Assembly: GCA_024231025.1 (NCBI GenBank)
Contig: JAAEQW010000274.1
Span: 1,615-65,614, forward strand
Direction: 5' to 3'
Origin: Candidatus Omnitrophota bacterium
Lineage (GTDB): Bacteria > Omnitrophota > Gorgyraeia > Duberdicusellales > 4484-171
Length of the DNA stretch: 64,000 bases
Shown: piece by piece, positions 1 to 64,000 of the stretch
How positions within the stretch are numbered: the first letter of the stretch is position 1
Layout: each line of letters opens with the position of its first letter
The notes under the pieces: model-generated
Database searches by the model: none
What the model saw: the letters and a program-made list of their open reading frames with translations, nothing else
What the model was told of the DNA's origin: nothing
Program-made: the position numbers and the translations under genes

Positions 1-2919
1 CCTGATTGGAACACGCACCATAAATAGATTCTTAACCCGTTCAATCTGATCAGAAGAAGCCCTTCTCTTTTCAAGGTACTCCAACATAAAATTCTCAGCC
101 TTACCCGCTACAGTATCTCGCGTCAATTCAAGATCCAACCCTTCGGCCAAAAGAAGAACCGCCAAATACGCACATGCCAACTCAAGAGAAACCCCATGCT
201 TATTGTCTGCCTCCTGATTATCTTGATCATTAATCGGCAACAACTCTATCTTGGGATTTATCTGATCAATGACTCTATCAATTTGCCCAATAATATCTTC
301 CTCATTCTTTCCTGGAATCACACGTCCTTCCATCTCTTCAATCAGAGCAAAGAATATCCCTGCACGGCGAAATACTGCATACTGATCTTCGGTAGCAAAA
401 TGTATTGGCAAACGAGTATAAGGCACTTGTGGTTGCACCTGTCCTAATGGCAGTTTTAGAAACTCTTGAACATTAGCTTTTTTTGGCGACATACCAAAAA
501 AATCCACAATCTCTGCGTGACTATATCTTGGACAACCAAACCCTTCAGCCATTCGACAGGCAATCCTTTCTAAAGGACTAAACAATCCAGAAATCTCCTT
601 AAATCGCTCTAAGCTAAGCGGCATAAACCTTGAATCGTCATCACCTTCACTTTTTGTTGCTCCAATTTTTTCCGCCATAGAATCGAATACCTCTGCTAAA
701 GCTTGAAACCCAAGGTATGTTAAATTAGCTTCAGATAAGGCAAATTCTTTCGTTTTTTTTAATTGCTCTTTGTCCAAAGCTTTAGCGCTCTCTATCAAAC
801 TGGCAAGGGTTACTGCGCTTGAATATATATTAAGTAATTCGGTAGGAGTCGCTGTAGCTACTAACTTGAATAAATCTGGTCCATGAGAAGGATCTACCAA
901 GCTTGTTAAAGATAGAACTGCTCCTAAATCTGGTTCTACTGCTTTGGCCACAACAGTTTCCGTTATTTGTTTAGGACTACTTTTTTTTGATCGCTTAACC
1001 AACCGGGTGAACTCTCGATCCGCTTCACGAAAAATCTGCCGCTGCAGGATTCGTAATAAGTAATGTCGGCCCTGCGCGGTGGTTGAGTCAATAGATTCAA
1101 GATCATACGCCCAGCTTTCGTTCTGTGCCCGCAGCTTAGTGATTGCATAACTTACATCAATGAATTTGGCTTTATCTCCAACTAAAATTATCAATTCTTG
1201 CTTATCGCAATCAAATTGCATACCAAACTTTATTTCTGATCTCCATAAATAGTGCCCAATCTCATGAACCCGGGCAATAATATTTTTTGCGATCCGAATA
1301 TCGTAAGCAAGCAGCTTAGGACTGCAAGAAATAAACCCACGGTGGTTTCCTAAAGACTCATCGGAATCCTCGTAAAAAGATATTGGCACATTAGATGGAA
1401 AAAGATCAATTATTCCCTGAAGCAAGGATTTGTAGTCAGGAGAAGCAGCATCAACCATTTTTTTTCTTTCTTCTTTAGAAAAATTTGATTTAATTCGCCG
1501 CTCAAGAACTTTTAATTTAACTTTCCCCTTCTTAAATTTACTTCCCTTGGCAGGAGTAACTTCGGCAATAATAAAATGCGAATTTGCTTGTTCAAGATTT
1601 ATTTTCTCAAAATCATTACCAATAAAGTCTGAGCTTGCACTACCCTCTGGATGATCAAGTAAAGATAGAGGACCATTGTTTCCCAAAACCCGCAGATCTA
1701 CTTCGATTACGCCTGCCCCGGGTGCACCGTCATAACCGGGCATTGGTTTAGATGGGGTAGGGATCTGGGTAAAAACGGTTCCTCCGGAGAAGTATTTACG
1801 CCTTATGCGTTTGTTTGTAGGTGCGTTGTGGTCTTTTCTGATGTAGTTGTAGACACCTTTTTTGTAAGCCTGAAGATATTGGTTGTAAATCTTTTCTTTT
1901 ATTTTGGGGTCTGTGCCTTCGATCCCTTTGATTTTGTTTTTATCGAAATATACCTGATCCAATACCAATACTTCCGGGGACACGTACCGTTCTCGGCCTT
2001 CGGCCTGCGCTTCCGGTACATGTCCCCGTGTGTCAACTGAGCGCCGCAGGCGGCGCTTAAACCATGTGGCAAGAATTAAAGAATTGTAGATTTGCCGCAA
2101 ACGGGTAAATTGCTCTCCTTTGTTCACCTCTTCTTCAATTACAGGAAGAATGGTTTCTTTTGCGATTTGGGAAGAAACATTATCGGGCACGGCACGCCGT
2201 GCCCCTACGGGTTGGTTTATGGTCTGATTACGTTGCATAGCAACGTAATCTTCTTCCAACATAACTTTCAACGTCGCCTTACCAACAAACGCTTTGTTTT
2301 TATCCGTATAAATTAATACTTCATCTGGGGATATCCAAACTTTATTGAAAGTGTTAATGGGAATATCAGTAGTTTCGTAGAGATCTTGGGTTTTGGTATA
2401 AATTTTTTGCCAGTATTTTTTACCTAGGTCGCTTTCGGGATAAGTTAAAGAAGCGGACAATTGTTTTAGAATGTAGTCTTCGCCAAGGAGATCTCTTCCA
2501 ACGTCAGTTAAACCTAAATCATTAGGAGCAATCCTGTCTTCTTCGTATGGGGAAAGATTAACCCATAAATCCTCAGAAGGAATAGTAAGACCTGCTAAAA
2601 AATATCTGATCAACCTTTGGCTTTCCTCTTTAAATTCACTATCATTCAACTGGCGATCTCCTTCATCAATAATAAATCTGAATTTAAAAGGATCTTCGGG
2701 ATAAAACTCAATGCCTTGGATAGTTATTGGATGAATATGTTGACTGGTATTAATTAATTCGGTTGGCGCCGACATATAGGACAGGACAGAAGCATAGCCA
2801 ACACTAGCCTGATTTACGTAAATTGCTAACCCAGACAAAATCAGGCTACCGGCAAGAAAGACCCCTAAAGCTTTAAAACCAATACTAGCTTTGCGTTTTT
2901 GCAATAATTTTAAGATCAT
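1..2919 (-). CDS. Large membrane-anchored protein, partial (C-terminus runs off the window start). It has an N-terminal TM segment, a domain paralogous to the 59484-60983 protein, and a central HEIGH (HExxH) metallopeptidase-like motif.
   Basis: The minus-strand frame from ATG 2919 was checked codon by codon over 1201-1860, 2761-2919 and about 900-1260, with no stops. The HEIGHYLW motif is encoded at about 1230-1260. The DNA at 1840-1990 is near-identical to 59815-59940. The gene is absent from the ORF track only because it is truncated by the window edge. Confidence 0.5.
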   Translation of the reverse strand, partial: MILKLLQKRKASIGFKALGVFLAGSLILSGLAIYVNQASVGYASVLSYMSAPTELINTSQHIHPITIQGIEFYPEDPFKFRFIIDEGDRQLNDSEFKEESQRLIRYFLAGLTIPSEDLWVNLSPYEEDRIAPNDLGLTDVGRDLLGEDYILKQLSASLTYPESDLGKKYWQKIYTKTQDLYETTDIPINTFNKVWISPDEVLIYTDKNKAFVGKATLKVMLEEDYVAMQRNQTINQPVGARRAVPDNVSSQIAKETILPVIEEEVNKGEQFTRLRQIYNSLILATWFKRRLRRSVDTRGHVPEAQAEGRERYVSPEVLVLDQVYFDKNKIKGIEGTDPKIKEKIYNQYLQAYKKGVYNYIRKDHNAPTNKRIRRKYFSGGTVFTQIPTPSKPMPGYDGAPGAGVIEVDLRVLGNNGPLSLLDHPEGSASSDFIGNDFEKINLEQANSHFIIAEVTPAKGSKFKKGKVKLKVLERRIKSNFSKEERKKMVDAASPDYKSLLQGIIDLFPSNVPISFYEDSDESLGNHRGFISCSPKLLAYDIRIAKNIIARVHEIGHYLWRSEIKFGMQFDCDKQELIILVGDKAKFIDVSYAITKLRAQNESWAYDLESIDSTTAQGRHYLLRILQRQIFREADREFTRLVKRSKKSSPKQITETVVAKAVEPDLGAVLSLTSLVDPSHGPDLFKLVATATPTELLNIYSSAVTLASLIESAKALDKEQLKKTKEFALSEANLTYLGFQALAEVFDSMAEKIGATKSEGDDDSRFMPLSLERFKEISGLFSPLERIACRMAEGFGCPRYSHAEIVDFFGMSPKKANVQEFLKLPLGQVQPQVPYTRLPIHFATEDQYAVFRRAGIFFALIEEMEGRVIPGKNEEDIIGQIDRVIDQINPKIELLPINDQDNQEADNKHGVSLELACAYLAVLLLAEGLDLELTRDTVAGKAENFMLEYLEKRRASSDQIERVKNLFMVRVPIR

Positions 2920-3032
2920 AATATCCAAAAAGACAAAATCCTCCCGTTACTAAACTGCATATTTTAGCCTACCCTTCGACTCACTAATGCTCGCTCAGGG
3001 TTAATTTTTCCAACCTTACGGCTGCAAAAATT

Positions 3033-3075
3033 AAAAAAACATAGACCTTGCCTCCCCAGGCAAACATCTATGTTC
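3033..3075 (-). terminator. Rho-independent terminator downstream of the HD-GYP regulator gene.
   Basis: Minus-strand hairpin AACATAGATGTTTGCCT-GGGG-AGGCAAGGTCTATGTT followed by a run of seven T. Confidence 0.5.
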
Positions 3076-3156
3076 CCTAATATATACCATATAATACGTA
3101 CAGAAACAAGGAAGATTTAGAAGATTAACGAATTAACAAAGCGAGGTTTGACTTTT

Positions 3157-4563
3157 TTACGATATTTGATCGCGTATCTTTTCAAACTCCAAATGATGCT
3201 CCAAGAAAACACGTAAAATACATGGATCAAGCTTTTCGCCCTCTTGCTTAATAATGTCAACTGCTTCCTGATGCCCTAGGGCCTTTCTGTATGAACGCTC
3301 AGAAGTTAGCGCATCATACATATCCGATAAAGCAACTATCCTTGCTGAAAGAGGAATAAGCTCTCCTTTTAGCCCTTCCGGATATCCAGAGCCGTCCCAT
3401 CTCTCATGATGATACAACACAACATCTTCAATTAATTTAAGATATTGATTATCACCCTTATCTCTAAGCAACGGTGTTAGCATTTCTACTCCTAACCTGG
3501 GATGTTGTTTTATTATTTCCCACTCTGCCGGAGTCAATTGATCGGGCTTAAGCAAAATCTCATTTGGTGTTCGCCACTTGCCAACATCATGAAGCATGCT
3601 CGCATAAGATAGATCGCTTATGTACTTGCTATCTATTTCATTCTTAAAAACATCGATTTTACGCAATTGCTCCGCAAGAAAACGAGTATATGCCGCAATT
3701 CTGCGTATATGCCCGGCAGTTTCTACATTTCCCACTGCCTCGGCACGTAGAGCAAAAACCTCCATTATTCCCTGATAAAGCTGCTCTCTTTTTTCCTCTT
3801 CTTCTTTGATTTTAGTAATGTCTAAAAAGGACCCCATTATCCGCACACCGCTACCATCTTCCAGCAATGAAAATAACGCTTGAAGAAAAAAAGTAGTATC
3901 ATCTTTACGCTTACCAACAACCTCACCTAACCAGCTTTTAGACAATTTCAAAGCCTCTAATGTCTTTTTACATTCTTCGGGTTCGTTGAAGAAATTTTGA
4001 ATATTTTTTCCCAAAACCTCTTCTTCGCTATAACCCCAAAATTTTGAGAAAGAAAGGTTACTGTCAATAATAAAGCCTCCTAAGTCAATAATGCAAACTG
4101 CGTTTAGCGATGTTTTGATTGCCATATTTTTGAGAACTTCATCTTTATTTTCGGCAAAGATATTTTCAAGATGCATTTTGTGTTCTAGGGATTCTTTAAT
4201 GGAGTTTTCAATAACATCGGCAGTTAAATCCCCCTTAACTAAGTAATCACTTGCGCCGGCTTTCATCATAAGAACTGCTATCTCTTCATTCCCAGAACCA
4301 GTTACAACGATTATCGGAGCCTTAACCCCTTTTGCCCGTATGTGTTGCAAAATTTCTAAACCTGTAATTTTGCTATGGACACGATAATCTAAAAAAATTA
4401 AATCTATTTCGGAATGTTCATCTAAAAAATCAAGGGAATCCTGCAAGCTCACAACATGATTTACATCAAGTCTGAAATCTTTCATTTTCTCCCCGTAATG
4501 CTTAAAAACCGCAACGAAAAATGGATCGTCTTCAATAGCCAATACTTTAATTGTTTTCTTCAT
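3157..4563 (-). CDS. Response regulator with an N-terminal receiver domain and a C-terminal HD-GYP phosphodiesterase domain.
   Basis: N-terminal REC-like sequence (LAIEDDP...DLIFLDY), then an HD motif (HDVGK) and a YHHERWDGSGYP motif. Confidence 0.8.
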   Translation of the reverse strand: MKKTIKVLAIEDDPFFVAVFKHYGEKMKDFRLDVNHVVSLQDSLDFLDEHSEIDLIFLDYRVHSKITGLEILQHIRAKGVKAPIIVVTGSGNEEIAVLMMKAGASDYLVKGDLTADVIENSIKESLEHKMHLENIFAENKDEVLKNMAIKTSLNAVCIIDLGGFIIDSNLSFSKFWGYSEEEVLGKNIQNFFNEPEECKKTLEALKLSKSWLGEVVGKRKDDTTFFLQALFSLLEDGSGVRIMGSFLDITKIKEEEEKREQLYQGIMEVFALRAEAVGNVETAGHIRRIAAYTRFLAEQLRKIDVFKNEIDSKYISDLSYASMLHDVGKWRTPNEILLKPDQLTPAEWEIIKQHPRLGVEMLTPLLRDKGDNQYLKLIEDVVLYHHERWDGSGYPEGLKGELIPLSARIVALSDMYDALTSERSYRKALGHQEAVDIIKQEGEKLDPCILRVFLEHHLEFEKIRDQIS

Positions 4564-4706
4564 AGTTTGTTTTCCTCCTACTAAAATAATACTACTTATG
4601 CGCTAAATCGTCAACCAGCAGCGCATGTTTATCAATACATTTTGATAACAGAAAATAACATTTGCTTTTCTTTGACAACCGGTTTTAAAAAATATACAAT
4701 AGTTTT

Positions 4707-5267
4707 ATGCAAGCTTGCATAAAAGGAAATCAATTTCTATTAGTTAAAGCTCATATAACAACAGTCTTTGGTAATGATGCTTTTAATAACGTGCTCGAGC
4801 AAATGCCACAGCACTGTGCTGCATCATTTAAAAAAATGATTAACAGCAGCTCATGGGTACCGGAAGAAGCTTTCGTAGAGCTTCTTGCAACAGCTGATAA
4901 AGTGTTGGGTAAGGGCGATTACAAATTATGTGAAGAATTGGGTAGCATTCTAGCAAAAGTAGGAATACCAAAGTTTTATAAAATTTTTATACAGTTCGGT
5001 AACCCCTCTTTTGTAATACAGAGAGCTCCCCGCTTTTGGAAACAACTACACAACACCGGACGCCTAGAAGTAATTGCCACCGCTAAAACATCTGTGATAG
5101 GTCGCTTAGTTGATAAAAGCCACCCCCACAAAGCTTTCTGCGCCAGTTTAATCGGTTACTTTAAGGCTACCCTTGAATTATGCGGAGCAACAAACATTTC
5201 TGTAGAAGAGCTTGAATGCGTTTGTAATGGAAACAGTTGCTGTGAATTCGCAGCTTCTTGGAAATAG
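4707..5267 (+). CDS. Hypothetical protein with a cysteine-rich C-terminus, possibly V4R/DUF2378-like.
   Basis: 186 aa ORF with a C-terminal CxCxGNSCC cluster and a tidy gene boundary. No firm family assignment is possible from sequence alone. Confidence 0.35.
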   Translation: MQACIKGNQFLLVKAHITTVFGNDAFNNVLEQMPQHCAASFKKMINSSSWVPEEAFVELLATADKVLGKGDYKLCEELGSILAKVGIPKFYKIFIQFGNPSFVIQRAPRFWKQLHNTGRLEVIATAKTSVIGRLVDKSHPHKAFCASLIGYFKATLELCGATNISVEELECVCNGNSCCEFAASWK

Positions 5268-5270
5268 TTC

Positions 5271-6080
5271 TTACCTTTGATCTCTTTCTACCTTTTCCGT
5301 ATCGATTATAACACAGACCGAACCAAGACCGGTTTCTAATCCTTCGTAGCGAAGCACCTCGTGAGGACTATTAGTTGTACACCAGAAATAGGTTGGCGGC
5401 ACAAGAGCGCTTGTCACTTTAGTTAAAATTCCAAAATCAGGAATAAGCCTAACCTTAATTGCTTCGATTGCGCCACTAGAATGATCCAAAGTTTCAATGC
5501 CTAAATCTTTTACGTTAATCTTGTATAACTTTGGTTCGCTTGAAACCAGATAGTACCGCAGGTGTTCTTTTTTGTCACGATTAGCAATGACCGCCTTTAA
5601 AAAAGGTCCCATCGTAAGATCGTCAACTGTTTTACCCTTTATAGGAAAAATTTTCTTTTTTATGACTTTGCCGTCTTTATTTGTGGCGCTGTAAAATATC
5701 CGCTTTTTGCGATAATCGTAAATCTTTTCATATTTGATGGCAACCGTTCCATCTTCATTCTTAATTGTTTGTGTGCTAAAATTTGGATACAAAAATCCGC
5801 CCCTTTCCACCACTTCAGCAACTGCGTCCCAAGTTACTTGTTTAAATTTTCCATAATCGCCCTTGCCATGTTGATTAATCTGATATATTGGTTGATTATT
5901 GCCGGGTAATTTTTTTATAGAAAAGGTGCGTTCAGAGCGCAGGTGCCCTGATTTTTTAGTAACGCAAATATCTTTGCCGTATTCAAAATCAAGTATAGAT
6001 GCACTTGACGGCTCCTGCGCATTCCCACTGATGGCTGTAGTCATAAAAAAAAGAGCTAAAAAAATCTTTAAGAAATACAT
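5271..6080 (-). CDS. Secreted hypothetical protein with an N-terminal signal peptide.
   Basis: The N-terminus MYFLKIFLALFFMTTAISGNAQE is signal-peptide-like. The remaining 269 aa are lysine-rich. Confidence 0.4.
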   Translation of the reverse strand: MYFLKIFLALFFMTTAISGNAQEPSSASILDFEYGKDICVTKKSGHLRSERTFSIKKLPGNNQPIYQINQHGKGDYGKFKQVTWDAVAEVVERGGFLYPNFSTQTIKNEDGTVAIKYEKIYDYRKKRIFYSATNKDGKVIKKKIFPIKGKTVDDLTMGPFLKAVIANRDKKEHLRYYLVSSEPKLYKINVKDLGIETLDHSSGAIEAIKVRLIPDFGILTKVTSALVPPTYFWCTTNSPHEVLRYEGLETGLGSVCVIIDTEKVERDQR

Positions 6081-6144
6081 CTTTGCCTCCTATGGCTTAC
6101 GATAAATTAATAAATTTGTTTTAAACCATTAAATTATGCCCGAT

Positions 6145-6222
6145 ATTGTAGGGGCGGGCCCGTGTGTCCGCCCGTTATAATTCATTTTGTCCCGGGTCGA
6201 CACATAGGTCGACCCCTACAAT
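6145..6222. repeat. REP-like palindromic element, copy 1: TTGTAGGGG + hairpin, spacer, hairpin + CCCCTACAAT.
   Basis: GC-rich hairpins GGGGCGGGCC-cgtgt-GTCCGCCCG and CCCGGGTCGAC-acatag-GTCGACCC, flanked by inverted TTGTAGGGG/CCCCTACAA ends. Related copies lie at 41454-41660 and 60149-60251. Confidence 0.7.
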
Positions 6223-6277
6223 GTTTATTATTCCATGGATATGATTTGACATTATTACATAAATATAACCAGAAAGG

Positions 6278-6631
6278 CTACATCTGCCACCAATTGCGAG
6301 TAAACTTCTCGTTAAAGTGTTTCAATATGTACTGGTGTATCTGCTCTTTACCGGAATCGGTATTGGCGGCAAAACAAAAACCGACCTCTTTCATTTCGCC
6401 AACTTCACTCGCCCAAACCACCTTTCCGGTAATTTTAAGATCATCTTCCGGAAGCAGTATCGAGAGCATACCTTCAGCATCAAGGCTCACACTTGAGGAA
6501 GTATCCAACGAAAGTCTGACTCCCCCCATGCTGATATCCTTAATTACACCGGAAAAATCCCCAGAATCTTGACTATTGTACTGCACACAAAAGGGGGCTT
6601 TAAATCGTATAAATTTTCTTTTTTCTTCCAT
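6278..6631 (-). CDS. PilZ domain protein, a c-di-GMP receptor.
   Basis: Contains the RKFIRF (RxxxR) and DISMGGVRL (DxSxGG) motifs. Confidence 0.7.
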   Translation of the reverse strand: MEEKRKFIRFKAPFCVQYNSQDSGDFSGVIKDISMGGVRLSLDTSSSVSLDAEGMLSILLPEDDLKITGKVVWASEVGEMKEVGFCFAANTDSGKEQIHQYILKHFNEKFTRNWWQM

Positions 6632-6737
6632 TTTTTTACCTCACTCATGTTTTTCTGTTATATAAACCTTTTTGGTACTCAAACATAACATATTTCCCAC
6701 TCAAATACAAGGAAAACACTATGTTTTTTGCAGATTT

Positions 6738-7424
6738 CTAGAAAATAGGCAAAATTTGGCGCAAAAACAGACCAATTAAAGAAGCGTAAATGATGTTAAA
6801 AATTAACGAACCAGAATACCCCAGGCGCTTGTTTATTACACGAAAAACAAAAGGAACTGGCAAGAAAATCCATGCAGAAAATAGAACCGACACCGAAAAA
6901 ATAAGCCTTTCGAACATGCCATATTTTATCCGATAAGACTTAAAAAGAACGGGGTTTTTAAAATACGATATCTTAAAAGCCTCCCATAAATACGCTCCTA
7001 GAAATACGGAGACAATCATGCCGGTGCTAAAAATTATCAATGAATCGTTGGCATAAATTTGCGCAATCATCCCCTCAAGCAAAGGGGCCTCATCGGCAAA
7101 TTTAAACAAAAATACCGGCAAAAGGCACGCAACATGAAGGCATTGATCAAGAACGAAAATTACAAAATTCAGTTTTTGATTCAGAAATTTTCTTATTTTC
7201 ATTTCATCCTGAATCAAATGAGTGAGACCGGCAAAAACTAAAACAAACCACATTCCTGGATGCTTAATAAAAGGAAATGAAAACAAAAACAGCGTTGCAA
7301 AGATAATGCATACGTGAATAACCGTCCCCGAAAACCCGCTCTTTTTGATACGATAAACTTCATCGGGTTGCAAAATTGTATCGCCTATGAAATGCGCCAA
7401 TAATAGTCTTAAAAAAAGAAACAT
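6738..7424 (-). CDS. Polytopic membrane protein, DUF3307-like.
   Basis: Multiple hydrophobic segments and an N-terminal LLLAHFIGDTILQ motif. Confidence 0.4.
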   Translation of the reverse strand: MFLFLRLLLAHFIGDTILQPDEVYRIKKSGFSGTVIHVCIIFATLFLFSFPFIKHPGMWFVLVFAGLTHLIQDEMKIRKFLNQKLNFVIFVLDQCLHVACLLPVFLFKFADEAPLLEGMIAQIYANDSLIIFSTGMIVSVFLGAYLWEAFKISYFKNPVLFKSYRIKYGMFERLIFSVSVLFSAWIFLPVPFVFRVINKRLGYSGSLIFNIIYASLIGLFLRQILPIF

Positions 7425-7500
7425 AATTACTTAAAGTATCTCAAACGTAAGCGGCCTTTTATTAATGTTAGCATGTTCACTGCTTAAACACAACCCAATA

Positions 7501-7959
7501 TTATGTAAAAATAATCGCCAAACGAAGAATGATGTTGGCATAAATTCCCGCGATCAGATCATCACCCACAATACCCTTGGCTCCAGGAAATTTTTCAATC
7601 CTATTGGCTGGATAAACCTTAAGCATGTCTAGCATTCTAAAAAGAAAAAATCCAATAATTAAAAATTTGTAGCTATAAGGAATAAACAAAAAGGTAAGCA
7701 ATTGTCCGGCAAAATCATCAACCACTATTTTTTTGCAATCTTTTTCACCCGACAACTCTTCAATCCGCGAAGAAACTAAAAAAGCTAAGGCAATCGTAAC
7801 AACTGTAATCACAAAAAATCCAACATTACTGCGCACAAAATAATAAATAAAAACAGCCACCACACAACCAGCGCTACCCGGCATTAAAGGGGTATAGCCA
7901 ACACCAAAAACCGTTGCTATATAAAAATATATTTTGTCTTTTACGTTAAGTAATTTCAT
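7501..7959 (-). CDS. pgpA: Phosphatidylglycerophosphatase A.
   Basis: Carries VFGVGYTPLMPGSAGC and DDFAGQ PgpA-family motifs. It sits adjacent to pgsA. Confidence 0.8.
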   Translation of the reverse strand: MKLLNVKDKIYFYIATVFGVGYTPLMPGSAGCVVAVFIYYFVRSNVGFFVITVVTIALAFLVSSRIEELSGEKDCKKIVVDDFAGQLLTFLFIPYSYKFLIIGFFLFRMLDMLKVYPANRIEKFPGAKGIVGDDLIAGIYANIILRLAIIFT

Positions 7960-7960
7960 A

Positions 7961-8524
7961 TCAAAATGTCCTTATTGTTTTTCTATTAACCCAAAGATAA
8001 TAAATACCCGAAAAAAGAGTAATCCCCACCACATAAAGCATTATAAACGGAATAACTTTAGAATAAAAAAAATAAACAAGATCGTTATGAAAAATTTCCT
8101 GCAAAATAAGCACAATGAAAATAAAAACAACCGCAACAATTTGAGATACTGTTTTATGTTTACCGCAACGTCTTGCCTCCAAAATTATACCACGATTTAA
8201 ACTATATAAACGTAAACTAGTGATTACAAACTCTCTAAGCATAATAACGCTTACCATCCAGGCATTAATCACCTGCAATTGCAAAAAAGCAAGAAAAACA
8301 CCGATCATAAGAATCTTATCGGCCACTGGATCCAAAAGTTTTCCTAAGTCGCTCACTAAATTCAGTTTACGTGCTAAATATCCATCTAGAAAATCAGTTA
8401 TCGACGCAAGAATAAAAATTAGAAAAGCGATCAAAAAACAAATAAGATTATTTCCTAAGATAAACCCGATGCATATAAAGGAAAGAAAAATCCTCCCTAT
8501 TGTAAGTTTATTAGCAATGTTCAC
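7961..8524 (-). CDS. pgsA: CDP-diacylglycerol--glycerol-3-phosphate 3-phosphatidyltransferase.
   Basis: CDP-alcohol phosphatidyltransferase motif DFLDGYLAR...DPVADK. Confidence 0.85.
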   Translation of the reverse strand: MNIANKLTIGRIFLSFICIGFILGNNLICFLIAFLIFILASITDFLDGYLARKLNLVSDLGKLLDPVADKILMIGVFLAFLQLQVINAWMVSVIMLREFVITSLRLYSLNRGIILEARRCGKHKTVSQIVAVVFIFIVLILQEIFHNDLVYFFYSKVIPFIMLYVVGITLFSGIYYLWVNRKTIRTF

Positions 8525-9771
8525 TCCGTAGGGCCTCCTATTAAATCATAGCCATAAACATCAGTTATCCTTGTTTTATGAAAGGTGCCAATTTTAAGAT
8601 CTTTCATTTTTATAAACACTTCCCCATCCACTTCGTAAGCATCATATTGGGTTCTTCCCACAAAAACATCTTTTTCTTTTTCCTCGATTAAAACATCTAT
8701 TTCTTTACCCAAAAACTGGCTATTAACACTGTCTGCAATATTTTGCTGGCAACGCATAATTTCATTATAACGGCGATTTTTGCGCCTATAGTGCACCTGG
8801 TCAGAAAAACTATAGGCTGCAGTACCTTCTTCGCGTGAATATGCAAACGCCCCAAGCCTCTCAAAACGAACATCCTTAATGAATTCAAGCAATTCTTTGA
8901 ATTCGGCCTCCGTTTCTCCAGGAAAACCAACAATAACCGACGTTCGAAGAAAACAATTCGGAATTTTTCTGCGTATTTTACTGATTAAACGCTTAATTTG
9001 CGCTCTGGCTGTGCGTCGATTCATTAACTTTAAAAGTCTATCATTGATATGCTGAATAGGCAAATCAATATATTTGCATATTCTTTTCTCACTAGCGATC
9101 AATTCAATCAAAGAATCCTGCAAATGTTTTGGGTGAGTATAAAGAAGCCTTATCCACGGCATGTCCGCAGTTTTAATAATTTTTTTGAGCAAATCAGTAA
9201 GACCCGCTTTAGCAGACAAATCCTTTCCCCAACTGGTGATATCCTGGCCAATTAGATTAAGCTCTTTTACGCCCTTACCATTAAGTGTTCTTATTTCGTT
9301 AATAATTTCTTGCTGAGGCCTGCTTTTAAGCGAACCTTTTATTATCGGGATAGCGCAATAGCTACAATTATTACGACAACCTTCCGATATTTTTACAAAC
9401 TCCACATGCGATGGAAACAGCTTAATTCTCTTAGATGCTTTCTTTGTAAAGCCTTGCACTCCCTGCCATTGATCTACTTCGGGAAAGGCATCTTGAAGCT
9501 CTTTTTTGTATCTCTGCACCAGGCAACCGAAAACAATTAATCGTTTTATTTTGCCTTGTTTCTTTAGCTTAACTGCATCCCTTATGGCATGCACCGATTC
9601 CTGTTTAGCCTTGTCGATAAATCCACAAGTATTGATGGCCAGCACACCACAAGAGACTGCGTCCTGCTTTATTGCATAGCCTTCTAATGATAATTTTTTT
9701 GCAACAACTTCAGAATCATAGGTGTTTCGGAAACATCCCAAAGAAACTATAGAAAATGTATTTTTTGCCAT
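8521..9771 (-). CDS. rimO: Ribosomal protein S12 methylthiotransferase RimO (MiaB family).
   Basis: N-terminal MTTase domain, radical SAM CRNNCSYC motif and a C-terminal TRAM-like region. The likely start is the internal M (MAKNTFSIVSLGC); the track ORF extends to 9831. Confidence 0.8.
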   Translation of the reverse strand: MAKNTFSIVSLGCFRNTYDSEVVAKKLSLEGYAIKQDAVSCGVLAINTCGFIDKAKQESVHAIRDAVKLKKQGKIKRLIVFGCLVQRYKKELQDAFPEVDQWQGVQGFTKKASKRIKLFPSHVEFVKISEGCRNNCSYCAIPIIKGSLKSRPQQEIINEIRTLNGKGVKELNLIGQDITSWGKDLSAKAGLTDLLKKIIKTADMPWIRLLYTHPKHLQDSLIELIASEKRICKYIDLPIQHINDRLLKLMNRRTARAQIKRLISKIRRKIPNCFLRTSVIVGFPGETEAEFKELLEFIKDVRFERLGAFAYSREEGTAAYSFSDQVHYRRKNRRYNEIMRCQQNIADSVNSQFLGKEIDVLIEEKEKDVFVGRTQYDAYEVDGEVFIKMKDLKIGTFHKTRITDVYGYDLIGGPTE

Positions 9772-9978
9772 TGTTTTTTGTAACTTGTAACTGTCTCTTA
9801 TCAAAAACCTGCTTAAAATCGCACTAAACAACCCGAACCCGTAAAATCCACGTTTGCTTATATTACCATATCAAAAGAAGTATTCCAGTAAAAATTCCGG
9901 GGAAAAAATTGAAATGTTCCATTTGCAATAATCTTACAACATGGGATAATGATGAATAAAATACGGTAGGAGGTATAA

Positions 9979-10926
9979 ATGAAAGCACTAAGAGATAATT
10001 GGTTAATTCAGATTGAAATTACAAATTCTTGTTTTTTGGAATGCGATAACTGCACCAGGTTCATCGGGCACCATAAAAAACCGTATTTCATGAAATTAGA
10101 AATGATAGAGCAGGCAATTGATTCCTTAGAAGGGTTTAAAGGTGGAATCGGCATTATGGGTGGTGAACCGCTAATGCACCCTGACTTTATTGACATTTGT
10201 AAACTTATACAAAAAAAAGTTCCTCGAGAAAAAAGGTATATTTGGACATCTGGATATAAGTGGAAACATTATCGCTCTATCGTCAGAAAAACTTTTGAAG
10301 AACGAGTATATTACAACGATCATCAGGGCAACGAGCAAAAGCACCAACCAGTGCTTATGGCCATCGAAGACTATTTAAAAGATAGACCTTTCATGAAAGA
10401 ACTAATTGATAAATGCTGGATTCAAGAAAAATGGTCGCCGTCAATTAACCCAAAAGGAGGATTCTTTTGCGAAGTTGCCGCAGCAATGGACATTTTGTTT
10501 GAAGGTCCAGGAGGCTACCCACTAGAAAAAGGATGGTGGGATAAAAGCCCTCAACAATTTCAAGATCAAGTAGAAAGATATTGCTACCGGTGCAGTGCTG
10601 CCTTACCCATGCCCCCAGTTTTTATCAAAAAAGGGATGGATTATGTTTCGTGCAGCAACTACAAACGTCTCAAAGATCTAAAAACGCCAAAATTCGTAAA
10701 AAATCGTGTTGAATGCGTTGAAAGAGAGTACACTAAAGCTCAAATTAATGATTATGCCAAAGATTGGCAGCCATGGTTATATTTGGGAGATGAGCCTCGA
10801 AAGAGTTTTTACGCAATGTACGGTCTTTTTGCGGGTTTTTTGGTAGCTTTTGGCAAAAAAGTTAGAAAAAGGCGAAATAAAATTAAAGAATGCCTTCACC
10901 CATCACAAAAACAATCACGCCCGTGA
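9979..10926 (+). CDS. Radical SAM domain protein.
   Basis: CxxxCxxC motif (CFLECDNC) at residues 18-25, a glycine-rich IGIMGGEP segment and additional C-terminal Cys pairs. Confidence 0.6.
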   Translation: MKALRDNWLIQIEITNSCFLECDNCTRFIGHHKKPYFMKLEMIEQAIDSLEGFKGGIGIMGGEPLMHPDFIDICKLIQKKVPREKRYIWTSGYKWKHYRSIVRKTFEERVYYNDHQGNEQKHQPVLMAIEDYLKDRPFMKELIDKCWIQEKWSPSINPKGGFFCEVAAAMDILFEGPGGYPLEKGWWDKSPQQFQDQVERYCYRCSAALPMPPVFIKKGMDYVSCSNYKRLKDLKTPKFVKNRVECVEREYTKAQINDYAKDWQPWLYLGDEPRKSFYAMYGLFAGFLVAFGKKVRKRRNKIKECLHPSQKQSRP

Positions 10927-11783
10927 AAATAGCCTTAATTTACAATAGAAACCAAAGAGTGAGAATGGGCGAGCGGTGTCAGAAAATATTAAAAAGCTAT
11001 CGACATCAAGAAATTTCACAATTTGATTTAAAGGAAGCCACCCAACTTACAAACGAATTTGACTTATATTTAAGAATTGATGACGGTTCTTACTCTGAAA
11101 GCATCCCCTCTCAATTGCATCCCTATGCTTGGTGGATATCCGATACCCATCTAAAAAAACCATTTAAAAGCATTGTCATCAACAGTCGAAATTGCGATCA
11201 TTTGTTTTGTTGCCAAAAACAAGGTGCTAAAAAATTATCCGCGATTATTAAAAAACAAGTTCACTGGCTTGCGGGAGCAGCTGACGAACTCCCTAATGAT
11301 TTTGAATTTAAATCCGATCGAGATAAAAAATGGGATATATGCTTTATTGGAACAAAAGGAAAATATAGCCTACGAAAAGTTATTTTAGAAAATTTGAAAA
11401 TAAATTATAAAAGCTTTCATATGGGGCGAGCCGAAATTGAAGAGTTAAGTGATTATTACTCTCACGGACGCATTACTGTTAATTATCCCATTAATAATGA
11501 TATTAATTTAAGATTTTTTGAAGCTATGAGCGCAGGCGCTCTAGTGATTACTCATCGAATCATAGATAATGGCTTTGAGGAAATCTTCCGCGACGGTAAG
11601 CATTTAATCGTTGTTGATGATATTTTTCAAGAGTTAAAAGAAAAAATAGATTATTATTTAAAAAATATTGAAGAACGAGAAAAGATTGCTAAAACCGCTT
11701 TTGAGTACATACACAGCCGTCATACTTATCGGCATCGTTTAATAGAAATGTTTAAAATTATGGGTTATAGTTTAGAGCAATGA
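10890..11783 (+). CDS. CgeB-like / DUF3880-type glycosyltransferase family protein.
   Basis: Motifs DICFIGTKG and FFEAMSAGALVIT are typical of CgeB/GT1-like proteins. The gene overlaps the radical SAM gene end by 37 nt. Confidence 0.5.
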   Translation: MPSPITKTITPVKIALIYNRNQRVRMGERCQKILKSYRHQEISQFDLKEATQLTNEFDLYLRIDDGSYSESIPSQLHPYAWWISDTHLKKPFKSIVINSRNCDHLFCCQKQGAKKLSAIIKKQVHWLAGAADELPNDFEFKSDRDKKWDICFIGTKGKYSLRKVILENLKINYKSFHMGRAEIEELSDYYSHGRITVNYPINNDINLRFFEAMSAGALVITHRIIDNGFEEIFRDGKHLIVVDDIFQELKEKIDYYLKNIEEREKIAKTAFEYIHSRHTYRHRLIEMFKIMGYSLEQ

Positions 11784-11938
11784 AAATAAAAATCTACCAC
11801 ATTTCCACTGGATTAGAATCAAAATTCAATCTTTTTTCAAAACCATGGTATTATCGTTCTAAATTTGAAAATTGGTCAATTTTTAGAGTATTTGGGATTT
11901 ATTTCTGGGTTTATCCTCGCCAACACACCCTGCCCTTT

Positions 11939-12682
11939 TTACTTTTCTACTGAAATACCTTTAGGGGTAATCTTGAGGCTTTTTATTGCTCGCCGCATCG
12001 ATGTTAGCGGCGGAATTGGCTTGCCATTAACTTCAACCATTACGGCTGAACCATCACCTATTTTAAATTCTATTTCTTCGGTGCCGCGCCAAGTTTCGAT
12101 AACGCCTTTTCTTAAAACACCTTGGAAAAGAAGTCTTCCGTCTACATTCGCACGTAAAAAACAATCTCTTTTTACGGTTAAAGAAACAACTATTTCTCCT
12201 GAATCAAAATCAGAAACCAATAAAGCTTTTGCTTGCGGTTTCGATTTCTGTGTTGGTATCGAGCTTTGAACCGATTTCTTTTGCGCCGATGAAACAGGTT
12301 TAGGTTTAGACGTAAATATTTTGCCAACACACCCAACCATCCCAATAAAAATACGCAAGACAATCAGTCCCACAACTACATATATAATTACTTTCTTACT
12401 ATAAGAAGGAATAACCGGGCCCTTTAAGCGAAGTTTTTTCTCTGGTGGTGTCTTTTTGGGTGCCGAGAGTTCCTCTAGCGCATTGCCTAAATCAATTCCC
12501 AAAAAACCAGCATATATTTTTATAAAACCTTTTAGATAAGCCGGACATATATTGGAAAAATCACCCGCTTCAATATCCCTAATTACTGAAGGATGCAGTT
12601 TCGTTTTATCAACGATATTTTCAGTACGAAGCCCCAGCGATTTTCTTTTCTCTTTTAATTTTACACATACTTCTTGTATCAT
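11939..12682 (-). CDS. rodZ: RodZ-like cytoskeleton protein: N-terminal XRE-type HTH, a TM segment and a C-terminal DUF4115-like domain.
   Basis: HTH (RKSLGLRTENIVDKTKLHPSVIRDIE), a single TM helix, a basic linker and a beta-rich C-terminal domain. Confidence 0.55.
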   Translation of the reverse strand: MIQEVCVKLKEKRKSLGLRTENIVDKTKLHPSVIRDIEAGDFSNICPAYLKGFIKIYAGFLGIDLGNALEELSAPKKTPPEKKLRLKGPVIPSYSKKVIIYVVVGLIVLRIFIGMVGCVGKIFTSKPKPVSSAQKKSVQSSIPTQKSKPQAKALLVSDFDSGEIVVSLTVKRDCFLRANVDGRLLFQGVLRKGVIETWRGTEEIEFKIGDGSAVMVEVNGKPIPPLTSMRRAIKSLKITPKGISVEK

Positions 12683-12683
12683 T

Positions 12684-14903
12684 TTATTCTATATTTTGTT
12701 CGGCAAAATACTGTTGAGAATCAACCAAAATCTCTCTCGCTTTACTGCCACAAAATTGACCAACGATTCCGGCCTGTTCCATTAAATCTAAGAGTCTCGC
12801 CGCACGAGTATACCCAACCCGCAAGCGACGCTGCAAGATTGATGCGGATGCCTGGTTGGCTGACAAAACAACTTTTACCGCATCATCGAAAAGTTCATCA
12901 CTTCCTACATCAAATTTTCTTCTCTTTTCGACTGTCTCGATTCCTTTTTCATAAACCGGCGCGCCCTGTTCCCTAATAAAAGTCGTCAAATTATCAATAT
13001 CTTCATCATCAATAAAAGCACCCTGGGCTCGAATAAGTTTTGTTGCCCCCGGTTTTAAAAATAAAAGATCTCCCTTGCCAAGAAGTTTCTCTGCACCCAT
13101 TATATCTAATACCGTGCGTGAATCAACCTTAGTTGCCACTTTAAATCCTATTCTTGCCGGAAAATTTGCCTTAATTATGCCAGTAATAACATCTACAGAT
13201 GGACGCTGAGTCGCTAAAACAAGGTGAATCCCAACAGCGCGAGATAGTTGCGCTAGGCGCTGGATTGAAGTTTCAACGCTTTCTCTGGCAACAATCATAA
13301 GATCAGCCAATTCATCAACGACAATAACAATAAAAGACATCCGGTCATTTTTACGACCTTTATTGTAACCGTCAATATTTCTCGCACCAGCTCCAGCTAG
13401 CCTTTTATAACGACGCTCCATTTCTTCTACCGCCCAGCTTAGGGCAACAAAGGCTTTTTTTGCATCTGAAATTATTGGGTGTATCAAGTGTGGAATACCG
13501 CTATAACAAGCAAGTTCAACCATTTTGGGATCAATCATAATAAATTTAACCTCATCGGGACGCGCTTTAAAAAGAATTGATGAAATTAAAGAATTAACAC
13601 ACACTGTTTTCCCTGATCCTGTTGCGCCAGCAATAAGAAGATGCGGCATTTCCTTAAGATTAGCGACAACCGGATTGCCAGACACATCTTTTCCAATTGC
13701 CATTGAAAGTTTTGATTCTGCTTTTTGAAAATTATCCTCTTCTAAAACTTCGCGCATTGAAACAAGGAGTTTCTTATCATTCGGTATTTCGACACCAATT
13801 GTTCCTCTCCCGGCAAGAGGGGCAACAATTCTCACCGAAGCCGCCTTCATTGCCAAGGCAATATCGTCGTGCAATGTAGAAATTTTCTGAATCTTCACCC
13901 CAGCATCAGGCTGCAATTCATACATCGTTACAACCGGACCTTTCTGCACGCTCACCACTTTTGCCTCTACTCCATAATTAGAAAGCGCTTTTTCAAGGTC
14001 TTTAATATTGGCTTCGATATTTTCTTTAGTGCCTTCGGCGTCTTGATGCTCAGGGATTTTTAAAATATCGATTGAAGGAAAACGATAAGTTCTTGGGTCG
14101 AACTGAACTCTATCAGGCTCTTCCAGAGCTTCTATTTTCTTTTTTGCCTCTTCCTGCGTTATAGGCAATGGCGATAGAGCAGCTTTCCTTTTTGTTTTTG
14201 CCAAATCCGGCTTCGAAGGTGTATAAACTTTTATTTCCGGCTTTATCGCTTGTTTTGGTTGTGGCTTTTTGATCTGTATTGGTGATAATGTTTTTTTCTG
14301 TTTAGATTTTACTGGTTTTTCAGATGCCGCTTCTCTTTCTTCTTTCCACTGCTCTATTGTATCCTGCAAATTCGTCCATAAGCGTTGAGTCATATGAAAT
14401 AGATCTACTAAAAACAAACCGAAAAGCAGGAGTGCTGTAATCGCCAAAAGAAAAGTTACAACAATTAAGGAACCGTAAAAATTGAGGTACTTAATAAAAA
14501 GACCGGCAATAAAAAACCCTGCCGCGCCTGATAAATCAAACATTGCGCTAGGTGTTTTTGCAAATATACCGATAAATGCGGAAAGAAATAATAAGAATAA
14601 AAGAAAGGAAATGAAATTAACCAATTTGCTCTTGCCCAGTCCAAAAAAACGAACCACGCCCAGCGCACTCCATCCCAAAAAGAAAAGATAGAATGGTAGA
14701 AAATAAGAGGCATACCCAAATAGAAAGAAAAGCGCAAAGCCAAGATAGGCACCAATCAATCCAATAAAATTATGTAAAACTTTTGGCGAAGGTTGAAAAA
14801 GAAAACTAATATCAGCTGGGGTATAAGAAAACAAACTTAAAAAAATTATCAAAGACAAACCGAAAAACACAGCGGTCTTTAAATAAGAAGATAAGTTTTT
14901 CAT
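12684..14903 (-). CDS. ftsK: DNA translocase FtsK.
   Basis: N-terminal multi-TM region, a proline/lysine-rich linker, a Walker A motif (GATGSGKT) and a C-terminal gamma domain. Confidence 0.9.
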   Translation of the reverse strand: MKNLSSYLKTAVFFGLSLIIFLSLFSYTPADISFLFQPSPKVLHNFIGLIGAYLGFALFFLFGYASYFLPFYLFFLGWSALGVVRFFGLGKSKLVNFISFLLFLLFLSAFIGIFAKTPSAMFDLSGAAGFFIAGLFIKYLNFYGSLIVVTFLLAITALLLFGLFLVDLFHMTQRLWTNLQDTIEQWKEEREAASEKPVKSKQKKTLSPIQIKKPQPKQAIKPEIKVYTPSKPDLAKTKRKAALSPLPITQEEAKKKIEALEEPDRVQFDPRTYRFPSIDILKIPEHQDAEGTKENIEANIKDLEKALSNYGVEAKVVSVQKGPVVTMYELQPDAGVKIQKISTLHDDIALAMKAASVRIVAPLAGRGTIGVEIPNDKKLLVSMREVLEEDNFQKAESKLSMAIGKDVSGNPVVANLKEMPHLLIAGATGSGKTVCVNSLISSILFKARPDEVKFIMIDPKMVELACYSGIPHLIHPIISDAKKAFVALSWAVEEMERRYKRLAGAGARNIDGYNKGRKNDRMSFIVIVVDELADLMIVARESVETSIQRLAQLSRAVGIHLVLATQRPSVDVITGIIKANFPARIGFKVATKVDSRTVLDIMGAEKLLGKGDLLFLKPGATKLIRAQGAFIDDEDIDNLTTFIREQGAPVYEKGIETVEKRRKFDVGSDELFDDAVKVVLSANQASASILQRRLRVGYTRAARLLDLMEQAGIVGQFCGSKAREILVDSQQYFAEQNIE

Positions 14904-14922
14904 AATGAAGGAAGATTGAGGT

Positions 14923-17022
14923 TTATTTCGCTTGCTTGATACTCAGGTTAATTCGTCCCTGATTATCTATTCCGATAACTTTTACAGTTACATCATCGCC
15001 CTCTTTCAGCACTGAGGTAACATCCTTAACATACTCATCAGAAATCTCAGATACATGGACCAATCCGCTCTTGCCAGGAGCAATTTCGCAAAATGCCCCA
15101 AAATTGGCAATTCGAGCAACTTTCGCTTCATAAACGTCTCCCACTTCAATATCTCTAATTAAGGTGAGAATTTGCTTAGTTGCCCGCTCTAGATCTTCAT
15201 CGGTTTGAGCAACCACAAATACTTTTTCAGCTTCATCGTCAATGTCAATGTTAACGTTGTTTTCACTAGATAGCCTGCGAATGTTCTTACCACCCGGTCC
15301 GATAACTGCTCCAATTTTATCCGGATCAATTTTAAAAGACTTTATCTTAGGTGCATATAGAGACAATTTTTCGTTTGGCTTTGAAATAGCCTCGGTCATC
15401 TTGTCTAAAATACTTAACCGCGCCTTTTTGGCACAAGCTAAGGTTTCTTCGATCATTTCATATGTAATACCGTCTATTTTTATATCAAGCTGAACAGCAA
15501 CTATGCCTTGCTTTGTGCCAGCTACTTTAAAATCCATATCACCACAATGATCTTCAACACCAGCAATATCGGTAAGCACCTTGAACTCATCTTTCTGACA
15601 AAAAAGCCCCATTGCAATTCCGGCAACTGGTTCTTTAATCGGCACACCGGCATCCATCAAAGAAAGCGTTGCGGCACATACTGTTGCCATGCTTGAAGAA
15701 CCATTTGATTCCAAAATTTCTGAACAAACTCGTATCGTATAAGGGAACTCTTCTCTGTCAGGCAATACTTTAAAAACTGATTTCTCAGCTAGCGTTCCAT
15801 GGCCAATATCGCGACGCGATGGCCCGCGCATTGGTTTTACCTCGCCCACACTAAAAGGAGGAAAACTGTAGTGCAACATGAAACGTTTTGAGGTTCTTCC
15901 CTCTAAAGACTCAACTGTTTGCGCATCAGATGCCCCACCCAAAGTAACAATGCCAAGAGCTTGAGTCTGGCCCCTTGTGAACACAGCCGACCCATGAGTG
16001 CGCGGCAAAACAGACGTTTCGCAATTAATTTGGCGAATTTCATCTACCCCTCTTCCATCGGGACGCTTGCCGTCTTTGACTATTCGTTCACGGACAAATG
16101 CTTCTTCTATTTCAAAAAAGATACTTTTGATTTCTGATTCAGGTTTTTCTGACTTTATCACTACCGGAGGATTTTCTACCAGCAACAGCCCCTTTAGAAA
16201 ATCTAAATGCTCTTTTGCCTGTGCATCCGCGTCTTCTTTCTTAAAAGATGTTCCATATTTTTCCTTAAGACGAGGTAGTGTTTTTTCCTCTATGAATTTA
16301 ACTAACTCTTCATTTATAATCGGAGCGGCAACTTCCTTTTTAGGCTTTGCGCATTTTTCCTGCAAATCTTTCTGTAGTTTAATTATTTCTTCTATATGCC
16401 CTTTGGCAAATTTTACCGCTTCTAAGACTACGCTCTCTTGAGTTTGGTCGAATCCTCCTTCAAGCATAACGACTCCCTTATCAGAACCAACAACAACCAA
16501 ATCAATTAGGGATTCTTCTCTTTCTTTATATGTTGGGTTTACAACAAAGTCATTGCCACACTTAGCAATTCTAACCGCGGCAATCGGTCCATTAAAAGGG
16601 ATATCCGAAATTAGAAGCGCCGCACTTACCGCATTAATCGCAACTACGTCTGGATCATTTTCTCCATCGCTAGATAGAACAGTTGCCACAACTTGAATTT
16701 CATTTAAAAACCCTTTTGGAAAAAGCGGCCTAATCGGCCGATCAATCAAGCGTGATGTAAGAATTTCGGCATCTTTGGGCCGACCTTCTTTTTTATAAAA
16801 TCCTCCGGGGATCTTACCCATCGCGTAAGTTTTTTCTTGGTAATCTACAAACAAAGGAAAAAATCCAATATCCTTAGGTTCTTTGGACATACAAACAGTA
16901 GCAAGCACCATGCTATCACCTAAAGACATGGTCACACTCCCACTAGCTTGTTTGGCCCAACTACCGCTTGATACAGTTAGCGGGCTCCTTTCTGAATTTG
17001 AAATGGAAAGGGAAACGCTCAT
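14923..17022 (-). CDS. pnp: Polynucleotide phosphorylase.
   Basis: Two RNase PH domains followed by KH and S1 domains, located directly downstream of rpsO (conserved synteny). Confidence 0.95.
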   Translation of the reverse strand: MSVSLSISNSERSPLTVSSGSWAKQASGSVTMSLGDSMVLATVCMSKEPKDIGFFPLFVDYQEKTYAMGKIPGGFYKKEGRPKDAEILTSRLIDRPIRPLFPKGFLNEIQVVATVLSSDGENDPDVVAINAVSAALLISDIPFNGPIAAVRIAKCGNDFVVNPTYKEREESLIDLVVVGSDKGVVMLEGGFDQTQESVVLEAVKFAKGHIEEIIKLQKDLQEKCAKPKKEVAAPIINEELVKFIEEKTLPRLKEKYGTSFKKEDADAQAKEHLDFLKGLLLVENPPVVIKSEKPESEIKSIFFEIEEAFVRERIVKDGKRPDGRGVDEIRQINCETSVLPRTHGSAVFTRGQTQALGIVTLGGASDAQTVESLEGRTSKRFMLHYSFPPFSVGEVKPMRGPSRRDIGHGTLAEKSVFKVLPDREEFPYTIRVCSEILESNGSSSMATVCAATLSLMDAGVPIKEPVAGIAMGLFCQKDEFKVLTDIAGVEDHCGDMDFKVAGTKQGIVAVQLDIKIDGITYEMIEETLACAKKARLSILDKMTEAISKPNEKLSLYAPKIKSFKIDPDKIGAVIGPGGKNIRRLSSENNVNIDIDDEAEKVFVVAQTDEDLERATKQILTLIRDIEVGDVYEAKVARIANFGAFCEIAPGKSGLVHVSEISDEYVKDVTSVLKEGDDVTVKVIGIDNQGRINLSIKQAK

Positions 17023-17023
17023 A

Positions 17024-17290
17024 TTACTTTTTGAGGTTAAGTTCCTTTAAGACCTCGCTGTAGCTTTGCAGATCTTGCTTCTTTAAATAATCAAGCAACC
17101 TACGACGCCTTCCTACAAGCAATAAAAGACCGCGGCGGGTATGAAAATCCTTTTTATGCTTCTTAAGATGCTCGGTTAAATACTTGATCCTCTCCGAAAG
17201 TAAAGCAACCTGAACAGAGGCAGACCCGGTATCTTCCGGATGCTTCTTAAACTTTTCGATGATGTTTTTCTTCCTACTCTTGGCTAACAT
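17024..17290 (-). CDS. rpsO: 30S ribosomal protein S15.
   Basis: 88 aa, with RRGLLLLVGRRRRLLDYLKK typical of S15. Confidence 0.95.
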   Translation of the reverse strand: MLAKSRKKNIIEKFKKHPEDTGSASVQVALLSERIKYLTEHLKKHKKDFHTRRGLLLLVGRRRRLLDYLKKQDLQSYSEVLKELNLKK

Positions 17291-17297
17291 ATCCTAT

Positions 17298-17326
17298 ATA
17301 ATACCTGCTTCACCCCGCTATGTCAA
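17298..17326 (-). promoter_or_regulatory. Sigma-70-like promoter for rpsO. Its -10 element ends only 7 nt before the ATG, suggesting a leaderless or very short-leader transcript.
   Basis: Minus-strand TTGACA (17326-17321), a 17-nt spacer and TATTAT (17303-17298). The ATG is at 17290. Confidence 0.4.
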
Positions 17327-17380
17327 GGGGATATTATTCAGCAAAATAGGTATTTTTTACCTATTTTTGACCAAAAATCC

Positions 17381-17581
17381 TTATTTTTCAAGCTCTTTTA
17401 CGATTTTCTTCACCTGAAGCTCGGTTTTACTAATTTTATCTTGGCATATTTTAATAAGCTCCGCCGCCCTCTTAACCTTGCAAGAGACCTGATCGACATC
17501 TATTTTCTCAGATTCCAGATCTTCCAAAATAAGATTGAGCTCATCCATTGCTTCATTATACTTTAAAATTTTTTTGCTCAT
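17381..17581 (-). CDS. xseB: Exodeoxyribonuclease VII small subunit.
   Basis: 66 aa coiled-coil protein encoded immediately downstream of xseA. Confidence 0.8.
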   Translation of the reverse strand: MSKKILKYNEAMDELNLILEDLESEKIDVDQVSCKVKRAAELIKICQDKISKTELQVKKIVKELEK

Positions 17582-17584
17582 AAA

Positions 17585-18901
17585 CTACTCCTTCTCTTTG
17601 ACTTGCGAAATTAAACTACCGTCACACAACACAATCTTGATCTTATCTCCTCTATTGGCATCATCAATGCTTTTTATTATCTTTTCGTTTTTATAAACGA
17701 TAGAGTACCCCCTTTTTAAGATATTTTTTGGATTAAGCAGCTCTACCCTTTTTTTGATATAATTTAAGTTGTTTTGAGCAAATAATAGCATCTTTTTTAC
17801 ATTTGGCAATAAACTTTTCTCGATGCGTTGCAGATTAACTGCGTAACTCTCTAATTTTTGCAAAAAACTTACTATGACATGTTTTTTCTTTAGAAGGTCT
17901 TCGCGGTGCAGACGAAAATATTCAGGTAACTTAGCATTCATTTCTAAAGCTTTCTCTTTTAGATCGCGCCGACTGTTTTCTAAAAAAGAACCGGCTTGTT
18001 CTTCTATCTGCTGAGTAACATACTCGAGTTGATAGACGCACTCTTTAACTTTTTCCACAAAAAAATCTGCCGCCTTAGTTGGTGTTTTCACAGAAACATT
18101 CGCAACCATATCGGTAATTGTGGTATTTATTTGATGCCCTAAGGCACTGACTAGGGCAAAAGGAAAAAGAGCAACCGCTTCTGCGATTATTTTGTTATCA
18201 AAAAAACTCAAATCACTGGTTGATCCGCCTCCTCTTGTAATAACAACACTATCGAGATCTTCTTTTTTAAGAATATTTAATGCCGAGATGATATCGCCCT
18301 CAACGCAAGCACCCTGCATATGCGAATCACACAACAGCACTTTGAATCCGAAACCGCTCATCTTTAGTTCATTAATAAAATCATGGCAAGCAGCAGATGA
18401 AGCAGAAGTTATTAACCCGATCTTTAAGGGAAGCCTGGGTATTGTTAGAAGTTTATTATTTTCAAAAATTCCTTTTGCCTTTAATTCATTTATTATTCGC
18501 TGACGATTTTGGGCTATTTTTCCTAAAGTATAAACCGGGTCAATGTCGCTAACTATTAATCGGCATTGACCCGATTTACTATAAAAATCAACCCGACAAA
18601 GAAATTTAACCTCAATATCTTCGCGTAGCTTAAAATCTGTTTTACTTTTTTTTATTGTAGCTGCAATTCTGCTCTTTGTATTTTCAAAAATTACCGCCCC
18701 CATCTGCGCCAAAATAGCATCGGAATCGGGATCTTTTTGAACAAGATTAAAAAATATATGTTTTCTGTTTTTCTTGGTTTCATAATCTTGGATCTCACCA
18801 CAAACCCAAACATAGGACGCAAACTCTCCTCTGATTGCTTCCTTAATCGCCTCGTTCATCTGTAAAATTGTGTAAATTTTTTGCATCTGCACGCGCTTCA
18901 A
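17585..18901 (-). CDS. xseA: Exodeoxyribonuclease VII large subunit.
   Basis: N-terminal OB fold followed by the catalytic domain, at a typical XseA length. Confidence 0.85.
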   Translation of the reverse strand: MKRVQMQKIYTILQMNEAIKEAIRGEFASYVWVCGEIQDYETKKNRKHIFFNLVQKDPDSDAILAQMGAVIFENTKSRIAATIKKSKTDFKLREDIEVKFLCRVDFYSKSGQCRLIVSDIDPVYTLGKIAQNRQRIINELKAKGIFENNKLLTIPRLPLKIGLITSASSAACHDFINELKMSGFGFKVLLCDSHMQGACVEGDIISALNILKKEDLDSVVITRGGGSTSDLSFFDNKIIAEAVALFPFALVSALGHQINTTITDMVANVSVKTPTKAADFFVEKVKECVYQLEYVTQQIEEQAGSFLENSRRDLKEKALEMNAKLPEYFRLHREDLLKKKHVIVSFLQKLESYAVNLQRIEKSLLPNVKKMLLFAQNNLNYIKKRVELLNPKNILKRGYSIVYKNEKIIKSIDDANRGDKIKIVLCDGSLISQVKEKE

Positions 18902-18967
18902 TGGTTTACCAAATAAATAGATTTTGTTGTTAGGGTAATTTCTGCGGATGAATATTCTTTGTAGTGC

Positions 18968-19318
18968 TTACAAAGAATCAATGATTTCCATAAGTTCGCC
19001 TAAAATTATTGGCTTTAGAAGATACCTTTCAGCACCTAGTTCTGCTGCGCGTTGTTGAAAATGCTTATTATCATTGCCGGTGATAAAAATTACCCTTGCT
19101 TCTTCATCAATTTTTTTTAACTGTTCAAAAACATCAAGGCCATTTAAATCGGGTAATTTAATGTCGAGAAAAACCGCATCCAGTGAGGCCTCTTTAAAGA
19201 TTTTTATTGCTTGCGCTCCTGTAGCCGCTTTATGCACTTCAACACCTCTTCTTTCTAGGGCACTACTTAAATCTTCTCTCATTGAACTTGCGTCGTCTAC
19301 TAACAATATTCTTTTCAT
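18968..19318 (-). CDS. Single-domain response regulator (CheY-like receiver).
   Basis: LLVDD...D54-equivalent (FLDIKLPDLNG)...K motif pattern. Confidence 0.8.
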   Translation of the reverse strand: MKRILLVDDASSMREDLSSALERRGVEVHKAATGAQAIKIFKEASLDAVFLDIKLPDLNGLDVFEQLKKIDEEARVIFITGNDNKHFQQRAAELGAERYLLKPIILGELMEIIDSL

Positions 19319-19370
19319 TCTTTCCTCCTGGTATAATCTTTAATTTTGTCAAAAATTACAATATACAATA

Positions 19371-19487
19371 CACAAATAACAAACAAATCACAATTCCAAA
19401 TGATCAAACCATCAAACAAAATAAAATAATATTGTTTTGTTCATTGGATTTTTGGTAATTGGACATTGTTTGTGATTTGTAATTTGT
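19371..19487. repeat. Long imperfect palindrome (about 55-nt arms), AT-rich, intergenic.
   Basis: The left arm CACAAATAACAAACAAATCACAATTCCAAATGATCAAACC... is approximately the reverse complement of the right arm ...GGACATTGTTTGTGATTTGTAATTTGT. A similar element occurs at 39859-39982. Confidence 0.5.
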
Positions 19488-19514
19488 AATTTAATATTTA
19501 GTGTTAAAACGTCT

Positions 19515-20204
19515 CTAAACATTAAATCTTATTTCGATAATATCGCCGTCCTTAATTATATAGTCTTTACCAACAAGGGCAACCAATCCCTTAGTTTTTG
19601 CCGCCTGCATATTGTGCTCGCCAATAAAATTATCAAAACTTACAATATCGGCTTTAATAAACCCTCTAGCTAAATCGGAATGAATCTTTCCTGCACAACT
19701 AACAATATCGGAGCCTTTATCAACCGGCCACGCTCTAACTTCCTTTTCTCCGGCAGTATAGAAGAAAACTGTTTCTGCTTTTTGAAGTAACTTCTCAACT
19801 ATATCACTTGCTTCTGGTTCATTTTCTTCTATTATTGTTGGTTTTAAGCTGTAAGGGGCGATCATCTTTATGATCGCGCTTTCTTCGGGGGTAAAAACAA
19901 CATCGCAAAGCGGAACTTCTTCTTCTAACTTAGCCATACATTTCTTTATCAGCTCTTTTTCTTGTGCGCTTTCCGTTCTTTGAGAGCGCGTATCAAGCTT
20001 ATCCATATCAAGAATGAATAAATCCAAGGTTTTCTCGCGAGATAAAACTATGCCGTCACTTTTTTCGAAATCCCCTTTGATAAATTCAACAAAAAAAGGC
20101 GTAACTTTTTTAGGCGAAAATTTATCAGCCAAAGCCTTCAATCTCTCATCGTTGTACTTAACTTTTCCCTCTAATAAATCAAACCCTAAAAAACTTATTT
20201 TCAT
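19515..20204 (-). CDS. YchF-like protein that retains the helical and TGS C-terminal domains but lacks GTPase motifs.
   Basis: The C-terminus AGEKEVRAWPV...AGKIHSDLARGFIKADIVSFDNFI...GKDYIIKDGDIIEIRFNV matches the YchF TGS region. The N-terminus GFDLLEGKV replaces the P-loop GLPNVGKST. Confidence 0.6.
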   Translation of the reverse strand: MKISFLGFDLLEGKVKYNDERLKALADKFSPKKVTPFFVEFIKGDFEKSDGIVLSREKTLDLFILDMDKLDTRSQRTESAQEKELIKKCMAKLEEEVPLCDVVFTPEESAIIKMIAPYSLKPTIIEENEPEASDIVEKLLQKAETVFFYTAGEKEVRAWPVDKGSDIVSCAGKIHSDLARGFIKADIVSFDNFIGEHNMQAAKTKGLVALVGKDYIIKDGDIIEIRFNV

Positions 20205-20252
20205 TAGAAACTAGCCTTTCTGTTTATCGCACTTATTGTGCTAATTGTAATG

Positions 20253-20936
20253 TTATCCCGCATCTTGCTTCTTTTTGCTAAATTTCCCTTTCATAATAAA
20301 AACCACAATACAAGCAAAAACAGTATATAAAAAATACCAGGTAAAGACAAGCGGATTATTTAAAAAATACTCTGTCATTTTTTCTATAGATAGCGACTTT
20401 ACCGATGCCAGCGGGTATTGAATCCAGAAAATTCTCGGCGGTGAGGCCAAAAGAACTATCAGAAAATATTTTCTAAATCGCACCTTGCTTAAACCAAAAC
20501 TAAGGTCCAAAACTCTATAGGGGATAAAAGGAATGGCGCGAAGCAAAAACATCCAACCAAAACTGAAATCCTCCAGCTTCTCATAAAACCCTTTAAACCG
20601 ACCTCTTAATGATTTTTCTACAAAATCCTTGCCTAAAAATTTGCTTACATTAAAAAATAGATAAGCATTAATAATTTCCGCAACATAAATAAGCGCAGTG
20701 CTAAGAAAAGCACCAAACACTATTGCGCCCACAACTTTTAATGGATCCTTTAAATACCAGATCAAAAAAGTACCAACAACATAAATAAAAATAAAAGCAA
20801 GACATGCCCAACCAATCGGCACCTTATCAAGGAAATCATCAATTTTCGCGGCGTCAATAGAAAAGTACTTCCCCAATCCAAAGAGAACGGCTAACAGTCC
20901 AATAAATATGATAAATCGAAATTGTGGTTTTTTCAT
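20253..20936 (-). CDS. TVP38/TMEM64 (DedA-like) family membrane protein.
   Basis: Multi-TM protein with a conserved core resembling the SNARE-associated/DedA family. Confidence 0.55.
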   Translation of the reverse strand: MKKPQFRFIIFIGLLAVLFGLGKYFSIDAAKIDDFLDKVPIGWACLAFIFIYVVGTFLIWYLKDPLKVVGAIVFGAFLSTALIYVAEIINAYLFFNVSKFLGKDFVEKSLRGRFKGFYEKLEDFSFGWMFLLRAIPFIPYRVLDLSFGLSKVRFRKYFLIVLLASPPRIFWIQYPLASVKSLSIEKMTEYFLNNPLVFTWYFLYTVFACIVVFIMKGKFSKKKQDAG

Positions 20937-20942
20937 TTTGCC

Positions 20943-21980
20943 CTAACGAAAAGACACCGGTAGCGTCCCTCTACTTAGTTGACCGCAGGCGGCTTTGATG
21001 TCCCGGCCCTTAGGCTTTCTTACTGTAAAGAAAACTCCCTGCTTTTTTAGTTCTTCACTGAAAGAAAAGACTTCCTTTTCCGTTGGAGGCCTTAAATCCG
21101 CACCGCACTCGTTATATGGAATTAAATTGACTTTACACTTTATTCCTCGCAATAATCTGGCAAGCTTTAAAGCATGTCCTCTTGCGGTATTTAGGCCTGC
21201 GATTAATACATACTCAAAGGTAATTTCTTGTTTTTGGTTTTGTTGAAAACGGTTCAGTGAATTGAACAATACTCTTAAAGGGTACCTTTTATTAATCGGC
21301 ATAATTTTGCTACGGGTAATATCATCGGCTGCATGCAAAGATACAGAAAGCTTAATGCCCAAATCTAATTTAGCTAGCCTTTCTATTTCGCGAGTGAGTC
21401 CGCAGGTAGAAATAGAAATTCTTCTTTTGGAAAATCCAAATCCTTTAGGATTAATTAAAAGTCGAATTGCCTTAATAGTGTTTATAAAATTGTCTAGCGG
21501 CTCTCCAACGCCCATAAACACAATATTTGTAATTTTACTTGCCCCGGCCAAATCCACTACTGCCAAATATTGATTGATAATCTCTGCGCAAGATAAATTG
21601 CGCTTGAAACCACCTTTGCCGCTAAAGCAAAATTTACAGCCAAATTTGCAACCAACCTGACTCGATACGCAAAAAGTTAAACGCCTACCTTCAGGAATTA
21701 ATGCCGCCTCAACAAAATTATTATCGGCTAAAGCAAACAATAATTTTTCCGTTCCGTCTTTAGATACCTCTCTTTTTTTTAGTTCAATCTTTGAAAGGAA
21801 AAAGTTTTTCGCCAAAATCTGGCGAGTTTTTTTTGCTAAATTGCTCATTTGATCAAACTCTTCAACCCTTTTTTGATATAACCAAGAAAATATCTGAGAT
21901 CCACAATAGGAGGGAAGGTTGTTTTCTTTTAAAAAACCTTCAAACTTTTTGAGAGTGTAATTTTTGATATCTTGCTTCAT
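20943..21980 (-). CDS. rlmN: 23S rRNA (adenine2503-C2)-methyltransferase RlmN (radical SAM).
   Basis: CxxxCxxC motif (GCKFGCKFC) and N-terminal sequence typical of RlmN. Confidence 0.85.
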   Translation of the reverse strand: MKQDIKNYTLKKFEGFLKENNLPSYCGSQIFSWLYQKRVEEFDQMSNLAKKTRQILAKNFFLSKIELKKREVSKDGTEKLLFALADNNFVEAALIPEGRRLTFCVSSQVGCKFGCKFCFSGKGGFKRNLSCAEIINQYLAVVDLAGASKITNIVFMGVGEPLDNFINTIKAIRLLINPKGFGFSKRRISISTCGLTREIERLAKLDLGIKLSVSLHAADDITRSKIMPINKRYPLRVLFNSLNRFQQNQKQEITFEYVLIAGLNTARGHALKLARLLRGIKCKVNLIPYNECGADLRPPTEKEVFSFSEELKKQGVFFTVRKPKGRDIKAACGQLSRGTLPVSFR

Positions 21981-22088
21981 TGCACTAACATTATAGTCGC
22001 CTGTCTCCTTTTAAACAAGAAAAAATGACTACAGGCGCTGCGTTTCAAAATCCTTTTATTTTCCTCTGATTTATACTATAATCTACTG

Positions 22089-22865
22089 ATGCCTGAATAT
22101 AACTACCAAATACATTCCAACATTAAAAACATTGCCCCCATTTTGAATGAGCTTGAGGCTAAGTGGAAAGGCTTTGGGATAGATGAAAAAATTATATTTC
22201 AGCTGCGCTTGTCGACTGAGGAATTGATCGTCAATGCCATAAAGCACGGCAACAAGTCTTGCGAAGAGTTATTGATAAAAATAGTTTGTCGTATTTTCGC
22301 TGATAAAATTGAATTAGAAATTGTCGACAAAGGCAGTGGCTTTGACCATGCAAGCTTGCCTAATCCGACTGCAAAAGAAAATTTAGAAAAAAGAAGTGGG
22401 CGAGGCGTTTTTCTTGTAAAACAATTTATGGATAAAATAGAGTTTCTTGAAGGTGGCCGACGAATAAAAATAATTAAAATCACAGACATCCGCGATATTA
22501 GCAATACCGCTGAAATGCCAAAGGAGGGAAAAATGATTATATCGAAAGAAGTTACAGGCAACATCACTATATGTAAAATTGACGGTGAAATAAATATTGA
22601 TAATTCTTACGAACTACGCAAAACCTTTGAGGATCTAACAAAAGAAGGAAGCAGAAAAGTAATTGTTAACTTCTCCGCTTTAAACTACATTGACAGCTCC
22701 GGCCTTGCAACATTAATTGAAATGTTTCAACGTCTTAAAAAGATCGATGGCGCTCTTCGAATATGTTCACTAAATGACAAGGTGAAAAGCGTATTCGAAA
22801 TAACTAAACTAAATACTCTTTTCCCGGTTTATGATAGTTTAGAAAGTGCTCAGGAGGGCTTTTAA
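22089..22865 (+). CDS. Fusion protein: RsbW/SpoIIAB-type serine kinase (GHKL ATPase) fused to a STAS (anti-sigma-antagonist, MlaB-like) domain.
   Basis: N-box EELIVNAIKHGN and G-boxes DKGSGF/GRGVFLV. The C-terminal STAS domain carries the phosphorylatable-serine motif YIDSSGLATL. The stop codon overlaps the mlaE ATG. Confidence 0.75.
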   Translation: MPEYNYQIHSNIKNIAPILNELEAKWKGFGIDEKIIFQLRLSTEELIVNAIKHGNKSCEELLIKIVCRIFADKIELEIVDKGSGFDHASLPNPTAKENLEKRSGRGVFLVKQFMDKIEFLEGGRRIKIIKITDIRDISNTAEMPKEGKMIISKEVTGNITICKIDGEINIDNSYELRKTFEDLTKEGSRKVIVNFSALNYIDSSGLATLIEMFQRLKKIDGALRICSLNDKVKSVFEITKLNTLFPVYDSLESAQEGF

Positions 22866-23653
22866 TGGTCTCTGGAATTGGCGCTTTTACAATTTCCTGC
22901 CTTAAAGAAACAGCGCAGGTACTAAAGCTTCTTCGAGAAATCCTCTACTGGATATTTATTGCTCCTTTTAAAGGTAAACCGCTAAAGATAAAATTAATCT
23001 TTGATCAAATGATTTTTTCTGGTTGGCATTCTACGCTCATCGTTTTTTTCGTAACTATGTTTACCGGTATAGTTCTTGCGATGCAAGCTGCTTACCAACT
23101 AGAAAAAATGGGTGCTTTAATGTATGTTGCTTCTCTTGTCGCTGTATCGCTATGCCGCGAGTTGAGCCCAGTTTTAACCGCGCTTGTTGTTGGAGGGCGT
23201 GTTGGTTCTGCAATCGCAGCTGAACTGGGCACAATGAAAGTAAGTGAGCAAATTGAGGCCTTAGAAACGATGGCGATAAACCCGGTAAAATTTTTGGCAG
23301 TTCCGCGCTTTATTGCGCTATTTTTTATGCTTCCGGTATTAACAATTTTTGGAGACGCAGCCGGAATCTTTGGCGGATATTTAATGGGTGTTCACAGTTT
23401 AAAAATTAACCCTGCCCTATACACACAAATCACTTTCAAATTCTTATTGCTGAAAGATATCTACACTGGACTTGCAAAATCATTCGTATTCGCAATGATT
23501 ATCGCTTTAATCGGTTGTCGACAAGGGCTTAATACCCGAGGCGGCGCAGAAGGTGTTGGAAAAGCCACCACCAATAGTGTAGTATTAAGTTTTATCTTCA
23601 TTATTCTGGCAGATTGCATAATTACAGGCATTTTTTATTTCTCAAACATGTAA
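22865..23653 (+). CDS. mlaE: Phospholipid ABC transporter permease MlaE.
   Basis: Residues VGGRVGSAIAAELGTMKVSEQIEALETMAINP are typical of MlaE. Confidence 0.85.
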   Translation: MVSGIGAFTISCLKETAQVLKLLREILYWIFIAPFKGKPLKIKLIFDQMIFSGWHSTLIVFFVTMFTGIVLAMQAAYQLEKMGALMYVASLVAVSLCRELSPVLTALVVGGRVGSAIAAELGTMKVSEQIEALETMAINPVKFLAVPRFIALFFMLPVLTIFGDAAGIFGGYLMGVHSLKINPALYTQITFKFLLLKDIYTGLAKSFVFAMIIALIGCRQGLNTRGGAEGVGKATTNSVVLSFIFIILADCIITGIFYFSNM

Positions 23654-24439
23654 ATGGAAAAAGATATTATAATTTCATTAAACGGAATAAACAAAACTTT
23701 TGGCAATCGTCATATCCTAAAAAATATCTCTTTAGATATTTATAAAGGTGAGACTTTCGTAATCATGGGGTGTTCCGGATCAGGAAAAAGCACGCTTTTG
23801 CGCACCATAACCGGCGCAATAAAACCCGATACCGGCAAACTACATATCAAAAATAAAAACATTTTGGAATTAAATAACCACGAGTTTGACAAAATTCGCC
23901 GCGATTTTGGAATGCTTTTTCAATATTCTGCACTATTAGATTCACTAACGATTGAGGAGAATGTTGCATTGCCAATCAGAGAGCACACTAAATTGGCTGA
24001 TGAAATTATTAAAATCATAGTAAAACTTAAACTATCTTTAACTGGATTAAAAAATTTTGAGCATCACCATCCTTCTGAAATATCCGGAGGAATGCGCAAA
24101 AGAGTAGGCCTTGCCCGTGCGATCGCTCTTGATCCGGATATAGTTTTTTATGATGAACCAACTTCTGGACTTGATCCGATAGTAGCAGCGGTTATTGACA
24201 AGCTGATTAAAGATCTCAGTAAAAAATTACTGATTACTTCGGTAGTTGTAACCCATGACATGCAAAGTGTATTTAAAATAGCTGACCGAATAGCTATGAT
24301 CCATCAGGGTGAAGTAATTGCAATTGGAACACCGAGTGAAATACAAAAGTCAAATAACGCGCTGGTTCAACAATTCATCAACGGTCAAGTTCAAGGTCCA
24401 ATAGATTTTTTCAAAAACACAGAACTATTTAAAATATAG
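23654..24439 (+). CDS. mlaF: Phospholipid ABC transporter ATP-binding protein MlaF.
   Basis: Walker A motif GCSGSGKST, signature SGGMRKR and Walker B motif VFYDEP. Confidence 0.85.
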   Translation: MEKDIIISLNGINKTFGNRHILKNISLDIYKGETFVIMGCSGSGKSTLLRTITGAIKPDTGKLHIKNKNILELNNHEFDKIRRDFGMLFQYSALLDSLTIEENVALPIREHTKLADEIIKIIVKLKLSLTGLKNFEHHHPSEISGGMRKRVGLARAIALDPDIVFYDEPTSGLDPIVAAVIDKLIKDLSKKLLITSVVVTHDMQSVFKIADRIAMIHQGEVIAIGTPSEIQKSNNALVQQFINGQVQGPIDFFKNTELFKI

Positions 24440-24458
24440 TGCAGGGAGGTTAAATAAA

Positions 24459-25109
24459 ATGAAGAAATATGGCAACGAATTTAAAATTGGAATTATTGTT
24501 TGTGTCGCCTTGCTGGTGCTCGGCTACATGACGATAAAAGCCGGAGATTTTTCTTTTAAAACGGAGGGCTATCATGTTTATGTGTCTTTTGATGATGTCG
24601 CAGGATTAGAAAAAAATGCCCCAGTGCGATTGCGAGGAGTTGAAGTAGGAAACGTAGAGGACATTGGATTAAACTACGACAATCATTGCACAAAAATCTT
24701 ATTAACGCTTTGGATTGATGCAAAATTCAAAATAAGAGGCGCGCCAATCGCATATATTCGCTCCTTGGGATTAATGGGAGAAAAATATATTCAGCTTATA
24801 GACGAAAAAAATAGCGACACTTTCTTAAAACCCGCCACAATTGTGAGCGGAAAAACACCAGGAGATTTCGAAAAACTTATGGATTCCGCTGAAGTAATCG
24901 CAAAAAATACCAATGAATTAATTTTAGAAGCAAGATCTGTTGCTCAAAATATAAACCTCTTATTAACGAATAATGAAAAGACCATCACCAAAACAGTACA
25001 GCACCTCGAAAGTGCTTCCTGCAACTTTAATGAATTCAGCGAAGATTTAAGGCGTAACCCCTGGAAATTGCTTTTTAAAGCCAAAGAAAAGAAAAAAAAT
25101 GAAAAATAA
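24459..25109 (+). CDS. mlaD: MCE-domain protein MlaD.
   Basis: N-terminal TM anchor followed by an MCE domain. Confidence 0.8.
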   Translation: MKKYGNEFKIGIIVCVALLVLGYMTIKAGDFSFKTEGYHVYVSFDDVAGLEKNAPVRLRGVEVGNVEDIGLNYDNHCTKILLTLWIDAKFKIRGAPIAYIRSLGLMGEKYIQLIDEKNSDTFLKPATIVSGKTPGDFEKLMDSAEVIAKNTNELILEARSVAQNINLLLTNNEKTITKTVQHLESASCNFNEFSEDLRRNPWKLLFKAKEKKKNEK

Positions 25110-26367
25110 ACATAATCTATCTCCAACTTTCATAGATGCCTCTTCTTTACTGGTATCCACCTTGGACGCTAAAGAAATTCTCCCTAGAGCAATGGAGATA
25201 ATCAAGGATCTTCTTGGTTGCGAAACCGCAAGTATAATGCTGGTTAATCAAAGAGAAAAAAAATTAACCTTTGAAGTTGCCTTAGGAGAAAAAGGTGAGG
25301 CAATCAAGCAAATCAGCCTTCCCCTTGGAAAAGGCATTGCCGGTAAGGTCGCATTATCCCAAAAACCAAAACTAGTTAAAAATGTTGAAAAATGTGCCGA
25401 GTTTGATAAAAGCTTTGATGAGAAAAGCGGCTTCCAGACCAAAAGCATTCTTTGTGTGCCAATAATATTTAAGGGTATAACTATCGGTGTTGCCCAAGCT
25501 ATAAACCCGTGTAAAAAAAATACCTTTGACGAGAATGACCTATATCTTCTCTCGTTATTTTGCAACCAAGTTGCTCTCGCAATTGAAAGTGCACGCCTTC
25601 ACGAGCGTATTCTTACTCAACGCCACCTTGAAGACGAATTAAATTTCGCCCGAACAATCCAACAAAGCTTTCTACCTCAAGATTTTCCTGAGACTAAGCA
25701 ATTCGCCTTCTACGGGATGAACGCGCCAGCGCGTAAGGTTGGCGGTGATTTCTATGATTTTTTCGTTCTAGATGAAGATCGAATCGGATTTACTATCGGA
25801 GACGTATCCGGTAAAGGAATACCGGCCGCTTTATTTATGGCAAAAATTTTAAGCCAGATTAAAATTATTTCTCAGAAAAAAAATAATTTGTTAAATCCGG
25901 CTATGGTTTTAGAAGAGCTTAACTCGTCTCTTCTAGAACGCCATTCTGATAACATGTTCGTTACTTTAATTTATGGCATATTCTCGCCAAAGAAAAAAAC
26001 AATAACTTTAGCCAGCGCTGCGCATCCCTATCCATTTCTTTACAGCAACAAGCAGAGCAAATGGGAAAACCTGCATATCAACAATGGCCTACCGCTAGGA
26101 GTAGTTAATGACACGCGATACACCTCGCAAGAAATAAAATTAGCCGATGAAGATATTTTGGTATTTTTTACTGACGGGATACTGGAAGCAGACAACGCCC
26201 AGGGAAACCCTTTTATCCCTTATATATTTTCCCAAATATCTGCACAAGGCTGCATTCGAACACTTGCCAAAACTATACTGACGGAATTAAAGGATTTTGT
26301 AACTTCTTCACATTCATTTGATGATGTAACTCTTCTTATAATCAAGTGCAAAGGCCAAAGCAGTTAA
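25099..26367 (+). CDS. GAF-domain PP2C-type serine phosphatase (RsbU/SpoIIE family).
   Basis: N-terminal GAF domain and C-terminal PP2C motifs GDFYDF, DVSGKGIPAALFMA and FTDGILEA. The gene overlaps the mlaD end by 11 nt. Confidence 0.8.
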   Translation: MKNKHNLSPTFIDASSLLVSTLDAKEILPRAMEIIKDLLGCETASIMLVNQREKKLTFEVALGEKGEAIKQISLPLGKGIAGKVALSQKPKLVKNVEKCAEFDKSFDEKSGFQTKSILCVPIIFKGITIGVAQAINPCKKNTFDENDLYLLSLFCNQVALAIESARLHERILTQRHLEDELNFARTIQQSFLPQDFPETKQFAFYGMNAPARKVGGDFYDFFVLDEDRIGFTIGDVSGKGIPAALFMAKILSQIKIISQKKNNLLNPAMVLEELNSSLLERHSDNMFVTLIYGIFSPKKKTITLASAAHPYPFLYSNKQSKWENLHINNGLPLGVVNDTRYTSQEIKLADEDILVFFTDGILEADNAQGNPFIPYIFSQISAQGCIRTLAKTILTELKDFVTSSHSFDDVTLLIIKCKGQSS

Positions 26368-26891
26368 ACATTCTGCCCAGACTTAACAGAAAAGATTACA
26401 TCTTTAAGGAAAGCTTTCTCAGCTAAAGCTAGCTTGTAATGATGATCTAACAAAAGAGTTAGGTTGCGGGGTGATCTTTTTAGCTCTTCTTTTTTTTCTA
26501 TCAACCATTCTTTTACTTTTTCTAAAAAACGTAGACGCAAACGCAAAAGAGGCATAATTTCTTTTTTATCTAAAAAGGGTAAAAAATATAACGCTATGTC
26601 CAGCTCAATAAATGGCCGCCGCTGAGAAAGAAAAGCCTGCTTGCAAAGACTTAAGAAGATTTTTTCTCCTTTTGGCGTAATCGAATAAAGATATTTTTTT
26701 ATATGCTTGGAACTTTTTGGCTCCTTCTTTTTGATTAACCCTTCTTTTTCCATCTTTCGCAACGGATAATATATAGATTGGGTTTCTGGTTTAGAAAAAA
26801 TACCCAGCTCTTGACTGATAAATTTCTTAATATCGTACCCGGAAGAGGGGTTCTTCTTTAAAAGACCTAGGATTATGAGATTTTGAATCAT
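26364..26891 (-). CDS. PadR family transcriptional regulator.
   Basis: SGYDIKKFI...YYPLRKMEKEGLI winged-helix motif. Confidence 0.6.
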   Translation of the reverse strand: MIQNLIILGLLKKNPSSGYDIKKFISQELGIFSKPETQSIYYPLRKMEKEGLIKKKEPKSSKHIKKYLYSITPKGEKIFLSLCKQAFLSQRRPFIELDIALYFLPFLDKKEIMPLLRLRLRFLEKVKEWLIEKKEELKRSPRNLTLLLDHHYKLALAEKAFLKDVIFSVKSGQNV

Positions 26892-27841
26892 TCTTGGAAA
26901 ACGCCCATTTTTCTAAATTTTTCATACCGCTGAGTGAGCATGTCTTCTGTGGATAACGATGAAACTTCATCTAAACTTTTAATTAAAGCTTTTTTCAAAT
27001 TATCAGCAGTTAATTCATAGTCACGATGAGCACCGCCTTGTGGTTCAGACACAACGCCATCAATAATGCCGAGTTTTAACAAATCAGAACCGGTAAGTTT
27101 TAGAACTTTTGCAGCTTCCTCTCTCATGGACGCATCTTTCCAAAGAATGGCCGCACACCCTTCCGGTGAAATAACTGAATAATACGCATACTCCATAAGC
27201 ATAACCCGATCACCTACGCCAATACCCAAAGCACCACCAGAACCCCCTTCGCCAATTATTGTAACAATTATCGGCGATTTTAAGGCAAACATATCTCTTA
27301 TGTTTTCGGCAATCGCCTGAGCCTGGCCTCTTTCTTCAGCGCCAATTCCAGGATATGCGCCAGGAGTATCAACCAAGCAAATGATCGGCATACCAAAACG
27401 CTCTCCCAACTGCATAATCCTCATTGCCTTACGATATCCCTCTGGATGGGCACAGCCAAAATTTCTTTCAATATTCTCTTTAGTGTCTCTACCCTTTTGA
27501 TGGCCAATAACAACAACTTTTCTACCATCAAGCTTGGCAAAACCACAGATAATGGCCTTATCATCGCCATAAAGTCTATCTCCATGCAAAAACACAAAAT
27601 CATCAGTGATTATATCTATATAGTCCTGTGTTGTTGGGCGCTTAGGATGACGAGAAATCTGAATTCTTTGCCAAGGAGTCAGCTTGGAATACACTTCTTT
27701 TTTTAGAATACTTAGCTTCTTATCTAAATTTTTTATTTCCGCAGAAAGATTAACACCTTTATCGCTAGAAAATTTTTTTAATTCTTCTATCTTATCTTCT
27801 AGCTCCACAACTGGTTTTTCAAAATCCCAACCTTGCATCAT
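26888..27841 (-). CDS. accA: Acetyl-CoA carboxylase carboxyltransferase alpha subunit.
   Basis: Full-length match to the AccA pattern (FEKPVVELE...GGSGGALGIGVGDRV). Confidence 0.9.
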   Translation of the reverse strand: MMQGWDFEKPVVELEDKIEELKKFSSDKGVNLSAEIKNLDKKLSILKKEVYSKLTPWQRIQISRHPKRPTTQDYIDIITDDFVFLHGDRLYGDDKAIICGFAKLDGRKVVVIGHQKGRDTKENIERNFGCAHPEGYRKAMRIMQLGERFGMPIICLVDTPGAYPGIGAEERGQAQAIAENIRDMFALKSPIIVTIIGEGGSGGALGIGVGDRVMLMEYAYYSVISPEGCAAILWKDASMREEAAKVLKLTGSDLLKLGIIDGVVSEPQGGAHRDYELTADNLKKALIKSLDEVSSLSTEDMLTQRYEKFRKMGVFQE

Positions 27842-27843
27842 AG

Positions 27844-28644
27844 TTAATCCACTACCGTTGCTTCTGTCCCTATTGGAACAATGTCATATAATTCTTCTAC
27901 TTCATCGTTGCGCATCCGCACACACCCCAAGGTAACTTGCTGCCCCAACATTTCTGGCTCTGTTGTGCCATGTATTCCATAACCTTTAATATCAAACCCG
28001 AGCCAACGCGAACCTAAAATATTTTCCGGACTATCCGGAGGAATAACCGCACCCGTTTTAAACCAAGTCGGACGAGAAAGTTTATTAACAATCTTGAAAG
28101 TTCCTATCGGGGTGCTATTGTTTTTTCCAGTTGATATAATATATGTTTTTATTACCTCTCCATCGCGTTTAAGAAAAAGTAAATTTTGCGACTTATCCAC
28201 CGCAACAGAAAAAGTTGAAGTTATCACTTTTAGTTTTTGTCCCGGTTTAATTATGTCGGATTCTAAGTGGTTTACTCTTTTGATCAACCCCACAGTTGTT
28301 CCATATTTTCTGGCAATTTTCGACAAGGCATCGTTAGGCCTAACAACATATTCTGTGCTTGCTTCGCCAACATTAGCCGAAAAAAGAAGCTGCATATTGA
28401 TTTCTTCTATTTTATTCTGCGCGTCTTTAAACTTTTTCGGATCGTTGATTTTTTCCAAAGCATTTTTATACATATCTTTTGCATCTGTGAGATTCCCCTC
28501 GGCAAGTTGATCGTCTGCTTTTTTTAATGAAAAACTCTTACGCACCGATGCTGACTTTTCGGTTTTTGACCCTCTAGACAATAAAACAACTACACCGACT
28601 AAAACCACAACTCCAATAATAATAAATATCTGTTGTTTTTTCAT
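27844..28644 (-). CDS. LysM-domain L,D-transpeptidase (YkuD family).
   Basis: Signal/TM segment, a LysM domain (YVVRPNDALSKIARKYG) and a catalytic HG...GCVRM motif. Confidence 0.8.
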   Translation of the reverse strand: MKKQQIFIIIGVVVLVGVVVLLSRGSKTEKSASVRKSFSLKKADDQLAEGNLTDAKDMYKNALEKINDPKKFKDAQNKIEEINMQLLFSANVGEASTEYVVRPNDALSKIARKYGTTVGLIKRVNHLESDIIKPGQKLKVITSTFSVAVDKSQNLLFLKRDGEVIKTYIISTGKNNSTPIGTFKIVNKLSRPTWFKTGAVIPPDSPENILGSRWLGFDIKGYGIHGTTEPEMLGQQVTLGCVRMRNDEVEELYDIVPIGTEATVVD

Positions 28645-28690
28645 GACAGCTCCTTGTTTACTCTGTTAAAGCCTAACGGTCTAACGGAGT

Positions 28691-29146
28691 TTATCTATAA
28701 AACATCATCGGAATGATTACTCCAATCAAAGCTCCAACAAAAACCTCAACGGGAGTATGCCCCACAAGCTCTTTGAGCTTGGTATCTTCGATTGCCCGAC
28801 CTTCCTGAATATCATCCATTATTCTATTAAGAATTTTTGCCTGCACTCCTATGGAACGACGCCAAGTTTGCGCATCAAACATAGTTACTAGAGCAAAAAT
28901 GCAAGCTAAAGCAAAAAATGGCGAAGAAAATCCAAGTTCTGCACCAAGACAAACAGCTAAGGCCGTTACAGCCGAACTATGAGAAGAGGGCATCCCTCCT
29001 GTGCCTAAAAGCCAAGAAAAATTAAACCTTTTTTCTTTAATGACCCCTCGAACAATCTTAGCACCTTGAGCAATCACCCAACTCAAAAATGAAACCCAAA
29101 TAACCTTATTTTTAAATATTTCCGACCAAAAATCACTCATATTCAC
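28691..29146 (-). CDS. Divergent PAP2 (DUF212) family membrane protein.
   Basis: GGMPSSHSSAVTAL motif. Confidence 0.55.
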   Translation of the reverse strand: MNMSDFWSEIFKNKVIWVSFLSWVIAQGAKIVRGVIKEKRFNFSWLLGTGGMPSSHSSAVTALAVCLGAELGFSSPFFALACIFALVTMFDAQTWRRSIGVQAKILNRIMDDIQEGRAIEDTKLKELVGHTPVEVFVGALIGVIIPMMFYR

Positions 29147-29341
29147 CTATTATTTCGAATAAACGGGATAATTAGCTACCATTATAAGGAAAAAAGGTAG
29201 TTTGGCAATAAAATACTTTACCCCCTGTTGCAAAATGATCCCAGCACCTGATTCCAATCACTGTGATCTTTCCCTAATCCCCGTAATCAGGGACTGTTGT
29301 ATTTTACAACAGTCCCTGTGTTATCACAAACAAAAAAAATG

Positions 29342-29800
29342 TTAATTGCTGAATACAAAATCAACCGCGTCTCCTACCTTAAGCCCTATTTTTTCAACAG
29401 TTTTTGCGTTTACTTCCAGCACATATTTAGCTAAAACGTCGGGATTTATTTGAGGGCAAATCCCCTCTTGGCAAGGACGCGCGTTTTCTTTAATAGCCAC
29501 AACAGTTTTTTCACTATTAAGCCAGATTATATCAAGCGGAATCAGCGTATTTTTCATCCAAAAGGAGCGCGATGCTTGATCATCATACAAAAAAAGCATT
29601 CCTCTATTTTCCTCGAGCTGGGATCTAAACATAAGCCCTCGACGCTGGGCCGCTTGCGTTTTTGCAAGTTCAACATAGAAACAATTATCCCCAAAGCAAA
29701 CTTTCGATTCTTGAGCAAAAAGCGATTGAAAAGAAACTGTCGCTGTTGACAGAAGAATTATTCCGTATACCAAATAATGTAGTCTTTGCAAGCCAAACAT
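29342..29800 (-). CDS. DUF192-domain secreted protein.
   Basis: Signal peptide and RRGLMFRS...MLFLY...PLDIIWL motifs. Confidence 0.55.
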   Translation of the reverse strand: MFGLQRLHYLVYGIILLSTATVSFQSLFAQESKVCFGDNCFYVELAKTQAAQRRGLMFRSQLEENRGMLFLYDDQASRSFWMKNTLIPLDIIWLNSEKTVVAIKENARPCQEGICPQINPDVLAKYVLEVNAKTVEKIGLKVGDAVDFVFSN

Positions 29801-29845
29801 ACTATATATCGTGTATAAATTATTTTATGTTAACTTTTTTATGGT

Positions 29846-32578
29846 TTAATCCAGCATATCCCGCAACTTATGCGCTAAGGTTTCTTCGGTAAAAGGCTTC
29901 TGCAAAAAGGCTTTTCCGCCCTTGAGAATATCCGGGCTAAGGGCAATGTCATCGGTGTATCCAGAAACAAACAAGATCTTTGTTTCTGGATACAAATTAG
30001 CAAACTCATCAGCCAATATTTTTCCACTCATTTGCGGCATAACAACATCGGTTAATAGTAGATCTATTTTTTTATTTGCTTCTTGGGCCACTAGCAATGC
30101 TTCTTTTCCTTCGCTTGCTTCCATAACAGAGTATCCCAATCGATTCAAAATCCTAACGATTACCTTACGAACCAAAGGTTCATCTTCCACAACAAAGATC
30201 AATTCGTTTCCCCGTGGCAGATTGATTGCATCTTCACGATAAGCCACTTCTAATTCGCGTTCTGAGGTGCGCGGTAAAAACACCTTGACCGTGGTTCCTT
30301 TGTTTTCTTCACTAATAATTTCCACCGCGCCTTGGTGCTGCTTTATAATTCCATAAACCGTAGAAAGCCCCAGGCCCGTGCCTTTGCCAAATTCTTTGGT
30401 AGTGAAAAATGGCTCAAAAAGATGCTGTTTCACCTCTTCATTCATGCCAAACCCCGTATCTTTTACCGAAAGCATAACAAAATCTCCCGCATTCATACTA
30501 GAATGAGGCAATATTTGCTGATTATCAAAAGTAACGTTTGCCGTTTCAATGATAAGCTTGCCGCCAGTGGGCATGGCATCTTTTGCATTTACAACCAGAT
30601 TGACTAGAGCCTGCTCCAATTGACCGATATCCGCTTTGACTACGCCAATATTTGAATCAAAAATTGCGACAAACTCTATATCTTCTCGAATAAGCCTGCG
30701 AAGCATTTTTTCCACGTTCAGTATAAACTCATTAAGATTAATCGCCTGAGGAGAAATGAACTGACGCCTTGAAAAAGAAAGAAGTTGACGGGTAAGGTTG
30801 GTTGCGCGTTTTGCGACTTTAATAATTTGCGTTATATCTTCTTTGCCGGATTCGTCTAAAGATGCGTTACCCTTAGCTAAAGTAGCATAGTTCGTGATCG
30901 CTGTTAATAAATTATTGAAATCATGCGCAACGCCACCAGCAAGACGGCCAATCGTTTCCATTTTTTGAGATTGCAAAAGCTGCGCTTCTACACTTTTGCG
31001 TTGCGTAATATCCACAAAGGAGACCATTATTTTTATCGGTTTTTTAGTACTATCTGCAACTATGCTTGCTGAAACCTGAACATCAAAAAGAGTATTATCT
31101 TTTTTCTTGGCAACAGTCTCACCTAAAAAATCACCGCTTAAGCTTACGGTCTTTATGATTTCTGAGGCTTCCTCCTCCTTGCTGAAAAAATTAGCAATGC
31201 TTATCCCTAAAATTTCCTCATCGGAATCGTATTGCCACAGGCTTGTAAACGCTTGGTTGACATACTCAATCACTCCATCTAAATTCAAAATTGTAATCGC
31301 ATTAATTGAAGAGGCAATGGCGCTTTCTTTAATTTGGAGCTCTTCTTCGACCCTTTTAAGGCCCGTAATGTCCTCTACAAAAATTAACACTTTACGTTTG
31401 CCTTCTTCTTCCACCGGCATGCCATACAGGTTTCCTAACACAACTTTTTGAGATTGTGCAGATGGAAATCTAACATTACTAAAGAAAAATGAATCGCCCT
31501 TTTCTAGAACACGTTTTACTTCTTCCGCAAGCCCTAATTCTTTGTAAATTGCAGATTCAAACAAATTCAATTCACTAATTTGCTCATAAGTATTGCCAGA
31601 AATATCCACCATTGCCGGGTTAATATAGTCGACTCCTCCTACCTCGTTAACGATATAAATACCAAAGGGAGATTTCTTCAAAATATTTTGCGTTGTTCGA
31701 TACGCCTTTTGCAAATTATCTTGCGCTTGTTTATATTGAGTGATATCTTTACCGGAGCTGAACATCCCTGTAATCTTTCCCAAGTCGTTCTTTAGGAGAA
31801 TGCTGTGCCACGATATTATTCTAACCTCACCGGCGGCAGTAGTTATCGAGAGTTCCGCATGCTCTAGGCACTCTCTCTGCCCAAGCATAACCTCATCAAA
31901 CTGATATTTTAACTCGTACCTATCCGGTTCAGGAAAGGCAATCTTAAACCAATCCTCATTAATGATGTCTTTTGCTTTTCGCCCTATAATTTCTTCGCCT
32001 CTTTTATTGATAAATTCCACATTACCTTCGACGCTTAAAGACAGTGACACAACATCTGTAACATCAAAATATTTCTGCAGCTCTTCTCTTTGTCGCCTAA
32101 GTTCTATTTCCGCGTTCTTAAGCTCGGTTATGTCTCGAATGATACCACTCGCTCCAAGAAGCACCTTATCTTTGCTTTTAATGTCATCGCTCCAACGACC
32201 AAACGAGTGTATCTGAACATAAACATATTGCGCATCGGAAGTATTTGAATTTTTAAGTAGGATCCTGACTTGGAGATTTTTTGTCATTCGCATGCCAGTT
32301 CTTCTTTCATCAAAAAGCTTTACCGCATCATCGGTGCCCATCTTTTTTCCTTTACGCTGCGGTAAAGTTAGTGTTTGGCTTACGGCAACAAAATCGTCAG
32401 GATGGACCAACACTTTAAAGTGTTTTCCCAGTAAATCTTCTGGTTGATAACCAAACTGAGTTATGGCTTTATTAAGAAAGGCGAACTTCCCAGATGAATC
32501 AAGTTCATAAACAACATCCGGTATTTGCCCAATGAGTTCTTTGTACCAGATGTCACTATTCTGTTTACGATTAAACAT
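29846..32578 (-). CDS. Hybrid sensor histidine kinase with multiple PAS domains, HisKA, HATPase and a C-terminal receiver.
   Basis: H-box HDFNNLL, N/G boxes (NLVVNAKDAM, DTGFGM, GTGLGLS) and a receiver D (LLLTDVVMP). Confidence 0.85.
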   Translation of the reverse strand: MFNRKQNSDIWYKELIGQIPDVVYELDSSGKFAFLNKAITQFGYQPEDLLGKHFKVLVHPDDFVAVSQTLTLPQRKGKKMGTDDAVKLFDERRTGMRMTKNLQVRILLKNSNTSDAQYVYVQIHSFGRWSDDIKSKDKVLLGASGIIRDITELKNAEIELRRQREELQKYFDVTDVVSLSLSVEGNVEFINKRGEEIIGRKAKDIINEDWFKIAFPEPDRYELKYQFDEVMLGQRECLEHAELSITTAAGEVRIISWHSILLKNDLGKITGMFSSGKDITQYKQAQDNLQKAYRTTQNILKKSPFGIYIVNEVGGVDYINPAMVDISGNTYEQISELNLFESAIYKELGLAEEVKRVLEKGDSFFFSNVRFPSAQSQKVVLGNLYGMPVEEEGKRKVLIFVEDITGLKRVEEELQIKESAIASSINAITILNLDGVIEYVNQAFTSLWQYDSDEEILGISIANFFSKEEEASEIIKTVSLSGDFLGETVAKKKDNTLFDVQVSASIVADSTKKPIKIMVSFVDITQRKSVEAQLLQSQKMETIGRLAGGVAHDFNNLLTAITNYATLAKGNASLDESGKEDITQIIKVAKRATNLTRQLLSFSRRQFISPQAINLNEFILNVEKMLRRLIREDIEFVAIFDSNIGVVKADIGQLEQALVNLVVNAKDAMPTGGKLIIETANVTFDNQQILPHSSMNAGDFVMLSVKDTGFGMNEEVKQHLFEPFFTTKEFGKGTGLGLSTVYGIIKQHQGAVEIISEENKGTTVKVFLPRTSERELEVAYREDAINLPRGNELIFVVEDEPLVRKVIVRILNRLGYSVMEASEGKEALLVAQEANKKIDLLLTDVVMPQMSGKILADEFANLYPETKILFVSGYTDDIALSPDILKGGKAFLQKPFTEETLAHKLRDMLD

Positions 32579-32579
32579 A

Positions 32580-32852
32580 TTAACTAAATTTGTAATGTTT
32601 TTTTACTTTTTTCTTTACAATCCATTTGCAGCTCAAACCCTGTGGAAATGAAACAAAGTCTCCTTTGCAAATTTTTACAGATTCGTTGTCGGTTTGGACA
32701 ACTACTTCACCTTCCAAAAAAAGACACTCTTCTTTTTGGTCGTAATGCCAATCAAACGTGCTTTCTTCTTTTTGCCAAATTGGCCAATTGTTTATTCCTA
32801 ACTGAGCAACTTCCTCATCCGTTAATTTTTTAATTTCAATTTTTTCACTCAT
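32580..32852 (-). CDS. Small cupin-domain protein.
   Basis: 90 aa beta-rich protein with a cupin-like pattern. Confidence 0.45.
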   Translation of the reverse strand: MSEKIEIKKLTDEEVAQLGINNWPIWQKEESTFDWHYDQKEECLFLEGEVVVQTDNESVKICKGDFVSFPQGLSCKWIVKKKVKKHYKFS

Positions 32853-33610
32853 TAGACCCTCCCTTTTAAATATTGTAGTCTCAATTTTTCAGGAAATTTT
32901 TCAATCGCATACCGTAACATAACTCTTGGCATAGTTTTGTAATGCCGCTTAAGAAATTCCTCTTCCTTAAGCTTATCTCTTTTGCCCACTTCACGCAACA
33001 TCCATCCGCATGCTTTATGAATTAAATCATGTTTATCCGATAGTAGTATTTTAGCAATTTTTAACGTATCTTCAAATTTATTATTTCTAATAAAAGAAAG
33101 AGTTGCGACAATCGAAACCCTTCTTTGCCATAAGCTCTTTGATCTAGCCAACTTATAGAGTGTTCTTTTATCTTTATCTTTTAAAAAATCACCAACAATA
33201 TTAGGCGCACTTAAATCAACTAGGTCCCAATTGTTTATAAACTTAGTGTTATTTAGATATACTTTGAATATTTTTTCTCTTTGAGAAATATTTCCCTTAT
33301 TATACTTCATAATGAAGATCAAAAGAGCCAACAAACGTTCTTCGTGAATGGGTGATTTTAAAATCTCAAGTGTTTCGCTTAAGCTTAAATCTTGATTGCG
33401 CTTGGCAACACTGCGAGTTTGCGGAACCTTAACCCCTAAAAAAATATCACCTTCTCCATATTGACCCGGACCGGTTTTAAAGAAGTTTTGTAGAATTTTG
33501 GCCTTTTGCTTGCTAGAGTGTCTTTTTAACTCTCTTTTAACTTTTGCTGCCTTAACCGACAACGCCTCATCTTGCTTCGTCGATAATTTTAGGCTTTTGG
33601 AAGAACTCAT
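32852..33610 (-). CDS. DNA alkylation repair protein (AlkC/AlkD-like HEAT-repeat glycosylase family).
   Basis: Motifs FFKTGPGQYGEGDIFLGVKVP, NNWDLVD and ACGWMLRE. Confidence 0.7.
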   Translation of the reverse strand: MSSSKSLKLSTKQDEALSVKAAKVKRELKRHSSKQKAKILQNFFKTGPGQYGEGDIFLGVKVPQTRSVAKRNQDLSLSETLEILKSPIHEERLLALLIFIMKYNKGNISQREKIFKVYLNNTKFINNWDLVDLSAPNIVGDFLKDKDKRTLYKLARSKSLWQRRVSIVATLSFIRNNKFEDTLKIAKILLSDKHDLIHKACGWMLREVGKRDKLKEEEFLKRHYKTMPRVMLRYAIEKFPEKLRLQYLKGRV

Positions 33611-33887
33611 CTTTGTGTTTTACCCCCTTACAGGCATAGAAAAAAATAATTGCCGCCTCTCTGTACAATTGCCCACAATAACTCAAGCTTTGTAATACAG
33701 CTTGTTTAACGTGACTGGTATAACTTTTAATTTTTGTTTCTTGAAAACAGAGGAAAATAATGAAAACTATCAAAAAAATAAATCGCATCGACACACGACG
33801 GAAAACTTTTGTTCTCTTTTTTTGATAACACTGTTGACAAAGATGACCTTTGGCAACTTCCTTAAAACATTCAACACAATGTCTCAT
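33567..33887 (-). CDS. Hypothetical small protein with an N-terminal zinc ribbon (CxxC...CxxC) and a TM helix. It may be spurious.
   Basis: The ORF overlaps the AlkD-like start by 44 nt. It has no family assignment. Confidence 0.25.
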   Translation of the reverse strand: MRHCVECFKEVAKGHLCQQCYQKKRTKVFRRVSMRFIFLIVFIIFLCFQETKIKSYTSHVKQAVLQSLSYCGQLYREAAIIFFYACKGVKHKDEFFQKPKIIDEAR

Positions 33888-33943
33888 ATTAAGCGATGTT
33901 TAAAGAAATAAATAGCGCGACTCGATTGAACTGATAATGCTCT

Positions 33944-34155
33944 AATGCTCTATTTTTCGCTCAAAGAGCGAAAAATGGCGGCGAATGCTCAATGAGGCAA
34001 CGGTTTTCAAGTCGCAGACGCTGAAAACTGTGTAGCCGAATTAATCCCGATAAGCGAGTCACACGAGCTGTATCGGGAGACTTGTTGAGCTCCTCAATAT
34101 TACCTATAAAGCGAAATCCGCCTCTGGCGGGAACCACCGACAAAACGGGTATGAG
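33944..34155 (-). repeat. Partial duplicate of tRNA-Met(CAT). It shares 41 nt (the acceptor 3' strand plus the downstream hairpin) and 25 nt (anticodon loop to T-stem) with the intact tRNA, split by a 146-nt unrelated insert. It is a putative att-site remnant.
   Basis: Positions 33944-33984 equal 37360-37400 exactly. Positions 34131-34155 equal 37409-37433 exactly. The 8 nt GTGGACTT of the tRNA are replaced by 146 nt, and no cloverleaf can be folded. Confidence 0.6.
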
Positions 34156-34240
34156 GCTCGTACCTCGCCCATCCAAATAACTATTATTACACAAAAAACC
34201 CATATTGTAGATTAATTTTCCGTTACGCCTTCACCTTCTT

Positions 34241-34861
34241 TTAAATTATCTTGTCCTTGCTCGCACGTATTCTAATAACATTTTCGGATACTTTAAATTT
34301 ATCTGGCAATAAAAATCTGAATATGACTTTTTTAATCCCATCAGAATTATCGTCATACTTAAACTCACATATATCTTCTGCTTCTTTAATCGCCTTATAA
34401 AACTCTTTTTTAAAAACTTTCCGAGGAACTAACACCAAACCAGCAAAGTTGTCAGCTTGTCGTTCAAGCATATCTCTTTTTTCTACTGACATATCTTGAA
34501 TCAATTTTTTCCACTCGTCTCTACTTTCAAACGTAAACTCCTGATACATATAAGAGTGCAAAAACATATGCCCTATTTCATGTGCTAAACTAAAACGTAA
34601 TCTGTTTGGGCGTTGATGATAAATAAACTCATCAACGGAAATGCTACTAAAATCATTAGCAATAAAAGCATCTATATCCAACCCCGCCCTCGAAAATGAA
34701 TTTTTCAAATCAGGAAGTGGAATAATATCTATTTTTAATTTATTGTCTAAAATTTCCTCTATATCAACAAAGATAGAGAAATCTGGGCTGTAACTTGCTA
34801 AAAAACTTTCAGCAACAGCATTTATTTCATCGTAGGTTTTGAAGATGGGTTCGAATTGCAT
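34241..34861 (-). CDS. ImmA/IrrE family metallopeptidase (DUF955).
   Basis: HEIGHMFLH motif. Its stop is 5 nt from the upstream XRE gene, giving the classic XRE-ImmA pair. Confidence 0.8.
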   Translation of the reverse strand: MQFEPIFKTYDEINAVAESFLASYSPDFSIFVDIEEILDNKLKIDIIPLPDLKNSFSRAGLDIDAFIANDFSSISVDEFIYHQRPNRLRFSLAHEIGHMFLHSYMYQEFTFESRDEWKKLIQDMSVEKRDMLERQADNFAGLVLVPRKVFKKEFYKAIKEAEDICEFKYDDNSDGIKKVIFRFLLPDKFKVSENVIRIRASKDKII

Positions 34862-34866
34862 TCAGT

Positions 34867-35232
34867 CTAAGATTCTTTTATCCTATCAATCAGCTCATCA
34901 AGCTCTTTCTCGGATAACTTTTTATCTTTTAATGTTCTGAAAAATACTGGCAGGCGAGACATTAGCTCCTCTTCCTTTTGTACATCAGTAGGAATTTTCC
35001 CCGCATCAACTGACGCAAAATCCATGAATGCTTGCCAATCATCGCTACCTTTTTTGATTTCTAAAAAAGTAGCTAATTCTTCAAGCCTTTCTTCAGACTG
35101 CGGCGGAGACATTTTCCCCCGTTCAATCTTGCTTATATTCCCAGCATCCAATTCATGTTCCAAGCAAAATTGACGCAATGTCTTCCCTAAAGATATCCTT
35201 TTTTCTTTAAAAAATTCTCCGAAACTACCCAT
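34867..35232 (-). CDS. XRE-family HTH transcriptional regulator.
   Basis: The residues KRISLGKTLRQFCLEHELDAGNISKIERGK form an HTH. Confidence 0.8.
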   Translation of the reverse strand: MGSFGEFFKEKRISLGKTLRQFCLEHELDAGNISKIERGKMSPPQSEERLEELATFLEIKKGSDDWQAFMDFASVDAGKIPTDVQKEEELMSRLPVFFRTLKDKKLSEKELDELIDRIKES

Positions 35233-35539
35233 ATTAAACCTCCCCCACTAAGGTTTATGTGTTGTAATATACTTACAACTCCCAATTAGAGTGTACCATA
35301 ATTGTAAAAAAAATACAACCTTGTTCAAGTCCATTCCATATACATTATTACTTCTATATCTCTCATAATATCAATGTGTTACAGCAAAAATATAATTTAA
35401 TTTCCAACAATATCTTAATGCCACTCTAAATTCACTCAAAATAAACAAATAAACGACCGTTTTTAGTTTCCTAATTCTTACCATAATATCGCCCATTTTG
35501 CTTGCCTAAGAGCCTGCGGAAACTAAGGACTTGTCGAAA

Positions 35540-35663
35540 AAGCTGGAATAGATTACAAATACTACCAAAGGATAGAAGGTAAAAACCCTCCGAACTTAAA
35601 ACTAGAAGCTATCGAATCTCTCTGCAAAGCTTTTAAGATCAAACCTACGAAAATACTTGAATA
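35540..35663 (+). pseudogene. Relic of an XRE-family HTH gene: a C-terminal fragment with no start codon and an in-frame stop immediately upstream.
   Basis: Translates to ...LSKKAGIDYKYYQRIEGKNPPNLKLEAIESLCKAFKIKPTKILE*, with TAA directly 5' of the fragment. Confidence 0.45.
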
Positions 35664-35759
35664 AAAACTCGCCAAAGGCTTTAAAACAAAACTATCTAAG
35701 CTTTTAGATATTAAATAATAAGATTCTTTAGCGGCATTTAAGCGATCTGAATATATTAA

Positions 35760-36782
35760 CTAAGGCAATAATCTTCTATTTACAGCTATTAGCTTGCTTA
35801 CTTCCTTTGAATCAACATCAAAATGATGACCTGATTTTATTGGAATCAATACCCCATTAAAATTATTACAAAATTTCACTAAATATGTCTTGAGATTAAA
35901 GATGCTCACCCTGCTAATTAAGCTTGTGCCTTTCCATCCCAAAATAATAAGGTGACCATTTGTAACTTTTATATTTTGACTTTGCAGTTTTCTATCAATA
36001 TCAAGAATAGGTGGTTCGTTGACACCGAAATACTCTTTGCTATCTCCTTCACCAAATCTTATAAATTTCCTAATTCCGTCAAATTCTTCTCTCAAAGCGA
36101 ATTTTTTCCCGACTATGCATGCTAAATAATTAAAAGCTATCTTGCATATCCCTCTATATACCACAGAATCAATTTTTATAATACCTTCGACTAATGTTTG
36201 ATTCCTCTTTTTAACTTCCTCTGGCCACTCTAAATCTTCTTCGGGTTTAATATTCATCCCTTTATCGCTAAACACTCTTAATAGACTTTGCATTTCATTA
36301 TCGTCTTTTGCTATTAAAGGAATTTTCTTATCTTTAATCTCGTACCCTTTACTTGTTAATTCTTTCGCATGGGGTATATCATTCGGCTCAAAATAATCAT
36401 ATTCTTGTGTTTGCTTATTGAAAAACCCTGCTTGTAATACAGGGTCTATATCATTTTCTCCTTGCACTCCAGAGTACCTTGGTATAACTATCATCCCTTT
36501 CAACTCTCCACAAGGTATCTTAAATTTCAATCTCTTATGCTTCTTCGGATTTTCTCTTGGTTTAATGCCATGGATATATCTAACAACTCCCTCGATGGTG
36601 TCCCTGCCTAAGTATAGCTCTATATTATTTCCAAAAAACTGGTTACACTCATCACAGACGCTTTTATAAAGTAAAAGATTACCGGGAGTAAATTTACCGA
36701 AGCATTGAGGAATAACATGCTCTCGCTTGCTAAATTCTTCTTCTGCCTTATCTTTAGAGCAATAAATACACTTTTCCTTCAT
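35760..36782 (-). CDS. HNH (His-Me finger) nuclease-domain protein with a 290-aa C-terminal domain of unknown function. A candidate defence/abortive-infection effector.
   Basis: N-terminal CIYC...EHVIPQCFG...CDECN, the HNH_5-type pattern. The rest has no recognisable motifs. The gene lies inside a tRNA-flanked island next to XRE/ImmA. Confidence 0.6.
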   Translation of the reverse strand: MKEKCIYCSKDKAEEEFSKREHVIPQCFGKFTPGNLLLYKSVCDECNQFFGNNIELYLGRDTIEGVVRYIHGIKPRENPKKHKRLKFKIPCGELKGMIVIPRYSGVQGENDIDPVLQAGFFNKQTQEYDYFEPNDIPHAKELTSKGYEIKDKKIPLIAKDDNEMQSLLRVFSDKGMNIKPEEDLEWPEEVKKRNQTLVEGIIKIDSVVYRGICKIAFNYLACIVGKKFALREEFDGIRKFIRFGEGDSKEYFGVNEPPILDIDRKLQSQNIKVTNGHLIILGWKGTSLISRVSIFNLKTYLVKFCNNFNGVLIPIKSGHHFDVDSKEVSKLIAVNRRLLP

Positions 36783-36924
36783 AATATCCTTATTATAGCT
36801 CTGGAATAGACTTTTCGTATTAAATATTCAACGAATGCCTCTCAACCGCATTTTTTAGCTGTTTGTCCTTACAACCTAAGTAGCATCTGGTTTGAAGAAA
36901 AGAGTCTAGTGCGAGGTTATTTAC

Positions 36925-37281
36925 TTACTGTTTCTTATTGATCAAACCGGAGAGCATTTTGCAAATAGTTTCTAGGTTTTGCAAAAGAGTCTGGCAAACT
37001 GCCGCATCAACTAAATTTTCCCGTTTGCAGATTTCTAAAATAGGTACGCATTCAAAGGCGGAGCCGCGAGCAATCCGAAAGAATGATTGCCTTTCTTTAA
37101 GGTGATATCTGCCATTGCCTTCGGCAATGTTTAAAGAAACAGAAAGAGCGGCGCGGTTGAATTGATCGATGATATGATAGTTACCTTTGGGGAAGCTCTT
37201 CGTAAGCTTAGATACTTGACAATAAAAGTCTATGGCTTTATTGTAAACGTCTAATTTTTCAAGCATGAAAGCCATAATCAC
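36925..37281 (-). CDS. Four-helix-bundle protein (23S rRNA intervening-sequence protein family, TIGR02436-like).
   Basis: NIAEGNGRY and ARGSAFE signature motifs, in a 118 aa protein. Confidence 0.7.
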   Translation of the reverse strand: MIMAFMLEKLDVYNKAIDFYCQVSKLTKSFPKGNYHIIDQFNRAALSVSLNIAEGNGRYHLKERQSFFRIARGSAFECVPILEICKRENLVDAAVCQTLLQNLETICKMLSGLINKKQ

Positions 37282-37289
37282 CAGACATT

Positions 37290-37350
37290 GAACATTTGAT
37301 CATTGGAACATTTGACCACATTGTCGCATTCCTCTAATGTTCAAATGCTC
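37290..37350. promoter_or_regulatory. Repeated GAACATTTGA motifs (two direct and one inverted) immediately upstream of the four-helix-bundle gene. A putative operator or arm-type binding site.
   Basis: attGAACATTTGAtcattgGAACATTTGAcc...ctaATGTTCAAATGctc. Confidence 0.35.
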
Positions 37351-37391
37351 GAATGCTCCAATGCTCTATTTTTCGCTCAAAGAGCGAAAAA

Positions 37392-37465
37392 TGGCGGCGA
37401 GTGGACTTGAACCACCGACAAAACGGGTATGAGCCGTTTGCTCTACCAGCCTGAGCTACGCCGCC
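37392..37465 (-). tRNA. tRNA-Met (anticodon CAT, elongator or Ile-lysidine type), 74 nt with no encoded CCA.
   Basis: Manual cloverleaf: acceptor GGCGGCG/CGCCGCC, D arm GCTC-AGGCTGGTA-GAGC, anticodon arm AACGG-CTCATAC-CCGTT and T arm GGTGG-TTCAAGT-CCACT, with discriminator A followed by a hairpin. Confidence 0.85.
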
Positions 37466-37539
37466 AAGATAGAATATCACCCAACAAACATAAAGGCTTG
37501 ATTATTATATTTCAAAGGCGAGTTGTTATAAAGACAACA

Positions 37540-37848
37540 TTAAAAATGAAAATCCTTAACAATCACCCATAAAAGCGCAACGATAACCCCTGAACAAATA
37601 ACATAAAAATCATAAAAATAGAAAAACTCTCTTAAGCGTTCCCGATTGTGATGCTTTCCGGCAGGAAGATTATATTTTTTTTTAATATCTTCTTTCATCT
37701 TGAGAATATCTTTTCTTTTGAAACGAAGATATTCTCCTGCCATTTTAAAATGCGGCAAAAGATCGCTATTCGCTAAATCAATTACATCCTTTTCGGGTAT
37801 TCCCAATATCCGGGAAACTTCACGCGTAGTAAGAAGTTTTTCTTCCAT
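37540..37848 (-). CDS. Excisionase-type HTH DNA-binding protein with a C-terminal TM helix.
   Basis: N-terminal LTTREVSRILGIPEKDVIDLANSDLLPHF (HTH_17-like) and C-terminal FYVICSGVIVALLWVIV. Confidence 0.5.
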   Translation of the reverse strand: MEEKLLTTREVSRILGIPEKDVIDLANSDLLPHFKMAGEYLRFKRKDILKMKEDIKKKYNLPAGKHHNRERLREFFYFYDFYVICSGVIVALLWVIVKDFHF

Positions 37849-37862
37849 GACAATTTACTCGT

Positions 37863-38375
37863 TTAACTATTTTGGCTAAGCCAGGTTTCTACTTCCTTGT
37901 GATCAAATAAAAGATTTGAGCCCGACTTTTCTGCCGGAATCGCTCCAGTTCCGACCCACTCCATAATTTTACTCTCGCCTACCGAAAGATAGTCAGATAG
38001 CTCTTCTATTGACATTTTTACTTGAGCCATTCTGCAATTTCCGTTTAGCACTGCCCCTTTATCAACGGCAAGCCGGGGAGTTTCAATGTTTCCAACTACC
38101 TCAGCTGTTGACCCTAGTTCAACTAAACGACTAGCTTTAATGTCGCCTTTTACTATACCGGCAATGGCTATGTTTTCGCCGATAATATCTGCTGTTACGG
38201 TAGCGTTTTTACCGATAATCAAATTCCCTTTTGTTGTTAAATCTCCATCAAACTTTCCACTTATGCGTAAATTTACAGGGTCAGAAAAAACTAAGCTTCC
38301 CCTCATTGCTGCAGTAACGTCAAGAAACTTCACTTCATCACTTTTTTTGTCTTCCCTTTTCTTCATCACAACCAC
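37863..38375 (-). CDS. Bactofilin-domain protein fused to a C-terminal excisionase-type HTH DNA-binding domain.
   Basis: Bactofilin beta-helix repeats (ISGKFDGDLTTKGNLIIGKNATVTADIIGENIAIAGIVKGDI...) followed by MSIEELSDYLSVGESKIMEWVGTGAIPAEK. Confidence 0.6.
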   Translation of the reverse strand: MVVMKKREDKKSDEVKFLDVTAAMRGSLVFSDPVNLRISGKFDGDLTTKGNLIIGKNATVTADIIGENIAIAGIVKGDIKASRLVELGSTAEVVGNIETPRLAVDKGAVLNGNCRMAQVKMSIEELSDYLSVGESKIMEWVGTGAIPAEKSGSNLLFDHKEVETWLSQNS

Positions 38376-38420
38376 CCCCTGTTACAAATGCACCAAACGG
38401 TGCGCCATTATATAAATACA

Positions 38421-38858
38421 TTAGTTACTTTTATTATGTGCTTTTTCTTCGGCACGTTTTACATACGAAAGAGTAACGTAGGCAATGATTGTTGCAAATA
38501 AAGCGCCACTTATATACCCGCAACCAGCAGCCAAACCGATTGCCGCGTTTATCCAAACGCTTCCAGCTGTGGTTAACCCTCTAATTCCTTGAGGGTTCCT
38601 TATAATCGTACCTGCGCCTAAAAATCCAATACCCGTTACAACCCCCGCAGCAATCCTGCCAGGATCAATTTGTGCTATATCTTGATAAGCTTGGAAAACA
38701 TATATTGACACCAGCATTATAAGAGCCGAGCCAACGCAAACTAAAATATGCGTACGAAGCCCAGGGTGTTTTCCTCTTTTTTCCCGTTCTAATCCAATTA
38801 CCCCACCAAAAACAAAAGCCAGCGATAATCGCACTATCGTATCAAACAAACTTAACAT
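38421..38858 (-). CDS. MgtC/SapB family membrane protein.
   Basis: FVFGGVIGLEREKRGKHPGLRTHILV motif. Confidence 0.75.
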   Translation of the reverse strand: MLSLFDTIVRLSLAFVFGGVIGLEREKRGKHPGLRTHILVCVGSALIMLVSIYVFQAYQDIAQIDPGRIAAGVVTGIGFLGAGTIIRNPQGIRGLTTAGSVWINAAIGLAAGCGYISGALFATIIAYVTLSYVKRAEEKAHNKSN

Positions 38859-39844
38859 TAACTTGCCTCCGCTTTTAAACTCAGGTTACTTTTTATCCCC
38901 TTATTATACAAATAAAATCCTATTCCTGCAACCATTGCGGCATTATCAGTAGAATAGGTCAAAGGAGCGGCAAAAAGCCTTATTTTACGCTCTTTTTGCG
39001 CGCTTAATCGCGCTCGCAAAAAGCTATTTGCAATAACCCCGCCACCGCAAACCACTCGGTTTATACCAGTCTTAATTGACGCATCAACTACAGTTTGAAC
39101 AATTGCTTCAACCACTGTAGCTTGAAAAGCAGAAATCAGACCAATTTTGCTTTTTCTATCAAGTAACTTTTTCTTTTCAAGCTCGATCTGTTTATAAATA
39201 ACTGCTGTTTTTATTCCACTAAAACTTAAATCAAGACCAATCTTACCACATTTAAATTTAAATTCATCTTTTCGCTTGGCATCAAATAATTTATCAATTA
39301 TCGGCCCGCCAGGATAACCCAACCCCAAACTTCTTCCAATTTTATCAAAAACTTCTCCGCAAGCATCATCTCGAGTTTGCCCTATAATTTTCATTTTATT
39401 AAAATCATCTACACGATAAATTTCAGTATGCCCACCAGACACAACCAATCCCAAAAAGGGAAACTTAATTTTAGCAGGATAATTCAAGAAAGGTGCAAAA
39501 AGGTGTGCGTGCAAATGATTCACTCCAATAAGCGGTTTGCCCAACGCTAAAGATAATGCCTTAGCAAAATTGATTCCAACAACTAACGATCCGATTAATC
39601 CGGGCTTATGCGTTACGGCAATTACACTTATCCTATGCAATGAGATTTTTGCCTCGCTTAAAGCTGCGTTAAAAACCTTATCGATATTCTTAAGATGCGC
39701 GCGAGTGGCAATTTCCGGAATAATTCCTCCATATTTCTTATGCTGGCGCAAAGAAGATATAGTTACATTGCTTAAGACTTTATAATTTTTCAAAACAGCG
39801 CAAGACGTTTCGTCGCAAGATGTTTCTATTCCTAAAGTATACAT
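38858..39844 (-). CDS. tsaD: tRNA N6-adenosine threonylcarbamoyltransferase TsaD (Kae1/Gcp).
   Basis: MYTLGIETSCDETSCAV N-terminus and HxxAH metal motifs. The start was chosen at the internal M; the track ORF extends to 39904. Confidence 0.85.
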   Translation of the reverse strand: MYTLGIETSCDETSCAVLKNYKVLSNVTISSLRQHKKYGGIIPEIATRAHLKNIDKVFNAALSEAKISLHRISVIAVTHKPGLIGSLVVGINFAKALSLALGKPLIGVNHLHAHLFAPFLNYPAKIKFPFLGLVVSGGHTEIYRVDDFNKMKIIGQTRDDACGEVFDKIGRSLGLGYPGGPIIDKLFDAKRKDEFKFKCGKIGLDLSFSGIKTAVIYKQIELEKKKLLDRKSKIGLISAFQATVVEAIVQTVVDASIKTGINRVVCGGGVIANSFLRARLSAQKERKIRLFAAPLTYSTDNAAMVAGIGFYLYNKGIKSNLSLKAEAS

Positions 39845-39858
39845 CTTAAAATTCAAAA

Positions 39859-39982
39859 CAACCAAGAAACAAGATACAATAACCAAATAAGCTCCAATCA
39901 TCAAATCCCAATAACCAGATTTTTTGATTATTGAATATTGGAAATTGGTTATTATTTGTATCTTGCATCTTGGTTATTGGTT
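39859..39982. repeat. Second long imperfect AT-rich palindrome (TTGGTTATT/AATAACCAA arms), intergenic between tsaD and ctp.
   Basis: The left arm ...CAACCAAGAAACAAGATACAATAACC is approximately the reverse complement of the right arm GGTTATTATTTGTATCTTGCATCTTGGTT. Confidence 0.45.
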
Positions 39983-39989
39983 ATTTAGT

Positions 39990-41246
39990 TTACCTGTTGC
40001 TACCCAAAACAACTAAGCCTTTAATTAAGTCGACTGCCCTTGTTATTTGATAATCTTTTTTGTAATCAAATTCTTTCTTAGGTTCTTCGCCAGATTCCTG
40101 ATTTTCTACTTTTTCAAAAACGTCTTTTTCTTTTTTTTCAATTTCTTTTTCCTCAATAATTTTAAGCTCTACTTCAACATCAGGATCAATTCCCTTTTCA
40201 TGAATGCTTGTTCCATTTGGCGTATAGTATTTTGAGGTTGTAAGCCGAAGTGCGGAGCCATCAGAAAGCGGCAATATTGTTTGAACCGAACCTTTACCAA
40301 AAGTTGTTTCTCCTAAAAGAATACCTCTTTTATTTTCACGAAGTGCAGCGGCAAGAATTTCACTACCCGAAGCGCTCCCCTTGTTAATTAGAATAACTAT
40401 TGGAATATCTAAATATTTTTCTTTGATTGGTGAGGTTTTATACACCTTTTCTTTTTGTTCTCTTGTCTTAGTTGATACAACGGTTTTACCATTTTCCAAA
40501 AATCTGCTGGTTACTTCAATCGCTGAATAAAGTAAGCCGCCGGGATTATTTCTAACGTCAATTATCAACCCCTTAAGGCCTTCTGCCTTAAGCTTGCGCA
40601 ATGCTTTATCTAAATCGTTTGTTGTGGTTTCTCTAAACTCAGCTATTCTTAAATAACCGATGCCATCTTCTAGGATCATCGCTCGCTTGATATCCTTTAT
40701 TTTTATTATACCCCTAGTAACAGTCACTTCTTCTAGGCTCTTAGTTTTATCTTTTAGAAGCACTAAATCAACATTCGTTTCAGGCTCACCGCGCAACTTC
40801 TTTACTGCTTCGTTTAAGGTAATGCCTTTTGTTAGCTCACCGTCAATCTTAACAATAATATCACCCGCTTCTAATCCGGCCCGCCAAGCAGGAGTGTCCT
40901 CGATCGGAGTAACTATCGTTAAAAATCGTTCCTTTATTGTTATCTCTATTCCTAATCCGCCAAATTGACCTTCTGTTTCAACAAGTAAATCCTTGTAATC
41001 TTCAGGCGTAAGAAATTGACTATATGAATCAAGCGATGAAAGTAAACCCTCCATCGCGCCATAAATCAGATCTTGTGCAGTTTTATCTTCAACGTGTTTT
41101 TTCTCGATTACTGATAATCCTTCGGCAAAAAGATCAAGTTCCTTATAAAACTCTTCTCTTTCATTGCCCAAAGAATACCCCACCCAATAAGAAGAAAACG
41201 AAGTTAATACAAGGATTATAACAATCGCGGTGATTTTCTTTTTCAT
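39990..41246 (-). CDS. ctp: Carboxyl-terminal processing protease (S41 family, PDZ domain).
   Basis: PDZ domain (GDIIVKIDG), catalytic GSASGSEI and an N-terminal signal anchor. Confidence 0.85.
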   Translation of the reverse strand: MKKKITAIVIILVLTSFSSYWVGYSLGNEREEFYKELDLFAEGLSVIEKKHVEDKTAQDLIYGAMEGLLSSLDSYSQFLTPEDYKDLLVETEGQFGGLGIEITIKERFLTIVTPIEDTPAWRAGLEAGDIIVKIDGELTKGITLNEAVKKLRGEPETNVDLVLLKDKTKSLEEVTVTRGIIKIKDIKRAMILEDGIGYLRIAEFRETTTNDLDKALRKLKAEGLKGLIIDVRNNPGGLLYSAIEVTSRFLENGKTVVSTKTREQKEKVYKTSPIKEKYLDIPIVILINKGSASGSEILAAALRENKRGILLGETTFGKGSVQTILPLSDGSALRLTTSKYYTPNGTSIHEKGIDPDVEVELKIIEEKEIEKKEKDVFEKVENQESGEEPKKEFDYKKDYQITRAVDLIKGLVVLGSNR

Positions 41247-41453
41247 CTTTACCTCCTATACTTGTGCTTGATAAATATCATATTTTTAAAGGCTATTCCA
41301 AGCGCCATAATCATTCCCTTATTTTAATTGATCTTCTCTTTTTGTAAAGGAATTTCCTAAATAGGCGTTTTCCACGAAATACATTGCAAACAACCCTGGA
41401 AACTGGGAGAATGATGAAGAAAATATGTTTGGTGAATATAAAAATGTAAATGT

Positions 41454-41660
41454 CGTAGGGGCGGGCCTTGTGTCCGCCCGTGATAATATAAAATTGTCAA
41501 TAATCGGTAAATAATTGACGATCGGTTGTAATACCTAGCCATATCCATGACATAGTAAATATTGTAGGGGCGGGGTCTCCCCGCCCGGATAAAATGTCAT
41601 TGAATATCGACAATCAAAATAATTATGACAACGGGCACGGAAAACGTGCCCCTACAATTG
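41454..41660. repeat. Cluster of three REP-like hairpins upstream of the TA/RAYT locus (a BIME-like array).
   Basis: Hairpins GGGGCGGGCC-ttgt-GTCCGCCCG, TTGTAGGGGCGGGG-tct-CCCCGCCC and GGGCACG-gaaaa-CGTGCCCCTACAATTG. The stem sequences differ but pairing is preserved. Confidence 0.7.
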
Positions 41661-41693
41661 GGAATTGGTCGAAAATAATATTAAAAATTACTT

Positions 41694-41728
41694 TGACATC
41701 ACGTACGAAATATGGTACGATTTATATG
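41694..41728 (+). promoter_or_regulatory. Promoter and operator of the yefM-yoeB operon.
   Basis: TTGACA, a 17-nt spacer and TACGAT. A direct repeat GTACGA-N6-GTACGA overlaps the spacer, and a GGAGGTG RBS lies upstream of the ATG at 41742. Confidence 0.55.
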
Positions 41729-41741
41729 GAGGTGAGTTAGT

Positions 41742-41984
41742 ATGACAACATTAACGGCCAGTGAGGCGCGAGCAAAGCTGTATAAGCTATTGGACAAAGC
41801 GGCTCTATCGCATGAGCCCATACAAATTACCGGTAAAAGGCATAATGCCGTATTAATCTCAGAAGATGACTGGCGTGCAATAAACGAAACGCTATATTTG
41901 CTTTCTGTTCCGAAAATGAGGGAATCTATCCGAGAAGGCCTGAAAACCCCTATCAAAAAGTGCAATAAAAGATTGAAGTGGTAG
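41742..41984 (+). CDS. yefM: Antitoxin, Phd/YefM family.
   Basis: MTTLTASEARAKLYKLLD...PIQITGKRHNAVLISEDDWRAINETLYLL. Confidence 0.8.
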   Translation: MTTLTASEARAKLYKLLDKAALSHEPIQITGKRHNAVLISEDDWRAINETLYLLSVPKMRESIREGLKTPIKKCNKRLKW

Positions 41985-42244
41985 ACTGGAAACTAGTTTA
42001 TACAAAACAAGCCCAAAAGGATGCGAAAAAACTATCATCTGCTGGTTTACGCCTAAAAGCAGAGACCCTTCTCAAAGTCGTAAGAAAAAACCCTTTCCAG
42101 GCCCCTCCTCCATTCGAAAAGCTAATTGGCGACCTAGAAGGCGCATATTCTCGCAGAATAAATATCAAGCATCGTCTTGTGTATCAAGTGCTAAAAAAGT
42201 ATAAAACAGTAAAAATTATTCGAATGTGGACGCATTACGAATAA
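41978..42244 (+). CDS. yoeB: Toxin YoeB (Txe family mRNA interferase).
   Basis: W..VYTKQAQKDAKKL...IKHRLVYQV...IIRMWTHYE, overlapping the yefM stop. Confidence 0.85.
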   Translation: MVDWKLVYTKQAQKDAKKLSSAGLRLKAETLLKVVRKNPFQAPPPFEKLIGDLEGAYSRRINIKHRLVYQVLKKYKTVKIIRMWTHYE

Positions 42245-42317
42245 CTAAAATACACACCGACGCAGTTCGGCTGCGCCCAGGGCAGCTGAGTTTGGGTGTT
42301 ATGTTGAATGAATAAAA

Positions 42318-42872
42318 ATGACATACACATTTAAATCCCGTAAAACAATAAGGCTGAAGAACCACGACTATTCAAAGCAAGGGTATTACCATGTTACAAT
42401 CTGCACATATAACCATCTAGAAACCTTTGGTATAATCGAGAATAATAAAATGGCGTTAAACCAATGCGGCGAGATTGTGAAAAATGCCTGGTTAGACCTA
42501 CCTAATCACCATAAAAATATTGAATTAGATGAATTTATCGTTATGCCTAATCATATACATGGAATAATCAACGTCGTTGCAGGGGCCGGGCCTGCCCGGC
42601 CCTCTAATAAAAATACGAAAAATAATAATTTGTCCATTATAATTGGATCATATAAATCCACGGTCACAAAACAAATCAATAAATTAAATAATAATTCATT
42701 CAAATGGCAGCGTTCTTTCCACGATGAGGTTATCCGTACCAGCAATCGCTCTCTATATAATTCACGTCATTATATTGTAAATAATCCTGCAACATGGGAT
42801 AATGATGAAAATAATATTAAAAATTATTCTGTAAAGGGCGAGGCAGGCCTCGCCCCTGCAACTACGTTTTGA
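42318..42872 (+). mobile_element. REP-associated tyrosine transposase (RAYT, IS200/IS605-like TnpA_REP).
   Basis: HxH motif (MPNHIHGII) and a C-terminal Y-containing region. The gene is flanked by REP hairpins upstream (41454-41660) and downstream (42838-42925). REP-like GC hairpins are even embedded in its own coding sequence (42582-42608). Confidence 0.8.
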
Positions 42873-42905
42873 TAAAATATATAGGGGCCTAACAAAAACC
42901 ATCCC

Positions 42906-43610
42906 CTACGATTTTGAAACTACGCCCACTAACACTTCTTCGTCTGCTAAATACATTACTAGATTCAAAAAATCTTGTTTCGTGGAAAATTTTACATTTT
43001 CATATATCGCCTGCAAAGGTCTTTTACCGTTAAAATACCCTAATAGATAGGTAATTTGTTTTTTGTCGTAGCTCAGCCCCATCAAAGAAACTCTTTTCTC
43101 TTTACAAGAGGTAACATCTTTAAATACTAGTTCGGTTGCGTTTTTTGTCTTTAGCGTTTTCCTTAACTCCAGATATGGATTAAACAAAAAAATCGCCGAA
43201 AACGGAAGCGCTCCATTAAAAAAACATTGCTGAGCGCTATCGTCTACCGTCTCATCAAGCGAACAAACTGGTTCTAATTTATAGCCGCTATCGCACATAA
43301 AATTTCTACAAACTATCGGACGCGTATTATAAATTGTGCAGCGGTTTTCGTCATCGAGATAGGTGCATGATCCGTTCTTTTTTTTCTTCAGGCGATACGC
43401 TCGATTAAAACAATGCTCACTCGTTTTAAGGCAAATCTTCTTATCGCGAGAACAAAAACTTTCAGATTTGTATATTTTTTGCTTGTGTTCTTGCGCGGCA
43501 AGATTTATATCCCATCCTTTACAACACATTGCCCCACAAATAGATAGATCGCATCCTTTGTTTTGAAAATATACTTTGTGCTGTGTGGGATCAAGCTTGA
43601 TAGGGTTCAT
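42906..43610 (-). CDS. YkgJ-family cysteine-cluster (CxxCxxCC) protein with an extra C-terminal domain.
   Basis: N-terminal CDLSICGAMCCKGW and further Cys pairs. Confidence 0.5.
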   Translation of the reverse strand: MNPIKLDPTQHKVYFQNKGCDLSICGAMCCKGWDINLAAQEHKQKIYKSESFCSRDKKICLKTSEHCFNRAYRLKKKKNGSCTYLDDENRCTIYNTRPIVCRNFMCDSGYKLEPVCSLDETVDDSAQQCFFNGALPFSAIFLFNPYLELRKTLKTKNATELVFKDVTSCKEKRVSLMGLSYDKKQITYLLGYFNGKRPLQAIYENVKFSTKQDFLNLVMYLADEEVLVGVVSKS

Positions 43611-43622
43611 GGCGCTGCTTAA

Positions 43623-45038
43623 CTATTGGCACAAGGCTTTCTGGAGCATTTCCTTAACTACTTTGGGATTGGCCTTGCCCTTGGTTTTTTTCATAACACA
43701 TCCAACTAAAAACATTATTGCCTGTTGCTTACCGCCTTTATACTCGCTAACGGCTTTCGGATTGCCATCAATCGCTTCTTTAATAAATGCGAATAATTCA
43801 TCTTCCCCAGACACCTGAACTAAGCCACGGCTAGCGATAAGCTCATCAATGTCTTTATCGGTTGCAATGGCACTGCTTAAAACTTTTTTGGCACTTAAAT
43901 TATTTATTTTTCCTTGGGCAAAATATCGTACAATTTTTGCAAAATTACCGGGAGAAATCTTTATCGCTTCAATTGTGCCCAGCAAATTTATCTGCTCTAA
44001 AAATGGGCCTAAAAAGAAACCGGTCATTTTTTTAATATCATCATATTCATTACAGGAGCTTTCAAAAAAATCAGCTAAAACACGATTCGATATAATAATA
44101 TCTATTTCCTTTTCGGGTAATTTATAGTCTTTTAAAAATCTTTCTTTTTTAACAAGAGGCAATTCACACACATTCTTCTTTTCTTTTTCAATGCGTTCTT
44201 TAGATATGCAGAAATCTAAAAGATCTGGTTCCGGAAAATAACGGTAATCGCAGGCCTCCTCTTTCGTGCGCATCACAACTGTAATGCACTTATTCTCATC
44301 CCAGAGCCTAGTTTCTTGAGCAATTTTTTGCCCTTGCTCTAATACTTTTTTCTGCCGTTTAACCTCGTGCATCAACCCATCGCGCACCCCTTTAAACGAA
44401 TTCATATTTTTTAACTCTACCCTTGTTCCGAGTTTTGTTTCTCCTTTTCTTTTTAATGAAATATTCGCATCACAACGCAAAAAACCTTTTTCCATATCAC
44501 AATCAGAAGCATCGATATATTGCAAAATAAGTTTAAGTTGTGTTAGATAATCAAAAGCTTCTTGGGGATTAGATATATCAGGTTCAGATACAATTTCAAG
44601 CAAAGGTGTTCCGGTACGATTTAAATCCACTAAAGAATAATCTTGTTTGTGGATAGATTTCCCCGCATCTTCTTCTAGGTGAACTCTGGTAATGCCAATC
44701 TTTTTGCCAGAGTTAAGCAATAAATTTCCTTCTTCACCTAATGGTCTCTTATACTGTGATATTTGATATCCTTTTGGCAAATCAGGATAAAAATAGTTTT
44801 TGCGTTCAAAATATATTCGATTATTTATTTTACAATTTAAGGCAAGGCCAACTCTAGTGCCCAAATCGAGCGCTTTTTCATTAAAAACAGGTAATACCCC
44901 CGGGTAACCGCAACAAACCGGGCAAATGTTGGTATTGACAGGACTATTAAACTCAGTTGGACAGCAGCAAAATATCTTTGATCTTGTTTTTAATTGAACG
45001 TGCACTTCCAAACCAATAACAACATCAAATTCAAACAT
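43623..45038 (-). CDS. gatB: Asp-tRNA(Asn)/Glu-tRNA(Gln) amidotransferase subunit B.
   Basis: MFEFDVVIGLEVHVQL N-terminus (the internal M was chosen as start). Conserved gatCAB order. Confidence 0.9.
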   Translation of the reverse strand: MFEFDVVIGLEVHVQLKTRSKIFCCCPTEFNSPVNTNICPVCCGYPGVLPVFNEKALDLGTRVGLALNCKINNRIYFERKNYFYPDLPKGYQISQYKRPLGEEGNLLLNSGKKIGITRVHLEEDAGKSIHKQDYSLVDLNRTGTPLLEIVSEPDISNPQEAFDYLTQLKLILQYIDASDCDMEKGFLRCDANISLKRKGETKLGTRVELKNMNSFKGVRDGLMHEVKRQKKVLEQGQKIAQETRLWDENKCITVVMRTKEEACDYRYFPEPDLLDFCISKERIEKEKKNVCELPLVKKERFLKDYKLPEKEIDIIISNRVLADFFESSCNEYDDIKKMTGFFLGPFLEQINLLGTIEAIKISPGNFAKIVRYFAQGKINNLSAKKVLSSAIATDKDIDELIASRGLVQVSGEDELFAFIKEAIDGNPKAVSEYKGGKQQAIMFLVGCVMKKTKGKANPKVVKEMLQKALCQ

Positions 45039-46452
45039 TGGGAATCCTTTTGTGAAAATTGGTCTCCTGCTGATATGTAAAAGACGCACTTACTAAAGAT
45101 GATTCATCAAAAGCCTTGGCAATAAACTGCACGCCGATTGGTAAGTTATCCTTTGTAAACCCACAAGGAAGTGATACTGCCGGCAACCCTGCCAAATTAG
45201 CCGATATCGTATAGACATCTGATAAGTACATGCTTATTGGATCTTCAGATTTTTCACCAATATTAAAGGCCGCTGTCGGAGAAGTGGGTGTAAGGATTAT
45301 GTCAACTTCATTAAAAACTTTGTCAAAATCTTCTTTTATTAAACGCCTTACTTTTAATGCTCGTAAAAAATAGGCGTCATAATATCCGCTAGAAAGACTA
45401 TGCGCACCAAGAAAAATTCTTCGTTTCGCCTCGGCTCCAAAACCTTCTTTTCTTGTGTCAGAATACATGTCAATTAAGTTAGGTCTTTTTTCTCGAAGAC
45501 CATATCTTACTCCATCAAAACGTTGCAGATTTGCGCTTGCTTCAGACGACGCAATTATATAGTAAGTAGCTACTGCATATTCGGTATGGGGCAGACTTAT
45601 TTCAACAATACAGGCACCCTTCTTTTTTAATACGCTTATTACTCCCTCAACCGCGTTTTTTACTTCGCTGTTTAATCCTTTGGCGAAATATTCTTTTGCT
45701 ATACCAACTTTTGTTCCTTTCTTGATTGTCGCCAAAGCCTTAGTGAAATCATCTGTTTCTACCTTAGCCGAAGTAGAATCTTTCGAATCATAACCGCAAA
45801 TAACATTAAGAAGATGCGCGCAATCGATAATGTTGGTTGAAAACGGCCCTATTTGATCAAGGCTTGAACCAAAAGCAATTAACCCATACCGCGAAACGCG
45901 GCCATAGGTAGGCTTAAAACCAACAACCCCGCATAACGATGCCGGCTGTCGAATAGAGCCCCCTGTATCTGAACCAAGCGCTAAAGGAACTTGCCGACAC
46001 CCAACTGATGCTGCGCTTCCTCCGGATGAACCACCCGCAACTTTATCTTTATTCCACGGGTTTCTTACAACGCCATAACAAGACGTCTCTGTCGATGATC
46101 CAAAAGCAAACTCATCCATGTTGGCTGTTCCGGCAATATTAAGACCGGCTTCTTTTAGCTTAGTTATAACTGTTGCATCGTAAACAGCAATATGATTGGA
46201 AAGTATTTTTGAAGCGCAGGTAATTTTTTTACCCTTAATGCAGATATTGTCTTTCACTGCTATTGGAACGCCTTTTAATGAAGATGTTGCACAAGATTTA
46301 AGCGGTTGATCATAGACATCAACAAAACTATTTAATTTTTTGTTTTTATCCTTAATATTTTGGTTAAACGCGCTAAAAACTTCGTCTTCGGCTATCTCTC
46401 CTTTTTTAATGCTTTGGGCTATTTCTAAGCCAGTTAAAGACAGTGCTTTCAT
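45031..46452 (-). CDS. gatA: Glutamyl-tRNA(Gln) amidotransferase subunit A (amidase).
   Basis: Amidase signature GGSSGGSAA. Confidence 0.9.
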   Translation of the reverse strand: MKALSLTGLEIAQSIKKGEIAEDEVFSAFNQNIKDKNKKLNSFVDVYDQPLKSCATSSLKGVPIAVKDNICIKGKKITCASKILSNHIAVYDATVITKLKEAGLNIAGTANMDEFAFGSSTETSCYGVVRNPWNKDKVAGGSSGGSAASVGCRQVPLALGSDTGGSIRQPASLCGVVGFKPTYGRVSRYGLIAFGSSLDQIGPFSTNIIDCAHLLNVICGYDSKDSTSAKVETDDFTKALATIKKGTKVGIAKEYFAKGLNSEVKNAVEGVISVLKKKGACIVEISLPHTEYAVATYYIIASSEASANLQRFDGVRYGLREKRPNLIDMYSDTRKEGFGAEAKRRIFLGAHSLSSGYYDAYFLRALKVRRLIKEDFDKVFNEVDIILTPTSPTAAFNIGEKSEDPISMYLSDVYTISANLAGLPAVSLPCGFTKDNLPIGVQFIAKAFDESSLVSASFTYQQETNFHKRIPNV

Positions 46453-46453
46453 A

Positions 46454-46738
46454 TTATTCGATTATTTTAGGAACCTTAAAATAGTCTCCCTCTCTTTGCG
46501 GGGCATTGTTTAGTATGTCATCTTTGAGCATCGAGAGTTTTGGTTGATCAGGGCGAAAAACATCTCTTTGTAAAGTTGCTGTGCGCATTGGCTCAACGTT
46601 TTCTACATCTAATTCGTTTAGTTTTTCGATATAACCAATAATTTTAGAAAGTTGACGATTAAGAGAATCTATTTGGTGAGGGGAAACATTGATCCTGGTT
46701 AACTTTGAAATATATTCTACTATTGATTTTTCTGTCAT
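46454..46738 (-). CDS. gatC: Glutamyl-tRNA(Gln) amidotransferase subunit C.
   Basis: 94 aa, located directly upstream of gatA. Confidence 0.8.
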   Translation of the reverse strand: MTEKSIVEYISKLTRINVSPHQIDSLNRQLSKIIGYIEKLNELDVENVEPMRTATLQRDVFRPDQPKLSMLKDDILNNAPQREGDYFKVPKIIE

Positions 46739-46767
46739 AGAATTACAAATACAATTAAACGTTTATT

Positions 46768-48315
46768 TTACGGAGAACGATACTTACCCTTAAACAACGT
46801 AAGCTCTAAAAAGGCCTGCAGCCTTCGCGAACGACTAGGATGTCTGAGCTTTTTAAGAGCTTTTGCTTCAATTTGGCGAATGCGCTCTCTGGTAACACGA
46901 AAAATAGTTCCTACCTCTTCCAATGTTTTTGGCGTTCCGTCTTCAAGTCCAAATCTAAGAGTAAGAATCCTTTTTTCTCTTAGGGTAAGACTTTCCATTA
47001 CTTGGGTGAGTTCTTCCTTTAGCATAGAAAAGACTGTGGCATTAGCCGGAGAAATTGCTTTTTTATCTTCAAGAAAATCACCAAAATAAGTATCGCCATC
47101 ATCTCCAATTGGAGTATGAATCGAAATTGGCTGTTGGGAAACTTTGAGAATATCTTTTATCTTCGTAACCGGAAGTTTCAATTCTTTTGAAAGTTCCTCG
47201 GTTGTAGGCTCTCTCCCTTTTTCCTGAATAAAAAGACGAGAAATCCGTATAATTTTATTTATAGTTTCGGTCATATGCACAGGGATTCTAATTGTTCTTG
47301 CCTGGTCAGCGATTGCTCTGGTAATGGCTTGACGTATCCACCAAGTTGCATAGGTTGAAAACTTATATCCTCTTTTATACTCAAACTTCTCTACCGCTTT
47401 GATTAGGCCAATATTACCTTCTTGAATTAAATCAAGAAAAGAAAGCCCTCGATTCACATATTTTTTAGCAATGCTAACCACTAAGCGAAGATTAGCCTCG
47501 ACGAGAGTCTTTTTTGCTTGGTTATAAAGCTTCTCTTTATTAAGAATTAGCTTGCTGCGCTCTTTAACATTGTCGGGAACAAACCCCAATTGTTTTGTAA
47601 TAACCGTGCGCTGGCGCTTAAGAGCGCGTCTTTCATTTTCTTTCGCTTTAGCGCGCCCCTTTGTTCGATTAATTTTTCTGCTTATCTTATCGATTTCGCG
47701 AACGCGATCGCTCATCACTAAAATTATCTTCTCGATAATATTAATCGTAAAATTATATTTTTTTAAAAGTTCTTTTTGATATTCTATTCTTTTCGTGCGC
47801 ACTAATTTTGAATAAAGTTTTTTTATTCTTTTTACTTCCCGTTCTTTATTTTTAATTTCTCCTTTTACGAAGTCATCAGGGTTTACATCATCCTTTGCTA
47901 TTCTTTGAGAAATATTTAAAAATATTTTTTTTGCTAGTTCTAAAGAAAAAACATCTTCGCGCAAAACCTCTTCTCTTGCCTCAATTTTTTTGGCTAGAGT
48001 TATTTCTTCTTCACGCGTAAGCAAGGGGATCCGCCCCATTTGCTTAAGGTACATCTTGACTGGATCATCAACCGGAGCAGTTGTTTTTGTGGCAGGCTTT
48101 TTCTCCTTTTCTTTGTTCATCGCCTCAACTTCTTTCGCCTCCAAAACAATAACTTTTTGACTGTCCAATTGCTCAAAAATATGATCAAAATCAGCAGCCG
48201 CATTAATTTCTATGGAAAGAAAGTGATTAATCTCATCATATGTGAGATACCCCTTTTTCTTCCCTAACGTTACTAACTGCTCGATGCTTCTTTCTAAAAT
48301 TTTCTTTTTAACCAT
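46768..48315 (-). CDS. rpoD: RNA polymerase sigma-70 factor RpoD.
   Basis: Regions 1.2-4 present ([35 protein letters not shown]), located downstream of dnaG. Confidence 0.9.
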
Positions 48316-50050
48316 TTCTTACCTCGCTATTTATTTTGTCATATTTATTAACCAACACTTTTAATTTATCTCTATTTCCTTCGGCTTCTGCATTTTTAAT
48401 TTCATTCTTTAATTGTTCTCTTGCCACTTTAGCTCGATTTTTACGTAATTTTAAAATACTACTTTTAAAAAACTCTTTTTCCATTGGAATATCATCGTCC
48501 ATTAATATCTTTGCTATAAAACCACTAGTTTGCTTATCATCAAGGGTATTTATTATATTTGAACAAGAAAAACTTTCCTCATCCGAATAAGTATTGAAAA
48601 AATGAGTTACTACCCTCTTGGCTAAATTTGAGTCAAAATCTTCTTCTCTTACGCTCTTTTTTAGCAACGGTATTGATTTTTTATTAGTGAGCATATATTT
48701 AAGAAGAATTTTTTCAGTTATAGATAACGGCTCATTGACCTTCGCTTTAAATAAACTTGGCTGCCTACTTGGCGTGGGCGCGCCCACCTTGTTAAACTCA
48801 GCAAGAAGAACCTCTTCCTTAACGTTTATTGCACTAGCTAATTTTCTGATATATTCATACTTTCGCACCTCGCTATTTAGCTTGGCAATTGTGGTCAACA
48901 TTCCTTTTGCGATATTCGCTTTTCCTTCGATGGTGTTAACGTCGGTCGTTACTTTTAACACATCCAATTTGTAATTAAAGAAATCTTGACACTCATCAAG
49001 CAGCGCACAAAAAGCTTTTTTGCCTTTTTCTCTTATCAAAGAATCCGGATCCATGCCTTCAGGAAGTCTAACAACTCTTACCTGCAGGTCATTCTCAAGA
49101 AGTAAATCCAAGGCGCGCAAAACTGCCATTTGCCCTGCCTTATCGGAATCAAAAACTAAAGTAATATTTGTCGTATATCTGCGAATTACTCTAATTTGCT
49201 CAACAGTAAGAGCCGTCCCAAGAGAAGCAACTATGTTCTTTACGCCATGGATAAACGGCACAATCATGTCAAGATAGCCTTCGGTGACAATTACGCTATC
49301 CTTTTTGCTGATTTCATCTTTAGAAAGATTGAGTCCATACAAATGCTCTCTTTTGCTATAGAGCGGATTTTCTAAAGAGTTTATATACTTAGGCGCTTTG
49401 TCATTACGGCCATAAATTCTCGCACCGAACCCTACTACACGACTGCGCACATCACAAATCGGAAACATAATCCTATCCCTAAAAAGATCTCGATAGCTGT
49501 CGTTTCTAAAAATTGCCAAAGAAGCTTTCGAAAGCGCATCAAGGGTAAAGTTCTTTTGGCGCATATGGCTTATAAGACTATTGCGCCCACCACTGAATCC
49601 TAGACGAAATTGCTTAATAACCTCCGGACCAATGCCTCTTTCGCTTAAATAATCGCACACCACCTTTGCATGCGGCAATATAAGATTACTAGCAAAAAAT
49701 AACGCCGCTTCATCAACTACCTTATAGAGAAGGCCTTTTAAATTTCCGCGTTCTCCAGACTGTTGAGGAGTTTTTAGACCTAACCGATCGGCTAAAATTT
49801 CAATCGCTTCAACAAATGTTGATTTTTCATAGAGCATAATAAACTGAATAACTCCCCCACCCTCACCGCAACCAAAACAATGAAAAATTTGTTTCTGAGG
49901 GCTCACCATAAAAGATGGAGTTTTTTCACCATGAAAAGGACAAGCAGCCTTAAAATTTCTGCCTGCTTTTTTCATTGGGATATAGCTTGATATAATCTCT
50001 ACTATATCCGTGCGGTTCTGCACTTCATCAATAAAACCTTGTGGTATCAT
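48308..50050 (-). CDS. dnaG: DNA primase.
   Basis: Zinc ribbon [11 protein letters not shown]...CFGCGEGG followed by a TOPRIM domain. Confidence 0.9.
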
Positions 50051-51006
50051 TTGCTCCTTTTAATTCTTCTGAAACCTGAGCACTCGTGCACTTTAATCTT
50101 CTCTTTGCCAATTATGCTATCTAATATCAGGTTAATACCCAAATTATCTGAAGCAATATGTGAAGCAAAAATTACATTTATATTTGCTTGCTTGCATTTT
50201 TTGTAGTGCTCCTCGGATTGATGCATTGCGACAATTGTGTCAATACCAGATGCAGCAAACTTTTCGTATATTCCCTGCGGCCCTTCGGTTCCTCCAGTAA
50301 ACTCAAAAAGAATATTACTTGCTTTTGAGTTTTCACTTCCGATAGCAATTTTTGGAGCATTGTTGTTTTTTGCAGCATCGACGTACTCTCCGATGCTATA
50401 AAAAAGATTCATAATTGCGCCAATTGTTTTTGGCTTGCTTTTTTCTACCAATTTTGTCATATGCTGATAAGCACAATTATCAGCGGGAGTGTGCAGACAC
50501 ATGTAATTAATTTTTAGGAGCTTTGCGATGTCTACTCCTCTTTGATGATTCGCCGCGTGCACACGTCTGGCTACCTGCTCTTTGCGCGCTCCTAATAGGT
50601 TTTCGGCAGCGCTAATGCTGATGCCATACTTAACGAAGGCATCCACTTGCAAATCCATAACATTATGAAATCCTGCAAAAGCCTTACCTTCAGGGTGATG
50701 AGCAACAGCCAAATCAATGCTTACCCCTTTATCCTTTAGTCTATCTACCGCTAAAAGTTCGGGACCTTCAACATCAACGCCAACAATAATTGACTTAATG
50801 TCAACATCGGGATCGCCATTAAGAATGCGTGTATCTGCAAAAGGATTAAATAAAGAATCCTCATCAAAGAACCGTTTATCTTTTTCGTTAAGCTTGTTGT
50901 ATGCCTTTTTTTTCTCTTTTAGAAGGCTTTCGATATCTGTCTTACTGCGAATATCCGCCTCAACACCTTTTTGTATCGCTTTCTGATAAAAAGTCTTTAA
51001 CTTCAT
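50047..51006 (-). CDS. Nif3-family (YqfO/YbgI-like) dinuclear-metal protein.
   Basis: AHHP motif. Sits in the conserved nif3-dnaG-rpoD operon arrangement. Confidence 0.65.
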   Translation of the reverse strand: MKLKTFYQKAIQKGVEADIRSKTDIESLLKEKKKAYNKLNEKDKRFFDEDSLFNPFADTRILNGDPDVDIKSIIVGVDVEGPELLAVDRLKDKGVSIDLAVAHHPEGKAFAGFHNVMDLQVDAFVKYGISISAAENLLGARKEQVARRVHAANHQRGVDIAKLLKINYMCLHTPADNCAYQHMTKLVEKSKPKTIGAIMNLFYSIGEYVDAAKNNNAPKIAIGSENSKASNILFEFTGGTEGPQGIYEKFAASGIDTIVAMHQSEEHYKKCKQANINVIFASHIASDNLGINLILDSIIGKEKIKVHECSGFRRIKRSK

Positions 51007-51309
51007 ACTTTTATCTCTCCTCCTTTCTAAAAAAACTGCATAAATAAAAGAATGCTTTTATACAACCTATTACGCCTCAGTGGATTATACGGAAATACTC
51101 TTTGCGAATTCTTTTGGAACTATTCTTCATAGCCAATATTAATTAGATATAACATATTAAACAGCAAATGTCAAGAAAGCGCTTACATTTTATTAAATAC
51201 GCTGCATCAATGAGTTATAGCGGTTAAAAACGTGTGTTTTTGTTGATTTTGGGCCTTCTTTATGATAACTTAATTACACAAGCACTTTTACCTATTATAT
51301 ATAAAGACT

Positions 51310-52434
51310 ATGAGTTTTAAATTCACTACCGCCCTCAGTTTAAAAAGCGGCGAACAAGCTGCTAAAGAGATCTCTCTCAAAATAAAATCTGTTTTCCCTA
51401 AGGAAGCAAAATATGTAATTATCTTAGCTACCCCGCATTACCAGCCTCTCACCACCTTAAAGATATTAGATTTCACTCTCAAGCCAAAAAAATTAATGGG
51501 CCTACAGGCCCCTCTTTTGATTTTTGAAAGCGCAATTGTCAAAAAAGGCATGATCGGTTTATGCTTTGATCAAGAAGACGCAATCGTTAAGGATCTTCTC
51601 ACGCAAGATGTTTCAAGCCAAAGCATCGAATCGCTACTACGCTTAAAATCTAAGGATCTTAACGGGCCGCATCAATTTCTTTTTTCTTGTCTGCCGCCAG
51701 AAGTAAATTATTCGGACTACTTAAGGGGTGTTGAGCTTTCCTTAGGTAAAGCGTATAACGTATTCGGTGCCGGATTTATGAAAAAATATGCTTCTCGTCA
51801 ATTTCATATCACTAATGGCTCTGTTGACCAGGGGCTCTTTAACATAGCTGGAACCGATATTAAAATAGACACTCTAAACATTGGCGGCTATCTTCCGTTG
51901 GGAAGGCCTTTTGTAATTACTAAAGTCGTAAGCGATAAAGGGCTGATTATGGAGATAAATAATCGTCCCGCGATGGACATATATAAAAAATACTTTGAAG
52001 AAAAATTTGATGATTTAAAAAATCGAAACTTCTTTCCACTTTATCCTTTAGGCGTAAAAGAAAACGGAAATTATCGCATGATCAGCATTCTTAATTATCT
52101 CGAAGACGGCTCATTAATATGCCTCGGTGACGTAAAAGAAAATACACAAGCTCATTTTATGCTCTTGCATCAGCCCACACTATTTGAAACGATAGGCGAT
52201 GCGCTCAAACCAATAAGAAAAAATGGTGAGGGTCTAATATTTATGATAAACTCTATGTTGAGAAAGAAAATCCTTATGGATGGCGCAAGCGAAGAAGTGT
52301 ATCAGGTGAAACATCATTTAGGTGAAAAATTCAAAATAATCGGAATGTTTGCTGATTATATCATCTTTCCAAACAGAGAAAAAAGGGAAATTGGCATGGA
52401 TACCGGTAGTCTTTTAGTAACTTCCTGGAGGTAA
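51310..52434 (+). CDS. FIST-domain sensory protein.
   Basis: About 370 aa with FIST-N/FIST-C-like architecture, immediately upstream of a histidine kinase. Confidence 0.45.
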   Translation: MSFKFTTALSLKSGEQAAKEISLKIKSVFPKEAKYVIILATPHYQPLTTLKILDFTLKPKKLMGLQAPLLIFESAIVKKGMIGLCFDQEDAIVKDLLTQDVSSQSIESLLRLKSKDLNGPHQFLFSCLPPEVNYSDYLRGVELSLGKAYNVFGAGFMKKYASRQFHITNGSVDQGLFNIAGTDIKIDTLNIGGYLPLGRPFVITKVVSDKGLIMEINNRPAMDIYKKYFEEKFDDLKNRNFFPLYPLGVKENGNYRMISILNYLEDGSLICLGDVKENTQAHFMLLHQPTLFETIGDALKPIRKNGEGLIFMINSMLRKKILMDGASEEVYQVKHHLGEKFKIIGMFADYIIFPNREKREIGMDTGSLLVTSWR

Positions 52435-52442
52435 CTTAGTTT

Positions 52443-53900
52443 ATGGCTGGCGCAAACCCATTAGTTGCGGTTTTGTTCTTTTTTGTTGCAGTTATCGTTG
52501 TGCTTGTGTTTTACCTCTTTAGCAAGCTACAAACACTTTCAATACTGAAAAATACGATTACTCACTTAGAAAAAACCGTCACCGAGCTGGATCATCAAGC
52601 AAAATTAATCATCAAGGGCGATATGGAATTAAAGGTTTACCAGGAAGAGGTAGAAGACAAGATAGAAAAGCTAACCTTCCTTAAAAACCTGATTTTGTCT
52701 TCGGTACACATTCTTGACCGAGAGGACCTTTTCTGCCAGATTAATGACAAAATCATAAGCGACCTCGGATTTAAAAAAGGTATTCTTTTTGATTTTAGTA
52801 GCCTGGAACAAAAGGTCAATGTTGACTGCAGCAGTGAAGAAGTAAATACAATCAAAGATTTTCTTTTGCGCAAAAAACAAGCAATTACAACAAACCACCT
52901 TCTTTCTCGCGATTCAGAAATCTGCACAAAATTAGTATATGAATTAGGTTATGACGATTTTCTTATTGCCTCAATAAAGGCGCGCGAAAATGTTCACGCA
53001 ATATTCTTTCTAGCTAATACTGTTTTACCAGGAAATATTCGTATCGCCGAAAAAGAAATATTCTCAATTCTCTGCATGTATCTCGGCCAATGCTTAGACA
53101 ACATAACTCTTTTTGAGGATTTATATTTGGCTAAAGATGATCTTGAGAAAAAAATTCGCAGACGCACAGGCGAACTAGTTAAAAGCTTAAATGAAATTGA
53201 AATAATAAGTAAAACTAAATCTGATTTTATATCCAGCGTTTCACACGAATTGCGCACACCACTAACTTCGGTTAAAGGTTTTTCTTCTCTGTTAATAGCA
53301 GAAAAATTTGGAAAGCTCCCCGCAGAAGCTAAAACCCGCCTGGAAAAAATAGACATAAACGTAAATAAGCTCGTTGATATGGTAAATATGCTCTTGGATA
53401 TATCTCGCATAGAGTCAGGAAAAACGGAAGTAAAAATTGCCCCAGCAGATATTGTAAAATTAATCAAAGATATTTGTGATTTTCTATCTCCGCAAATACA
53501 GGCTAAAGAAATTACTCTTTCAACGGATACTCCAGAAAATTTAAGTGTATATATGGATAAAGGATTAATCGAACGCGTCTTGATTAATCTAATAAATAAT
53601 GCTTTAAAGTTTACACCTCAGGGAGGAAAAATTATAATTAGCTGTAAAAAAGAGGCAAAACAAGCAACGGTGTCGATTATTGATAACGGCTGCGGTATTC
53701 CAAAAAATGATATTGAAAAAATATTTGGAGAATTTTATAGGACCCAATTAACCAAAAACATTCAAGGAACAGGTCTTGGACTTTCTTTAGTAAAACGCAT
53801 TATTGACACACACAAAGAAAAAATATGGGTAGAATCTGAAATAGACAAAGGGGCCTCTTTTAATTTTACACTGAAACTGGAAGAGGCTAAGAATGTATAG
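52443..53900 (+). CDS. Membrane-anchored sensor histidine kinase.
   Basis: N-terminal TM helix, coiled coil, HisKA (SHELRTPLTSV) and HATPase (NALKFTPQGG, DNGCGIP, GTGLGLSLV). Confidence 0.8.
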   Translation: MAGANPLVAVLFFFVAVIVVLVFYLFSKLQTLSILKNTITHLEKTVTELDHQAKLIIKGDMELKVYQEEVEDKIEKLTFLKNLILSSVHILDREDLFCQINDKIISDLGFKKGILFDFSSLEQKVNVDCSSEEVNTIKDFLLRKKQAITTNHLLSRDSEICTKLVYELGYDDFLIASIKARENVHAIFFLANTVLPGNIRIAEKEIFSILCMYLGQCLDNITLFEDLYLAKDDLEKKIRRRTGELVKSLNEIEIISKTKSDFISSVSHELRTPLTSVKGFSSLLIAEKFGKLPAEAKTRLEKIDINVNKLVDMVNMLLDISRIESGKTEVKIAPADIVKLIKDICDFLSPQIQAKEITLSTDTPENLSVYMDKGLIERVLINLINNALKFTPQGGKIIISCKKEAKQATVSIIDNGCGIPKNDIEKIFGEFYRTQLTKNIQGTGLGLSLVKRIIDTHKEKIWVESEIDKGASFNFTLKLEEAKNV

Positions 53901-54822
53901 TTTAAAAATTTTAAGCGTTGATGACGACCCCGACATTTTAGATGTTATTTTAGCCACACTGGAAGGAGACTACCAGGTAGTGCAAGCATTAAACGGCAAA
54001 GACGCGATAGAAACCGCGAAAAAAGAATCTCCCGACCTATTAATTTTAGATTACAATCTTCCTGACATGCAAGGACCGGATATTTGCGCAATTTTAAGAA
54101 AAGATCCTCTTTTTCTAAACACCCCAATTTTAATGTTAACCGGTAAAGGTGAGATAGAAGACAAAGTAAAAGGGTTAGAAGCCGGCGTTGATGATTATAT
54201 GGTAAAACCTTTCGAACCGCAAGAATTGGTAGCTCGAGTGCGCATGCTAATCCGCCGCTCAACTATAAATTTAGATGCAAACCCATTAACTAGGCTGCCA
54301 GGAAACGTTTCAATCACCCGAGAGCTGGAAGATAAAATAAAGAATGAACGCGCATTTGCCGTTTTATACAATGACCTAGATAACTTCAAAGCCTTAAATG
54401 ATTACTATGGGTTTGATGCCGGCGATCACATTATTAAGGAAACTGCCCGAATTTTAGTTGCCGCAACCCAAGAAAAAGGCACCGTAAAAGACTTTGTTGG
54501 CCACATCGGCGGAGATGATTTTGTGATTATAACAAAGCCAGAAAATGCTGAAGGGCTTGCCAAGAAAATTATTGCTGATTTTGACAAACTTGCCCCAAAT
54601 CTTTTTGACGAAAAAGACAGAGTAAAAGGTTTTATCGAAACTAAGGGCCGCGATGGGTTAATTCATAAATTTGGCTTTCCCACAATTTCGATTGGGATCA
54701 TTACCACCGATACCCGTGAATTTACTCATGTGGCTGAAGTTAGTTCGGTTGGAGCCGAACTTAAAAAGCTCGCCAAAAAATTTGAAGAAAGCAAATATGT
54801 AGTTGACCGCCGAAATATCTGA
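53893..54822 (+). CDS. Response regulator with a receiver and a GGDEF domain bearing a degenerate GGDDF active-site motif.
   Basis: REC motifs (ILSVDDDP, DLLILDYNLPD), GGDEF-domain HIGGDDFVII and no RxxD I-site. Confidence 0.75.
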   Translation: MYSLKILSVDDDPDILDVILATLEGDYQVVQALNGKDAIETAKKESPDLLILDYNLPDMQGPDICAILRKDPLFLNTPILMLTGKGEIEDKVKGLEAGVDDYMVKPFEPQELVARVRMLIRRSTINLDANPLTRLPGNVSITRELEDKIKNERAFAVLYNDLDNFKALNDYYGFDAGDHIIKETARILVAATQEKGTVKDFVGHIGGDDFVIITKPENAEGLAKKIIADFDKLAPNLFDEKDRVKGFIETKGRDGLIHKFGFPTISIGIITTDTREFTHVAEVSSVGAELKKLAKKFEESKYVVDRRNI

Positions 54823-54838
54823 ATAAACCAAAGATAAT

Positions 54839-54900
54839 AGACCAAAGACTATAGACCATAGACCAAAGACTATAGACCATAGACCAAAGACCAGAGACTC
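54839..54900. repeat. Tandem repeat of about 2.9 copies of the 21-nt unit AGACCAAAGACTATAGACCAT, between convergent genes.
   Basis: Direct reading of the sequence at 54839-54900. Confidence 0.7.
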
Positions 54901-54970
54901 CCGCCAGAGACGGGACAGGCACCGATCAAAGGCCAAGAGATTGGTAGTCTTTTCCGCAAAGTTTTGCGTT

Positions 54971-57900
54971 TTAGTACGGTTTACTTTTGCGGCGGATGCG
55001 TGTGATTTCAAGACGAAAGCCAGTGATCGCAGCAGGATCAATATCAATGAATTCCTGCGCAACAACGGGGACATGTACCGCCTGCCTGCCGGACGGGCAG
55101 GGAAGCCCCGACAAAGTCGGGGATCGGTGCGCGTCCCCGGAAGACACAAAAGAACCGGAGCGTTCTTCATCTATTTCAATCATTTCAGAATTAAGATCAA
55201 TGCCGCCAGAAATGATAGTTTTAGATGAGGCACCGGCATTTTGATTTCTGGCGACTCGTGCCGATACAGCTGAAGACAATTCTTCTTTTACATGAGAATA
55301 GAACATCTCCTCGTATCTACCCCATTCATTCTTTTTGTGATTTTCATATTCATCAACTATTTCTAAAAGTTGCTCAACACTCATCTGCTCAATCACCCAT
55401 GCATGATACAGGGTAAGCTGCGTTTCATTTTGGCTGAAATATTTTTTCTGACGCTGGGCCGCAACATGATGGGGTTGCCCCTCGATGCGTTCGGTGTATT
55501 CATGATCAATTACCTCACCCAAAGCAAAGAATGTAAAATTGTCTTGATTAATATAATTTGAATTAAGAATTATTGATAAAGTGCCGTCGATTTCTTTTCT
55601 GCCGGCAGCGTCCATAGTCTCAGGTAGATGATCGGATAAATACACATTGATCTTTTGCTTATCAAGCTTATCGGCATCTTCCATTCCTACCAAAGGGGAT
55701 TTTAGAAATTTAACAAGCTCATTCTTATCAAATGACAATTCTCGCTCAGGATTAATCAAAGCATTAAATTGATCATCGGTAAATTTTGGTTTGGCTACAT
55801 CACCAACCCTGCGGCTAGGGCGTTTAAGGGCAACCGGAAAATTCTTTACTTTGCCTTCATCTTCTAACTTGACGACATCGATAACCGGCACATTAAGATG
55901 AAAAATATCACTTTTTTTAATACCTTCTGAAGGCTGCTCACCCAAGGGGATCGGCTGTGCCCGACCTCTTTGTTTTTTCCGTTTTTTGTTCCGATGTTTA
56001 TTTTTTTCTTGCGATCTCTTTCTTTTGGTGTTATTAGCTCCTTCTTTCACCCCTATTTCTTGTTTAAGTCTTTTATACCGTTTGGAATTTACCGGTAAAA
56101 ATATTATGACATCTTCATATCTAACAACACCCTTAACTTCCTCTACCGCCCGAACATCCTCAAGCGTAAGTTCTTTATTGCCGGAACTAGCAACTTTTTT
56201 CTTCACCACCAATGAAAATGCCTTTTCAAAAATTGTAATATAGGAAAAAGAATCTCTACTGGAAGTTACAACTATAGTAGGAAAATCTTTAATGCTTCCT
56301 TCTTCTAAAGCGTCAAAAAGATAATTTACTAATTTAACAGCGAAGTTCGCTGAATAACAAGCTCCGATAATTATTACTAAGTCTGATAAAGTGCCGACTT
56401 TAGCTGCCCGCTTCATCAAAGCCTCACCGTACTCTTGATAGCTAATTGCCCAAGGGTGCTCCATTTTGTCACTTACTTCTCTTCCTAGCTTCCCACCTCT
56501 CAACCACAAATGCTCTGGGCCGCCATGCTTATGATGCCAAAGTACGTTATTTTTATCATTAATAGGTATGTTAGGCACTGTCTTCTCAAGAAATTTAATT
56601 TTATCTTCGACGCCTTCAAACCGATTTTCTTGATCAATGGTAACGCCTAAAGGCTTTACTATATCTTCTAACTGCTCGCCAGTAAAATCTTTATCAACAT
56701 GAGTATACGCATACACCGAAGATCCTTTCTGAATAAGCGCTCTTCGTTTGTTCGCTTCATCAAAAGTCTCAACTATAAAAAATAGTGCTTTCTCAATCGC
56801 TATCGCTTGTCGCAAATTGTAATTATCCTCTGTGGAAAGTTGGATATCAAAACGTTCCAAAAGAAGCACAACTGACTTAGCCAAAGAAAACTGATTGGCA
56901 TATTTTTTACTAAATGCTAAAGGGAGCGTTTTCGCAATAAAAGCACTATTAAGATATACTGCCCTTACTTCATCAATTGAAAAATTACCTCTACCAATTT
57001 CTGATGATCGCCAAAAAATATTCTGCCAAAAAGGATCAAGAGTACTCGTAACCTCTTCCATTTGCTCATAATTTAACTTCATCGCAATTACATATAAAAC
57101 TCTACTCGCAGCCTCACGAAGTTCCTTATTCTCAGACTCTAGTGCCCTAAAAAGCTTCTCAAACAAAGTATCACCAATTAAGCGAAATCCACTTGATATG
57201 TTTCCATGGTTGGTTTTTCCTTGCAAAGATTTTAGAAAAGGAGGCACAAGAACATCCCTAAGATATTCAATATCACGTAAATGCGCACCGGACATAACTT
57301 CTATTACTAATTTTGCTGTTTTTTGATTCAACTCCTTATTTTCTGAAGCTAAAGTTTCAATAAAAATCTTAAAAACTTCAACAGTCAATATTGATCCCAT
57401 TTCAGTTAACCTCATTCGGGATCGATCCCTATTTTTCTTCTTGTTATCCTCTAGGCTATCAATAAGTGCTAATGCGGCTTTTTGACGCATGGATTTAAAA
57501 GTTGTGCTATCTGTAACTGGTTTTTTAAACATATTACCTAAACCCTCAATAGCCATAAATCGCATTTTGCTATCATTATGCTTTAAGGTCTTCATAGCAC
57601 TAGAGAAAACGTCTTCTGCTATCGTGGTGGATAAATCCTCGTAAATATCAGCGAATATATGTCCTAGACCAATTGTGGCAAACGAATTGCCTTGATTAAT
57701 TGCTGTAATTAACATTGGAATAAGTTTTTGCTCAATAACCCTAGCTTTTACTTGCGTAGAACACAGCCCTTCCATAGCCATCGCAGCAACATCTCTTACA
57801 TATTCTTCTTTAGCCAGCAGACCATGCAGCCCTATAGCAACAACAATTTCGGTTCTACGGTTTTTGTTTTTTTCCCCTTTAAGAACTTTTGCGATTTTCG

Positions 57901-59527
57901 ATAGCTCTTTGGATAATCTTGAAAGAACATCAAAATCTTGATCATTACGCAACAGTTGTAAAAAGTCGTCGAGAAATCCTTTTGCAGCAGGATTAATCCA
58001 AACTGATGCAGAGATTGCCGCGCTACGAACTTCGCCATCTTGCGAAGAATCTTTCGCTATTCTAAGCAATTCTTTGGTTAATTTTTTCTTTAAAGTAAAA
58101 CCAACATTCTTTGCTAAAAGACCTAAATTATCTATAACCACCTGGCGAAAACCCGCCGGCTCAGAAGTGCTATTTGCTATGGCTCTCAAACCCTCAATGA
58201 GATTAGTCATTTCTTTTAATATTTTTTTTGCCTCAAGGCTATTCTTATTAGATTCGCTTTGATAAGCCTGAATCATTATTTTTTTTGCCATATAAAGCGC
58301 TCTAAGGCGAATTTTTGGATTTTGAATTGGTTCTTGGGCGATATCACCTAAAGACTGCGCAACTTCTTTCAACGCACCCCAAGATTCTCCATCAATAATC
58401 TCTCGTAATAATTTCGCAACCATTTCACGAAAAGCAACTTCCTGAGAATCGCTAGATAACTCTTGCATAATTGAAAGAAATACATCAATCACTTCTAACT
58501 TACGCGATAAGGAAAACCTATAAACATCTTTAAGAAATGTTTTATCAAAAATAATTGCTGCAATTTCACGAATAACAGGATCTAAAGACGAATCGTTAAG
58601 CAAAGGCAGCAAATCTAAAATTGCTTTTTCTTTTCTTGAACGTTTTTGATTCTTGATCAATTCACCCCAAGAAGCTAAGGCCTCGGCACGAATAACTGGC
58701 TTTGCGCCTTCGTCACAGACAACATTATAAAGTACAGAAATAAGTTCTTGTCTGCGCTTGAAACCAATTTTGCTTTTTAGAGAAGAAAAAGTTATTCGCA
58801 AAGCAAGAACACCAAACGCCTCAACAGATGAACTTTGCAATTGCCCTTTTACTACCTCAATAAGATCGTTGAAAACATTCTGCTGTGCGTCTAGCTCCAT
58901 ATCTTTCAGTATTTTCTCTAGTGTTGGTCCAAAGAAATCAGCAATGGACCAAAAAGCAGAATTACGCTTTAATTCAACTATAAAAAAGGAAACTAGTCTT
59001 TCTTTAAATTCATTTGAAAATTTATCGACCCCTGAATCCAAAATATCAAGCAATGCCGCGCTGATATCCCTTCTTATAATTTGAATCGACGTAGAAATGC
59101 CCGGATTTTTTAGCGACTCCTCTAGCGAACCTAAAAGAACAATGGCTATCCGCTCTCTAGTAGCTAAATCTACTTTTGCTCGTAAAATCATTAAAGAATC
59201 TGTAGCCGCCGTGATAAGAACTTGAGATTGAGGATAGTCTTTTATTATGCTAAGAAAAAGATCAACGATCTCCTTTGACGGTGAAATAACAATCTCGCTC
59301 AAAAGCTTCATGGCTTTTACCCGTTGATCCAAACTTGAAAAAATATCATCTTTTACTATTCCGATAAGAACTGGAGTAATTTCTTTGGCAAGATCTTCAT
59401 CAACTTGGGCAGGATTAAGATCTAACACATCCTCTCTTAAGGTAACTTCTTCTTCAGGCGCAAAACGCTCAACGGCTTGCGAATTAGAGAGTTCTTTCAA
59501 GCTTGAGGCGCAACCAAACACCATCAC
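54971..59527 (-). CDS. Giant (1518 aa) HEAT/ARM-repeat protein with a KR-rich linker and a C-terminal degenerate HExxH-like domain (DHEYTE).
   Basis: Long alpha-helical repeat region with no stops. The C-terminal segment aligns with the HEIGH region of the 1-2919 protein but reads IDHEYTERIEG. The 3' end of the ORF (about 55040-55150) runs through GC-rich REP-like hairpins. Confidence 0.5.
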   Translation of the reverse strand: MMVFGCASSLKELSNSQAVERFAPEEEVTLREDVLDLNPAQVDEDLAKEITPVLIGIVKDDIFSSLDQRVKAMKLLSEIVISPSKEIVDLFLSIIKDYPQSQVLITAATDSLMILRAKVDLATRERIAIVLLGSLEESLKNPGISTSIQIIRRDISAALLDILDSGVDKFSNEFKERLVSFFIVELKRNSAFWSIADFFGPTLEKILKDMELDAQQNVFNDLIEVVKGQLQSSSVEAFGVLALRITFSSLKSKIGFKRRQELISVLYNVVCDEGAKPVIRAEALASWGELIKNQKRSRKEKAILDLLPLLNDSSLDPVIREIAAIIFDKTFLKDVYRFSLSRKLEVIDVFLSIMQELSSDSQEVAFREMVAKLLREIIDGESWGALKEVAQSLGDIAQEPIQNPKIRLRALYMAKKIMIQAYQSESNKNSLEAKKILKEMTNLIEGLRAIANSTSEPAGFRQVVIDNLGLLAKNVGFTLKKKLTKELLRIAKDSSQDGEVRSAAISASVWINPAAKGFLDDFLQLLRNDQDFDVLSRLSKELSKIAKVLKGEKNKNRRTEIVVAIGLHGLLAKEEYVRDVAAMAMEGLCSTQVKARVIEQKLIPMLITAINQGNSFATIGLGHIFADIYEDLSTTIAEDVFSSAMKTLKHNDSKMRFMAIEGLGNMFKKPVTDSTTFKSMRQKAALALIDSLEDNKKKNRDRSRMRLTEMGSILTVEVFKIFIETLASENKELNQKTAKLVIEVMSGAHLRDIEYLRDVLVPPFLKSLQGKTNHGNISSGFRLIGDTLFEKLFRALESENKELREAASRVLYVIAMKLNYEQMEEVTSTLDPFWQNIFWRSSEIGRGNFSIDEVRAVYLNSAFIAKTLPLAFSKKYANQFSLAKSVVLLLERFDIQLSTEDNYNLRQAIAIEKALFFIVETFDEANKRRALIQKGSSVYAYTHVDKDFTGEQLEDIVKPLGVTIDQENRFEGVEDKIKFLEKTVPNIPINDKNNVLWHHKHGGPEHLWLRGGKLGREVSDKMEHPWAISYQEYGEALMKRAAKVGTLSDLVIIIGACYSANFAVKLVNYLFDALEEGSIKDFPTIVVTSSRDSFSYITIFEKAFSLVVKKKVASSGNKELTLEDVRAVEEVKGVVRYEDVIIFLPVNSKRYKRLKQEIGVKEGANNTKRKRSQEKNKHRNKKRKKQRGRAQPIPLGEQPSEGIKKSDIFHLNVPVIDVVKLEDEGKVKNFPVALKRPSRRVGDVAKPKFTDDQFNALINPERELSFDKNELVKFLKSPLVGMEDADKLDKQKINVYLSDHLPETMDAAGRKEIDGTLSIILNSNYINQDNFTFFALGEVIDHEYTERIEGQPHHVAAQRQKKYFSQNETQLTLYHAWVIEQMSVEQLLEIVDEYENHKKNEWGRYEEMFYSHVKEELSSAVSARVARNQNAGASSKTIISGGIDLNSEMIEIDEERSGSFVSSGDAHRSPTLSGLPCPSGRQAVHVPVVAQEFIDIDPAAITGFRLEITRIRRKSKPY

Positions 59528-60983
59528 AGCTACAGCAAAATAAAAAAATTCCGGCGTTACGTAGCGATTTTTTCTTATCGTGTTTAGGCTCCTCCTTTAA
59601 CCCGCTGTCCACCGCATAAGTATCGGCAGGTTTACTTTGGCGAAGAAACTCACCGTTTGCATCAATGCCTGAAATCGGTCCGTTAGCTTTAGTGGAAATA
59701 ACCGAATTGATTGGTTCTTCAACTTCTTGCAGGCATTGTTCGTTTTCTCTTGCGTCAAAACCACCGGAATAATAACGCCGGTTAATTTTGCGATTTAATT
59801 TTTCGTCAAAATCAGGTCGAATATAATTATAAACGCCCTTTTTGTAGGCCTCGACATATTGATTGTAGATCTTTTCTTTTATTTGGGGATCCGTGCCTTC
59901 GATCCCTTTGATTTTGTTTTTATCGAAATATATCTTGTCTAATATATTTTTGTTTTTATCCCGGGAGGACACAAGGCCCTCCCCTACTGAGCGGCGAAGC
60001 CGTTTTTTAAACCATGTAGCAAGGATTAAGGCATTATAAATTTGGCGCAGGCGCGCAAATTGCTGGCCCTTGTTGATTTCTTCTTCAATCACCGGCAAAA
60101 TCATTTCCTTTGCAATCTGGGCGGATAATTTGTTGATATTATGATCATTTGTAGGGGCGGACCTATGTGTCCGCCCGTTATGATTAATTATATGATTATC
60201 GTATAATTCATTATTTTGACCCGGGTCGACACATAGGTCGACCCCTACAATATTTTGTTTTTGGGCAACATAGTCACTCTCCATCATCACCTTGAAACTG
60301 CTTTCTTTAACGAAAGCGCGATTGCCTTCAACTGAAACAACTGCTTTATCGGGGATAATCCAAATTTTGTTAAAGGTATCAATCGCAATGTTGGTTGTGC
60401 CGTAAAGCTCATTAGCGCGAGCGTAAATTTTCTTCCAGAATTTTTTGCCTAAAGGGCTTTCTGGATAAGTCAAAGAAGCGGTCAATTGTTTTAAAATATA
60501 ATCCTCACCCAAAAGATCGCGCCCCATGTCAGTTAACCCTAATTCGTGAGGAGTTACTCTATCTTTCTCATAGGGAGAAAGATTCACCCATAAGTCTTGT
60601 GCTGGAGTAGTTAATGAAGCTAAAAAATATTTAATCAATCGATGTGCTTCAATCTTAAATTCCTGATCATCTACGGCAGTATCGCCCTCATCAAGAGTAA
60701 AACGAAAAGCGAAAGGATCGTTGGGAAAAAATTCTAAACCACGCAATAATATTGGATTAAAATGCGAACTAGTCTCAATAATTTTTGTTGGAGCCGACAT
60801 ATAGGGCAAGGCAGAGGCATAGCTTGTATTTGTCTTAACAAAATAGGCAGCAACCGTCGAAAACAAAATGGCTAAAATCACAAAGCCAACGATTGCCTTA
60901 AAAGAGATTGATCCTTTTTTCCGCTGTATAAAAATTCCCATAATGATATACCTGTAACTTAGACTATCATTTAAATGTAACAT
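59484..60983 (-). CDS. Membrane-anchored protein paralogous to the N-terminal 500 aa of the 1-2919 gene. It may be the frameshifted 5' part of a single gene with 54971-59527.
   Basis: DNA at 59815-59940 is near-identical to 1840-1990. The protein motifs YMSAPT, VNLSPYE, GLTD(V/M)GRDLLGEDYILKQL and KNKIKGIEGTDP(K/Q)IKEKIYNQY are shared. It overlaps the next ORF by 44 nt. Confidence 0.5.
   Translation of the reverse strand: MLHLNDSLSYRYIIMGIFIQRKKGSISFKAIVGFVILAILFSTVAAYFVKTNTSYASALPYMSAPTKIIETSSHFNPILLRGLEFFPNDPFAFRFTLDEGDTAVDDQEFKIEAHRLIKYFLASLTTPAQDLWVNLSPYEKDRVTPHELGLTDMGRDLLGEDYILKQLTASLTYPESPLGKKFWKKIYARANELYGTTNIAIDTFNKIWIIPDKAVVSVEGNRAFVKESSFKVMMESDYVAQKQNIVGVDLCVDPGQNNELYDNHIINHNGRTHRSAPTNDHNINKLSAQIAKEMILPVIEEEINKGQQFARLRQIYNALILATWFKKRLRRSVGEGLVSSRDKNKNILDKIYFDKNKIKGIEGTDPQIKEKIYNQYVEAYKKGVYNYIRPDFDEKLNRKINRRYYSGGFDARENEQCLQEVEEPINSVISTKANGPISGIDANGEFLRQSKPADTYAVDSGLKEEPKHDKKKSLRNAGIFLFCCSCDGVWLRLKLERTL
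60149..60251. repeat. REP-like element inserted in-frame within the 59484-60983 coding sequence.
   Basis: TTGTAGGGGCGGACC-tatgt-GTCCGCCCG ... CCCGGGTCGAC-acatag-GTCGACCCCTACAAT. The ORF stays open and the element is translated as ...NHNGRTHRSAPTNDH... Confidence 0.65.
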
Positions 60984-61154
60984 TTATAGGTAAGAGAAAA
61001 CCACCCAAAACGCCTAATTTTAAAGGTTTTTTGTAAACGCTTACCCATAATGCAATCTACGGTTACAGAATTAGGGAAGGGTTGACAAGGAATCGAAAAT
61101 ATGTTACTATTTTGGTGATTAGATTCCCTAAAATACAGCTTAATAGGTGACATT

Positions 61155-62276
61155 ATGCACAAAATTATAACTCGCCAAATTCAGGAAAATATCGAAAAAC
61201 ACCTTTTCAAGGGAAAAGCAATCATTCTTTACGGTGCAAGACAAACCGGAAAAACAACACTCGTTTCAATGATAAAGGAGAAACACAAAAATTCTTTATA
61301 CCTTAATTGTGACGAAATAGATATTCGAGAAAAATTAACCAAAAAAACCTCTACTGAACTTGCAACGCTAATTGGCAATAAAAAACTAGTAGTAATTGAT
61401 GAAGCCCAGCGCGTTGTTGACATTGGCTTAACAATAAAAATACTTGTTGATACAATGAAAGACACCCAAATAATCGCAACTGGCTCATCTTCCTTTGAGT
61501 TATCAGATAAAATTAAGGAGCCACTAACCGGACGCGTTTATGAATTCCATCTTTATCCTTTCAGTTTTAACGAACTAAACAGCCTCTATCAAAAACATGA
61601 ACTCGAACGCATCGTCGAGCAACGCATGGTTTACGGAATGTATCCGGAAGTTGTGCTGTCTCAGGAAAAAGAAATCCTTCTGCAACTAGCTGATAGTTAC
61701 CTGTATAAGGATATTCTTGCTTACCAAAACATCAAAAGCCATGACATACTGATTAAATTGCTTCAAGCAATTTCTTTACAAATCGGCAACGAAGTGTCTT
61801 ATAACGAGTTATCTTCAACGGTGGGTATCGATAAAAAAACTGTTGAAAACTACATAAATATTTTAGAAAAAGCGTTTATTGTTTTTCGGTTAAATCCTTT
61901 TAGCAGAAACCTGCGCAATGAGCTCAAAAAACTGCGAAAAATCTATTTCTACGATCTTGGTATAAGAAACGCACTAATAAATAATTTTAATCCTCTGGGC
62001 ATCCGTCAAGATACCGGCGCTTTATTTGAAAATTTTGTTATTGCTGAAAGAATAAAACGTAATAGCAACTTACGTCTAAGAAAGAACTTTTATTTTTGGA
62101 GAACGCATCAACAGAAAGAAATAGATTACATAGAAGAAGAAGCTGGGATATTAAAAGGTTACGAAATAAAATTTTCAAAAACTAAATTCAAGGCGCCTCA
62201 AGAATTCCTAAAAGCATACAAGGACAGTTCCGTTGAACTGGTAAACAAAAGTAATTGCTTAGAATTCATTACATAG
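61155..62276 (+). CDS. AAA+ ATPase with a DUF4143 domain.
   Basis: Walker A motif GARQTGKTT and Walker B motif VVIDEAQ. Confidence 0.7.
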   Translation: MHKIITRQIQENIEKHLFKGKAIILYGARQTGKTTLVSMIKEKHKNSLYLNCDEIDIREKLTKKTSTELATLIGNKKLVVIDEAQRVVDIGLTIKILVDTMKDTQIIATGSSSFELSDKIKEPLTGRVYEFHLYPFSFNELNSLYQKHELERIVEQRMVYGMYPEVVLSQEKEILLQLADSYLYKDILAYQNIKSHDILIKLLQAISLQIGNEVSYNELSSTVGIDKKTVENYINILEKAFIVFRLNPFSRNLRNELKKLRKIYFYDLGIRNALINNFNPLGIRQDTGALFENFVIAERIKRNSNLRLRKNFYFWRTHQQKEIDYIEEEAGILKGYEIKFSKTKFKAPQEFLKAYKDSSVELVNKSNCLEFIT

Positions 62277-62384
62277 ATCTCTAAGCTGTTTATTTATTGT
62301 GTTTGGATCTCTTATGTGATATAACGGGATAGATATGGCACAACAAAAATCAGCAATCTGATTGATAATTAGATAGTACATAGC

Positions 62385-62468
62385 GCGAGGGTGGCGGAAT
62401 TGGCAGACGCACTAGCTTGAGGGGCTAGCGGTAGCGATATCGTAGGGGTTCAACTCCCCTCTCTCGCA
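62385..62468 (+). tRNA. tRNA-Leu (anticodon GAG), 84 nt with a long variable arm.
   Basis: Acceptor GCGAGGG/CTCTCGC, anticodon arm CTAGC-TTGAGGG-GCTAG and T arm GGGG-TTCAACT-CCCC, with discriminator A. Confidence 0.8.
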
Positions 62469-62746
62469 TTTCTTTTTGCTAACAAACAAGGTTAACAGCG
62501 AAACAAAGCAGAACATCAATCCGGAAGGCTCTTTCGTTGGATATAATAAACCCTTCGGGCGCTCCGCTACCGCGGAGATTATACACAACTCCTCTCTCGC
62601 ATTTTTAGCCACTTTGACCAACTAAAAGCGAAAAACGAAGAGTGTAAAACCATAGCGTAAAATTCAAAAATAGATACACTCTTTATTCCGAAAAATAATT
62701 TTTAATTTTGAATTATGGCTTTTCATTTTTAGCTTTGCGTTTTTAG

Positions 62747-63388
62747 TTAACTAAGGAGTTCTTTTGATATGCCAATATCAACAATGAAGATTTTTCCACA
62801 TAGCAGTTTTCCTTCTTGTGTCGAAAAAGCTTTCTTTGGGGCGAGAAAACTTATTGTCACGTCAGCTTTTATTGCTGCGCCGCATATCCTACCATCATCC
62901 GGAGAAAGCCCTGATGGAATATCACATGCTACTATTTTTTTACCCGATTGATTTATCGTATTAATTACCTCTTCCAAGAACGACGGCACCTCCCCCCTAA
63001 TACCTATTCCGAGCAGTCCCTCCAAAACAAAATCTGCTTCATTTAAAAAACTAATCAGTTCTTTTGAATCCGTTGAAACAGGGATGCTAAGCTGCTCTAA
63101 AATTTGCTTCTGAAAAAACGCCTCGCTTGCCAATTCTTTTTCGGCAATAATAAGCACTTGCACCTGATACCCGCGACTTATAAGTTTACGCCCGCAAGCT
63201 AAAACATCGGCACCGTTGTTTCCTCTTCCGGAAACAACTAACACTTTTTTACCAAAATTTAATTCATCGATTATAGAAAAAAGATTACTGGAAGCATTTT
63301 CGATAAGTATGCGTTCTGACAAGCCCAGGGAAACGGCTTTTTTATCGAGGAAACGAAATTCATCTACAGATAGGCTATTTTGATCCAA
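62747..63388 (-). CDS. NAD(P)H-hydrate epimerase (YjeF N-terminal domain).
   Basis: VLVVSGRGNNGADVLACGRKL motif. Confidence 0.75.
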   Translation of the reverse strand: MDQNSLSVDEFRFLDKKAVSLGLSERILIENASSNLFSIIDELNFGKKVLVVSGRGNNGADVLACGRKLISRGYQVQVLIIAEKELASEAFFQKQILEQLSIPVSTDSKELISFLNEADFVLEGLLGIGIRGEVPSFLEEVINTINQSGKKIVACDIPSGLSPDDGRICGAAIKADVTISFLAPKKAFSTQEGKLLCGKIFIVDIGISKELLS

Positions 63389-63390
63389 AA

Positions 63391-63963
63391 TTACTGAGTT
63401 TCTTCTTTTGTATCTTTTCTTTTAAAAAGATCCAAAAACCGGTCTTCATATTCCTTATAAACATTCCAACGATCAAGCTCTGCTTTAAGTTTATTGGCAT
63501 CGGTGATATCTCTTTGCGCATCTTGAAAAGATTTTTCGATTTTTTCTCTTGCTGATTGCGGTAATTTTGTGTACGCAGCTAAATCGTTTTTTATTTTGGC
63601 AATATCTTCTTCGCTTAAAGGAGAATTCCCTGAAGGAGGCTCTTCCTCGCCTTTAAGATAATTAATAAGCTTCTCTATTTCTTCCTCAATGAATTTGCTA
63701 CGCTCAATTAACGGCGAAAGGTTTAAATTGCATTTTAAAAATTTATTCACAACTCTTAAAATGTTGGTTGTAGCTTTTGGATTCTCGATTTGCACTGTAT
63801 AGAAAGGTATTTCTCCCAATAAGCAAGCGCCCTTCATTCTTTTTCTCTTTCCTACACCTAAAATTATTCCATTAAGCCCGCTGATCTGGCCTTCTTTAAG
63901 AACCTTTAATTTAATATTCTCAAAGTCTTTAAAAACCTCTTTGTGGGTTGCAACGATCCACAC
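63391..63963 (-). CDS. Hypothetical protein, possibly PAC2-like, with a coiled-coil C-terminus. The N-terminus may extend beyond the window.
   Basis: ORF at the window edge with weak family resemblance only. Confidence 0.3.
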   Translation of the reverse strand: MWIVATHKEVFKDFENIKLKVLKEGQISGLNGIILGVGKRKRMKGACLLGEIPFYTVQIENPKATTNILRVVNKFLKCNLNLSPLIERSKFIEEEIEKLINYLKGEEEPPSGNSPLSEEDIAKIKNDLAAYTKLPQSAREKIEKSFQDAQRDITDANKLKAELDRWNVYKEYEDRFLDLFKRKDTKEETQ

Positions 63964-64000
63964 TGCAGGCTCTATTTTGTGATCGATCGGTTCAGGTTTG

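Follow-up and report, generated by a model that had tools for sequence, protein, structure and literature searches.

How do the coding sequences of two large paralogous genes come to carry GC-rich hairpins at equivalent positions while their reading frames stay open? The question is raised by a 64-kb stretch of DNA (hereafter the window) from a Candidatus Omnitrophota metagenome-assembled genome (MAG, GY858), in which the paralogues are referred to as gene 1 and gene 2. An original prediction, made from the sequence, described one REP-type hairpin in gene 1 and one doublet in gene 2, and offered two explanations: independent domestication of REPs as linker-coding segments, or divergence of the two genes after insertion, with the hairpin kept as an mRNA-level structure.

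REP units within and between genes

The hairpins of the window form a GTAG-type REP/REPIN family. Each unit consists of a G[T/C]AG tag followed by a 7-8 bp GC stem and a 3-6 nt loop. The tag directly adjoins the stem in all eleven units, and every stem is 100% paired (Watson-Crick or G-T) even though seven distinct stem sequences occur. A scan of the 64-kb window with the pattern GTAGGGG-N-stem-CCC gave nine matches against 0.16 expected, and none of 100 shuffles equalled nine; the matches correspond to eight distinct units, those at 42884/42885 being overlapping. These statistics rule out chance hairpins, and the original hairpins are of the REP type, as predicted. Stems were defined by an explicit stem search, which replaced a MAFFT alignment that placed the units out of structural register. 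Nine of the units are tagged GTAG and two GCAG, and together they occupy six loci (Table 1). Three inverted doublets (REPINs) are present in the window, and the two that were folded reach about -49 kcal/mol with z about -8. An Rfam gathering scan of the whole window returned two tRNAs only, so the hairpins do not correspond to a known RNA family.

Six of the eleven units lie inside homology-supported ORFs, namely gene 1, gene 2 and a RAYT-like gene, and the remaining five occupy two intergenic spacers. In the window the family is thus not mainly extragenic, whereas GTAG-type REPs usually are; intragenic exceptions are on record for this class. Intergenic status was judged from Pfam-supported neighbouring genes. 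Stop-to-stop ORF cover (94%) was discarded as a measure of coding density on account of spurious ORFs over the intergenic REPs. One spacer holds a REPIN that folds at -49.6 kcal/mol (z = -8.2), and the doublet at 41561-41658 in the other is located upstream of a YefM/YoeB pair and the RAYT-like gene. These intergenic copies, the RAYT-like gene and the second intragenic site described below had been overlooked in the original prediction.

Table 1. Coordinates of the genes and hairpin elements in the 64-kb window.
Feature	Position	Strand	Description
Gene 1	1-2919	-	N-terminal 973 codons of a large protein; continues past the window start
Nested hairpin, site B of gene 1	1976-2027	-	GC-rich, second type; 52 nt
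Single GTAG-type REP, site A of gene 1	2185-2208	-	GTAG-GGGCACGG-CGTG-CCGTGCCC
Intergenic REPIN	6145-6222		Flanked by a DUF3108-like gene and a PilZ gene
Intergenic single REP	41455-41479	+	Pattern match and stem search
Intergenic REP doublet	41561-41658		Unit stems differ: GGGCGGGG and GGGCACG
RAYT-like Y1 (HUH) transposase gene	42318-42872	+	GY858_06615; NCBIfam profile match, homologues, motif residues
REP-type hairpin inside RAYT coding sequence	42579-42602	+	GCAG-GGGCCGGG-CCTG-CCCGGCCC, read AGAGPARP
Inverted REP-type hairpin	42835-42858	-	Last codons of the RAYT gene (...GEAGLAPA...)
Second copy of nested GGGGACAYGTACCG-type hairpin	55067-55138	-	In frame near the 3' end of a 1518-codon HEAT-repeat ORF
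Gene 2	59484-60983	-	GY858_06675 (P0001); gene 1 paralogue, 499 codons
Single GTAG REP, site B of gene 2	59963-59987	-	GTAG-GGGAGGGC-CTTGT-GTCCTCCC, read VGEGLVSS
REPIN, site A of gene 2	60149-60250		102 nt = 34 codons; units 60151-60176 (+) and 60223-60248 (-)

Two hairpin sites in a paralogous family

The gene 1 protein begins with a membrane anchor, which is followed by a conserved Omnitrophota-specific domain of ~380 aa. It has 1327 homologues, the named ones mostly from Omnitrophota. Pfam and NCBIfam searches with the paralogues gave no family match, and searches of the PDB by sequence and by fold found nothing. The AlphaFold (AF2) model of gene 1 has a pLDDT of 87 and a pTM of 0.83. Over about 400 aa the proteins of genes 1 and 2 are 56% identical (E = 2e-157), and their hairpins at site A fall in the same gapped linker of the protein alignment, as the claim of equivalent positions requires. 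A second equivalent position, site B, also carries a hairpin in both genes, and at both sites the hairpins are in frame. The frame continues through the two elements of gene 1 and the three units of gene 2, and the protein sequence that flanks them is conserved on either side.

At site A of gene 1 the plus strand reads GGGCACGG-CACG-CCGTGCCC-CTAC-GGG (2185-2211). In the direction of the gene, the codons GTA GGG GCA CGG CGT GCC GTG CCC specify VGARRAVP (residues 238-245), and the wider translation is PVGARRAVPD, just as had been stated; it lies in a reading frame that is open across all 973 codons. The RNA of this REP folds at -17.1 kcal/mol. Site B of gene 1 is occupied by a hairpin of a second type, in which the outer arms GGGGACAYGTACCG / CGGTACRTGTCCCC enclose an inner GGCC-hairpin; its translation falls in ...DTRGHVPEAQAEGRERYVSPEV... 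(about residues 298-315), and it folds at -39 kcal/mol (z = -6.5). The second copy of this nested hairpin in the window folds at -44.4 kcal/mol (z = -4.0), and its pattern, GGGGACRYGYACCG, had no match among 95 other loci compared. The REPIN at site A of gene 2 is an inverted REP doublet with a 44-nt AT-rich spacer. Its arms (60149-60177 and 60222-60250) are 86% complementary, its translation is IVGVDLCVDPGQNNELYDNHIINHNGRTHRSAPT, in agreement with the reported in-frame doublet, and its RNA folds at -49.4 kcal/mol (z = -8.0).

In the predicted structures both sites fall in coils of low confidence that lie between helices, which fits the expectation of a loop at the hairpin site. The site A REP of gene 1 falls within coil 234-244 (pLDDT 64-69) and the site B hairpin within coil 297-314 (pLDDT 53-65). 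In the gene 2 model, residues 235-261 of the REPIN region have pLDDT values below 50, and the site B REP lies in a block of pLDDT 58 beside coil 324-332.

Comparison with homologues gave a different picture at each site. About 95 of 107 homologues have a bare five-residue LLGQV with no insert at site B, which on alignment appears to be an insertion site. Site A is a hypervariable linker throughout the family (18-54 aa, mode 33). The density of GC-rich hairpins in this linker, 1.19 per kb, is about four times the 0.28 per kb of the remaining domain. A hairpin was present at site A in 6 of about 80 unselected loci, and GTAG REPs occupy it in unrelated samples as well (L006, L007 and L008). Further GTAG REPs occur elsewhere in genes of the family and in ileS, and other homologues fill the sites with unrelated residues or with palindromes of several unrelated families.

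The single REP of gene 1 recurs in the same orientation and frame in two family members, P0003 and P0004. Pairwise identities are tree-like, with gene 1 grouping with gene 2 and P0003 with P0004. This REP may be either an old, retained insertion or the product of repeated hits. The REPIN of gene 2 presents a clearer case: it is near-identical to the intergenic REPIN at 6145-6222, with an identical right arm and flanks, and its stems differ from that of the gene 1 REP. Because of this intergenic twin, it is probably an event separate from the gene 1 insertion, and the match suggests recent spread. The high identity of REPs between family members with nearly saturated synonymous sites (figures below) also speaks for separate insertion, which of the two explanations first offered is the better supported. 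Since those loops appear tolerant of inserts, the same two places were probably hit in both paralogues with no shared ancestral insertion.

The RAYT-like gene

The gene at 42318-42872 is the likely mobiliser of the REPs. Its product matches the NCBIfam profile REP_Tyr_transpos (NF047646) with E = 2.8e-12 and 46.7 bits, under the 80-bit cut-off. Pfam Y1_Tnp was unreported for this protein, and PF01797 is precomputed for many of its homologues. There are 1757 homologues, many of them annotated as RayT or carrying PF01797. Across 33 RAYT homologues H79, Y152 and N156 are invariant and H81 is nearly so. A PDB sequence search gave nothing useful, and a scan of viral contigs for relatives found only three, all distant. 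The nearest upstream REP doublet is ~660 nt away, beyond the YefM/YoeB pair. The gene has been annotated from a later start codon.

Two hairpins, both tagged GCAG rather than GTAG, lie within the gene itself, the first directly after the HUH motif. This internal hairpin is retained across more than 100 homologues with fully compensated stems, and some members read it in another frame (CRGVLQYAPT, CRGRACPART). Taken together, these observations suggest that what is conserved is a DNA or RNA element and not a peptide. It is tempting, though still doubtful, to suppose that an Omnitrophota-centred branch of RAYTs carries its cognate REP hairpin as an obligatory part of the gene, in frame between the HUH and Tyr motifs and in many cases paired with an inverted hairpin that forms the final codons. 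If so, the hairpin could be a cis-acting site within the RAYT gene serving, for example, autoregulation, self-targeting or as one end of a mobile unit. Together with the uniform GTA GGG frame of the sense-oriented intragenic units, such an arrangement could mark a REP lineage adapted to life inside coding sequence. If the internal hairpin is functional, it would also open a new way to study the recognition and regulation of REPs by RAYTs.

Origin of the in-frame elements and related systems

The in-frame elements are probably selfish REP/REPIN insertions, copied by a RAYT, which survive only in frame and in permissive loops. REPs and REPINs would be non-autonomous, hairpin-forming mobile DNA, presumably copied by the RAYT-like transposase at 42318-42872, and they would have inserted into two surface loops, disordered and tolerant of insertion, in a multi-copy, membrane-anchored Omnitrophota protein family. 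Selection would spare only those copies that keep the frame and add no stop codon, and the surviving copies would therefore be transcribed, and translated into short loop extensions rich in Gly, Ala, Arg and Pro. That the REPs are still recognisable would reflect steady renewal of the genome's REP population, or its constraint by RAYT recognition. From these patterns we infer that this RAYT mobilises the elements, that the inserts are translated and that they are neutral. Because a genome scan (4 loci at 43-45% identity) and a metagenome scan (80 loci, at most 51%) yielded no close orthologue in which the site is empty, we infer the insertion events themselves as well.

A second explanation is that the hairpin is kept for a useful nucleic-acid structure, acting in ribosome pausing between folding units, in mRNA protection or processing, as a weak internal attenuator, or as a recombination hot spot that swaps variable C-terminal modules between paralogues. 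It would account for the strong conservation of the REPs, which are 21/24 and 22/24 identical (88-92%) between family genes in which synonymous (4-fold-type) sites are near saturation at 29-46% identity, and for a compensated stem change from G-C to A-T between gene 1 and P0003. It also accords with the position of both sites between structural elements, and with the GC-rich hairpins or REP-type peptides found at both sites in gene 1, gene 2 and P0004, which are paralogues from the same MAG. By sequence comparison, however, the REPs appear younger or more constrained than the host genes, and recent insertion from a constrained REP pool explains the conservation equally well. Most family members are free of hairpins at these sites, those that do occur there come from several unrelated palindrome families, and identical elements are present in intergenic DNA. 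As for attenuation, a lax scan for terminator-like sites picks up the REP of gene 1 (tail GATAATGTTT), though the three sites found compare with 2.9 expected from shuffles and the gene 2 units are flagged on the antisense strand only; a terminator reading is unlikely because the U-tract is poor. On balance a retained structural function is unlikely.

Less probable still is domestication of the encoded peptides, the other half of the explanation of independent domestication and one that fared less well than separate insertion. The Gly/Ala/Arg/Pro-rich segments would then have a function in the protein, as flexible linkers or as motifs for interaction. In its favour, all 17 of the 17 sense-oriented intragenic units examined use the frame GTA GGG, one of two that are open, to give V-G-x... 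peptides, which is more order than pure neutrality predicts; and VGARRAVP is identical in gene 1 and P0004 even though the whole proteins are only about 59% identical. Against this, the peptides are predicted to be disordered, vary freely between copies with the sequence of the stem (VGARRAVP, VGEGLVSS, VGVDLCVD) and are absent from most homologues; in other homologues unrelated residues or palindromes fill the sites, and the motif of the RAYT family is read in another frame in some members. An artefact of decaying pseudogenes or of MAG contigs joined at repeats is very improbable. Pointing towards it are the MAG origin of the sequence, the contig end at which P0004 stops precisely in a REP-like peptide, and the overlapping 1518-codon ORF that follows gene 2. 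Against it, the conserved domain goes on in the same frame on both flanks of every element, none of the five GC-rich units or elements interrupts the ORFs, which run for 973 and 499 codons, and the same arrangement recurs in independent assemblies from other samples.

Selfish in-frame insertion has precedents, and the in-frame REPs described here are a new example of a phenomenon known from Rickettsia and Opitutus. Intragenic GTAG REPs have already been described and are most numerous in Opitutus terrae, where they encode 20-30 aa and the paralogous uvrA genes hold double inserts (Di Nocera et al. 2013, BMC Genomics 14:522, PMC3733652). The elements of the window resemble that set in the GTAG that adjoins a short GC-rich stem-loop, the occurrence of single units and inverted dimers, the association with a RAYT, and in-frame placement that sometimes occurs twice per ORF and in both paralogues. 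In-frame copies encode up to 20-30 aa there, and here about 8 aa per single unit and 34 aa for the REPIN. In contrast to that set, the host belongs to the Omnitrophota, the genes that carry the elements form an uncharacterised family, a single genome has the same pair of loops hit in three or more paralogues (site A in distant homologues too), the reading frame is uniform and two RAYT-associated units have GCAG for GTAG. No report of REPs in Omnitrophota was found in the literature searched.

Rickettsia palindromic elements (RPEs; Ogata et al. 2000) are selfish palindromes that lie in frame in genes and are described in a later summary as translated and fold-compatible (PMC10969869). Short intragenic repeats of R. 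conorii, equivalent to RPE-4 and RPE-6, are tagged with CGTC (PMC3733652). Like RPEs, the elements here are in-frame palindromic inserts that appear as extra peptide segments. RPEs measure about 100-150 bp, belong to other sequence families and have no known dedicated transposase, whereas the present elements span 24-102 nt, are tagged with GTAG and are linked to a RAYT. Length, tag and host phylum argue that these would be an analogue of RPEs and not a member of the group. With the REPIN-RAYT systems of Pseudomonas and Enterobacteria (Bertels & Rainey 2011; Nunvar 2010; Ton-Hoang 2012; Messing 2012) they share doublets that form long hairpins, a single Y1 HUH gene, and a conserved GTAG head on variable but compensated stems. 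Classical REPINs are almost wholly extragenic, unlike the units of the window, and a classical RAYT gene is flanked by REPs, while here one hairpin is in the middle of the ORF and one in its last codons.

These comparisons extend the in-frame decoration of proteins by REPs to the Omnitrophota, an uncultured phylum that includes host-dependent and ultra-small members. Repeated hits on one pair of loops across a large paralogous family make for an unusually clean natural experiment, in which the hits could map the insertion tolerance of a fold and reveal how frame and location decide which selfish DNA passes selection. For work with MAGs, proteins look more novel than they are when they contain REP peptides such as VGARRAVP and ...SAPT, and REPs can mislead gene callers, as at the start of the RAYT gene. 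They also break assemblies, as the end of P0004 inside one illustrates.

A GTAG-type repeat family in the window

The hairpins under study belong to a repeat family and are not chance hairpins. In the window, the pattern GTAGGGG-stem-CCC has nine matches against 0.16 expected (eight distinct units, since two matches overlap), and none of 100 shuffles reaches nine. With two GCAG-tagged variants added, the units number eleven, and in all of them the tag abuts a fully paired stem of 7-8 bp (GGG....CCC) closed by a loop of 3-6 nt; seven different stem sequences occur among them. Since REPs are recognised by a constant tag joined to variable, compensated stems, the window hairpins can be identified as such, as the original prediction held. 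Five units are intergenic, and three inverted doublets (REPINs) are present; RNA folding of two of them gave about -49 kcal/mol and a z of about -8. Rfam has no family for the window hairpins. Two AT-rich long inverted repeats, with arms of 53 nt and 48 nt at 73-74% complementarity, also lie in the window, one of them close to the tRNA gene at 62385-62468, the second at the 5' end of ORF 38858-39904.

Hairpin and repeat features (window coordinates unless a relative's locus, L, is named)
Feature	Coordinates	Sequence or peptide	Location
Gene 1 REP	2185-2211	plus strand GGGCACGG-CACG-CCGTGCCC-CTAC-GGG	coding strand minus, site A
Gene 2 REPIN	60149-60250 (arms 60149-60177 + 60222-60250)	translated IVGVDLCVDPGQNNELYDNHIINHNGRTHRSAPT	site A
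Gene 2 single REP	59963-59987		site B
Intergenic REPIN	6145-6222		between DUF3108-like gene and PilZ gene
Intergenic units	41455-41658 (REPIN 41561-41658)		between S41 peptidase gene and YefM/YoeB pair
Nested hairpins, second type	1976-2027; 55067-55138	outer arms GGGGACAYGTACCG / CGGTACRTGTCCCC	gene 1 site B; near 3' end of HEAT-repeat ORF
AT-rich inverted repeats	62620-62748; 39857-39978
RAYT internal hairpin	42579-42602	AGAGPARP	just past HUH motif
RAYT inverted partner	42835-42858	GEAGLAPA	last codons
RAYT-homologue hairpins	L009 390-413; L010 3381-3404; L011 1259-1286; L012 ~5307-5329 + ~5572-5594
ileS REP	L010 4345-4372	VGNGRDRSLQ	isoleucyl-tRNA synthetase gene
L006 REP		GTAGGGGCGGGTTTGAAACCCGCCC	site A
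L007 REP		GTAGGGACACGGCATGCCGTGCCCCTAC	site A
L008 REP		doublet	site A
P0003 sites	L005 560-640, 820-870

GTAG- and CGTC-tagged REPs were defined by Di Nocera et al. 2013 (PMC3733652), who reported in-frame intragenic copies, the GTAG ones being most numerous in Opitutus terrae; dimers encode 20-30 aa, some ORFs have double inserts, and both uvrA paralogues are affected. The RPEs of Rickettsia are the classic case of in-gene palindromic repeats (PMC10969869), and general reviews mention repeats fused into protein-coding sequences. A literature search found no paper naming both Omnitrophota and REPs, and a 2026 survey of Omnitrophota genomes makes no mention of RAYT, IS200, hairpins or palindromes. 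Given these precedents elsewhere and no report found from Omnitrophota, the present example is a new case of an already known phenomenon, and its value for follow-up lies in the recurrent targeting of two loops, the uniformity of frame and a hairpin internal to the transposase gene.

Two hairpin-bearing sites in a paralogous family

Gene 1 (1-2919, minus strand) has an uninterrupted frame of 973 codons between 2919 and the start of the window, running straight through its REP, which on the coding strand reads GTAG followed by an 8-bp stem with a 4-nt loop and is translated PVGARRAVPD. Gene 2 (59484-60983, minus strand), a 100% match to GY858_06675 of a Candidatus Omnitrophota MAG, is translated through its doublet, so the in-frame status proposed for both hairpins holds. 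With 56% identity over ~400 residues (pairwise alignment, E = 2e-157), the two proteins are paralogues. Their N-terminal domain has no model in Pfam or NCBIfam and defines a large family (1327 hits, the named ones mostly Omnitrophota) with several copies per genome; the C-terminal parts differ among members, some having HEAT or ankyrin repeats. A PDB search with the predicted fold gave no match.

The alignment places the gene 1 REP and the gene 2 doublet in the same gapped linker, site A, which is bounded by '...EEDYLAL' and 'SSxIxKEIxLPxIExEVN' and is variable in all family members (18-54 aa, mode 33). The equivalence of position predicted for the paralogues is therefore borne out, and it extends to a second site. 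This site B comes after 'WFKxxLKxS' and consists of no more than 'LLGQV', five residues, in about 95 of 107 homologues; gene 1 has there a 24-residue insert whose 52-nt nested hairpin is of a second type (-39 kcal/mol, z = -6.5), and gene 2 a 14-residue insert with a single GTAG REP. The same MAG has a third paralogue, P0004, which encodes VGARRAVP at site A and, at site B, runs into the very end of its contig with ...SPVGNGPAR. A comparison with orthologues had been proposed as a check on insertion: the bare site B of most homologues speaks for it, and the collections searched contain no close orthologue whose site is empty, the best hits reaching 43-45% identity in genomes and at most 51% in metagenomes.

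In AlphaFold models of the gene 1 domain (built on 121 aligned sequences; mean pLDDT 87.4, pTM 0.83) and of gene 2 (mean pLDDT 82.4, pTM 0.79), both sites are predicted loops, the feature that the original prediction had proposed to look for. In gene 1, site A is a coil between helices (residues 234-244, pLDDT 64-69) and site B another coil (297-314, pLDDT 53-65); in gene 2, the REPIN-encoded stretch (residues 235-261) has a pLDDT below 50 and the site B REP one of 58.

The DNA of more distant members adds to the picture. At site A, P0003, a homologue from another MAG, has GTAG-GGGCACA-GCGTGA-TGTGCCC in the orientation and frame of gene 1, with a G-C pair of the stem replaced by A-T, a compensated change. 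GTAG REPs also occupy site A in three members that come from unrelated samples (Table); in other members the site contains unrelated palindromes, with VIPAKAGIQ and QPGDMALAVSP among the encoded peptides. Counted over 85 loci, the density of GC-rich hairpins is 1.19 per kb in site A versus 0.28 per kb in the remaining domain coding sequence, and 6 of ~80 loci not picked for REPs have one in site A. The 545 kb of loci scanned contain 39 GTAG-hairpin units, most within long ORFs, and units lie at further positions of family genes in L024, L034, L069 and L088.

Other sequences also fill these loops. Beside its REP, site A of P0003 includes a perfect palindrome of 14 nt (GCCTGCCGGCAGGC, peptide CRQAG), and short AGACCA-type repeats at both sites of this homologue yield K/D/H/R/P/T-rich peptides, another low-complexity filler. 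The two window copies of the nested hairpin are in frame within coding sequence and share outer arms around different inner hairpins; none was found in 95 other loci scanned. The second copy lies in a 1518-codon HEAT-repeat ORF (54971-59527) that overlaps the end of gene 2 (junction window 59484-59600). In frame upstream of its listed GTG start is RKNRYVTPEFFYFAVAVMVFGC, which resembles a lipoprotein signal with a lipobox, with AAAGGAGGAG and an ATA codon before it; initiation may in fact use a non-canonical codon, or an ATG may be masked by a base-call error.

The RAYT-like gene and its internal hairpin

A candidate mobiliser of the REPs, as judged from its sequence, is ORF 42318-42872 (a 100% match to GY858_06615), which matches the NCBIfam model 'REP-associated tyrosine transposase' (RAYT) with E = 2.8e-12 and 46.7 bits, under the curated 80-bit cut-off. 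Many of its 1757 homologues have Pfam Y1_Tnp or are named RayT; conservation of the HUH histidines and of the Y-x-x-x-N-P motif with its Tyr is complete at H79, Y152 and N156 and almost complete at H81. Directly upstream, at 41742-42244, the antitoxin YefM (Phd) and the toxin YoeB are encoded as a pair that separates the gene from the intergenic REP doublet.

The RAYT gene itself contains a REP-type hairpin and an inverted partner. At the internal position, all 33 aligned homologues have a V/A-G-x-x-x-A/M-type or related REP-type peptide, and most have an ...AGLAPT-like C-terminal tail. A strict regular expression finds the peptide in 65 of the 101 homologues with a located HUH motif; most of those missed also have one by eye, and a few read the motif in another frame (CRGVLQYAPT, CRGRACPART). 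At the DNA level, four homologues all have a GTAG element in frame at this position; in three of them it is a self-pairing hairpin of 8 bp, whose stem is unrelated yet paired. Among these three and the window gene, six of eight stem pairs are changed on both sides with 100% of cells paired, which none of 500 shuffles reaches. The element thus looks like a conserved nucleic acid (DNA or RNA) within the transposase gene rather than a conserved peptide. A limited literature search found no published description of it.

Arrangements vary among relatives. L012 has a doublet within its RAYT ORF and a same-stem REP just past the stop codon; among the more distant genes, hairpins are found on both sides of the HUH motif in L094, as classical flanking doublets in L095 and not at all in L093. 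In L010 (Omnitrophota MAG GCA_041652615.1), the ileS gene beside the RAYT carries a GTAG unit, a perfect palindromic GTAG...CTAC REP in frame whose stem is similar to that of the adjacent RAYT's internal hairpin.

Probable origin of the hairpins and their reading frame

The original prediction offered two histories for the paralogues, independent insertion with domestication, or divergence after insertion with the hairpin kept as an mRNA-level structure. When the two sites are left out, gene 1 and gene 2 form the closest pair (67% identity), as do P0003 and P0004 (also 67%), with ~60% between pairs; gene 1, P0003 and P0004 have a single REP at site A, and gene 2 a REPIN instead. The right arm and flanks of that REPIN are identical to those of the intergenic REPIN at 6145-6222, the main difference being a 28-nt shorter spacer in the latter, which makes the gene 2 copy part of the genome's current mobile population. 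Separate insertion is thus upheld for gene 2, while neither domestication nor an mRNA-level function was demonstrated. For gene 1, retention of the REP from an ancestor is possible. The host genes are near saturation at synonymous-type positions (29-46% identity), while the site A REPs of gene 1 and P0003 or P0055, another homologue, agree at 21/24 and 22/24 positions, so the REPs are either far younger than the gene divergences or strongly constrained. They are not relics in neutral decay, and repeated insertion or turnover at permissive sites is favoured.

Action on single-stranded hairpins is established for the E. coli RAYT enzyme. By extension, the RAYT here would presumably make REP and REPIN copies that insert genome-wide. 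Copies in coding DNA would persist only in tolerant loops, with the frame kept and no stop codon added, and the outcome would be translated loop extensions rich in Gly/Ala/Arg/Pro. At 102 nt, the gene 2 REPIN is exactly 34 codons.

Intragenic GTAG units were examined in 28 instances, from the window and from L005-L012, L022, L024, L034, L046, L069, L088 and L094. All 17 sense-oriented units are in the GTA GGG phase (V-G-...), and a second phase, xGT AGG, is also stop-free; the 17 span several genes and sites and are partly non-independent, as homology links the RAYT hairpins and certain copies in family genes are shared. This uniformity goes beyond simple neutrality, and one guess is that reading V-G-A... 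does less harm than the alternative rich in Cys/Arg.

Follow-up and report, generated by a model that had tools for sequence, protein, structure and literature searches.

How does a bacterial serine kinase come to be fused to its own substrate, and on what would such a switch act? This question is raised by the open reading frame located at 22089..22865 (+ strand) of the window, as we call the whole stretch of 64,000 nucleotides analysed here. The frame is single, encodes 258 amino acids and contains no internal stop. Its first part (aa 1-131, 22089..22481, +) was assigned to the RsbW/SpoIIAB-type GHKL serine kinases on the basis of Pfam, PDB and motif invariance: the Pfam family HATPase_c_2 was matched over aa 13-129 (E 3.4e-22, 79.2 bits against a cut-off of 27.4), and RsbW and SpoIIAB were found among the PDB matches of this half. 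The N-box (E45/N49, nt 22221-22235), the G1 box (D80-x-G82-x-G84, nt 22326-22340) and the G2 box (G104-R-G106, nt 22398-22406) are all present on the + strand, and residues E45, N49, G82, G104 and G106 are invariant in the alignment of relatives (89 of 89).

A linker of aa 132-148 (22482..22532, +), delimited by AF2 pLDDT and alignments, connects the kinase with a SpoIIAA/RsbV-type STAS domain (aa 149-258, 22533..22862, +). The latter was recognized by the Pfam STAS family over aa 152-254 (E 1.1e-22, 80.3 bits, cut-off 22.6), by the NCBIfam model TIGR00377 'anti-sigma factor antagonist' (79-82 bits, best value 81.7, cut-off 53.45), and by alignment with SpoIIAA (PDB 1TH8_B, E 1.2e-10). In this alignment the DSSG of the frame (D202-S203-S204-G205, nt 22692-22703) falls on the DSSG phosphoserine motif of SpoIIAA, with S203 (nt 22695-22697, +) as the predicted phosphoserine. 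The 100% conservation of DSSGLA in the loci described below is in part a matter of ascertainment, because DSSG(LA) belonged to the pattern with which the relatives' loci were scanned. Thus, the earlier note on this DNA, according to which kinase and STAS lie in one chain with the G-boxes and the target serine intact, was right on both counts: both Pfam domains score above their cut-offs, and the N, G1 and G2 boxes and the DSSG motif are all in place.

An AF2 model, computed from 12 fused homologues, reached a mean pLDDT of 86, with both halves well folded (pLDDT ~90) and the linker residues 135-146 predicted as disordered (pLDDT < 50). The monomer pTM was only 0.52, and the placement of the kinase relative to the STAS domain is not predicted by the model. 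A helix spans residues 203-218 and has the DSSG serine as its N-terminus (helix alpha2). When the model was compared by Foldseek, its halves matched SpoIIAB/RsbW and SpoIIAA/RsbV, respectively. An RsbW/SpoIIAB-type kinase activity directed towards Ser203 of the STAS domain is predicted from these features.

The fusion could be spurious: a stop codon might have been lost, or a frameshift introduced, in sequencing or assembly, or the junction might belong to a pseudogene in decay; a frameshift joining two genes was the outcome which the earlier note named as fatal to its reading. Such an origin deserved attention, as kinase and STAS are mostly separate genes in the relatives and one stop-codon change would fuse many of them. 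The fused form nevertheless recurs in independent assemblies. An NCBI Candidatus Omnitrophica MAG has an annotated protein identical to this one, and about 12 full-length fused homologues of 35-60% identity were recovered from NCBI, ENA, JGI and Logan assemblies. The closest orthologues, P0002 and P0003 (59-60% identity), come from independent Logan and ENA assemblies; on the contig of P0003 the neighbours are those of the window, a divergent rlmN and a gene with a VTT domain lying upstream and mlaE downstream, while on the shorter contig of P0002 mlaE directly follows. More distant fused relatives share 35-44% identity. Three independently assembled orthologues of the window's clade (~60% identity) are all fused, the alignments show that their linkers differ in length, other fused clades exist, and the catalytic and phosphosite residues are all intact, which speaks against both artefact and pseudogene. 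We regard the artefactual origin as highly improbable, and an assembly error is excluded as far as the sequence data show, because fused orthologues occur in independent assemblies. Since these span 35-60% identity, the fusion is real and old. We take the frame to be a genuine fusion, maintained by selection, in which an RsbW-type serine kinase is joined to its own STAS substrate.

In order to see how the two genes are arranged elsewhere, one genome per GTDB species was scanned with motifs of the fused family, which yielded 80 loci, mostly from Omnitrophota MAGs. They were analysed by mechanical ORF calling and phmmer with the window proteins. These loci are the closest relatives; STAS motifs served to find them and their similarity to the query to rank them, and therefore all synteny figures given below describe this kinase-STAS family and not RsbW/RsbV pairs in general. 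Kinase and STAS are separate adjacent ORFs in 72 of the 77 distinct loci that have both domains, and fused in five. Many split pairs are in frame with a gap of 9-18 nt, one stop codon short of fusion. In the closest split relative (L086), whose STAS is 67% identical to that of the window, the genes overlap as TGATG and lie in different frames. The 120 STAS-domain homologues listed in our search are all free-standing and nearly all ~110 aa long. In a neighbour-joining tree of kinase and STAS the fused forms fall into at least five separate clades, a count which is approximate because the tree carries no support values. Judging from these genomes, the unit normally consists of two genes and the fusion recurs in a minority of cases; it probably arose by loss of the stop codon and of the frame offset between adjacent kinase and STAS genes.

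The boundary between the two halves retains what looks like the ancestral STAS start: an internal Shine-Dalgarno (SD) sequence AAGGAGG followed by a 5-nt spacer and ATG, the codon of Met149 (22521..22535, +). The split STAS genes have an SD and an ATG or GTG start in the same place. The window contains AAGGAGG-N3-9-ATG only once in its 64 kb, at this boundary, and of 754 positions in the gene the heptamer pairs best with the anti-SD (-12.3 kcal/mol), provided that the anti-SD of these organisms is canonical, as this argument assumes. All 12 fused database proteins have Met149, and the heptamer is kept in the fused orthologues L084 and L085. L084 reads it in another codon phase, giving Q-G-G-N-M against K-E-G-K-M of the window, so AAGGAGG is conserved at the nucleotide and not at the amino-acid level. 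Five further fused genes have a strong SD-like site with ATG or GTG at the STAS boundary, and in one (L015) the start codon there has been lost. Because SD and ATG are retained, free STAS is probably still translated by internal initiation beside the tethered kinase-STAS, giving two products from one gene. With free STAS probably made, the fused switch need not follow a logic very different from that of the split relatives; the earlier note held that a covalent fusion changes this logic, which does not follow, given the internal start and the 72 of 77 relatives that are split.

The start of the fusion itself looks different. Its own ATG has no SD site, and a -10-like hexamer TATAAT (22077..22082, +), which was read by eye, ends 6 nt before it; TAyTATAAT-N6/7-ATG is kept at the orthologous loci L084, L085 and L086. 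The missing SD and the conserved TATAAT 6 nt before the ATG suggest a leaderless or near-leaderless first cistron. A scan of the operon for sigma-70 promoters and terminators gave no more matches than shuffled sequence, and TATAAT was not reported by it.

Neither is the architecture as unusual as the earlier note had it. When a profile of the fused family was compared with 1.84 billion cluster representatives (50% identity), 306 matches were obtained at E <= 1e-30, and ~60 of the best 150 clusters of these 306 span both domains in one protein, by our count. Multidomain architectures among the matches include RR-kinase-STAS, RR-PP2C-kinase-STAS and GAF-PP2C-kinase-STAS. The fusion architecture is already known, and the window protein is one more member. 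A characterized example is Rv1364c of M. tuberculosis, a PAS-PP2C-kinase-STAS protein in one chain that autophosphorylates and autodephosphorylates its own STAS Ser600 and, as a fused protein, has been reported to bind SigF (PMC9138534, PMC7693655). It resembles the window protein in the covalent linkage and order of kinase and STAS, and its STAS serine is phosphorylated by its own kinase domain. It differs in having the sensor and PP2C in the same chain, in being tied to SigF and in its lack of Mla context. The window polypeptide contains no sensor or PP2C domain; it is a minimal two-domain protein of 258 aa, and the phosphatase is separate, four cistrons downstream.

The inspection of the genomic neighbours, proposed in the earlier note together with the search for the same fusion, revealed a conserved mla operon. 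The kinase-STAS gene is the first cistron of kinase-STAS / mlaE / mlaF / mlaD / GAF-PP2C. Its stop TAA shares one base with the ATG of mlaE (TAATG), which encodes an MCE/Mla-type ABC permease (22865..23653, +; Pfam MlaE, E 5e-78; TIGR00056, 244 bits against a cut-off of 212). The ABC ATPase gene mlaF follows (24439 being its last nucleotide; 23654..24439, +). Its product has MlaF as the best NCBIfam match and matches MlaF of A. baumannii (E 3e-65) and E. coli (E 7.6e-56) in the PDB, the match running to residue 253 and covering the start of the C-terminal 'FxxGxxxGP' extension; by these comparisons the window MlaF is a bona fide orthologue. The MCE-domain subunit is encoded by mlaD (24459..25109, +; Pfam MlaD, E 1e-18), for which the NCBIfam MCE and MlaD matches stay below the equivalog cut-offs. 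The last gene, overlapping the end of mlaD by 11 nt, encodes a GAF-PP2C serine phosphatase of the SpoIIE family (25099..26367, +; Pfam SpoIIE, E 1.4e-42; GAF, E 2.9e-16), which also gives a weak match to SiaA in NCBIfam. Kinase, STAS substrate and PP2C, a complete partner-switching set, are therefore encoded together within 22089-26367. GAF-PP2C is the presumed eraser of the STAS-Ser203 phosphorylation, and as far as gene content tells, an MCE-type lipid ABC transporter is flanked by a partner switch, with writer and substrate on one side and the eraser on the other.

The same layout is conserved in the relatives. The gene directly after STAS is mlaE in 75 of 79 distinct loci from Omnitrophota and some other phyla, at a median distance of 4 nt (<= 25 nt in 68 of the 75). 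The order after STAS in the relatives is mlaE-mlaF-mlaD, usually followed by the PP2C phosphatase: among the 45 loci whose sequence extends far enough, 40 have PP2C downstream of mlaD and on its strand, and 4 other loci have it upstream, so that it is present in 44 of ~49 informative loci. The phosphatase of most relatives is a CHASE2-PP2C protein of ~640 aa, preceded by a secreted or periplasmic protein with a FecR domain and by an outer-membrane beta-barrel. The lineage of the window has the reduced, cytoplasmic GAF phosphatase and is devoid of the FecR-like and beta-barrel genes. The same arrangement was found in MAGs labelled Planctomycetota, Auribacterota and Eisenbacteria; the taxon labels of some MAGs may be unreliable. 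The genes upstream of the kinase vary between loci.

What is the output of this switch? By sequence and fold, the two halves of the fusion have their best matches in SpoIIAB-SpoIIAA and RsbW-RsbV of Bacillus. As in these systems, the kinase is of the GHKL type and carries the N, G1 and G2 boxes, helix alpha2 of the STAS substrate opens with the DSSG phosphoserine, and the operon also encodes a PP2C phosphatase of the SpoIIE family, comparable with SpoIIE and RsbU/P. It would be natural to assume, as the anti-sigma framing of the earlier note did, that the kinase sequesters an alternative sigma factor encoded elsewhere, that unphosphorylated STAS relieves this inhibition and that the module merely shares a transcript with mlaEFD, e.g. 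as part of an envelope-stress regulon under its own control. Kinase, STAS and PP2C do make up the classical toolkit, and Rv1364c shows that a fused kinase-STAS can still be sigma-linked. That framing misses the genomic context. In the classical modules STAS precedes the kinase (rsbV-rsbW, spoIIAA-spoIIAB) and the sigma gene comes directly after the kinase. Here, the kinase and STAS form one polypeptide with the order reversed, and the MlaEFD transporter follows instead of a sigma gene; the sensor of the phosphatase is GAF in the window and CHASE2 in the relatives. Unlike the classical modules, no sigma70-family domain was detected among the 34 window ORFs scanned, and no sigma gene is found in the conserved operon of the ~75 loci. 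The tight STAS-mlaE spacing is kept across phyla while the flanks vary, and repeated independent fusion ill suits a kinase that must leave STAS in order to hold a sigma factor. On balance we consider the control of a distant sigma factor unlikely, at about the level of one chance in four.

We favour another possibility, namely that STAS acts like MlaB and that its phosphorylation controls its binding to MlaF, to which we assign a probability of roughly 0.45. The precedent comes from E. coli, whose STAS protein MlaB binds MlaF; Thr52 of MlaB, which corresponds in position to the SpoIIAA phosphosite, lies centrally in the interface with MlaF, and binding is weaker in the phosphomimetic mutant T52E (PMC7367683). 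Phosphoregulation of MlaB was called an open question by the authors, no kinase being known (PMC7367683). By analogy, the STAS domain of the window would be the functional counterpart of MlaB. With Ser203 unphosphorylated, it would dock on the ABC ATPase MlaF and support an active MlaFE(D) lipid transporter; Ser203 sits where helix alpha2 begins, and the face it occupies is the one by which MlaB binds MlaF. Phosphorylation of Ser203 by the kinase would release STAS from MlaF, and GAF-PP2C, upon sensing a cytoplasmic ligand, would remove the phosphate and re-arm STAS, although the polarity of the switch could be reversed. The fusion would tether the writer to its substrate. Such tethering could be tolerated because STAS, and not the kinase, carries the output in the proposed system, and the repeated fusion hints that the kinase there has no separate partner.

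We prefer MlaB-like action of STAS because of the tight synteny, the complete operon, the absence of a sigma domain among the scanned ORFs and the MlaB precedent. Like MlaB, the window STAS is a small STAS protein or domain encoded in an mla operon; for MlaB neither a kinase nor a phosphatase is known. Several features count against this reading. By sequence, the STAS domain is a canonical anti-sigma antagonist: in the PDB comparison SpoIIAA was matched at E 1e-10 and MlaB at E 0.33. MlaB itself is a divergent STAS protein encoded at the 3' end of mlaFEDCB, a gene order that differs from that of the window, where the canonical STAS is at the 5' end. In favour of it, the MlaB model NF033618 gives a weak but real match to the STAS domain (28.1 bits, E 2e-6); against it, with an equivalog cut-off of 90, membership in the MlaB family by sequence was rejected. 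Rosetta-stone fusions of STAS with MlaE or MlaF were absent from the 120 listed STAS homologues and from the multidomain representatives.

Control of a non-transcriptional target by a partner switch would not be without parallel. The STAS protein of the HenR/All4160 system of Anabaena is a direct effector of a non-sigma target, and SypE/SypA, HsbR/HsbA, BtrUVW and SiaABCD are other partner switches of the non-sigma type. The likeness to the present case is that a target outside transcription is under the direct control of a STAS or STAS-like protein, according to its phosphorylation state; the difference is that, in the literature searched, none of them acts on an ABC/MCE lipid transporter and none is embedded in the operon of its target in this way.

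Since such switches act on diverse targets, the module may also regulate something other than MlaF, either a TPR-K+ channel-like protein or some enzyme, in which case the linkage to Mla would reflect shared envelope physiology and not physical contact. A gene with TPR and Ion_trans_2 (TVGYGD) domains is located directly after the fused kinase-STAS in L010 and L023, after STAS in L080 and after PP2C in 9 of 37 loci, and Ion_trans_2 genes adjoin the fused genes P0004 and P0005. The fused clade of L010, L023 and P0005 has PP2C and the TPR-K+ channel-like gene and no mla genes, from which it follows that Mla is not an obligate partner of the module. The channel gene is, however, confined to one clade and missing from the window, and mlaE follows STAS in nearly all loci (75 of 79, as given above). 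We hold such a target to be improbable, more so than a remote sigma factor. The Anabaena precedent and the position of the module beside the TPR-K+ channel in some loci also favour the MlaB-like action of STAS.

The mla context appears to matter more than the fusion, in which a known architecture has arisen repeatedly by stop loss. An operon family in which mlaEFD is surrounded by a kinase, a canonical STAS open to phosphorylation and a phosphatase with a sensor is present in dozens of species, and it bears on the post-translational control of Mla/MCE lipid transporters. It is possible, and we put this forward tentatively, that Omnitrophota and neighbouring phyla possess an undescribed and widespread class of Mla/MCE transporters that is switched post-translationally by kinase, phospho-STAS and PP2C, with STAS as a phosphorylatable MlaB and with the fused variants making both tethered and free STAS. 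If true, this would be a natural realisation of the MlaB phosphoregulation that has only been hypothesised for E. coli, and an ABC lipid transporter would join the short list of non-sigma partner-switch outputs. The idea leads to a testable prediction: phosphorylation of S203 should gate the binding of STAS to MlaF and the ATPase activity of the transporter.

In the literature searched there is no description of the kinase-STAS-mlaEFD-PP2C operon. No paper combining MlaB and RsbW was found there, and queries on partner-switching with MlaE/MlaF, or on Omnitrophota with Mla, yielded nothing beyond standard Mla papers. A review of STAS-only proteins is silent on both Mla and fusions, and a phylogenomic paper on Veillonella Mla, which is a broad Mla survey, mentions no kinase. 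In public annotations these proteins are named 'anti-sigma factor antagonist' or 'STAS domain-containing protein'.

Upstream of the ATG of the fused kinase-STAS gene lies a TATAAT hexamer (window 22077-22082), which forms part of the longer motif TAyTATAAT. This motif is kept 6-7 nt 5' of the kinase start codon in the window, in two fused orthologues (L084 and L085) and in the closest split relative (L086), and in none of these four was a Shine-Dalgarno site found before that codon. Translation of the operon's first gene may start on a leaderless mRNA; the STAS start, in contrast to that of the kinase, is preceded by a strong Shine-Dalgarno sequence. Another fused orthologue, at L015:607-1347, carries Arg in place of Met/Val at the STAS boundary and has lost the internal start codon there. 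The L015 fusion is complete, and this gene could not yield free STAS.

Gene content of the module also varies among the related loci. Some contain a second STAS gene, in the order STAS-kinase-STAS-mlaE or kinase-STAS-STAS-mlaE; the additional copy lies 5' of the kinase in L033, L037 and L054, and in L067 the two STAS genes are in tandem. L054 furthermore encodes mlaE and mlaF as one 534-aa ORF (L054:6414-8018). In most relatives, a secreted FecR-domain protein and an outer-membrane beta-barrel protein (BBP2_2/OMP_b-brl) are encoded between mlaD and the CHASE2-PP2C phosphatase gene; examples are L008:9914-11785 and L034:10093-11907, and about 35-38 loci have counterparts. Neither gene is present in the window. 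The pair may serve in envelope sensing or as an MlaA-like outer-membrane partner.

A protein of about 255 aa, combining TPR-like repeats with an Ion_trans_2 pore that bears the K+-channel signature TVGYGD, is a module member restricted to one clade (at L010:7663-8418, L023:7663-8436 and L080:1100-1864, among other loci). Its gene follows that of PP2C in 9 of the 37 loci with room for it (3' of PP2C, e.g., in L012, L028, L034, L035, L037, L038, L042, L044 and L062), and in loci without mla genes it stands directly 3' of the fused kinase-STAS gene. STAS might act on this protein as an alternative target.

Elsewhere in the window, envelope and membrane biogenesis genes are grouped around the operon (7501-8524, 20253-20936, 26888-27841 and 27844-28644), jointly encoding PgpA, CDP-alcohol phosphatidyltransferase, a VTT/DedA-domain protein, AccA and a LysM-YkuD L,D-transpeptidase. 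Within 34241-36782, a Peptidase_M78/IrrE-like gene adjoins a small ORF (34867-35232) without a family match, and an HNH_5 endonuclease gene occupies 35760-36782; this segment may be a small island, mobile or toxin-antitoxin-like. On the minus strand, 54971-59527 is a very large ORF (1518 aa), which adjoins a response-regulator-GGDEF diguanylate cyclase gene (53893-54822, plus strand). The minus-strand gene at 37863-38375 joins a bactofilin domain to a C-terminal HTH_17 DNA-binding domain in one protein, which is an unusual pairing.

Follow-up and report, generated by a model that had tools for sequence, protein, structure and literature searches.

The stretch of DNA analysed here, a 64-kb window of a metagenome-assembled contig from an uncultured Candidatus Omnitrophota bacterium, carries an intact tRNA-Met gene on its minus strand (37392-37465, anticodon CAT; ARAGORN and Rfam RF00005, 63.8 bits). 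The 74-nt sequence of this tRNA is found in identical copies in 12 metagenome loci. Downstream of it lies a short islet, in which the preliminary description of the locus had placed an XRE-ImmA/IrrE regulator pair, a decayed second XRE gene, a protein with an HNH nuclease domain and a four-helix bundle of the IVS family, and all of these genes are indeed present. The XRE-family repressor (34867-35232, minus strand; 121 amino acids, HTH_19/HTH_3, PADLOC capH 6e-5) is intact. It precedes by 5 nt an M78 metallopeptidase of the ImmA/IrrE type (34241-34861, minus strand; 206 amino acids, PF06114 1.4e-12, PADLOC capP 7.6e-16), which has an intact HEIGH motif and homologues that align over its full length. 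An XRE repressor together with an ImmA metallopeptidase is the type of switch that controls the induction of prophages and ICEs. The two genes show the adjacent arrangement of an XRE HTH protein and an M78 peptidase, and by this layout they are a predicted repressor/anti-repressor pair of the ImmR/ImmA type, in which a damage signal makes the peptidase cleave its repressor. Divergent from them is a Cro/C1-type XRE gene (35490-35664, plus strand), frameshifted and truncated in translation, of which the C-terminal 45 amino acids match PF13443 (HTH_26) at 6e-4.

The two remaining cargo genes also lie on the minus strand. The larger encodes a protein of 340 amino acids (35760-36782; AF2 pLDDT 89.5) with an N-terminal HNH_5 nuclease domain (PF14279, 7e-13), followed by a conserved remainder of about 280 amino acids at the C-terminus for which no fold is known. 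Its 253 homologues, nearly all of them full-length among the 120 listed, define a set of invariant residues, every one of which is kept here, the conserved catalytic residues included; no structural relative was found in PDB or BFVD. The other gene (36925-37281) encodes a four-helix-bundle protein of 118 amino acids belonging to the 23S rRNA IVS/Avd-like family. Its matches to PF05635 (3.1e-29; 101.8 bits against a curated cut-off of 33.8) and TIGR02436 (6e-28; 97.2 bits against 24) are accompanied by a match to phrog_3206, 'Avd protein of DGR', at 4e-6, and the gene stands outside any rRNA gene. A diversity-generating retroelement was considered and rejected: there is no reverse transcriptase among the ORFs between 30 and 41.5 kb, nor any TR/VR-like repeat near the Avd-like gene.

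Both ends of the islet carry sequence of the 3' part of the tRNA-Met gene. A 41-nt block is repeated exactly (33944-33984 and 37360-37400) and extends to 52 nt with two mismatches (33936-33987 and 37352-37403; 96%, blastn), and a second, 25-nt block is likewise exact (34131-34155 and 37409-37433). The two exact duplications had been reported in the preliminary description and both stand as given; in dinucleotide-preserving shuffles of the window the expected number of matches was 0 for either block. Only about 12 nt of the long block belong to the tRNA (nt 62-73, with one mismatch), and the rest consists of a hairpin and two copies of the 8-nt tandem unit NAATGCTC. The 25-nt block corresponds to tRNA nt 32-56; it opens with the anticodon loop's first base and closes within the T-loop. 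Near the intact gene these sequences form one continuous, attL-like block (37352-37433, minus strand), composed of tRNA nt 32-73, the hairpin with its 11-bp stem (37368-37392) and two 8-nt units. At the distal end, the attR-like block (33936-33987, minus strand) holds tRNA nt 62-73, the hairpin (33952-33976) and two 8-nt units, identical to the proximal block at 50 of 52 positions, and a further block (34131-34155, minus strand) holds nt 32-56, identical at 25 of 25; overall, 75 of 77 positions agree. The two blocks are therefore parts of one displaced tRNA-Met 3' part. Its homology to the tRNA sets in precisely where the anticodon loop does, at nt 32; it reaches about 40 nt past the gene and is split by 143 nt (33988-34130) standing in place of tRNA nt 57-61. 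The earlier reading of the repeats as attL and attR of an integration into the 3' part of the tRNA is supported, but they are not two separate marks: the att homology is a single composite stretch, about 82-95 nt long, that an insert interrupts.

The hairpin, ATTTTTCGCTC-AAA-GAGCGAAAAAT, occurs only twice in the window, in the proximal and in the distal repeat, and the acceptor strand plus hairpin has no exact match in JGI metagenome contigs. Because of these two results the hairpin is not a common terminator within the sequence searched, which disposes of an objection raised at the outset. Between the hairpin and the start of the IVS gene lie two arrays of 8-nt periodic repeats (37287-37369), GAACATTN at 37290-37318 and NAATGYTC at 37332-37363, which are mutually inverted, with 32-nt arms that are 78% complementary.

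The distal end holds two further features. The 143-nt insert has a GC content of 0.486, against 0.344 for the islet, and is strongly structured: its plus-strand fold lies at z = -3.66 relative to shuffles, with the MFE structure equal to the centroid, and the 245-nt minus strand of the displaced tRNA/insert region folds at z = -2.9. It has no Rfam match and no coding or family match to an element, and it is present in a single copy, with no second one in the window or in the loci fetched for comparison. On its inner side the distal repeat is abutted by the 3' end of the ImmA gene, and on its outer side by a fragment of an IVS-family gene (33892-33935, minus strand; QFNRVALFISLNIA in translation, then a stop). 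This third block of homology, overlooked in the preliminary description, aligns 33893-33935 with 37124-37166 (79% over 43 nt, blastn) and is in frame, with 11 of 14 residues identical (tblastn). A simple att core does not predict that IVS homology should continue outside the distal repeat.

ORFs, Pfam matches and other profile matches reveal no gene for an integrase, excisionase, relaxase or replication protein in the segment bounded by the repeats. An integrase is likewise missing from the ORF listing and Pfam scans of about 17 kb on either side, integrase-sized ORFs included, and the integrase of a related element described below has no tblastn match anywhere in the 64-kb window; the earlier statement that no integrase remains is thus upheld. 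In composition the islet differs modestly from its surroundings. Its GC content (0.344, against 0.375 for the window) places it among the lowest-GC 3-kb segments (z about -2.1) and its tetranucleotide distance at the 96.7th percentile of the window, but the GC content of the adjoining AlkD and cupin genes is just as low.

Comparison with relatives revealed that the locus is variable. The comparator loci are all distant, at about 50-77% amino-acid identity to the window; an empty site of the same species was not found, and a scan of genome contigs gave one distant match only. Locus L020 shares the upstream genes Ctp, TsaD, MgtC, bactofilin-HTH and HTH_17 in synteny (56-69% amino-acid identity), and its cupin gene follows tRNA-Met after about 210 nt, with IVS, HNH, XRE, ImmA and AlkD all absent between them. 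The predicted empty site, tRNA-Met followed directly by the AlkD-like and cupin genes, was accordingly found as far as cupin is concerned, whereas AlkD, absent from L020, lies outside the conserved flank. On the other side, six loci (L009, L012, L014, L015, L016 and L019) share the downstream genes p149, YkuD and AccA in synteny, and the interval from tRNA-Met to p149 in relatives measures 0.67, 0.93, 2.5, 4.2 or 8.25 kb. In L012 and L019, tRNA-Met is separated from a displaced, 91% identical copy of its nt 30-74 by a single PNPOx gene (0.64 kb), and the sequence after this copy is the one that follows the intact tRNA in L009, the matching empty site. A different lineage thus has an islet of its own at this tRNA, likewise lacking an integrase and with a repeat that starts at the same place. 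Furthermore, L016 carries another 1.8 kb in place of the displaced tRNA copy seen in L019, which indicates that such tRNA sites are reused.

The regulator pair itself has relatives elsewhere. In L029, XRE (72% identical over its full length) and ImmA (63%) stand beside LarC, HTH_17 and bactofilin-HTH genes that are only 50-58% identical to those of the window, and there is no tRNA in the 117-nt spacer. Since the pair keeps the same neighbourhood although the flanking genes have diverged, it may be a long-term resident there. Other relatives belong to intact elements. A 6.4-kb element in L026-L028 carries XRE (61% over its full length) and ImmA (46-47%) at one end and terminates in an HTH_17 excisionase and a tyrosine integrase; in L026, exact 38-nt copies of tRNA-Lys nt 1-38, a segment whose end likewise falls in the anticodon loop, stand on both sides of it. 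A second intact element, of about 9 kb in a 612-kb contig, has the same layout, integrase included (ImmA 47%). In both, XRE-ImmA is transcribed inward from the end of the element, unlike the layout in the window.

Taken together, these observations make it likely that a small element once integrated site-specifically into the tRNA-Met(CAT) gene and that 33936-37433 is what decay has left of it. The preliminary description had proposed a 3.4-kb integrase-less remnant of integration at the tRNA-Met 3' end, and this proposal is supported by the boundary in the anticodon loop, the variable interval, the arrangements in L020 and in L012/L019, and the intact elements with a homologous XRE-ImmA pair. 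[quoted passage not shown] Because the recombinase is absent, integration is read from its scars alone, and we infer the order of events and the identity of the lost integrase; in a metagenome-assembled contig, moreover, the joins at the repeats could themselves be faulty. An element with a tyrosine integrase would have recombined within the anticodon loop of the tRNA-Met gene. If the incoming element carried its own tRNA nt 32-73 and downstream hairpin, the tRNA would have stayed intact (now the proximal copy, 37352-37433), and the original 3' part would have been moved 3.3 kb downstream to become the distal copy (33936-34155). Afterwards the genes for integration, excision and replication would have disappeared, leaving behind the intact XRE and ImmA genes, the frameshifted Cro-like XRE gene, the intact HNH_5 gene and the IVS/Avd-like gene. 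Later still, 143 nt of foreign, structured DNA, possibly all that is left of a second element, would have split the T-loop of the displaced tRNA part.

Two elements could also have accumulated in tandem, an older one at the T-loop or 3' end leaving the 52-nt block and the 143 nt, and a younger one at the anticodon loop leaving the 25-nt block and the cargo. Such a history would be a special form of integration and not an alternative to it. The anticodon loop, the T-loop and the 3' end are the recognised crossover sublocations in tRNA (bioRxiv 10.1101/2020.11.02.365908); the 143 nt sit exactly in the second of these, decayed elements have been described to pile up in tandem at a single att site (PMC5704250), and the 1.8 kb found in L016 in place of the displaced copy of L019 speak for site reuse. 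On the other hand, two elements require a further deletion that stops, on one side, exactly at tRNA nt 56/57, the younger one must still bring the hairpin, since the proximal and distal hairpins are the same, and neither coding content nor a family match ties the 143 nt to any element. We regard this course of events as credible but rather unlikely.

The cargo might instead be a resident, working stress or defence module, in which XRE-ImmA senses DNA damage and de-represses HNH in a CapH/CapP-like manner, the repeats being old scars; such a module would be compatible with a decayed element. Indeed, XRE, ImmA and HNH are intact and full-length with conserved catalytic residues, PADLOC matches ImmA to capP (7.6e-16) and XRE to capH (6e-5), homologues of the HNH protein adjoin SLFN_AlbA_2 genes in two genomes and stand in a conjugative-like region in a third, and XRE-ImmA is kept in the same neighbourhood in L029. 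The PADLOC matches are nevertheless limited to these regulators, and of the 242 positions of the capP profile the match covers only 6-124. HNH has no significant match (PtuB 0.0063, with no matched stretch) and the IVS gene none. The operon regulated by CapH/CapP lies upstream of the regulator pair, on the opposite strand, with a shared promoter region; in the window a dead XRE takes the divergent position, and HNH is upstream on the same strand. Moreover, XRE-ImmA occurs in none of the three HNH contexts examined, and an HNH_5 gene in none of the five ImmA contexts. Of the candidate defence cargo first proposed there remain regulators resembling CapH/CapP, without an effector match, the CapH/CapP layout or a shared neighbourhood of HNH and XRE-ImmA in these contexts; a working module of this kind is doubtful, and any present activity of the cargo would be conjecture.

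It is improbable that the repeats arose by segmental duplication, or by homologous exchange with a related strain, of a unit comprising the tRNA 3' half, the hairpin and the IVS module, with the cargo between the copies. The end-to-end homology does run past tRNA and hairpin into the IVS fragment outside the distal repeat, but identity is 97-100% in tRNA and hairpin against 79% in the IVS fragment, which implies copies of different age. In addition, the boundary in the anticodon loop recurs three times (in the window, L019 and L026), as a random breakpoint would not.

A more ambitious proposal makes tRNA-Met a cassette hot spot in this Omnitrophota lineage, with islets inserted and exchanged by integrases acting in trans, the window islet and the one-gene PNPOx islet of L012/L019 being the candidates, and makes the widespread HNH_5 protein a new single-gene nuclease effector under damage-sensing control by XRE/ImmA. 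Were the hot spot real, there would be short integrase-less islets bounded by copies of tRNA 3' halves, yet we consider the combined proposal very improbable. Finally, a functional tRNA-derived non-coding RNA formed by the displaced tRNA part and the insert is hardly credible, for although the region has a high GC content and a much more stable fold than shuffled sequences (z = -3.66 on the plus strand; z = -2.9 for 245 nt on the minus strand), it has no Rfam match and no homologue in any fetched locus, and the missing tRNA 5' half makes a tRNA-like fold impossible.

As the remnant of an integrated element, the islet keeps both att-like repeats while the recombinase is gone, and it thus fits the definition of a CIME, the decayed ICE or IME that retains attL and attR, known from Streptococcus (PMC5704250). 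As in these CIMEs, att-like direct repeats flank the islet at the 3' end of the target gene, the integration and transfer genes have disappeared, and the T-loop insert here, like the difference between L016 and L019, is a sign that the site has been reused or has accreted elements. The differences are the Omnitrophota host, the tRNA-Met target, the interrupted distal att, which may no longer work as a site, and mobilisation in cis once an incoming element has integrated alongside, which belongs to CIMEs and would be a prediction here; the islet alone would be mobile only with an integrase supplied in trans, and could otherwise be removed by homologous recombination between the repeats. It is an ordinary decayed element of the CIME type, a common kind of genomic scar. 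It also resembles tRNA-targeting genomic islands, since the repeat consists of the tRNA 3' part beginning in the anticodon loop, the tRNA gene is whole again, and the islet, modestly lower in GC, lies downstream of it. Unlike these islands it lacks an integrase and has a repeat running about 40 nt past the tRNA, and at 3.4 kb it is only just large enough to count as an island. The intact elements of L026-L028 and of about 9 kb share the homologous XRE-ImmA module, and that of L026 also the exact tRNA-derived direct repeat with its boundary in the anticodon loop; both have kept excisionase and tyrosine integrase and carry neither an HNH_5 nor an IVS gene, and the L026 element uses the 5' half of its tRNA and sits upstream of it. 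The full-length CapP protein includes a C-terminal GAF domain. With ImmR/ImmA (ICEBs1, phage phi105), CapH/CapP and DdrO/IrrE, the window shares adjacent, co-directional genes for an XRE HTH protein and an M78 HEXXH peptidase, together with a divergent Cro-like gene, here dead. It departs from ImmR/ImmA in having no int gene downstream of immA, and from CapH/CapP in having no divergent effector operon and a short peptidase, whose 206 amino acids cover the N-terminal half of the capP profile only.

The tRNA-Met(CAT) gene lies on the minus strand at 37392-37465 (ARAGORN; Rfam tRNA, 63.8 bits). As the preliminary description had reported, two exact repeats connect it to sequence further along, one of 41 nt (33944-33984 = 37360-37400) and one of 25 nt (34131-34155 = 37409-37433); the number of matches expected from shuffled controls is 0 for either block. 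If two mismatches are allowed, the longer block extends to 52 nt (33936-33987 versus 37352-37403). The blocks were positioned via the Rfam alignment of the tRNA, with the sequence read in tRNA orientation. The 25-nt block corresponds to tRNA nt 32-56, from the first anticodon-loop base to the T-loop, and the long block contains tRNA nt 62-73 (one mismatch), a hairpin and two copies of an 8-nt unit. Mapped in this way, the two blocks make up a single displaced tRNA 3' part that continues for about 40 nt beyond the gene and agrees with the proximal copy at 75 of 77 positions. The hairpin, ATTTTTCGCTC-AAA-GAGCGAAAAAT, occurs only twice in the 64 kb, once per repeat copy, which rules out for the window a common terminator, the alternative named at the outset. 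Nor is it a shared terminator within what was searched, since no JGI metagenome contig contains an exact copy of the acceptor strand plus hairpin. IMG/VR contains no exact copy of the 25-nt tRNA block. Between the tRNA hairpin and the start codon of the adjacent IVS gene (37287-37369) are two 8-nt periodic repeat arrays, mutually inverted, with 32-nt arms that are 78% complementary; similar 7-8-nt tandem repeats are intergenic in relatives (L020 at ~4915-4980 and ~3680-3715, L029 at ~1060-1085).

The islet enclosed by the repeat copies (33936-37433) holds the genes that had been listed from the sequence, and its intact genes are all on the minus strand. They encode a four-helix-bundle protein of the 23S rRNA intervening-sequence (IVS) family (PF05635 at 3e-29, with a weak match to a phage Avd family), a 340-aa HNH_5 protein (35760-36782; PF14279 at 7e-13), a 121-aa XRE repressor and a 206-aa ImmA/M78 peptidase with a HEIGH motif. 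Divergent from the XRE-ImmA pair, on the plus strand, is a dead second XRE gene of Cro/C1 type, with its C-terminal 45 codons intact (HTH_26 at 6e-4) and an N-terminal remnant in another frame. A diversity-generating retroelement is ruled out, as there is neither a reverse transcriptase nor a TR/VR repeat pair. The statement that no integrase remains also held: none was found in the islet or among integrase-sized ORFs within ~17 kb on each side, and tblastn with an Omnitrophota integrase as query gave no match in all 64 kb. The suggested composition check was less decisive. The GC content of the islet is among the lowest of the 3-kb segments of the window (z ~ -2.1) and its tetranucleotide distance is at the 96.7th percentile, but composition lends weak support because the adjoining AlkD and cupin genes are just as GC-poor.

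The HNH, AlkD and ImmA proteins are 100% identical to proteins of a Candidatus Omnitrophica MAG. Scanning metagenomes with the 25-nt block yielded 12 loci, each with a tRNA-Met that matches at all 74 nt. The upstream backbone (Ctp, TsaD, MgtC, bactofilin-HTH and HTH_17) is common to the window and to the distantly related locus L020, at 56-69% amino-acid identity, and the downstream backbone (p149, YkuD/LysM and AccA) is common to six other loci (L009, L012, L014, L015, L016 and L019; 57-77% identity). In the window these genes are at 26888-29140 (AccA, YkuD/LysM and p149, downstream) and 37540-41246 (HTH_17, bactofilin-HTH, MgtC, TsaD and Ctp, upstream). In L020 the tRNA-Met is followed ~210 nt on by a cupin gene (63% identity), and no IVS, HNH, XRE, ImmA or AlkD gene is present. 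The empty site looked for in the preliminary description, tRNA-Met leading directly into the AlkD-like and cupin genes, thus has its counterpart there, albeit in a distant relative that lacks AlkD. HTH_17 and tRNA-Met are separated in L020 by larB- and larC-like genes, which the window does not have. Searching from AlkD led to homologues of at most 65% identity among unrelated neighbours, without a tRNA, and a scan of genome contigs with TsaD gave one distant Chlorobiaceae match without synteny. Measured from tRNA-Met, p149 lies 0.67 kb away in L015, 0.93 kb in L009, 2.5 kb in L012 and L019 and 4.2 kb in L016, against 8.25 kb in the window. Since the backbone is shared but L020 is empty and this interval ranges from 0.67 to 8.25 kb, the flank after tRNA-Met is a variable region on a conserved backbone.

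Two of these loci carry an independent, smaller islet of 0.64 kb (L019, 2834-3549; L012, 3917-4632), in which one PNPOx gene follows tRNA-Met and is itself followed by a displaced, contiguous copy of tRNA nt 30-74 with 91% identity. Beyond the displaced copy, the sequence is that found after the intact tRNA in L009 (2103-2499), a locus with no PNPOx gene. L012/L019 and L009 form a clean occupied/empty pair. Like the islet of the window, the PNPOx islet has its repeat boundary at the anticodon loop and lacks an integrase. The displaced tRNA copy is missing from L016, where 1.8 kb of other DNA occupies its place, and islet sites at tRNA-Met therefore appear to be reused.

Intact elements with the same regulatory module are present in the phylum. 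In three Omnitrophota loci (L026-L028) homologues of XRE (61% identity) and ImmA (47%) stand at the start of an intact 6.4-kb integrative element (7116-13611 in L026), which continues with small ORFs, an HTH_17 excisionase and a tyrosine integrase. The integrase end adjoins tRNA-Lys(CTT), the element being upstream of the tRNA, and the element is bounded by a 38-nt exact repeat of tRNA-Lys nt 1-38 that ends in the anticodon loop. A second element, of ~9 kb, consists of XRE, ImmA, cargo, AAA_25, Terminase_2, HTH_17 and integrase. As these elements were found intact, a type that is composed of XRE-ImmA, excisionase and integrase and uses tRNA anticodon-loop sites exists in Omnitrophota. A further locus, L029 (1-3145), carries XRE (72% identity) and ImmA (63%) beside LarC, HTH_17 and bactofilin-HTH in the same neighbourhood as in the window. 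The pair is convergent to these three genes across a 117-nt spacer without a tRNA, and it is more conserved than they are (50-58% identity to the window). Either related elements struck this neighbourhood repeatedly or XRE-ImmA has long resided in it; the contig is short.

We consider it likely that an element encoding a tyrosine integrase entered tRNA-Met by recombination in its anticodon loop, displaced the native 3' part and then decayed. The incoming element would have supplied a new tRNA 3' part and hairpin, and the native 3' part would have been moved 3.3 kb downstream. Later loss of the integrase, excisionase and replication genes and decay of one of the two XRE genes would have spared the XRE-ImmA switch and the HNH and IVS genes, all of which are intact. 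Published surveys are consistent with this: they place crossover in tRNA genes at the anticodon loop, the T-loop or the 3' end, and repeats are the sole remains of some islands (bioRxiv 10.1101/2020.11.02.365908).

A 143-nt insert (33988-34130) in the T-loop of the displaced copy, where it replaces nt 57-61, would have been gained later. It is single-copy across the window and the compared loci, has a GC content of 0.486 against 0.344 for the islet, and on the plus strand folds far better than its shuffles (z = -3.66), the MFE and centroid structures being the same. Permissive Rfam settings applied to 381 nt still gave no match in the displaced copy or the insert, and IMG/VR contains no exact copy of a 32-nt piece of the insert. 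An 80-aa ORF spanning it belongs to no Pfam family, and so no integrase remnant is visible there. On the minus strand, its first 13 nt (CCGCCAGAGGCGG, then T-rich) are terminator-like by score. Since the T-loop is itself a crossover sublocation, the insert might be all that is left of an accreted second element; we regard this as rather unlikely, as it requires an additional deletion and the 143 nt have no link to any element.

The homology between the islet ends exceeds the att block. A third block, missed in the preliminary description, matches 33893-33935 to 37124-37166 at 79% identity; in frame, 33892-33935 reads QFNRVALFISLNIA and then a stop, where the intact IVS-family protein has QFNRAALSVSLNIAEG. 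An IVS (PF05635) fragment thus lies directly outside the distal repeat, and the intact IVS gene lies inside the islet. Both ends share the tRNA half, the hairpin, the 8-mers and the IVS gene, with identity falling from 97-100% to 79% along the homology, a drop that excludes a uniform tandem duplication of a single age. The pattern suggests an incoming element with a flank akin to the chromosomal one. Between the IVS fragment and AlkD (32852-33610) is a candidate 106-aa ORF (33567-33887) with CxxC...CxxC motifs and no family match; it overlaps the predicted start of AlkD, whose predicted N-terminus is ~18 aa longer than those of its homologues.

The islet had also been proposed to hold candidate defence cargo. 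The genes are present, and PADLOC, which had been suggested as a check, recognized only the regulators (capP at 7.6e-16 over half of the profile, capH at 6e-5); it gave no significant match for the HNH or IVS protein. Operons regulated by CapH/CapP are divergent from the regulator pair; the divergent gene of the islet is the dead XRE gene, and this architecture is ruled out on gene orientation. The HNH_5 family is large, with 253 matches in several phyla, nearly all full-length among the 120 listed. Its neighbours vary by genome: in the contexts examined they were SLFN_AlbA_2 genes twice and a conjugative-type region once, never XRE-ImmA, and none of five ImmA contexts contained an HNH_5 gene. 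The islet protein retains all invariant family residues (the CxxC...CxxC zinc site, H22, N35 and N47), and its C-terminal part contains conserved GH and GHH motifs, possibly a second active site. The structure model of the 340 aa is confident, and its C-terminal ~280 aa have no structural relative in PDB or BFVD. The protein belongs to an uncharacterised family of nucleases, of a kind typically associated with mobile DNA.

That elements enter tRNA genes and later decay is textbook knowledge, and in this respect the islet is unsurprising. To our knowledge, however, mobile elements have hardly been described in Omnitrophota, a mostly uncultured phylum. The variable interval after tRNA-Met is shaped there by small XRE-ImmA/excisionase/integrase elements and by their integrase-less remnants. 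The large and well-conserved HNH_5 family, a possible mobile-element or defence nuclease, could merit testing, and it remains a curiosity together with the structured 143-nt insert and the recurrence of integrase-less islets at one tRNA.

The islet appears to be derived from, and to work like, a tRNA-targeting integrative element. Such elements have an integrase; because the islet has none, it is best filed as a decayed remnant of the CIME type, the cis-mobilizable elements that keep attL and attR. Like the IVS fragment outside the distal repeat and the L029 arrangement, the direction of XRE-ImmA is an imperfect fit: the pair is read inward from the element end in the intact relatives, whereas in the islet the 3' end of ImmA faces the distal repeat. 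The pair is grouped with switches of the ImmR/ImmA type rather than with the CapH/CapP defence regulators.

Follow-up and report, generated by a model that had tools for sequence, protein, structure and literature searches.

A predicted stand-alone HNH endonuclease with an uncharacterised tail, carried by a decayed islet at a tRNA-Met gene of an Omnitrophota bacterium

The window, i.e. the whole stretch of 64,000 nucleotides from a Candidatus Omnitrophota bacterium that was analysed here, holds a small islet next to a tRNA-Met gene and, within it, an intact gene for an HNH-family protein (Table 1). The product is predicted to be a self-contained DNA endonuclease. Its most likely use, to which we attach about an even chance, is stand-alone defence against foreign DNA, to the benefit of either the host or the element that carries the gene. 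An earlier note on this DNA had already proposed a single-gene defence or abortive-infection effector. That proposal is a fair hypothesis, because homologues of the gene recur in the neighbourhood of defence and mobile-element genes; the arguments then drawn from the adjacent XRE/ImmA and four-helix-bundle genes are unsupported.

Table 1. Features of the islet and of the HNH gene (positions in the window)
Feature	Position	Strand	Evidence
Decayed partial duplicate of tRNA-Met 3' half, other islet boundary	33893..34155	minus	direct repeats, alignment
ImmA/IrrE-type M78 metalloprotease gene (HEIGH motif), CapP-like	34241..34861	minus	Peptidase_M78 E=1.4e-12; PADLOC capP E=7.6e-16
XRE-family repressor gene (ImmR/CapH-like)	34867..35232	minus	HTH_19, HTH_3 weak, below Pfam cut-offs; PADLOC capH E=6e-5
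Two operator-like palindromes GTTGTAA-N5-TTACAAC	35261..35319		just upstream of XRE gene
Frameshifted XRE-type helix-turn-helix pseudogene (cro-like)	35502..35664	plus	three-frame translation
HNH-family nuclease gene, 340 aa, intact	35760..36782	minus	ORF list; ATG start, AAGGA ribosome-binding site 6 nt upstream
Conserved C-terminal region, residues 205-330	35793..36170	minus	three helices then beta-meander
Fast-evolving middle region, residues 75-200	36183..36560	minus	beta-meander + small alpha/beta insert (predicted structure)
Cys4-zinc His-Me (beta-beta-alpha-metal) finger, residues 5-60	36603..36770	minus	Pfam HNH_5
Four-helix-bundle protein gene (23S rRNA intervening-sequence protein family)	36925..37281	minus	PF05635 E=3e-29; TIGR02436 E=6e-28
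Leader, tRNA-Met to four-helix-bundle gene	37282..37390	minus	inverted repeats, RNA fold
Intact tRNA-Met (CAT), one islet boundary	37391..37466	minus	ARAGORN; Rfam tRNA 63.8 bits

The finger and the tail

A Candidatus Omnitrophica MAG encodes a protein with 100% identity to the HNH protein, annotated there as “HNH endonuclease”. The complete His-Me finger that had been read at the N-terminus of the HNH protein is borne out by a match to Pfam HNH_5 (PF14279) with 48.7 bits for a cut-off of 27.5 (E=7e-13), and comprises the motifs C5-x2-C8, E21-H22-V-I-P-Q26 and C43-D-E-C46-N47. C5, C8, H22, N35, C43, C46 and N47 are invariant in 41 homologues; C5, C8, H22, C43, C46 and N47 are conserved at 90% or more among 110 divergent relatives, whose median identity to the query is 34%. 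From general knowledge of HNH enzymes we take C5, C8, C43 and C46 to be the zinc ligands and H22 the likely general base, N35 and N47 being presumably the other residues of the motif.

The remaining 280 residues or so had been described as lacking any recognisable motif, and they proved so in every collection searched. Pfam returns no family for residues 71-340 even at E<=10, and the same holds for four distant homologues. NCBIfam gives no match to the tail, PADLOC (2023 release, which has no model for this family) no full-length match to the protein, and the PDB sequences no match at E<=10 with either the single protein or a 41-sequence profile as query. The sole PHROG match of the tail is phrog_35254, a family of unknown function, the PHROG matches being weak. 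No known homing-endonuclease or restriction-associated family, a possibility that the earlier note had left standing for the tail, was matched.

The AlphaFold model of the full-length protein reaches a pLDDT of 90.2 and a pTM of 0.88. When the tail is modelled without the finger these values fall to 79.2 and 0.64, and finger and tail are predicted to pack as one compact body. Foldseek finds no match for this model in PDB or BFVD (no PDB match is better than E=0.24). The structural check proposed for the tail, like the sequence searches, therefore leaves it uncharacterised.

Within the tail two regions evolve at different rates. The mean pairwise identity among the 110 relatives is 20% in the middle region, 46% in the HNH finger and 37% in the C-terminal part; in the closer set of 41 sequences the corresponding values are 37%, 63% and 54%. 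From this pattern the middle region is a candidate surface for specificity or for the sensing of a trigger. The C-terminal region, for which the Pfam, PDB and Foldseek searches gave no relative, contains the near-invariant residues D205, R210, K214, I215, F217, N218, Y219, R238, R242, G276, H277, N296, Y300, G318 and H319.

Spread and neighbourhoods of the family

The family was sized with a profile of the tail alone, after clustering at 50% identity. At least 1289 clusters were retrieved, 782 of them at E<=1e-10; nearly all members have about 335 residues, with the tail at about 70-335. HNH_5 directly precedes the tail in 10 of 10 sampled divergent members, three longer proteins included. Domain swaps were considered as a clue to the function of the tail and give none, because the profile search places it essentially only behind HNH_5. 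By these searches the finger and its tail of about 270 residues appear to be one evolutionary unit.

A pattern-limited scan of one genome per species (185,579 species) yielded only 76 loci, thinly scattered over many phyla: Omnitrophota, Planctomycetes, Nitrospirota, Desulfobacterota, Chloroflexota, Elusimicrobiota, Acidobacteriota, Gemmatimonadota and Proteobacteria for the bacteria, Thermoplasmata and Bathyarchaeia for the archaea. Two copies, L007 and L008, occur in a single MAG, and several copies are decayed, with three stop codons in L048 and fragmentation in L051 and L057. A tblastn search of 50,697 records of isolated phage genomes gave no match to the family; IMG/VR gave three matches to the HNH protein, one of them full length, and the annotated collections a single weak and partial one, on a Clostridioides plasmid. 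As judged from these sequences, the family is large, uncharacterised, apparently horizontally mobile and patchy across bacterial and archaeal phyla. We found no paper on the architecture of HNH_5 followed by this tail. General surveys alone mention PF14279/HNH_5, and PMC5714182 lists, without description, a “group 8” that has this Pfam and no annotation. No homologue of the family has been characterised, which counts against the defence reading.

Partners were sought by all-against-all clustering of the ORFs of at least 70 aa located within 5 kb of the homologue in 51 loci. No neighbour is common to the loci of the family, in agreement with the earlier description of a stand-alone HNH protein. 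The four-helix-bundle, XRE and ImmA genes are singletons in this clustering, and Peptidase_M78 is absent from the families common to two or more of 149 neighbour proteins. Since no neighbour is conserved, neither the four-helix-bundle gene nor the XRE/ImmA pair is a partner of the HNH gene. The co-occurrence with the four-helix-bundle gene that was to be looked for is likewise absent: its homologue adjoins the HNH gene in 0 of the 51 other loci. For a toxin-antitoxin arrangement, the comparison covers the ORFs of at least 70 aa in the 51 loci, among which no conserved adjacent gene was seen.

Restriction, defence or mobile-element genes are frequent neighbours of the family. In L037 the homologue separates hsdS from hsdR in a type I system, two others adjoin a type III methyltransferase and helicase (L014 and L023), and another lies between mad3-like and mad8-like genes (L020). 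Others are found beside TIR, Metallophos and patatin genes and a PIN-MazE pair, beside a STAND NTPase with DUF4062, beside Schlafen/AlbA_2 genes, within a conjugative region carrying ArdC, or next to integrases, a primase-like gene and IS91. Such hallmarks of defence or mobility are present in 7 of 9 loci picked solely for the length of their contig, an uncontrolled count. Some homologues are located among housekeeping genes (BamA, Mfd and TamB; gyrase A), and others have nothing telling nearby.

By guilt by association, a defence role of the family is thus plausible. The protein might then work as follows. The conserved basic or polar residues of the C-terminal region (R210, K214, N218, Y219, R238, R242, H277, N296, Y300 and H319) may hold the DNA or close the active site, while the middle region would set what is cut or when, either by reading a feature of foreign DNA, as type IV enzymes do, or by sensing infection. 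With such control, an HNH finger that is by itself unspecific would do no harm even though no immunity protein accompanies it. More tentatively, we propose that the tail may be a built-in sensor or clamp of a new fold, that the family could be a widespread single-protein immune nuclease that has gone unrecognised, and that its middle region might recognise foreign DNA or a phage trigger.

If the family is one of defence nucleases, it would add a compact (1 kb) and partner-free immune gene distributed across bacteria and archaea. The family is concentrated in uncultivated anaerobic lineages, which are poorly covered by defence catalogues drawn largely from cultured bacteria. The tail, which has no recognisable relatives and is confidently modelled, would in that case represent a new way to control a generic HNH finger, and possibly a new DNA-recognition module.

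Several of these observations also suit a selfish, free-standing endonuclease of the homing type, whose tail would be a DNA-binding domain for a long site and which would cut alleles that lack it and so get itself copied into them. A single partner-less gene lodged in unrelated places, even inside an operon as between hsdS and hsdR, is what such an element would produce; the decayed copies, a region whose rapid evolution could keep pace with target sites, and the relatives in viral sequence (the weak PHROG matches and one IMG/VR contig) point the same way. We nevertheless consider this reading unlikely. The 50,697 isolated phage genomes gave no match, no DNA-binding domain of the NUMOD/IENR type or otherwise known from homing enzymes was detected by Pfam (tail, to E<=10), and no target gene recurs beside the insertions in the 51 loci. 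The gene studied here lies in a chromosomal islet, outside any intron or intein, and the best-conserved stretch of the tail hardly varies from one phylum to another, contrary to what one would expect of a reader of specific sites.

The islet at the tRNA-Met gene

The islet had been called tRNA-flanked. This is right for one end, where an intact tRNA-Met stands; the other is marked only by a decayed and partial copy. The remnant comprises the 3' half of tRNA-Met, the downstream hairpin, AATGCTC repeats and a 14-codon fragment of the four-helix-bundle gene (tblastn, 78.6% over 14 aa). It is linked to the intact end by direct repeats (D5, 25 nt, 100%; D1, 52 nt, 96%; D2, 43 nt, 79%) and contains an unrelated insert of about 145 nt. 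That this insert is a structured RNA was considered and rejected, its fold being no better than those of shuffled sequences (z=-1.2) and an Rfam match being absent.

The gene is accessory. In a syntenic metagenome contig (L104) the identical tRNA-Met is followed after about 210 bp by a Cupin_3 gene, the window being about 4.5 kb longer at this site; the HNH gene is part of this added DNA, the tRNA-Met site being variable and, in L104, empty. With a relative that lacks the whole islet and a family so patchy, the gene is not the ubiquitous core gene that the earlier note had envisaged as an alternative. A strain-level empty site was sought with an exact 40-nt probe made of the tRNA 3' end and the leader, which gave no match; a tRNA-only probe recovered more distant relatives.

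The genes of the islet are all on the minus strand and follow each other in the order of transcription tRNA-Met, four-helix-bundle gene, HNH gene, 527-bp spacer, XRE and ImmA. The HNH gene is therefore transcribed ahead of XRE/ImmA and after the four-helix-bundle gene, i.e. in the reverse of the order first described. The spacer contains a cro-like pseudogene, which reads “MPKSLRKLR” in one frame and GLVEKAGIDYKYYQRIEGKNPPNLKLEAIESLCKAFKIKPTKILE followed by a stop in another; it was called helix-turn-helix by reading its translation, without an HMM score. This pseudogene is divergent from XRE/ImmA and convergent with the HNH gene, and separates the latter from XRE. Of the two operator-like palindromes that of 35261-35279 is perfect and that of 35301-35319 has 2 mismatches. 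The only other matches in the window, at 4682, 9922 and 38786, have 2-3 mismatches each, and therefore none is upstream of the HNH gene or of the four-helix-bundle gene. No integrase is present in the islet.

The leader of the four-helix-bundle gene forms a perfect terminator-like hairpin, followed by a long hairpin with arms made of GAGCAUU repeats and of repeats of the complement of GAACAUUUGA. Its predicted RNA fold (-42.1 kcal/mol, z=-4.9) is equalled by 0 of 200 shuffles. The GAACATTTGA repeats reported upstream of the four-helix-bundle gene are indeed there, exactly twice in the window (37290 and 37306), just ahead of the start codon. They constitute one arm of the long hairpin, and nothing visible connects them with the HNH gene.

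The HNH gene is carried as cargo by an element that has decayed, has no integrase and occupies a variable tRNA-Met hotspot. The most suitable reading of XRE/ImmA and of the cro-like pseudogene is that they remain from the immunity switch of the element that brought the HNH gene in. The locus offers a small worked example of such decay, in which the cargo and a repressor/protease pair were kept and the integrase was lost.

In the scenario of the earlier note the HNH protein would act as an effector that is toxic or causes abortive infection; it would be repressed by XRE, released when ImmA cleaves XRE, and possibly work together with the four-helix-bundle protein. The resemblance of the pair to the CBASS regulators CapH and CapP is consistent with it, as are the grouping of all these genes on one strand of one islet and the intact state of the XRE, ImmA, HNH and four-helix-bundle genes next to a decayed cro-like gene and a missing integrase. 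We hold it to be quite improbable: none of the 51 loci combines the HNH family with XRE/ImmA or with the four-helix-bundle gene, the HNH gene stands upstream of XRE across the spacer with its convergent pseudogene, the palindromes are at the XRE promoter only, and the GAACATTTGA repeats belong to the four-helix-bundle leader. The pair does not look like a dedicated gate for the HNH nuclease.

HNH type II restriction enzymes exist, and a few homologues stand by methyltransferases (the type III genes mentioned above, and an HsdM-like gene in L077), so that the gene could be the orphan endonuclease of a classical restriction-modification system whose protecting methyltransferase lies elsewhere in the genome. 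This too has a low probability. No methyltransferase is found in the islet and none is conserved beside the family (N6_N4_Mtase in just 2 of the 149 neighbour proteins), and where methyltransferases do occur close by, they are part of complete type I or type III systems that have their own nucleases. A housekeeping nuclease for DNA repair or recombination, suggested by the homologues among core genes such as Mfd, BamA and gyrase A, is very improbable given the 76 loci obtained by the pattern-limited scan, thin over many phyla, the syntenic relative without the gene and the MAG with two copies.

Comparison with known systems

In ICEBs1, immR-immA-int reads towards the tRNA attachment site. The XRE and M78 genes of the islet score as capH/capP, the CBASS counterparts of ImmR/ImmA, and also read towards a remnant of a tRNA attachment site; unlike in ICEBs1, no integrase follows them, the divergent partner gene is a pseudogene and there is no sign of control over the HNH gene. 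The position of the homologue inside a type I locus in L037 is comparable to that of PrrC/RloC-type effectors, prrC sitting inside the prr type I locus. This concerns one locus only, and PrrC itself, an anticodon RNase linked to an ATPase, is no HNH DNase.

PtuB, from Septu and some retron systems, shares the HNH subtype and provides the only PADLOC matches of our protein, which are weak (E=0.006 and 0.018) and confined to the finger (residues 2-52). However, PtuB has about 210 residues and works with the ATPase PtuA, whereas the HNH protein has no ATPase partner here and none conserved elsewhere. HNH homing endonucleases such as I-HmuI and the T4 Mob proteins (group 1-2, PMC5714182) are free-standing and likewise combine an N-terminal His-Me finger with a C-terminal DNA-binding part. 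They are of a different HNH subfamily, and neither their NUMOD-like domain nor a recurrent target locus is found with our family.

Cap5 is a CBASS effector with an N-terminal HNH DNase and a C-terminal SAVED sensor (PMC8568899, PMC12141522). It resembles the HNH protein by this arrangement of a DNase and a large C-terminal module on one chain of similar size, and it shows that a tail can silence an unspecific HNH domain until a signal arrives. Unlike Cap5, our protein has a tail without SAVED match (Pfam to E<=10, PADLOC, Foldseek on PDB), and a CD-NTase or other signal-making gene is absent from the islet and not conserved in the 51 loci.

There is also a parallel in organisation with modification-dependent (type IV) restriction nucleases such as McrA and the EVE-HNH enzyme VcaM4I, and with the END nucleases (PMC12191111), which like our family are single-gene nucleases with no cognate methyltransferase. 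Type IV and END nucleases are found in defence islands and combine a nuclease with a reader domain. In McrA and VcaM4I the reader, of PUA/SRA/EVE type (winged-helix in others), is N-terminal, an order that is reversed in the HNH protein, and no modified-base reader (SRA, EVE, YTH, ASCH, winged helix and similar) was matched in its tail by Pfam or by fold. By analogy, a type IV-like nuclease joined to a reader is the working model that would best fit this partner-less HNH protein.

Layout of the islet and its insertion site

Every gene from 29.8 to 41.2 kb of the window lies on the minus strand. The islet, i.e. the extra DNA between tRNA-Met and a decayed copy of it, is transcribed in the order tRNA-Met, leader, four-helix-bundle gene, HNH, 527 bp, XRE, ImmA and decayed tRNA-Met copy (see table). 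HNH, which encodes the protein studied here, is a real, intact and accessory gene that belongs to a large unstudied family.

When the 3' half of tRNA-Met was used as a probe, 12 metagenome contigs were recovered. Contig L104, from a distant relative and not a sister strain, shares the upstream synteny of the window (Ctp, TsaD, MgtC, bactofilin-HTH gene, HTH gene; protein identities 56-69%). Its tRNA-Met is identical, and Cupin_3 comes only ~210 bp further on. The islet that holds HNH is absent there and is not core genome. The site between tRNA-Met and Cupin_3 is a variable hotspot.

Features of the window and of compared loci (L, other genome or metagenome loci; residues refer to the AlphaFold2 model of the HNH protein)
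Feature	Position	Strand	Remark
tRNA-Met	37466-37391	minus	
Leader of four-helix-bundle gene	37282-37390	minus	109 nt
Four-helix-bundle gene	37281-36925	minus	PF05635
HNH	36782-35760	minus	intact ORF, 340 aa
XRE-type helix-turn-helix pseudogene	35502-35664	plus	frameshifted, cro-like; within 527-bp spacer
Operator-like palindromes (two)	35261-35279, 35301-35319		GTTGTAA-N5-TTACAAC, just upstream of XRE
XRE	35232-34867	minus	
ImmA/M78 protease	34861-34241	minus	PADLOC capP 7.6e-16
Decayed tRNA-Met copy, piece 1	34131-34155 = 37409-37433		25 nt identical, anticodon loop to T-stem
Decayed copy, piece 2	33936-33987 = 37352-37403		52 nt, 96%; tRNA 3' end, hairpin, AATGCTC repeats
Decayed copy, piece 3			43 nt, 79%; matches four-helix-bundle codons 40-53
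Insert in T-arm of decayed copy	33976-34130		~145 nt
Bactofilin-HTH_17, then HTH_17 gene	37540-38375	minus	170 aa; 102 aa
Phd/YefM-YoeB	41742-42244	plus	overlapping genes
tRNA-Met-to-Cupin_3 interval, window	32852-37466		4.5 kb
Same interval, L093			0.37 kb
Same interval, L096, L103			1.9 kb; PNPOx, zinc-ribbon, GGDEF genes
Same interval, L100			3.6 kb; additional IS200-like Y1 transposase
Finger and two helices	to ~residue 70		
Five-strand beta-meander	residues 85-200		small alpha/beta insert
Three helices	residues 206-243		
Second beta-meander	residues 252-330		
Type I restriction operon, L037	3472-12036		hsdM ... hsdS - HNH - hsdR; Elusimicrobiota MAG
DUF5677/DUF6988 and Schlafen/AlbA_2 neighbours	L084 9060-9758; L092 2152-3732, 6153-7034; L080 3233-4237; L090 2260-3945		
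Second HNH_5 gene and DUF87 gene, L088	10593-13798		

Around the islet, one protein joins a bactofilin domain to an HTH_17 at its C-terminus, an unusual combination of cytoskeletal and DNA-binding domains, and is followed by an HTH_17 protein with a hydrophobic tail; this pair is also conserved in L104. At 5 kb from the islet, a Phd/YefM antitoxin (PF02604, E=3.8e-19) is encoded with a YoeB toxin (PF06769, E=7.5e-11).

The GAACATTTGA repeats, which the earlier note had taken as context of HNH, belong to the four-helix-bundle leader. This leader folds (-42.1 kcal/mol, z=-4.9) into a terminator-like hairpin, which is perfect, and after it a long hairpin that reaches the four-helix-bundle start codon and is built of GAGCAUU and UCAAAUGUUC repeats, the GAGCAUU repeats forming its 5' arm and the GAACATTTGA repeats its 3' arm. 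These hairpins may control the translation or transcription of the four-helix-bundle gene.

In immunity modules of the ICEBs1 or phage type, repressor and protease read toward the tRNA attachment site and the cro-like gene is divergent. XRE/ImmA, the cro-like gene (pointing away from XRE/ImmA and towards HNH) and the tRNA remnant are laid out in the same way. The integrase is missing. The cro-like gene is dead, which shows that the switch of the element is half dead while repressor and protease are retained. The sequence interrupting the T-arm of the decayed tRNA-Met copy is unrelated and bears two small hairpins; it has no Rfam match, folds no better than its shuffles (z=-1.2) and may be a scar left by a second integration.

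The HNH finger and its tail

The N-terminus of the protein (MKEKC-IY-C ... REHVIPQ ... VCDECN) matches HNH_5 (PF14279) over residues 5-60 (E=7e-13, 48.7 bits vs the Pfam cut-off of 27.5) with all zinc and catalytic residues present. The HNH motif had thus been read correctly, and judged by its sequence the protein is a bona fide HNH_5 member. The tail (residues ~71-340), described earlier as devoid of recognisable motif, is indeed blank in every library tried: residues 71-340 alone match nothing in Pfam at E<=10, NCBIfam gives no match to the protein, two weak PADLOC matches to PtuB (E=0.006 and 0.018) are confined to the finger, the two PHROGs families matched are both of unknown function, and PDB sequences match neither the single protein nor a 41-sequence profile.

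The full-length AlphaFold2 model (41-sequence alignment) is a single confident body (pLDDT 90.2, pTM 0.88). Foldseek against PDB and BFVD gave a best E of 0.07, with TM-scores of at most ~0.16. For the tail modelled alone, confidence falls to pLDDT 79.2 and pTM 0.64, which fits a model where finger and tail are tightly packed; this tail-only model again has no match in PDB.

In databases the family goes by no name but "HNH endonuclease" or "hypothetical". A word-indexed search yielded 253 relatives; the best 120 are nearly all of 330-345 aa, with full-length identities of 45-68%, and one, an "HNH endonuclease" of a Candidatus Omnitrophica MAG, is 100% identical. Among 1.84 billion cluster representatives a tail-only profile matched 1289 clusters at E<=1e-3 and 782 at E<=1e-10. 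Because these matches are nearly all proteins of ~335 aa with the tail spanning ~70-335, and HNH_5 lies directly ahead of the tail in 10/10 divergent or unusually long members scanned, finger and tail form one evolutionary unit. Three members (P0223, 975 aa; P0262, 622 aa; P0224, 417 aa) have long regions without Pfam match flanking this unit, which may be fusions or gene-calling artefacts.

In 110 relatives (median identity to the query 34%), residues conserved at >=90% comprise the zinc and catalytic positions (C5, C8, H22, C43, C46, N47), R60, E64 and R68, and many closely spaced positions in the final third (D205, R210, K214, I215, F217, N218, Y219, F234, R238, R242, G276, H277, N296, Y300, G318). 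Evolution is much faster in residues 75-200 (mean pairwise identity 20%) than in the finger (46%) or in residues 205-330 (37%).

A horizontally mobile family without a partner

Scanning one genome per species gave 76 loci, ~60 of them full length, in Omnitrophota, Planctomycetes, Nitrospirota (two copies in one MAG), Desulfobacterota, Chloroflexota, Elusimicrobiota, Acidobacteriota, Gemmatimonadota, Alpha- and Gammaproteobacteria, Thermoplasmata and Bathyarchaeia. Isolated phage genomes contained no member, plasmids a single weak and partial match, and IMG/VR one full-length copy. For 51 loci and the window, all ORFs of at least 70 aa lying up to 5 kb away were clustered all against all: besides the HNH family, any one cluster is common to a few loci at most. 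Among 149 flanking proteins scanned with Pfam, each family occurs in three at most.

Many neighbourhoods are nevertheless suggestive of defence or mobile elements. In L037 the homologue sits within a type I restriction operon; prrC is comparably placed inside the type I locus prr of E. coli. Other neighbours are a type III methyltransferase and helicase (L014, L023), mad3-like and mad8-like genes (L020, L035) and, at the loci of family members with P handles, TIR, a 1124-aa Metallophos protein, PIN-MazE and patatin (P0069), a STAND NTPase, DUF4062 and DUF5677 (P0024), Schlafen/AlbA_2 genes (P0027, P0003), a conjugative region with ArdC and RadC (P0016), and integrases, a primase-like gene and IS91 (P0102, P0107). 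Nothing telling lies near the homologue in 2/9 loci chosen solely for long contigs. We show that the family is horizontally mobile, entering defence-rich and mobile DNA without a partner.

Two loci have DUF5677/DUF6988 proteins adjoining the HNH homologue, and two Omnitrophota-like loci have Schlafen/AlbA_2 proteins there; neither kind is conserved across the family, and they could be clade-specific companions. In L088 another HNH_5 protein, shorter at 260 aa, lies ~1.6 kb downstream of the homologue, followed by a 762-aa DUF87 (HerA-like) ATPase and adjoined by an integrase and an IS91 transposase; the two genes may be a separate nuclease-ATPase system.

Proposed function and comparison with known systems

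Throughout the family the finger is permanently joined to a conserved tail, against which it is predicted to pack. Judging from context, we give about even credence to a DNA endonuclease acting in stand-alone defence, in which the tail would provide DNA binding and control of the finger. The conserved Arg, Lys, Asn, Tyr and His of 205-320 would touch the DNA backbone or complete the active site, and fast-evolving residues 75-200 would set the recognition target, either a mark carried by foreign DNA or a cue of infection. This would account for survival without an immunity gene. The single-gene defence proposal of the earlier note is therefore kept in part: HNH is reasonably regarded as a candidate defence nuclease of a new, single-protein kind, its control module being unrecognised, and the version gated by XRE/ImmA fails.

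The main rival, a selfish homing-type nuclease, seems unlikely. The protein fails the defining tests of homing endonucleases. A toxin gated by XRE/ImmA is improbable, since co-occurrence, the order of the genes and the position of the operators all speak against it: the four-helix-bundle, XRE and ImmA proteins of the window each remain a singleton in the 51-locus clustering, HNH lies upstream of XRE, and the palindromes occur only at XRE, with none comparable ahead of either HNH or the four-helix-bundle gene. The argument from local context was mostly wrong. An unlinked classical restriction enzyme is doubtful to a similar degree. Some genome loci of the family sit amid core genes; a housekeeping nuclease is barely credible.

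A 2017 survey contains an unannotated HNH_5 group (PMC5714182), which may or may not equal this family. Septu is distinguished by PtuA, absent here, and the defining test of known type IV readers is also failed. Cap5, with an N-terminal HNH and a C-terminal sensor (PMC8568899, PMC12141522), is the closest in layout, both proteins having a large C-terminal part; its defining tests are nevertheless failed, as the SAVED domain and the cyclase are both lacking. With single-gene modification-dependent nucleases, whose current picture is given in PMC12191111, the likeness is one of logic.
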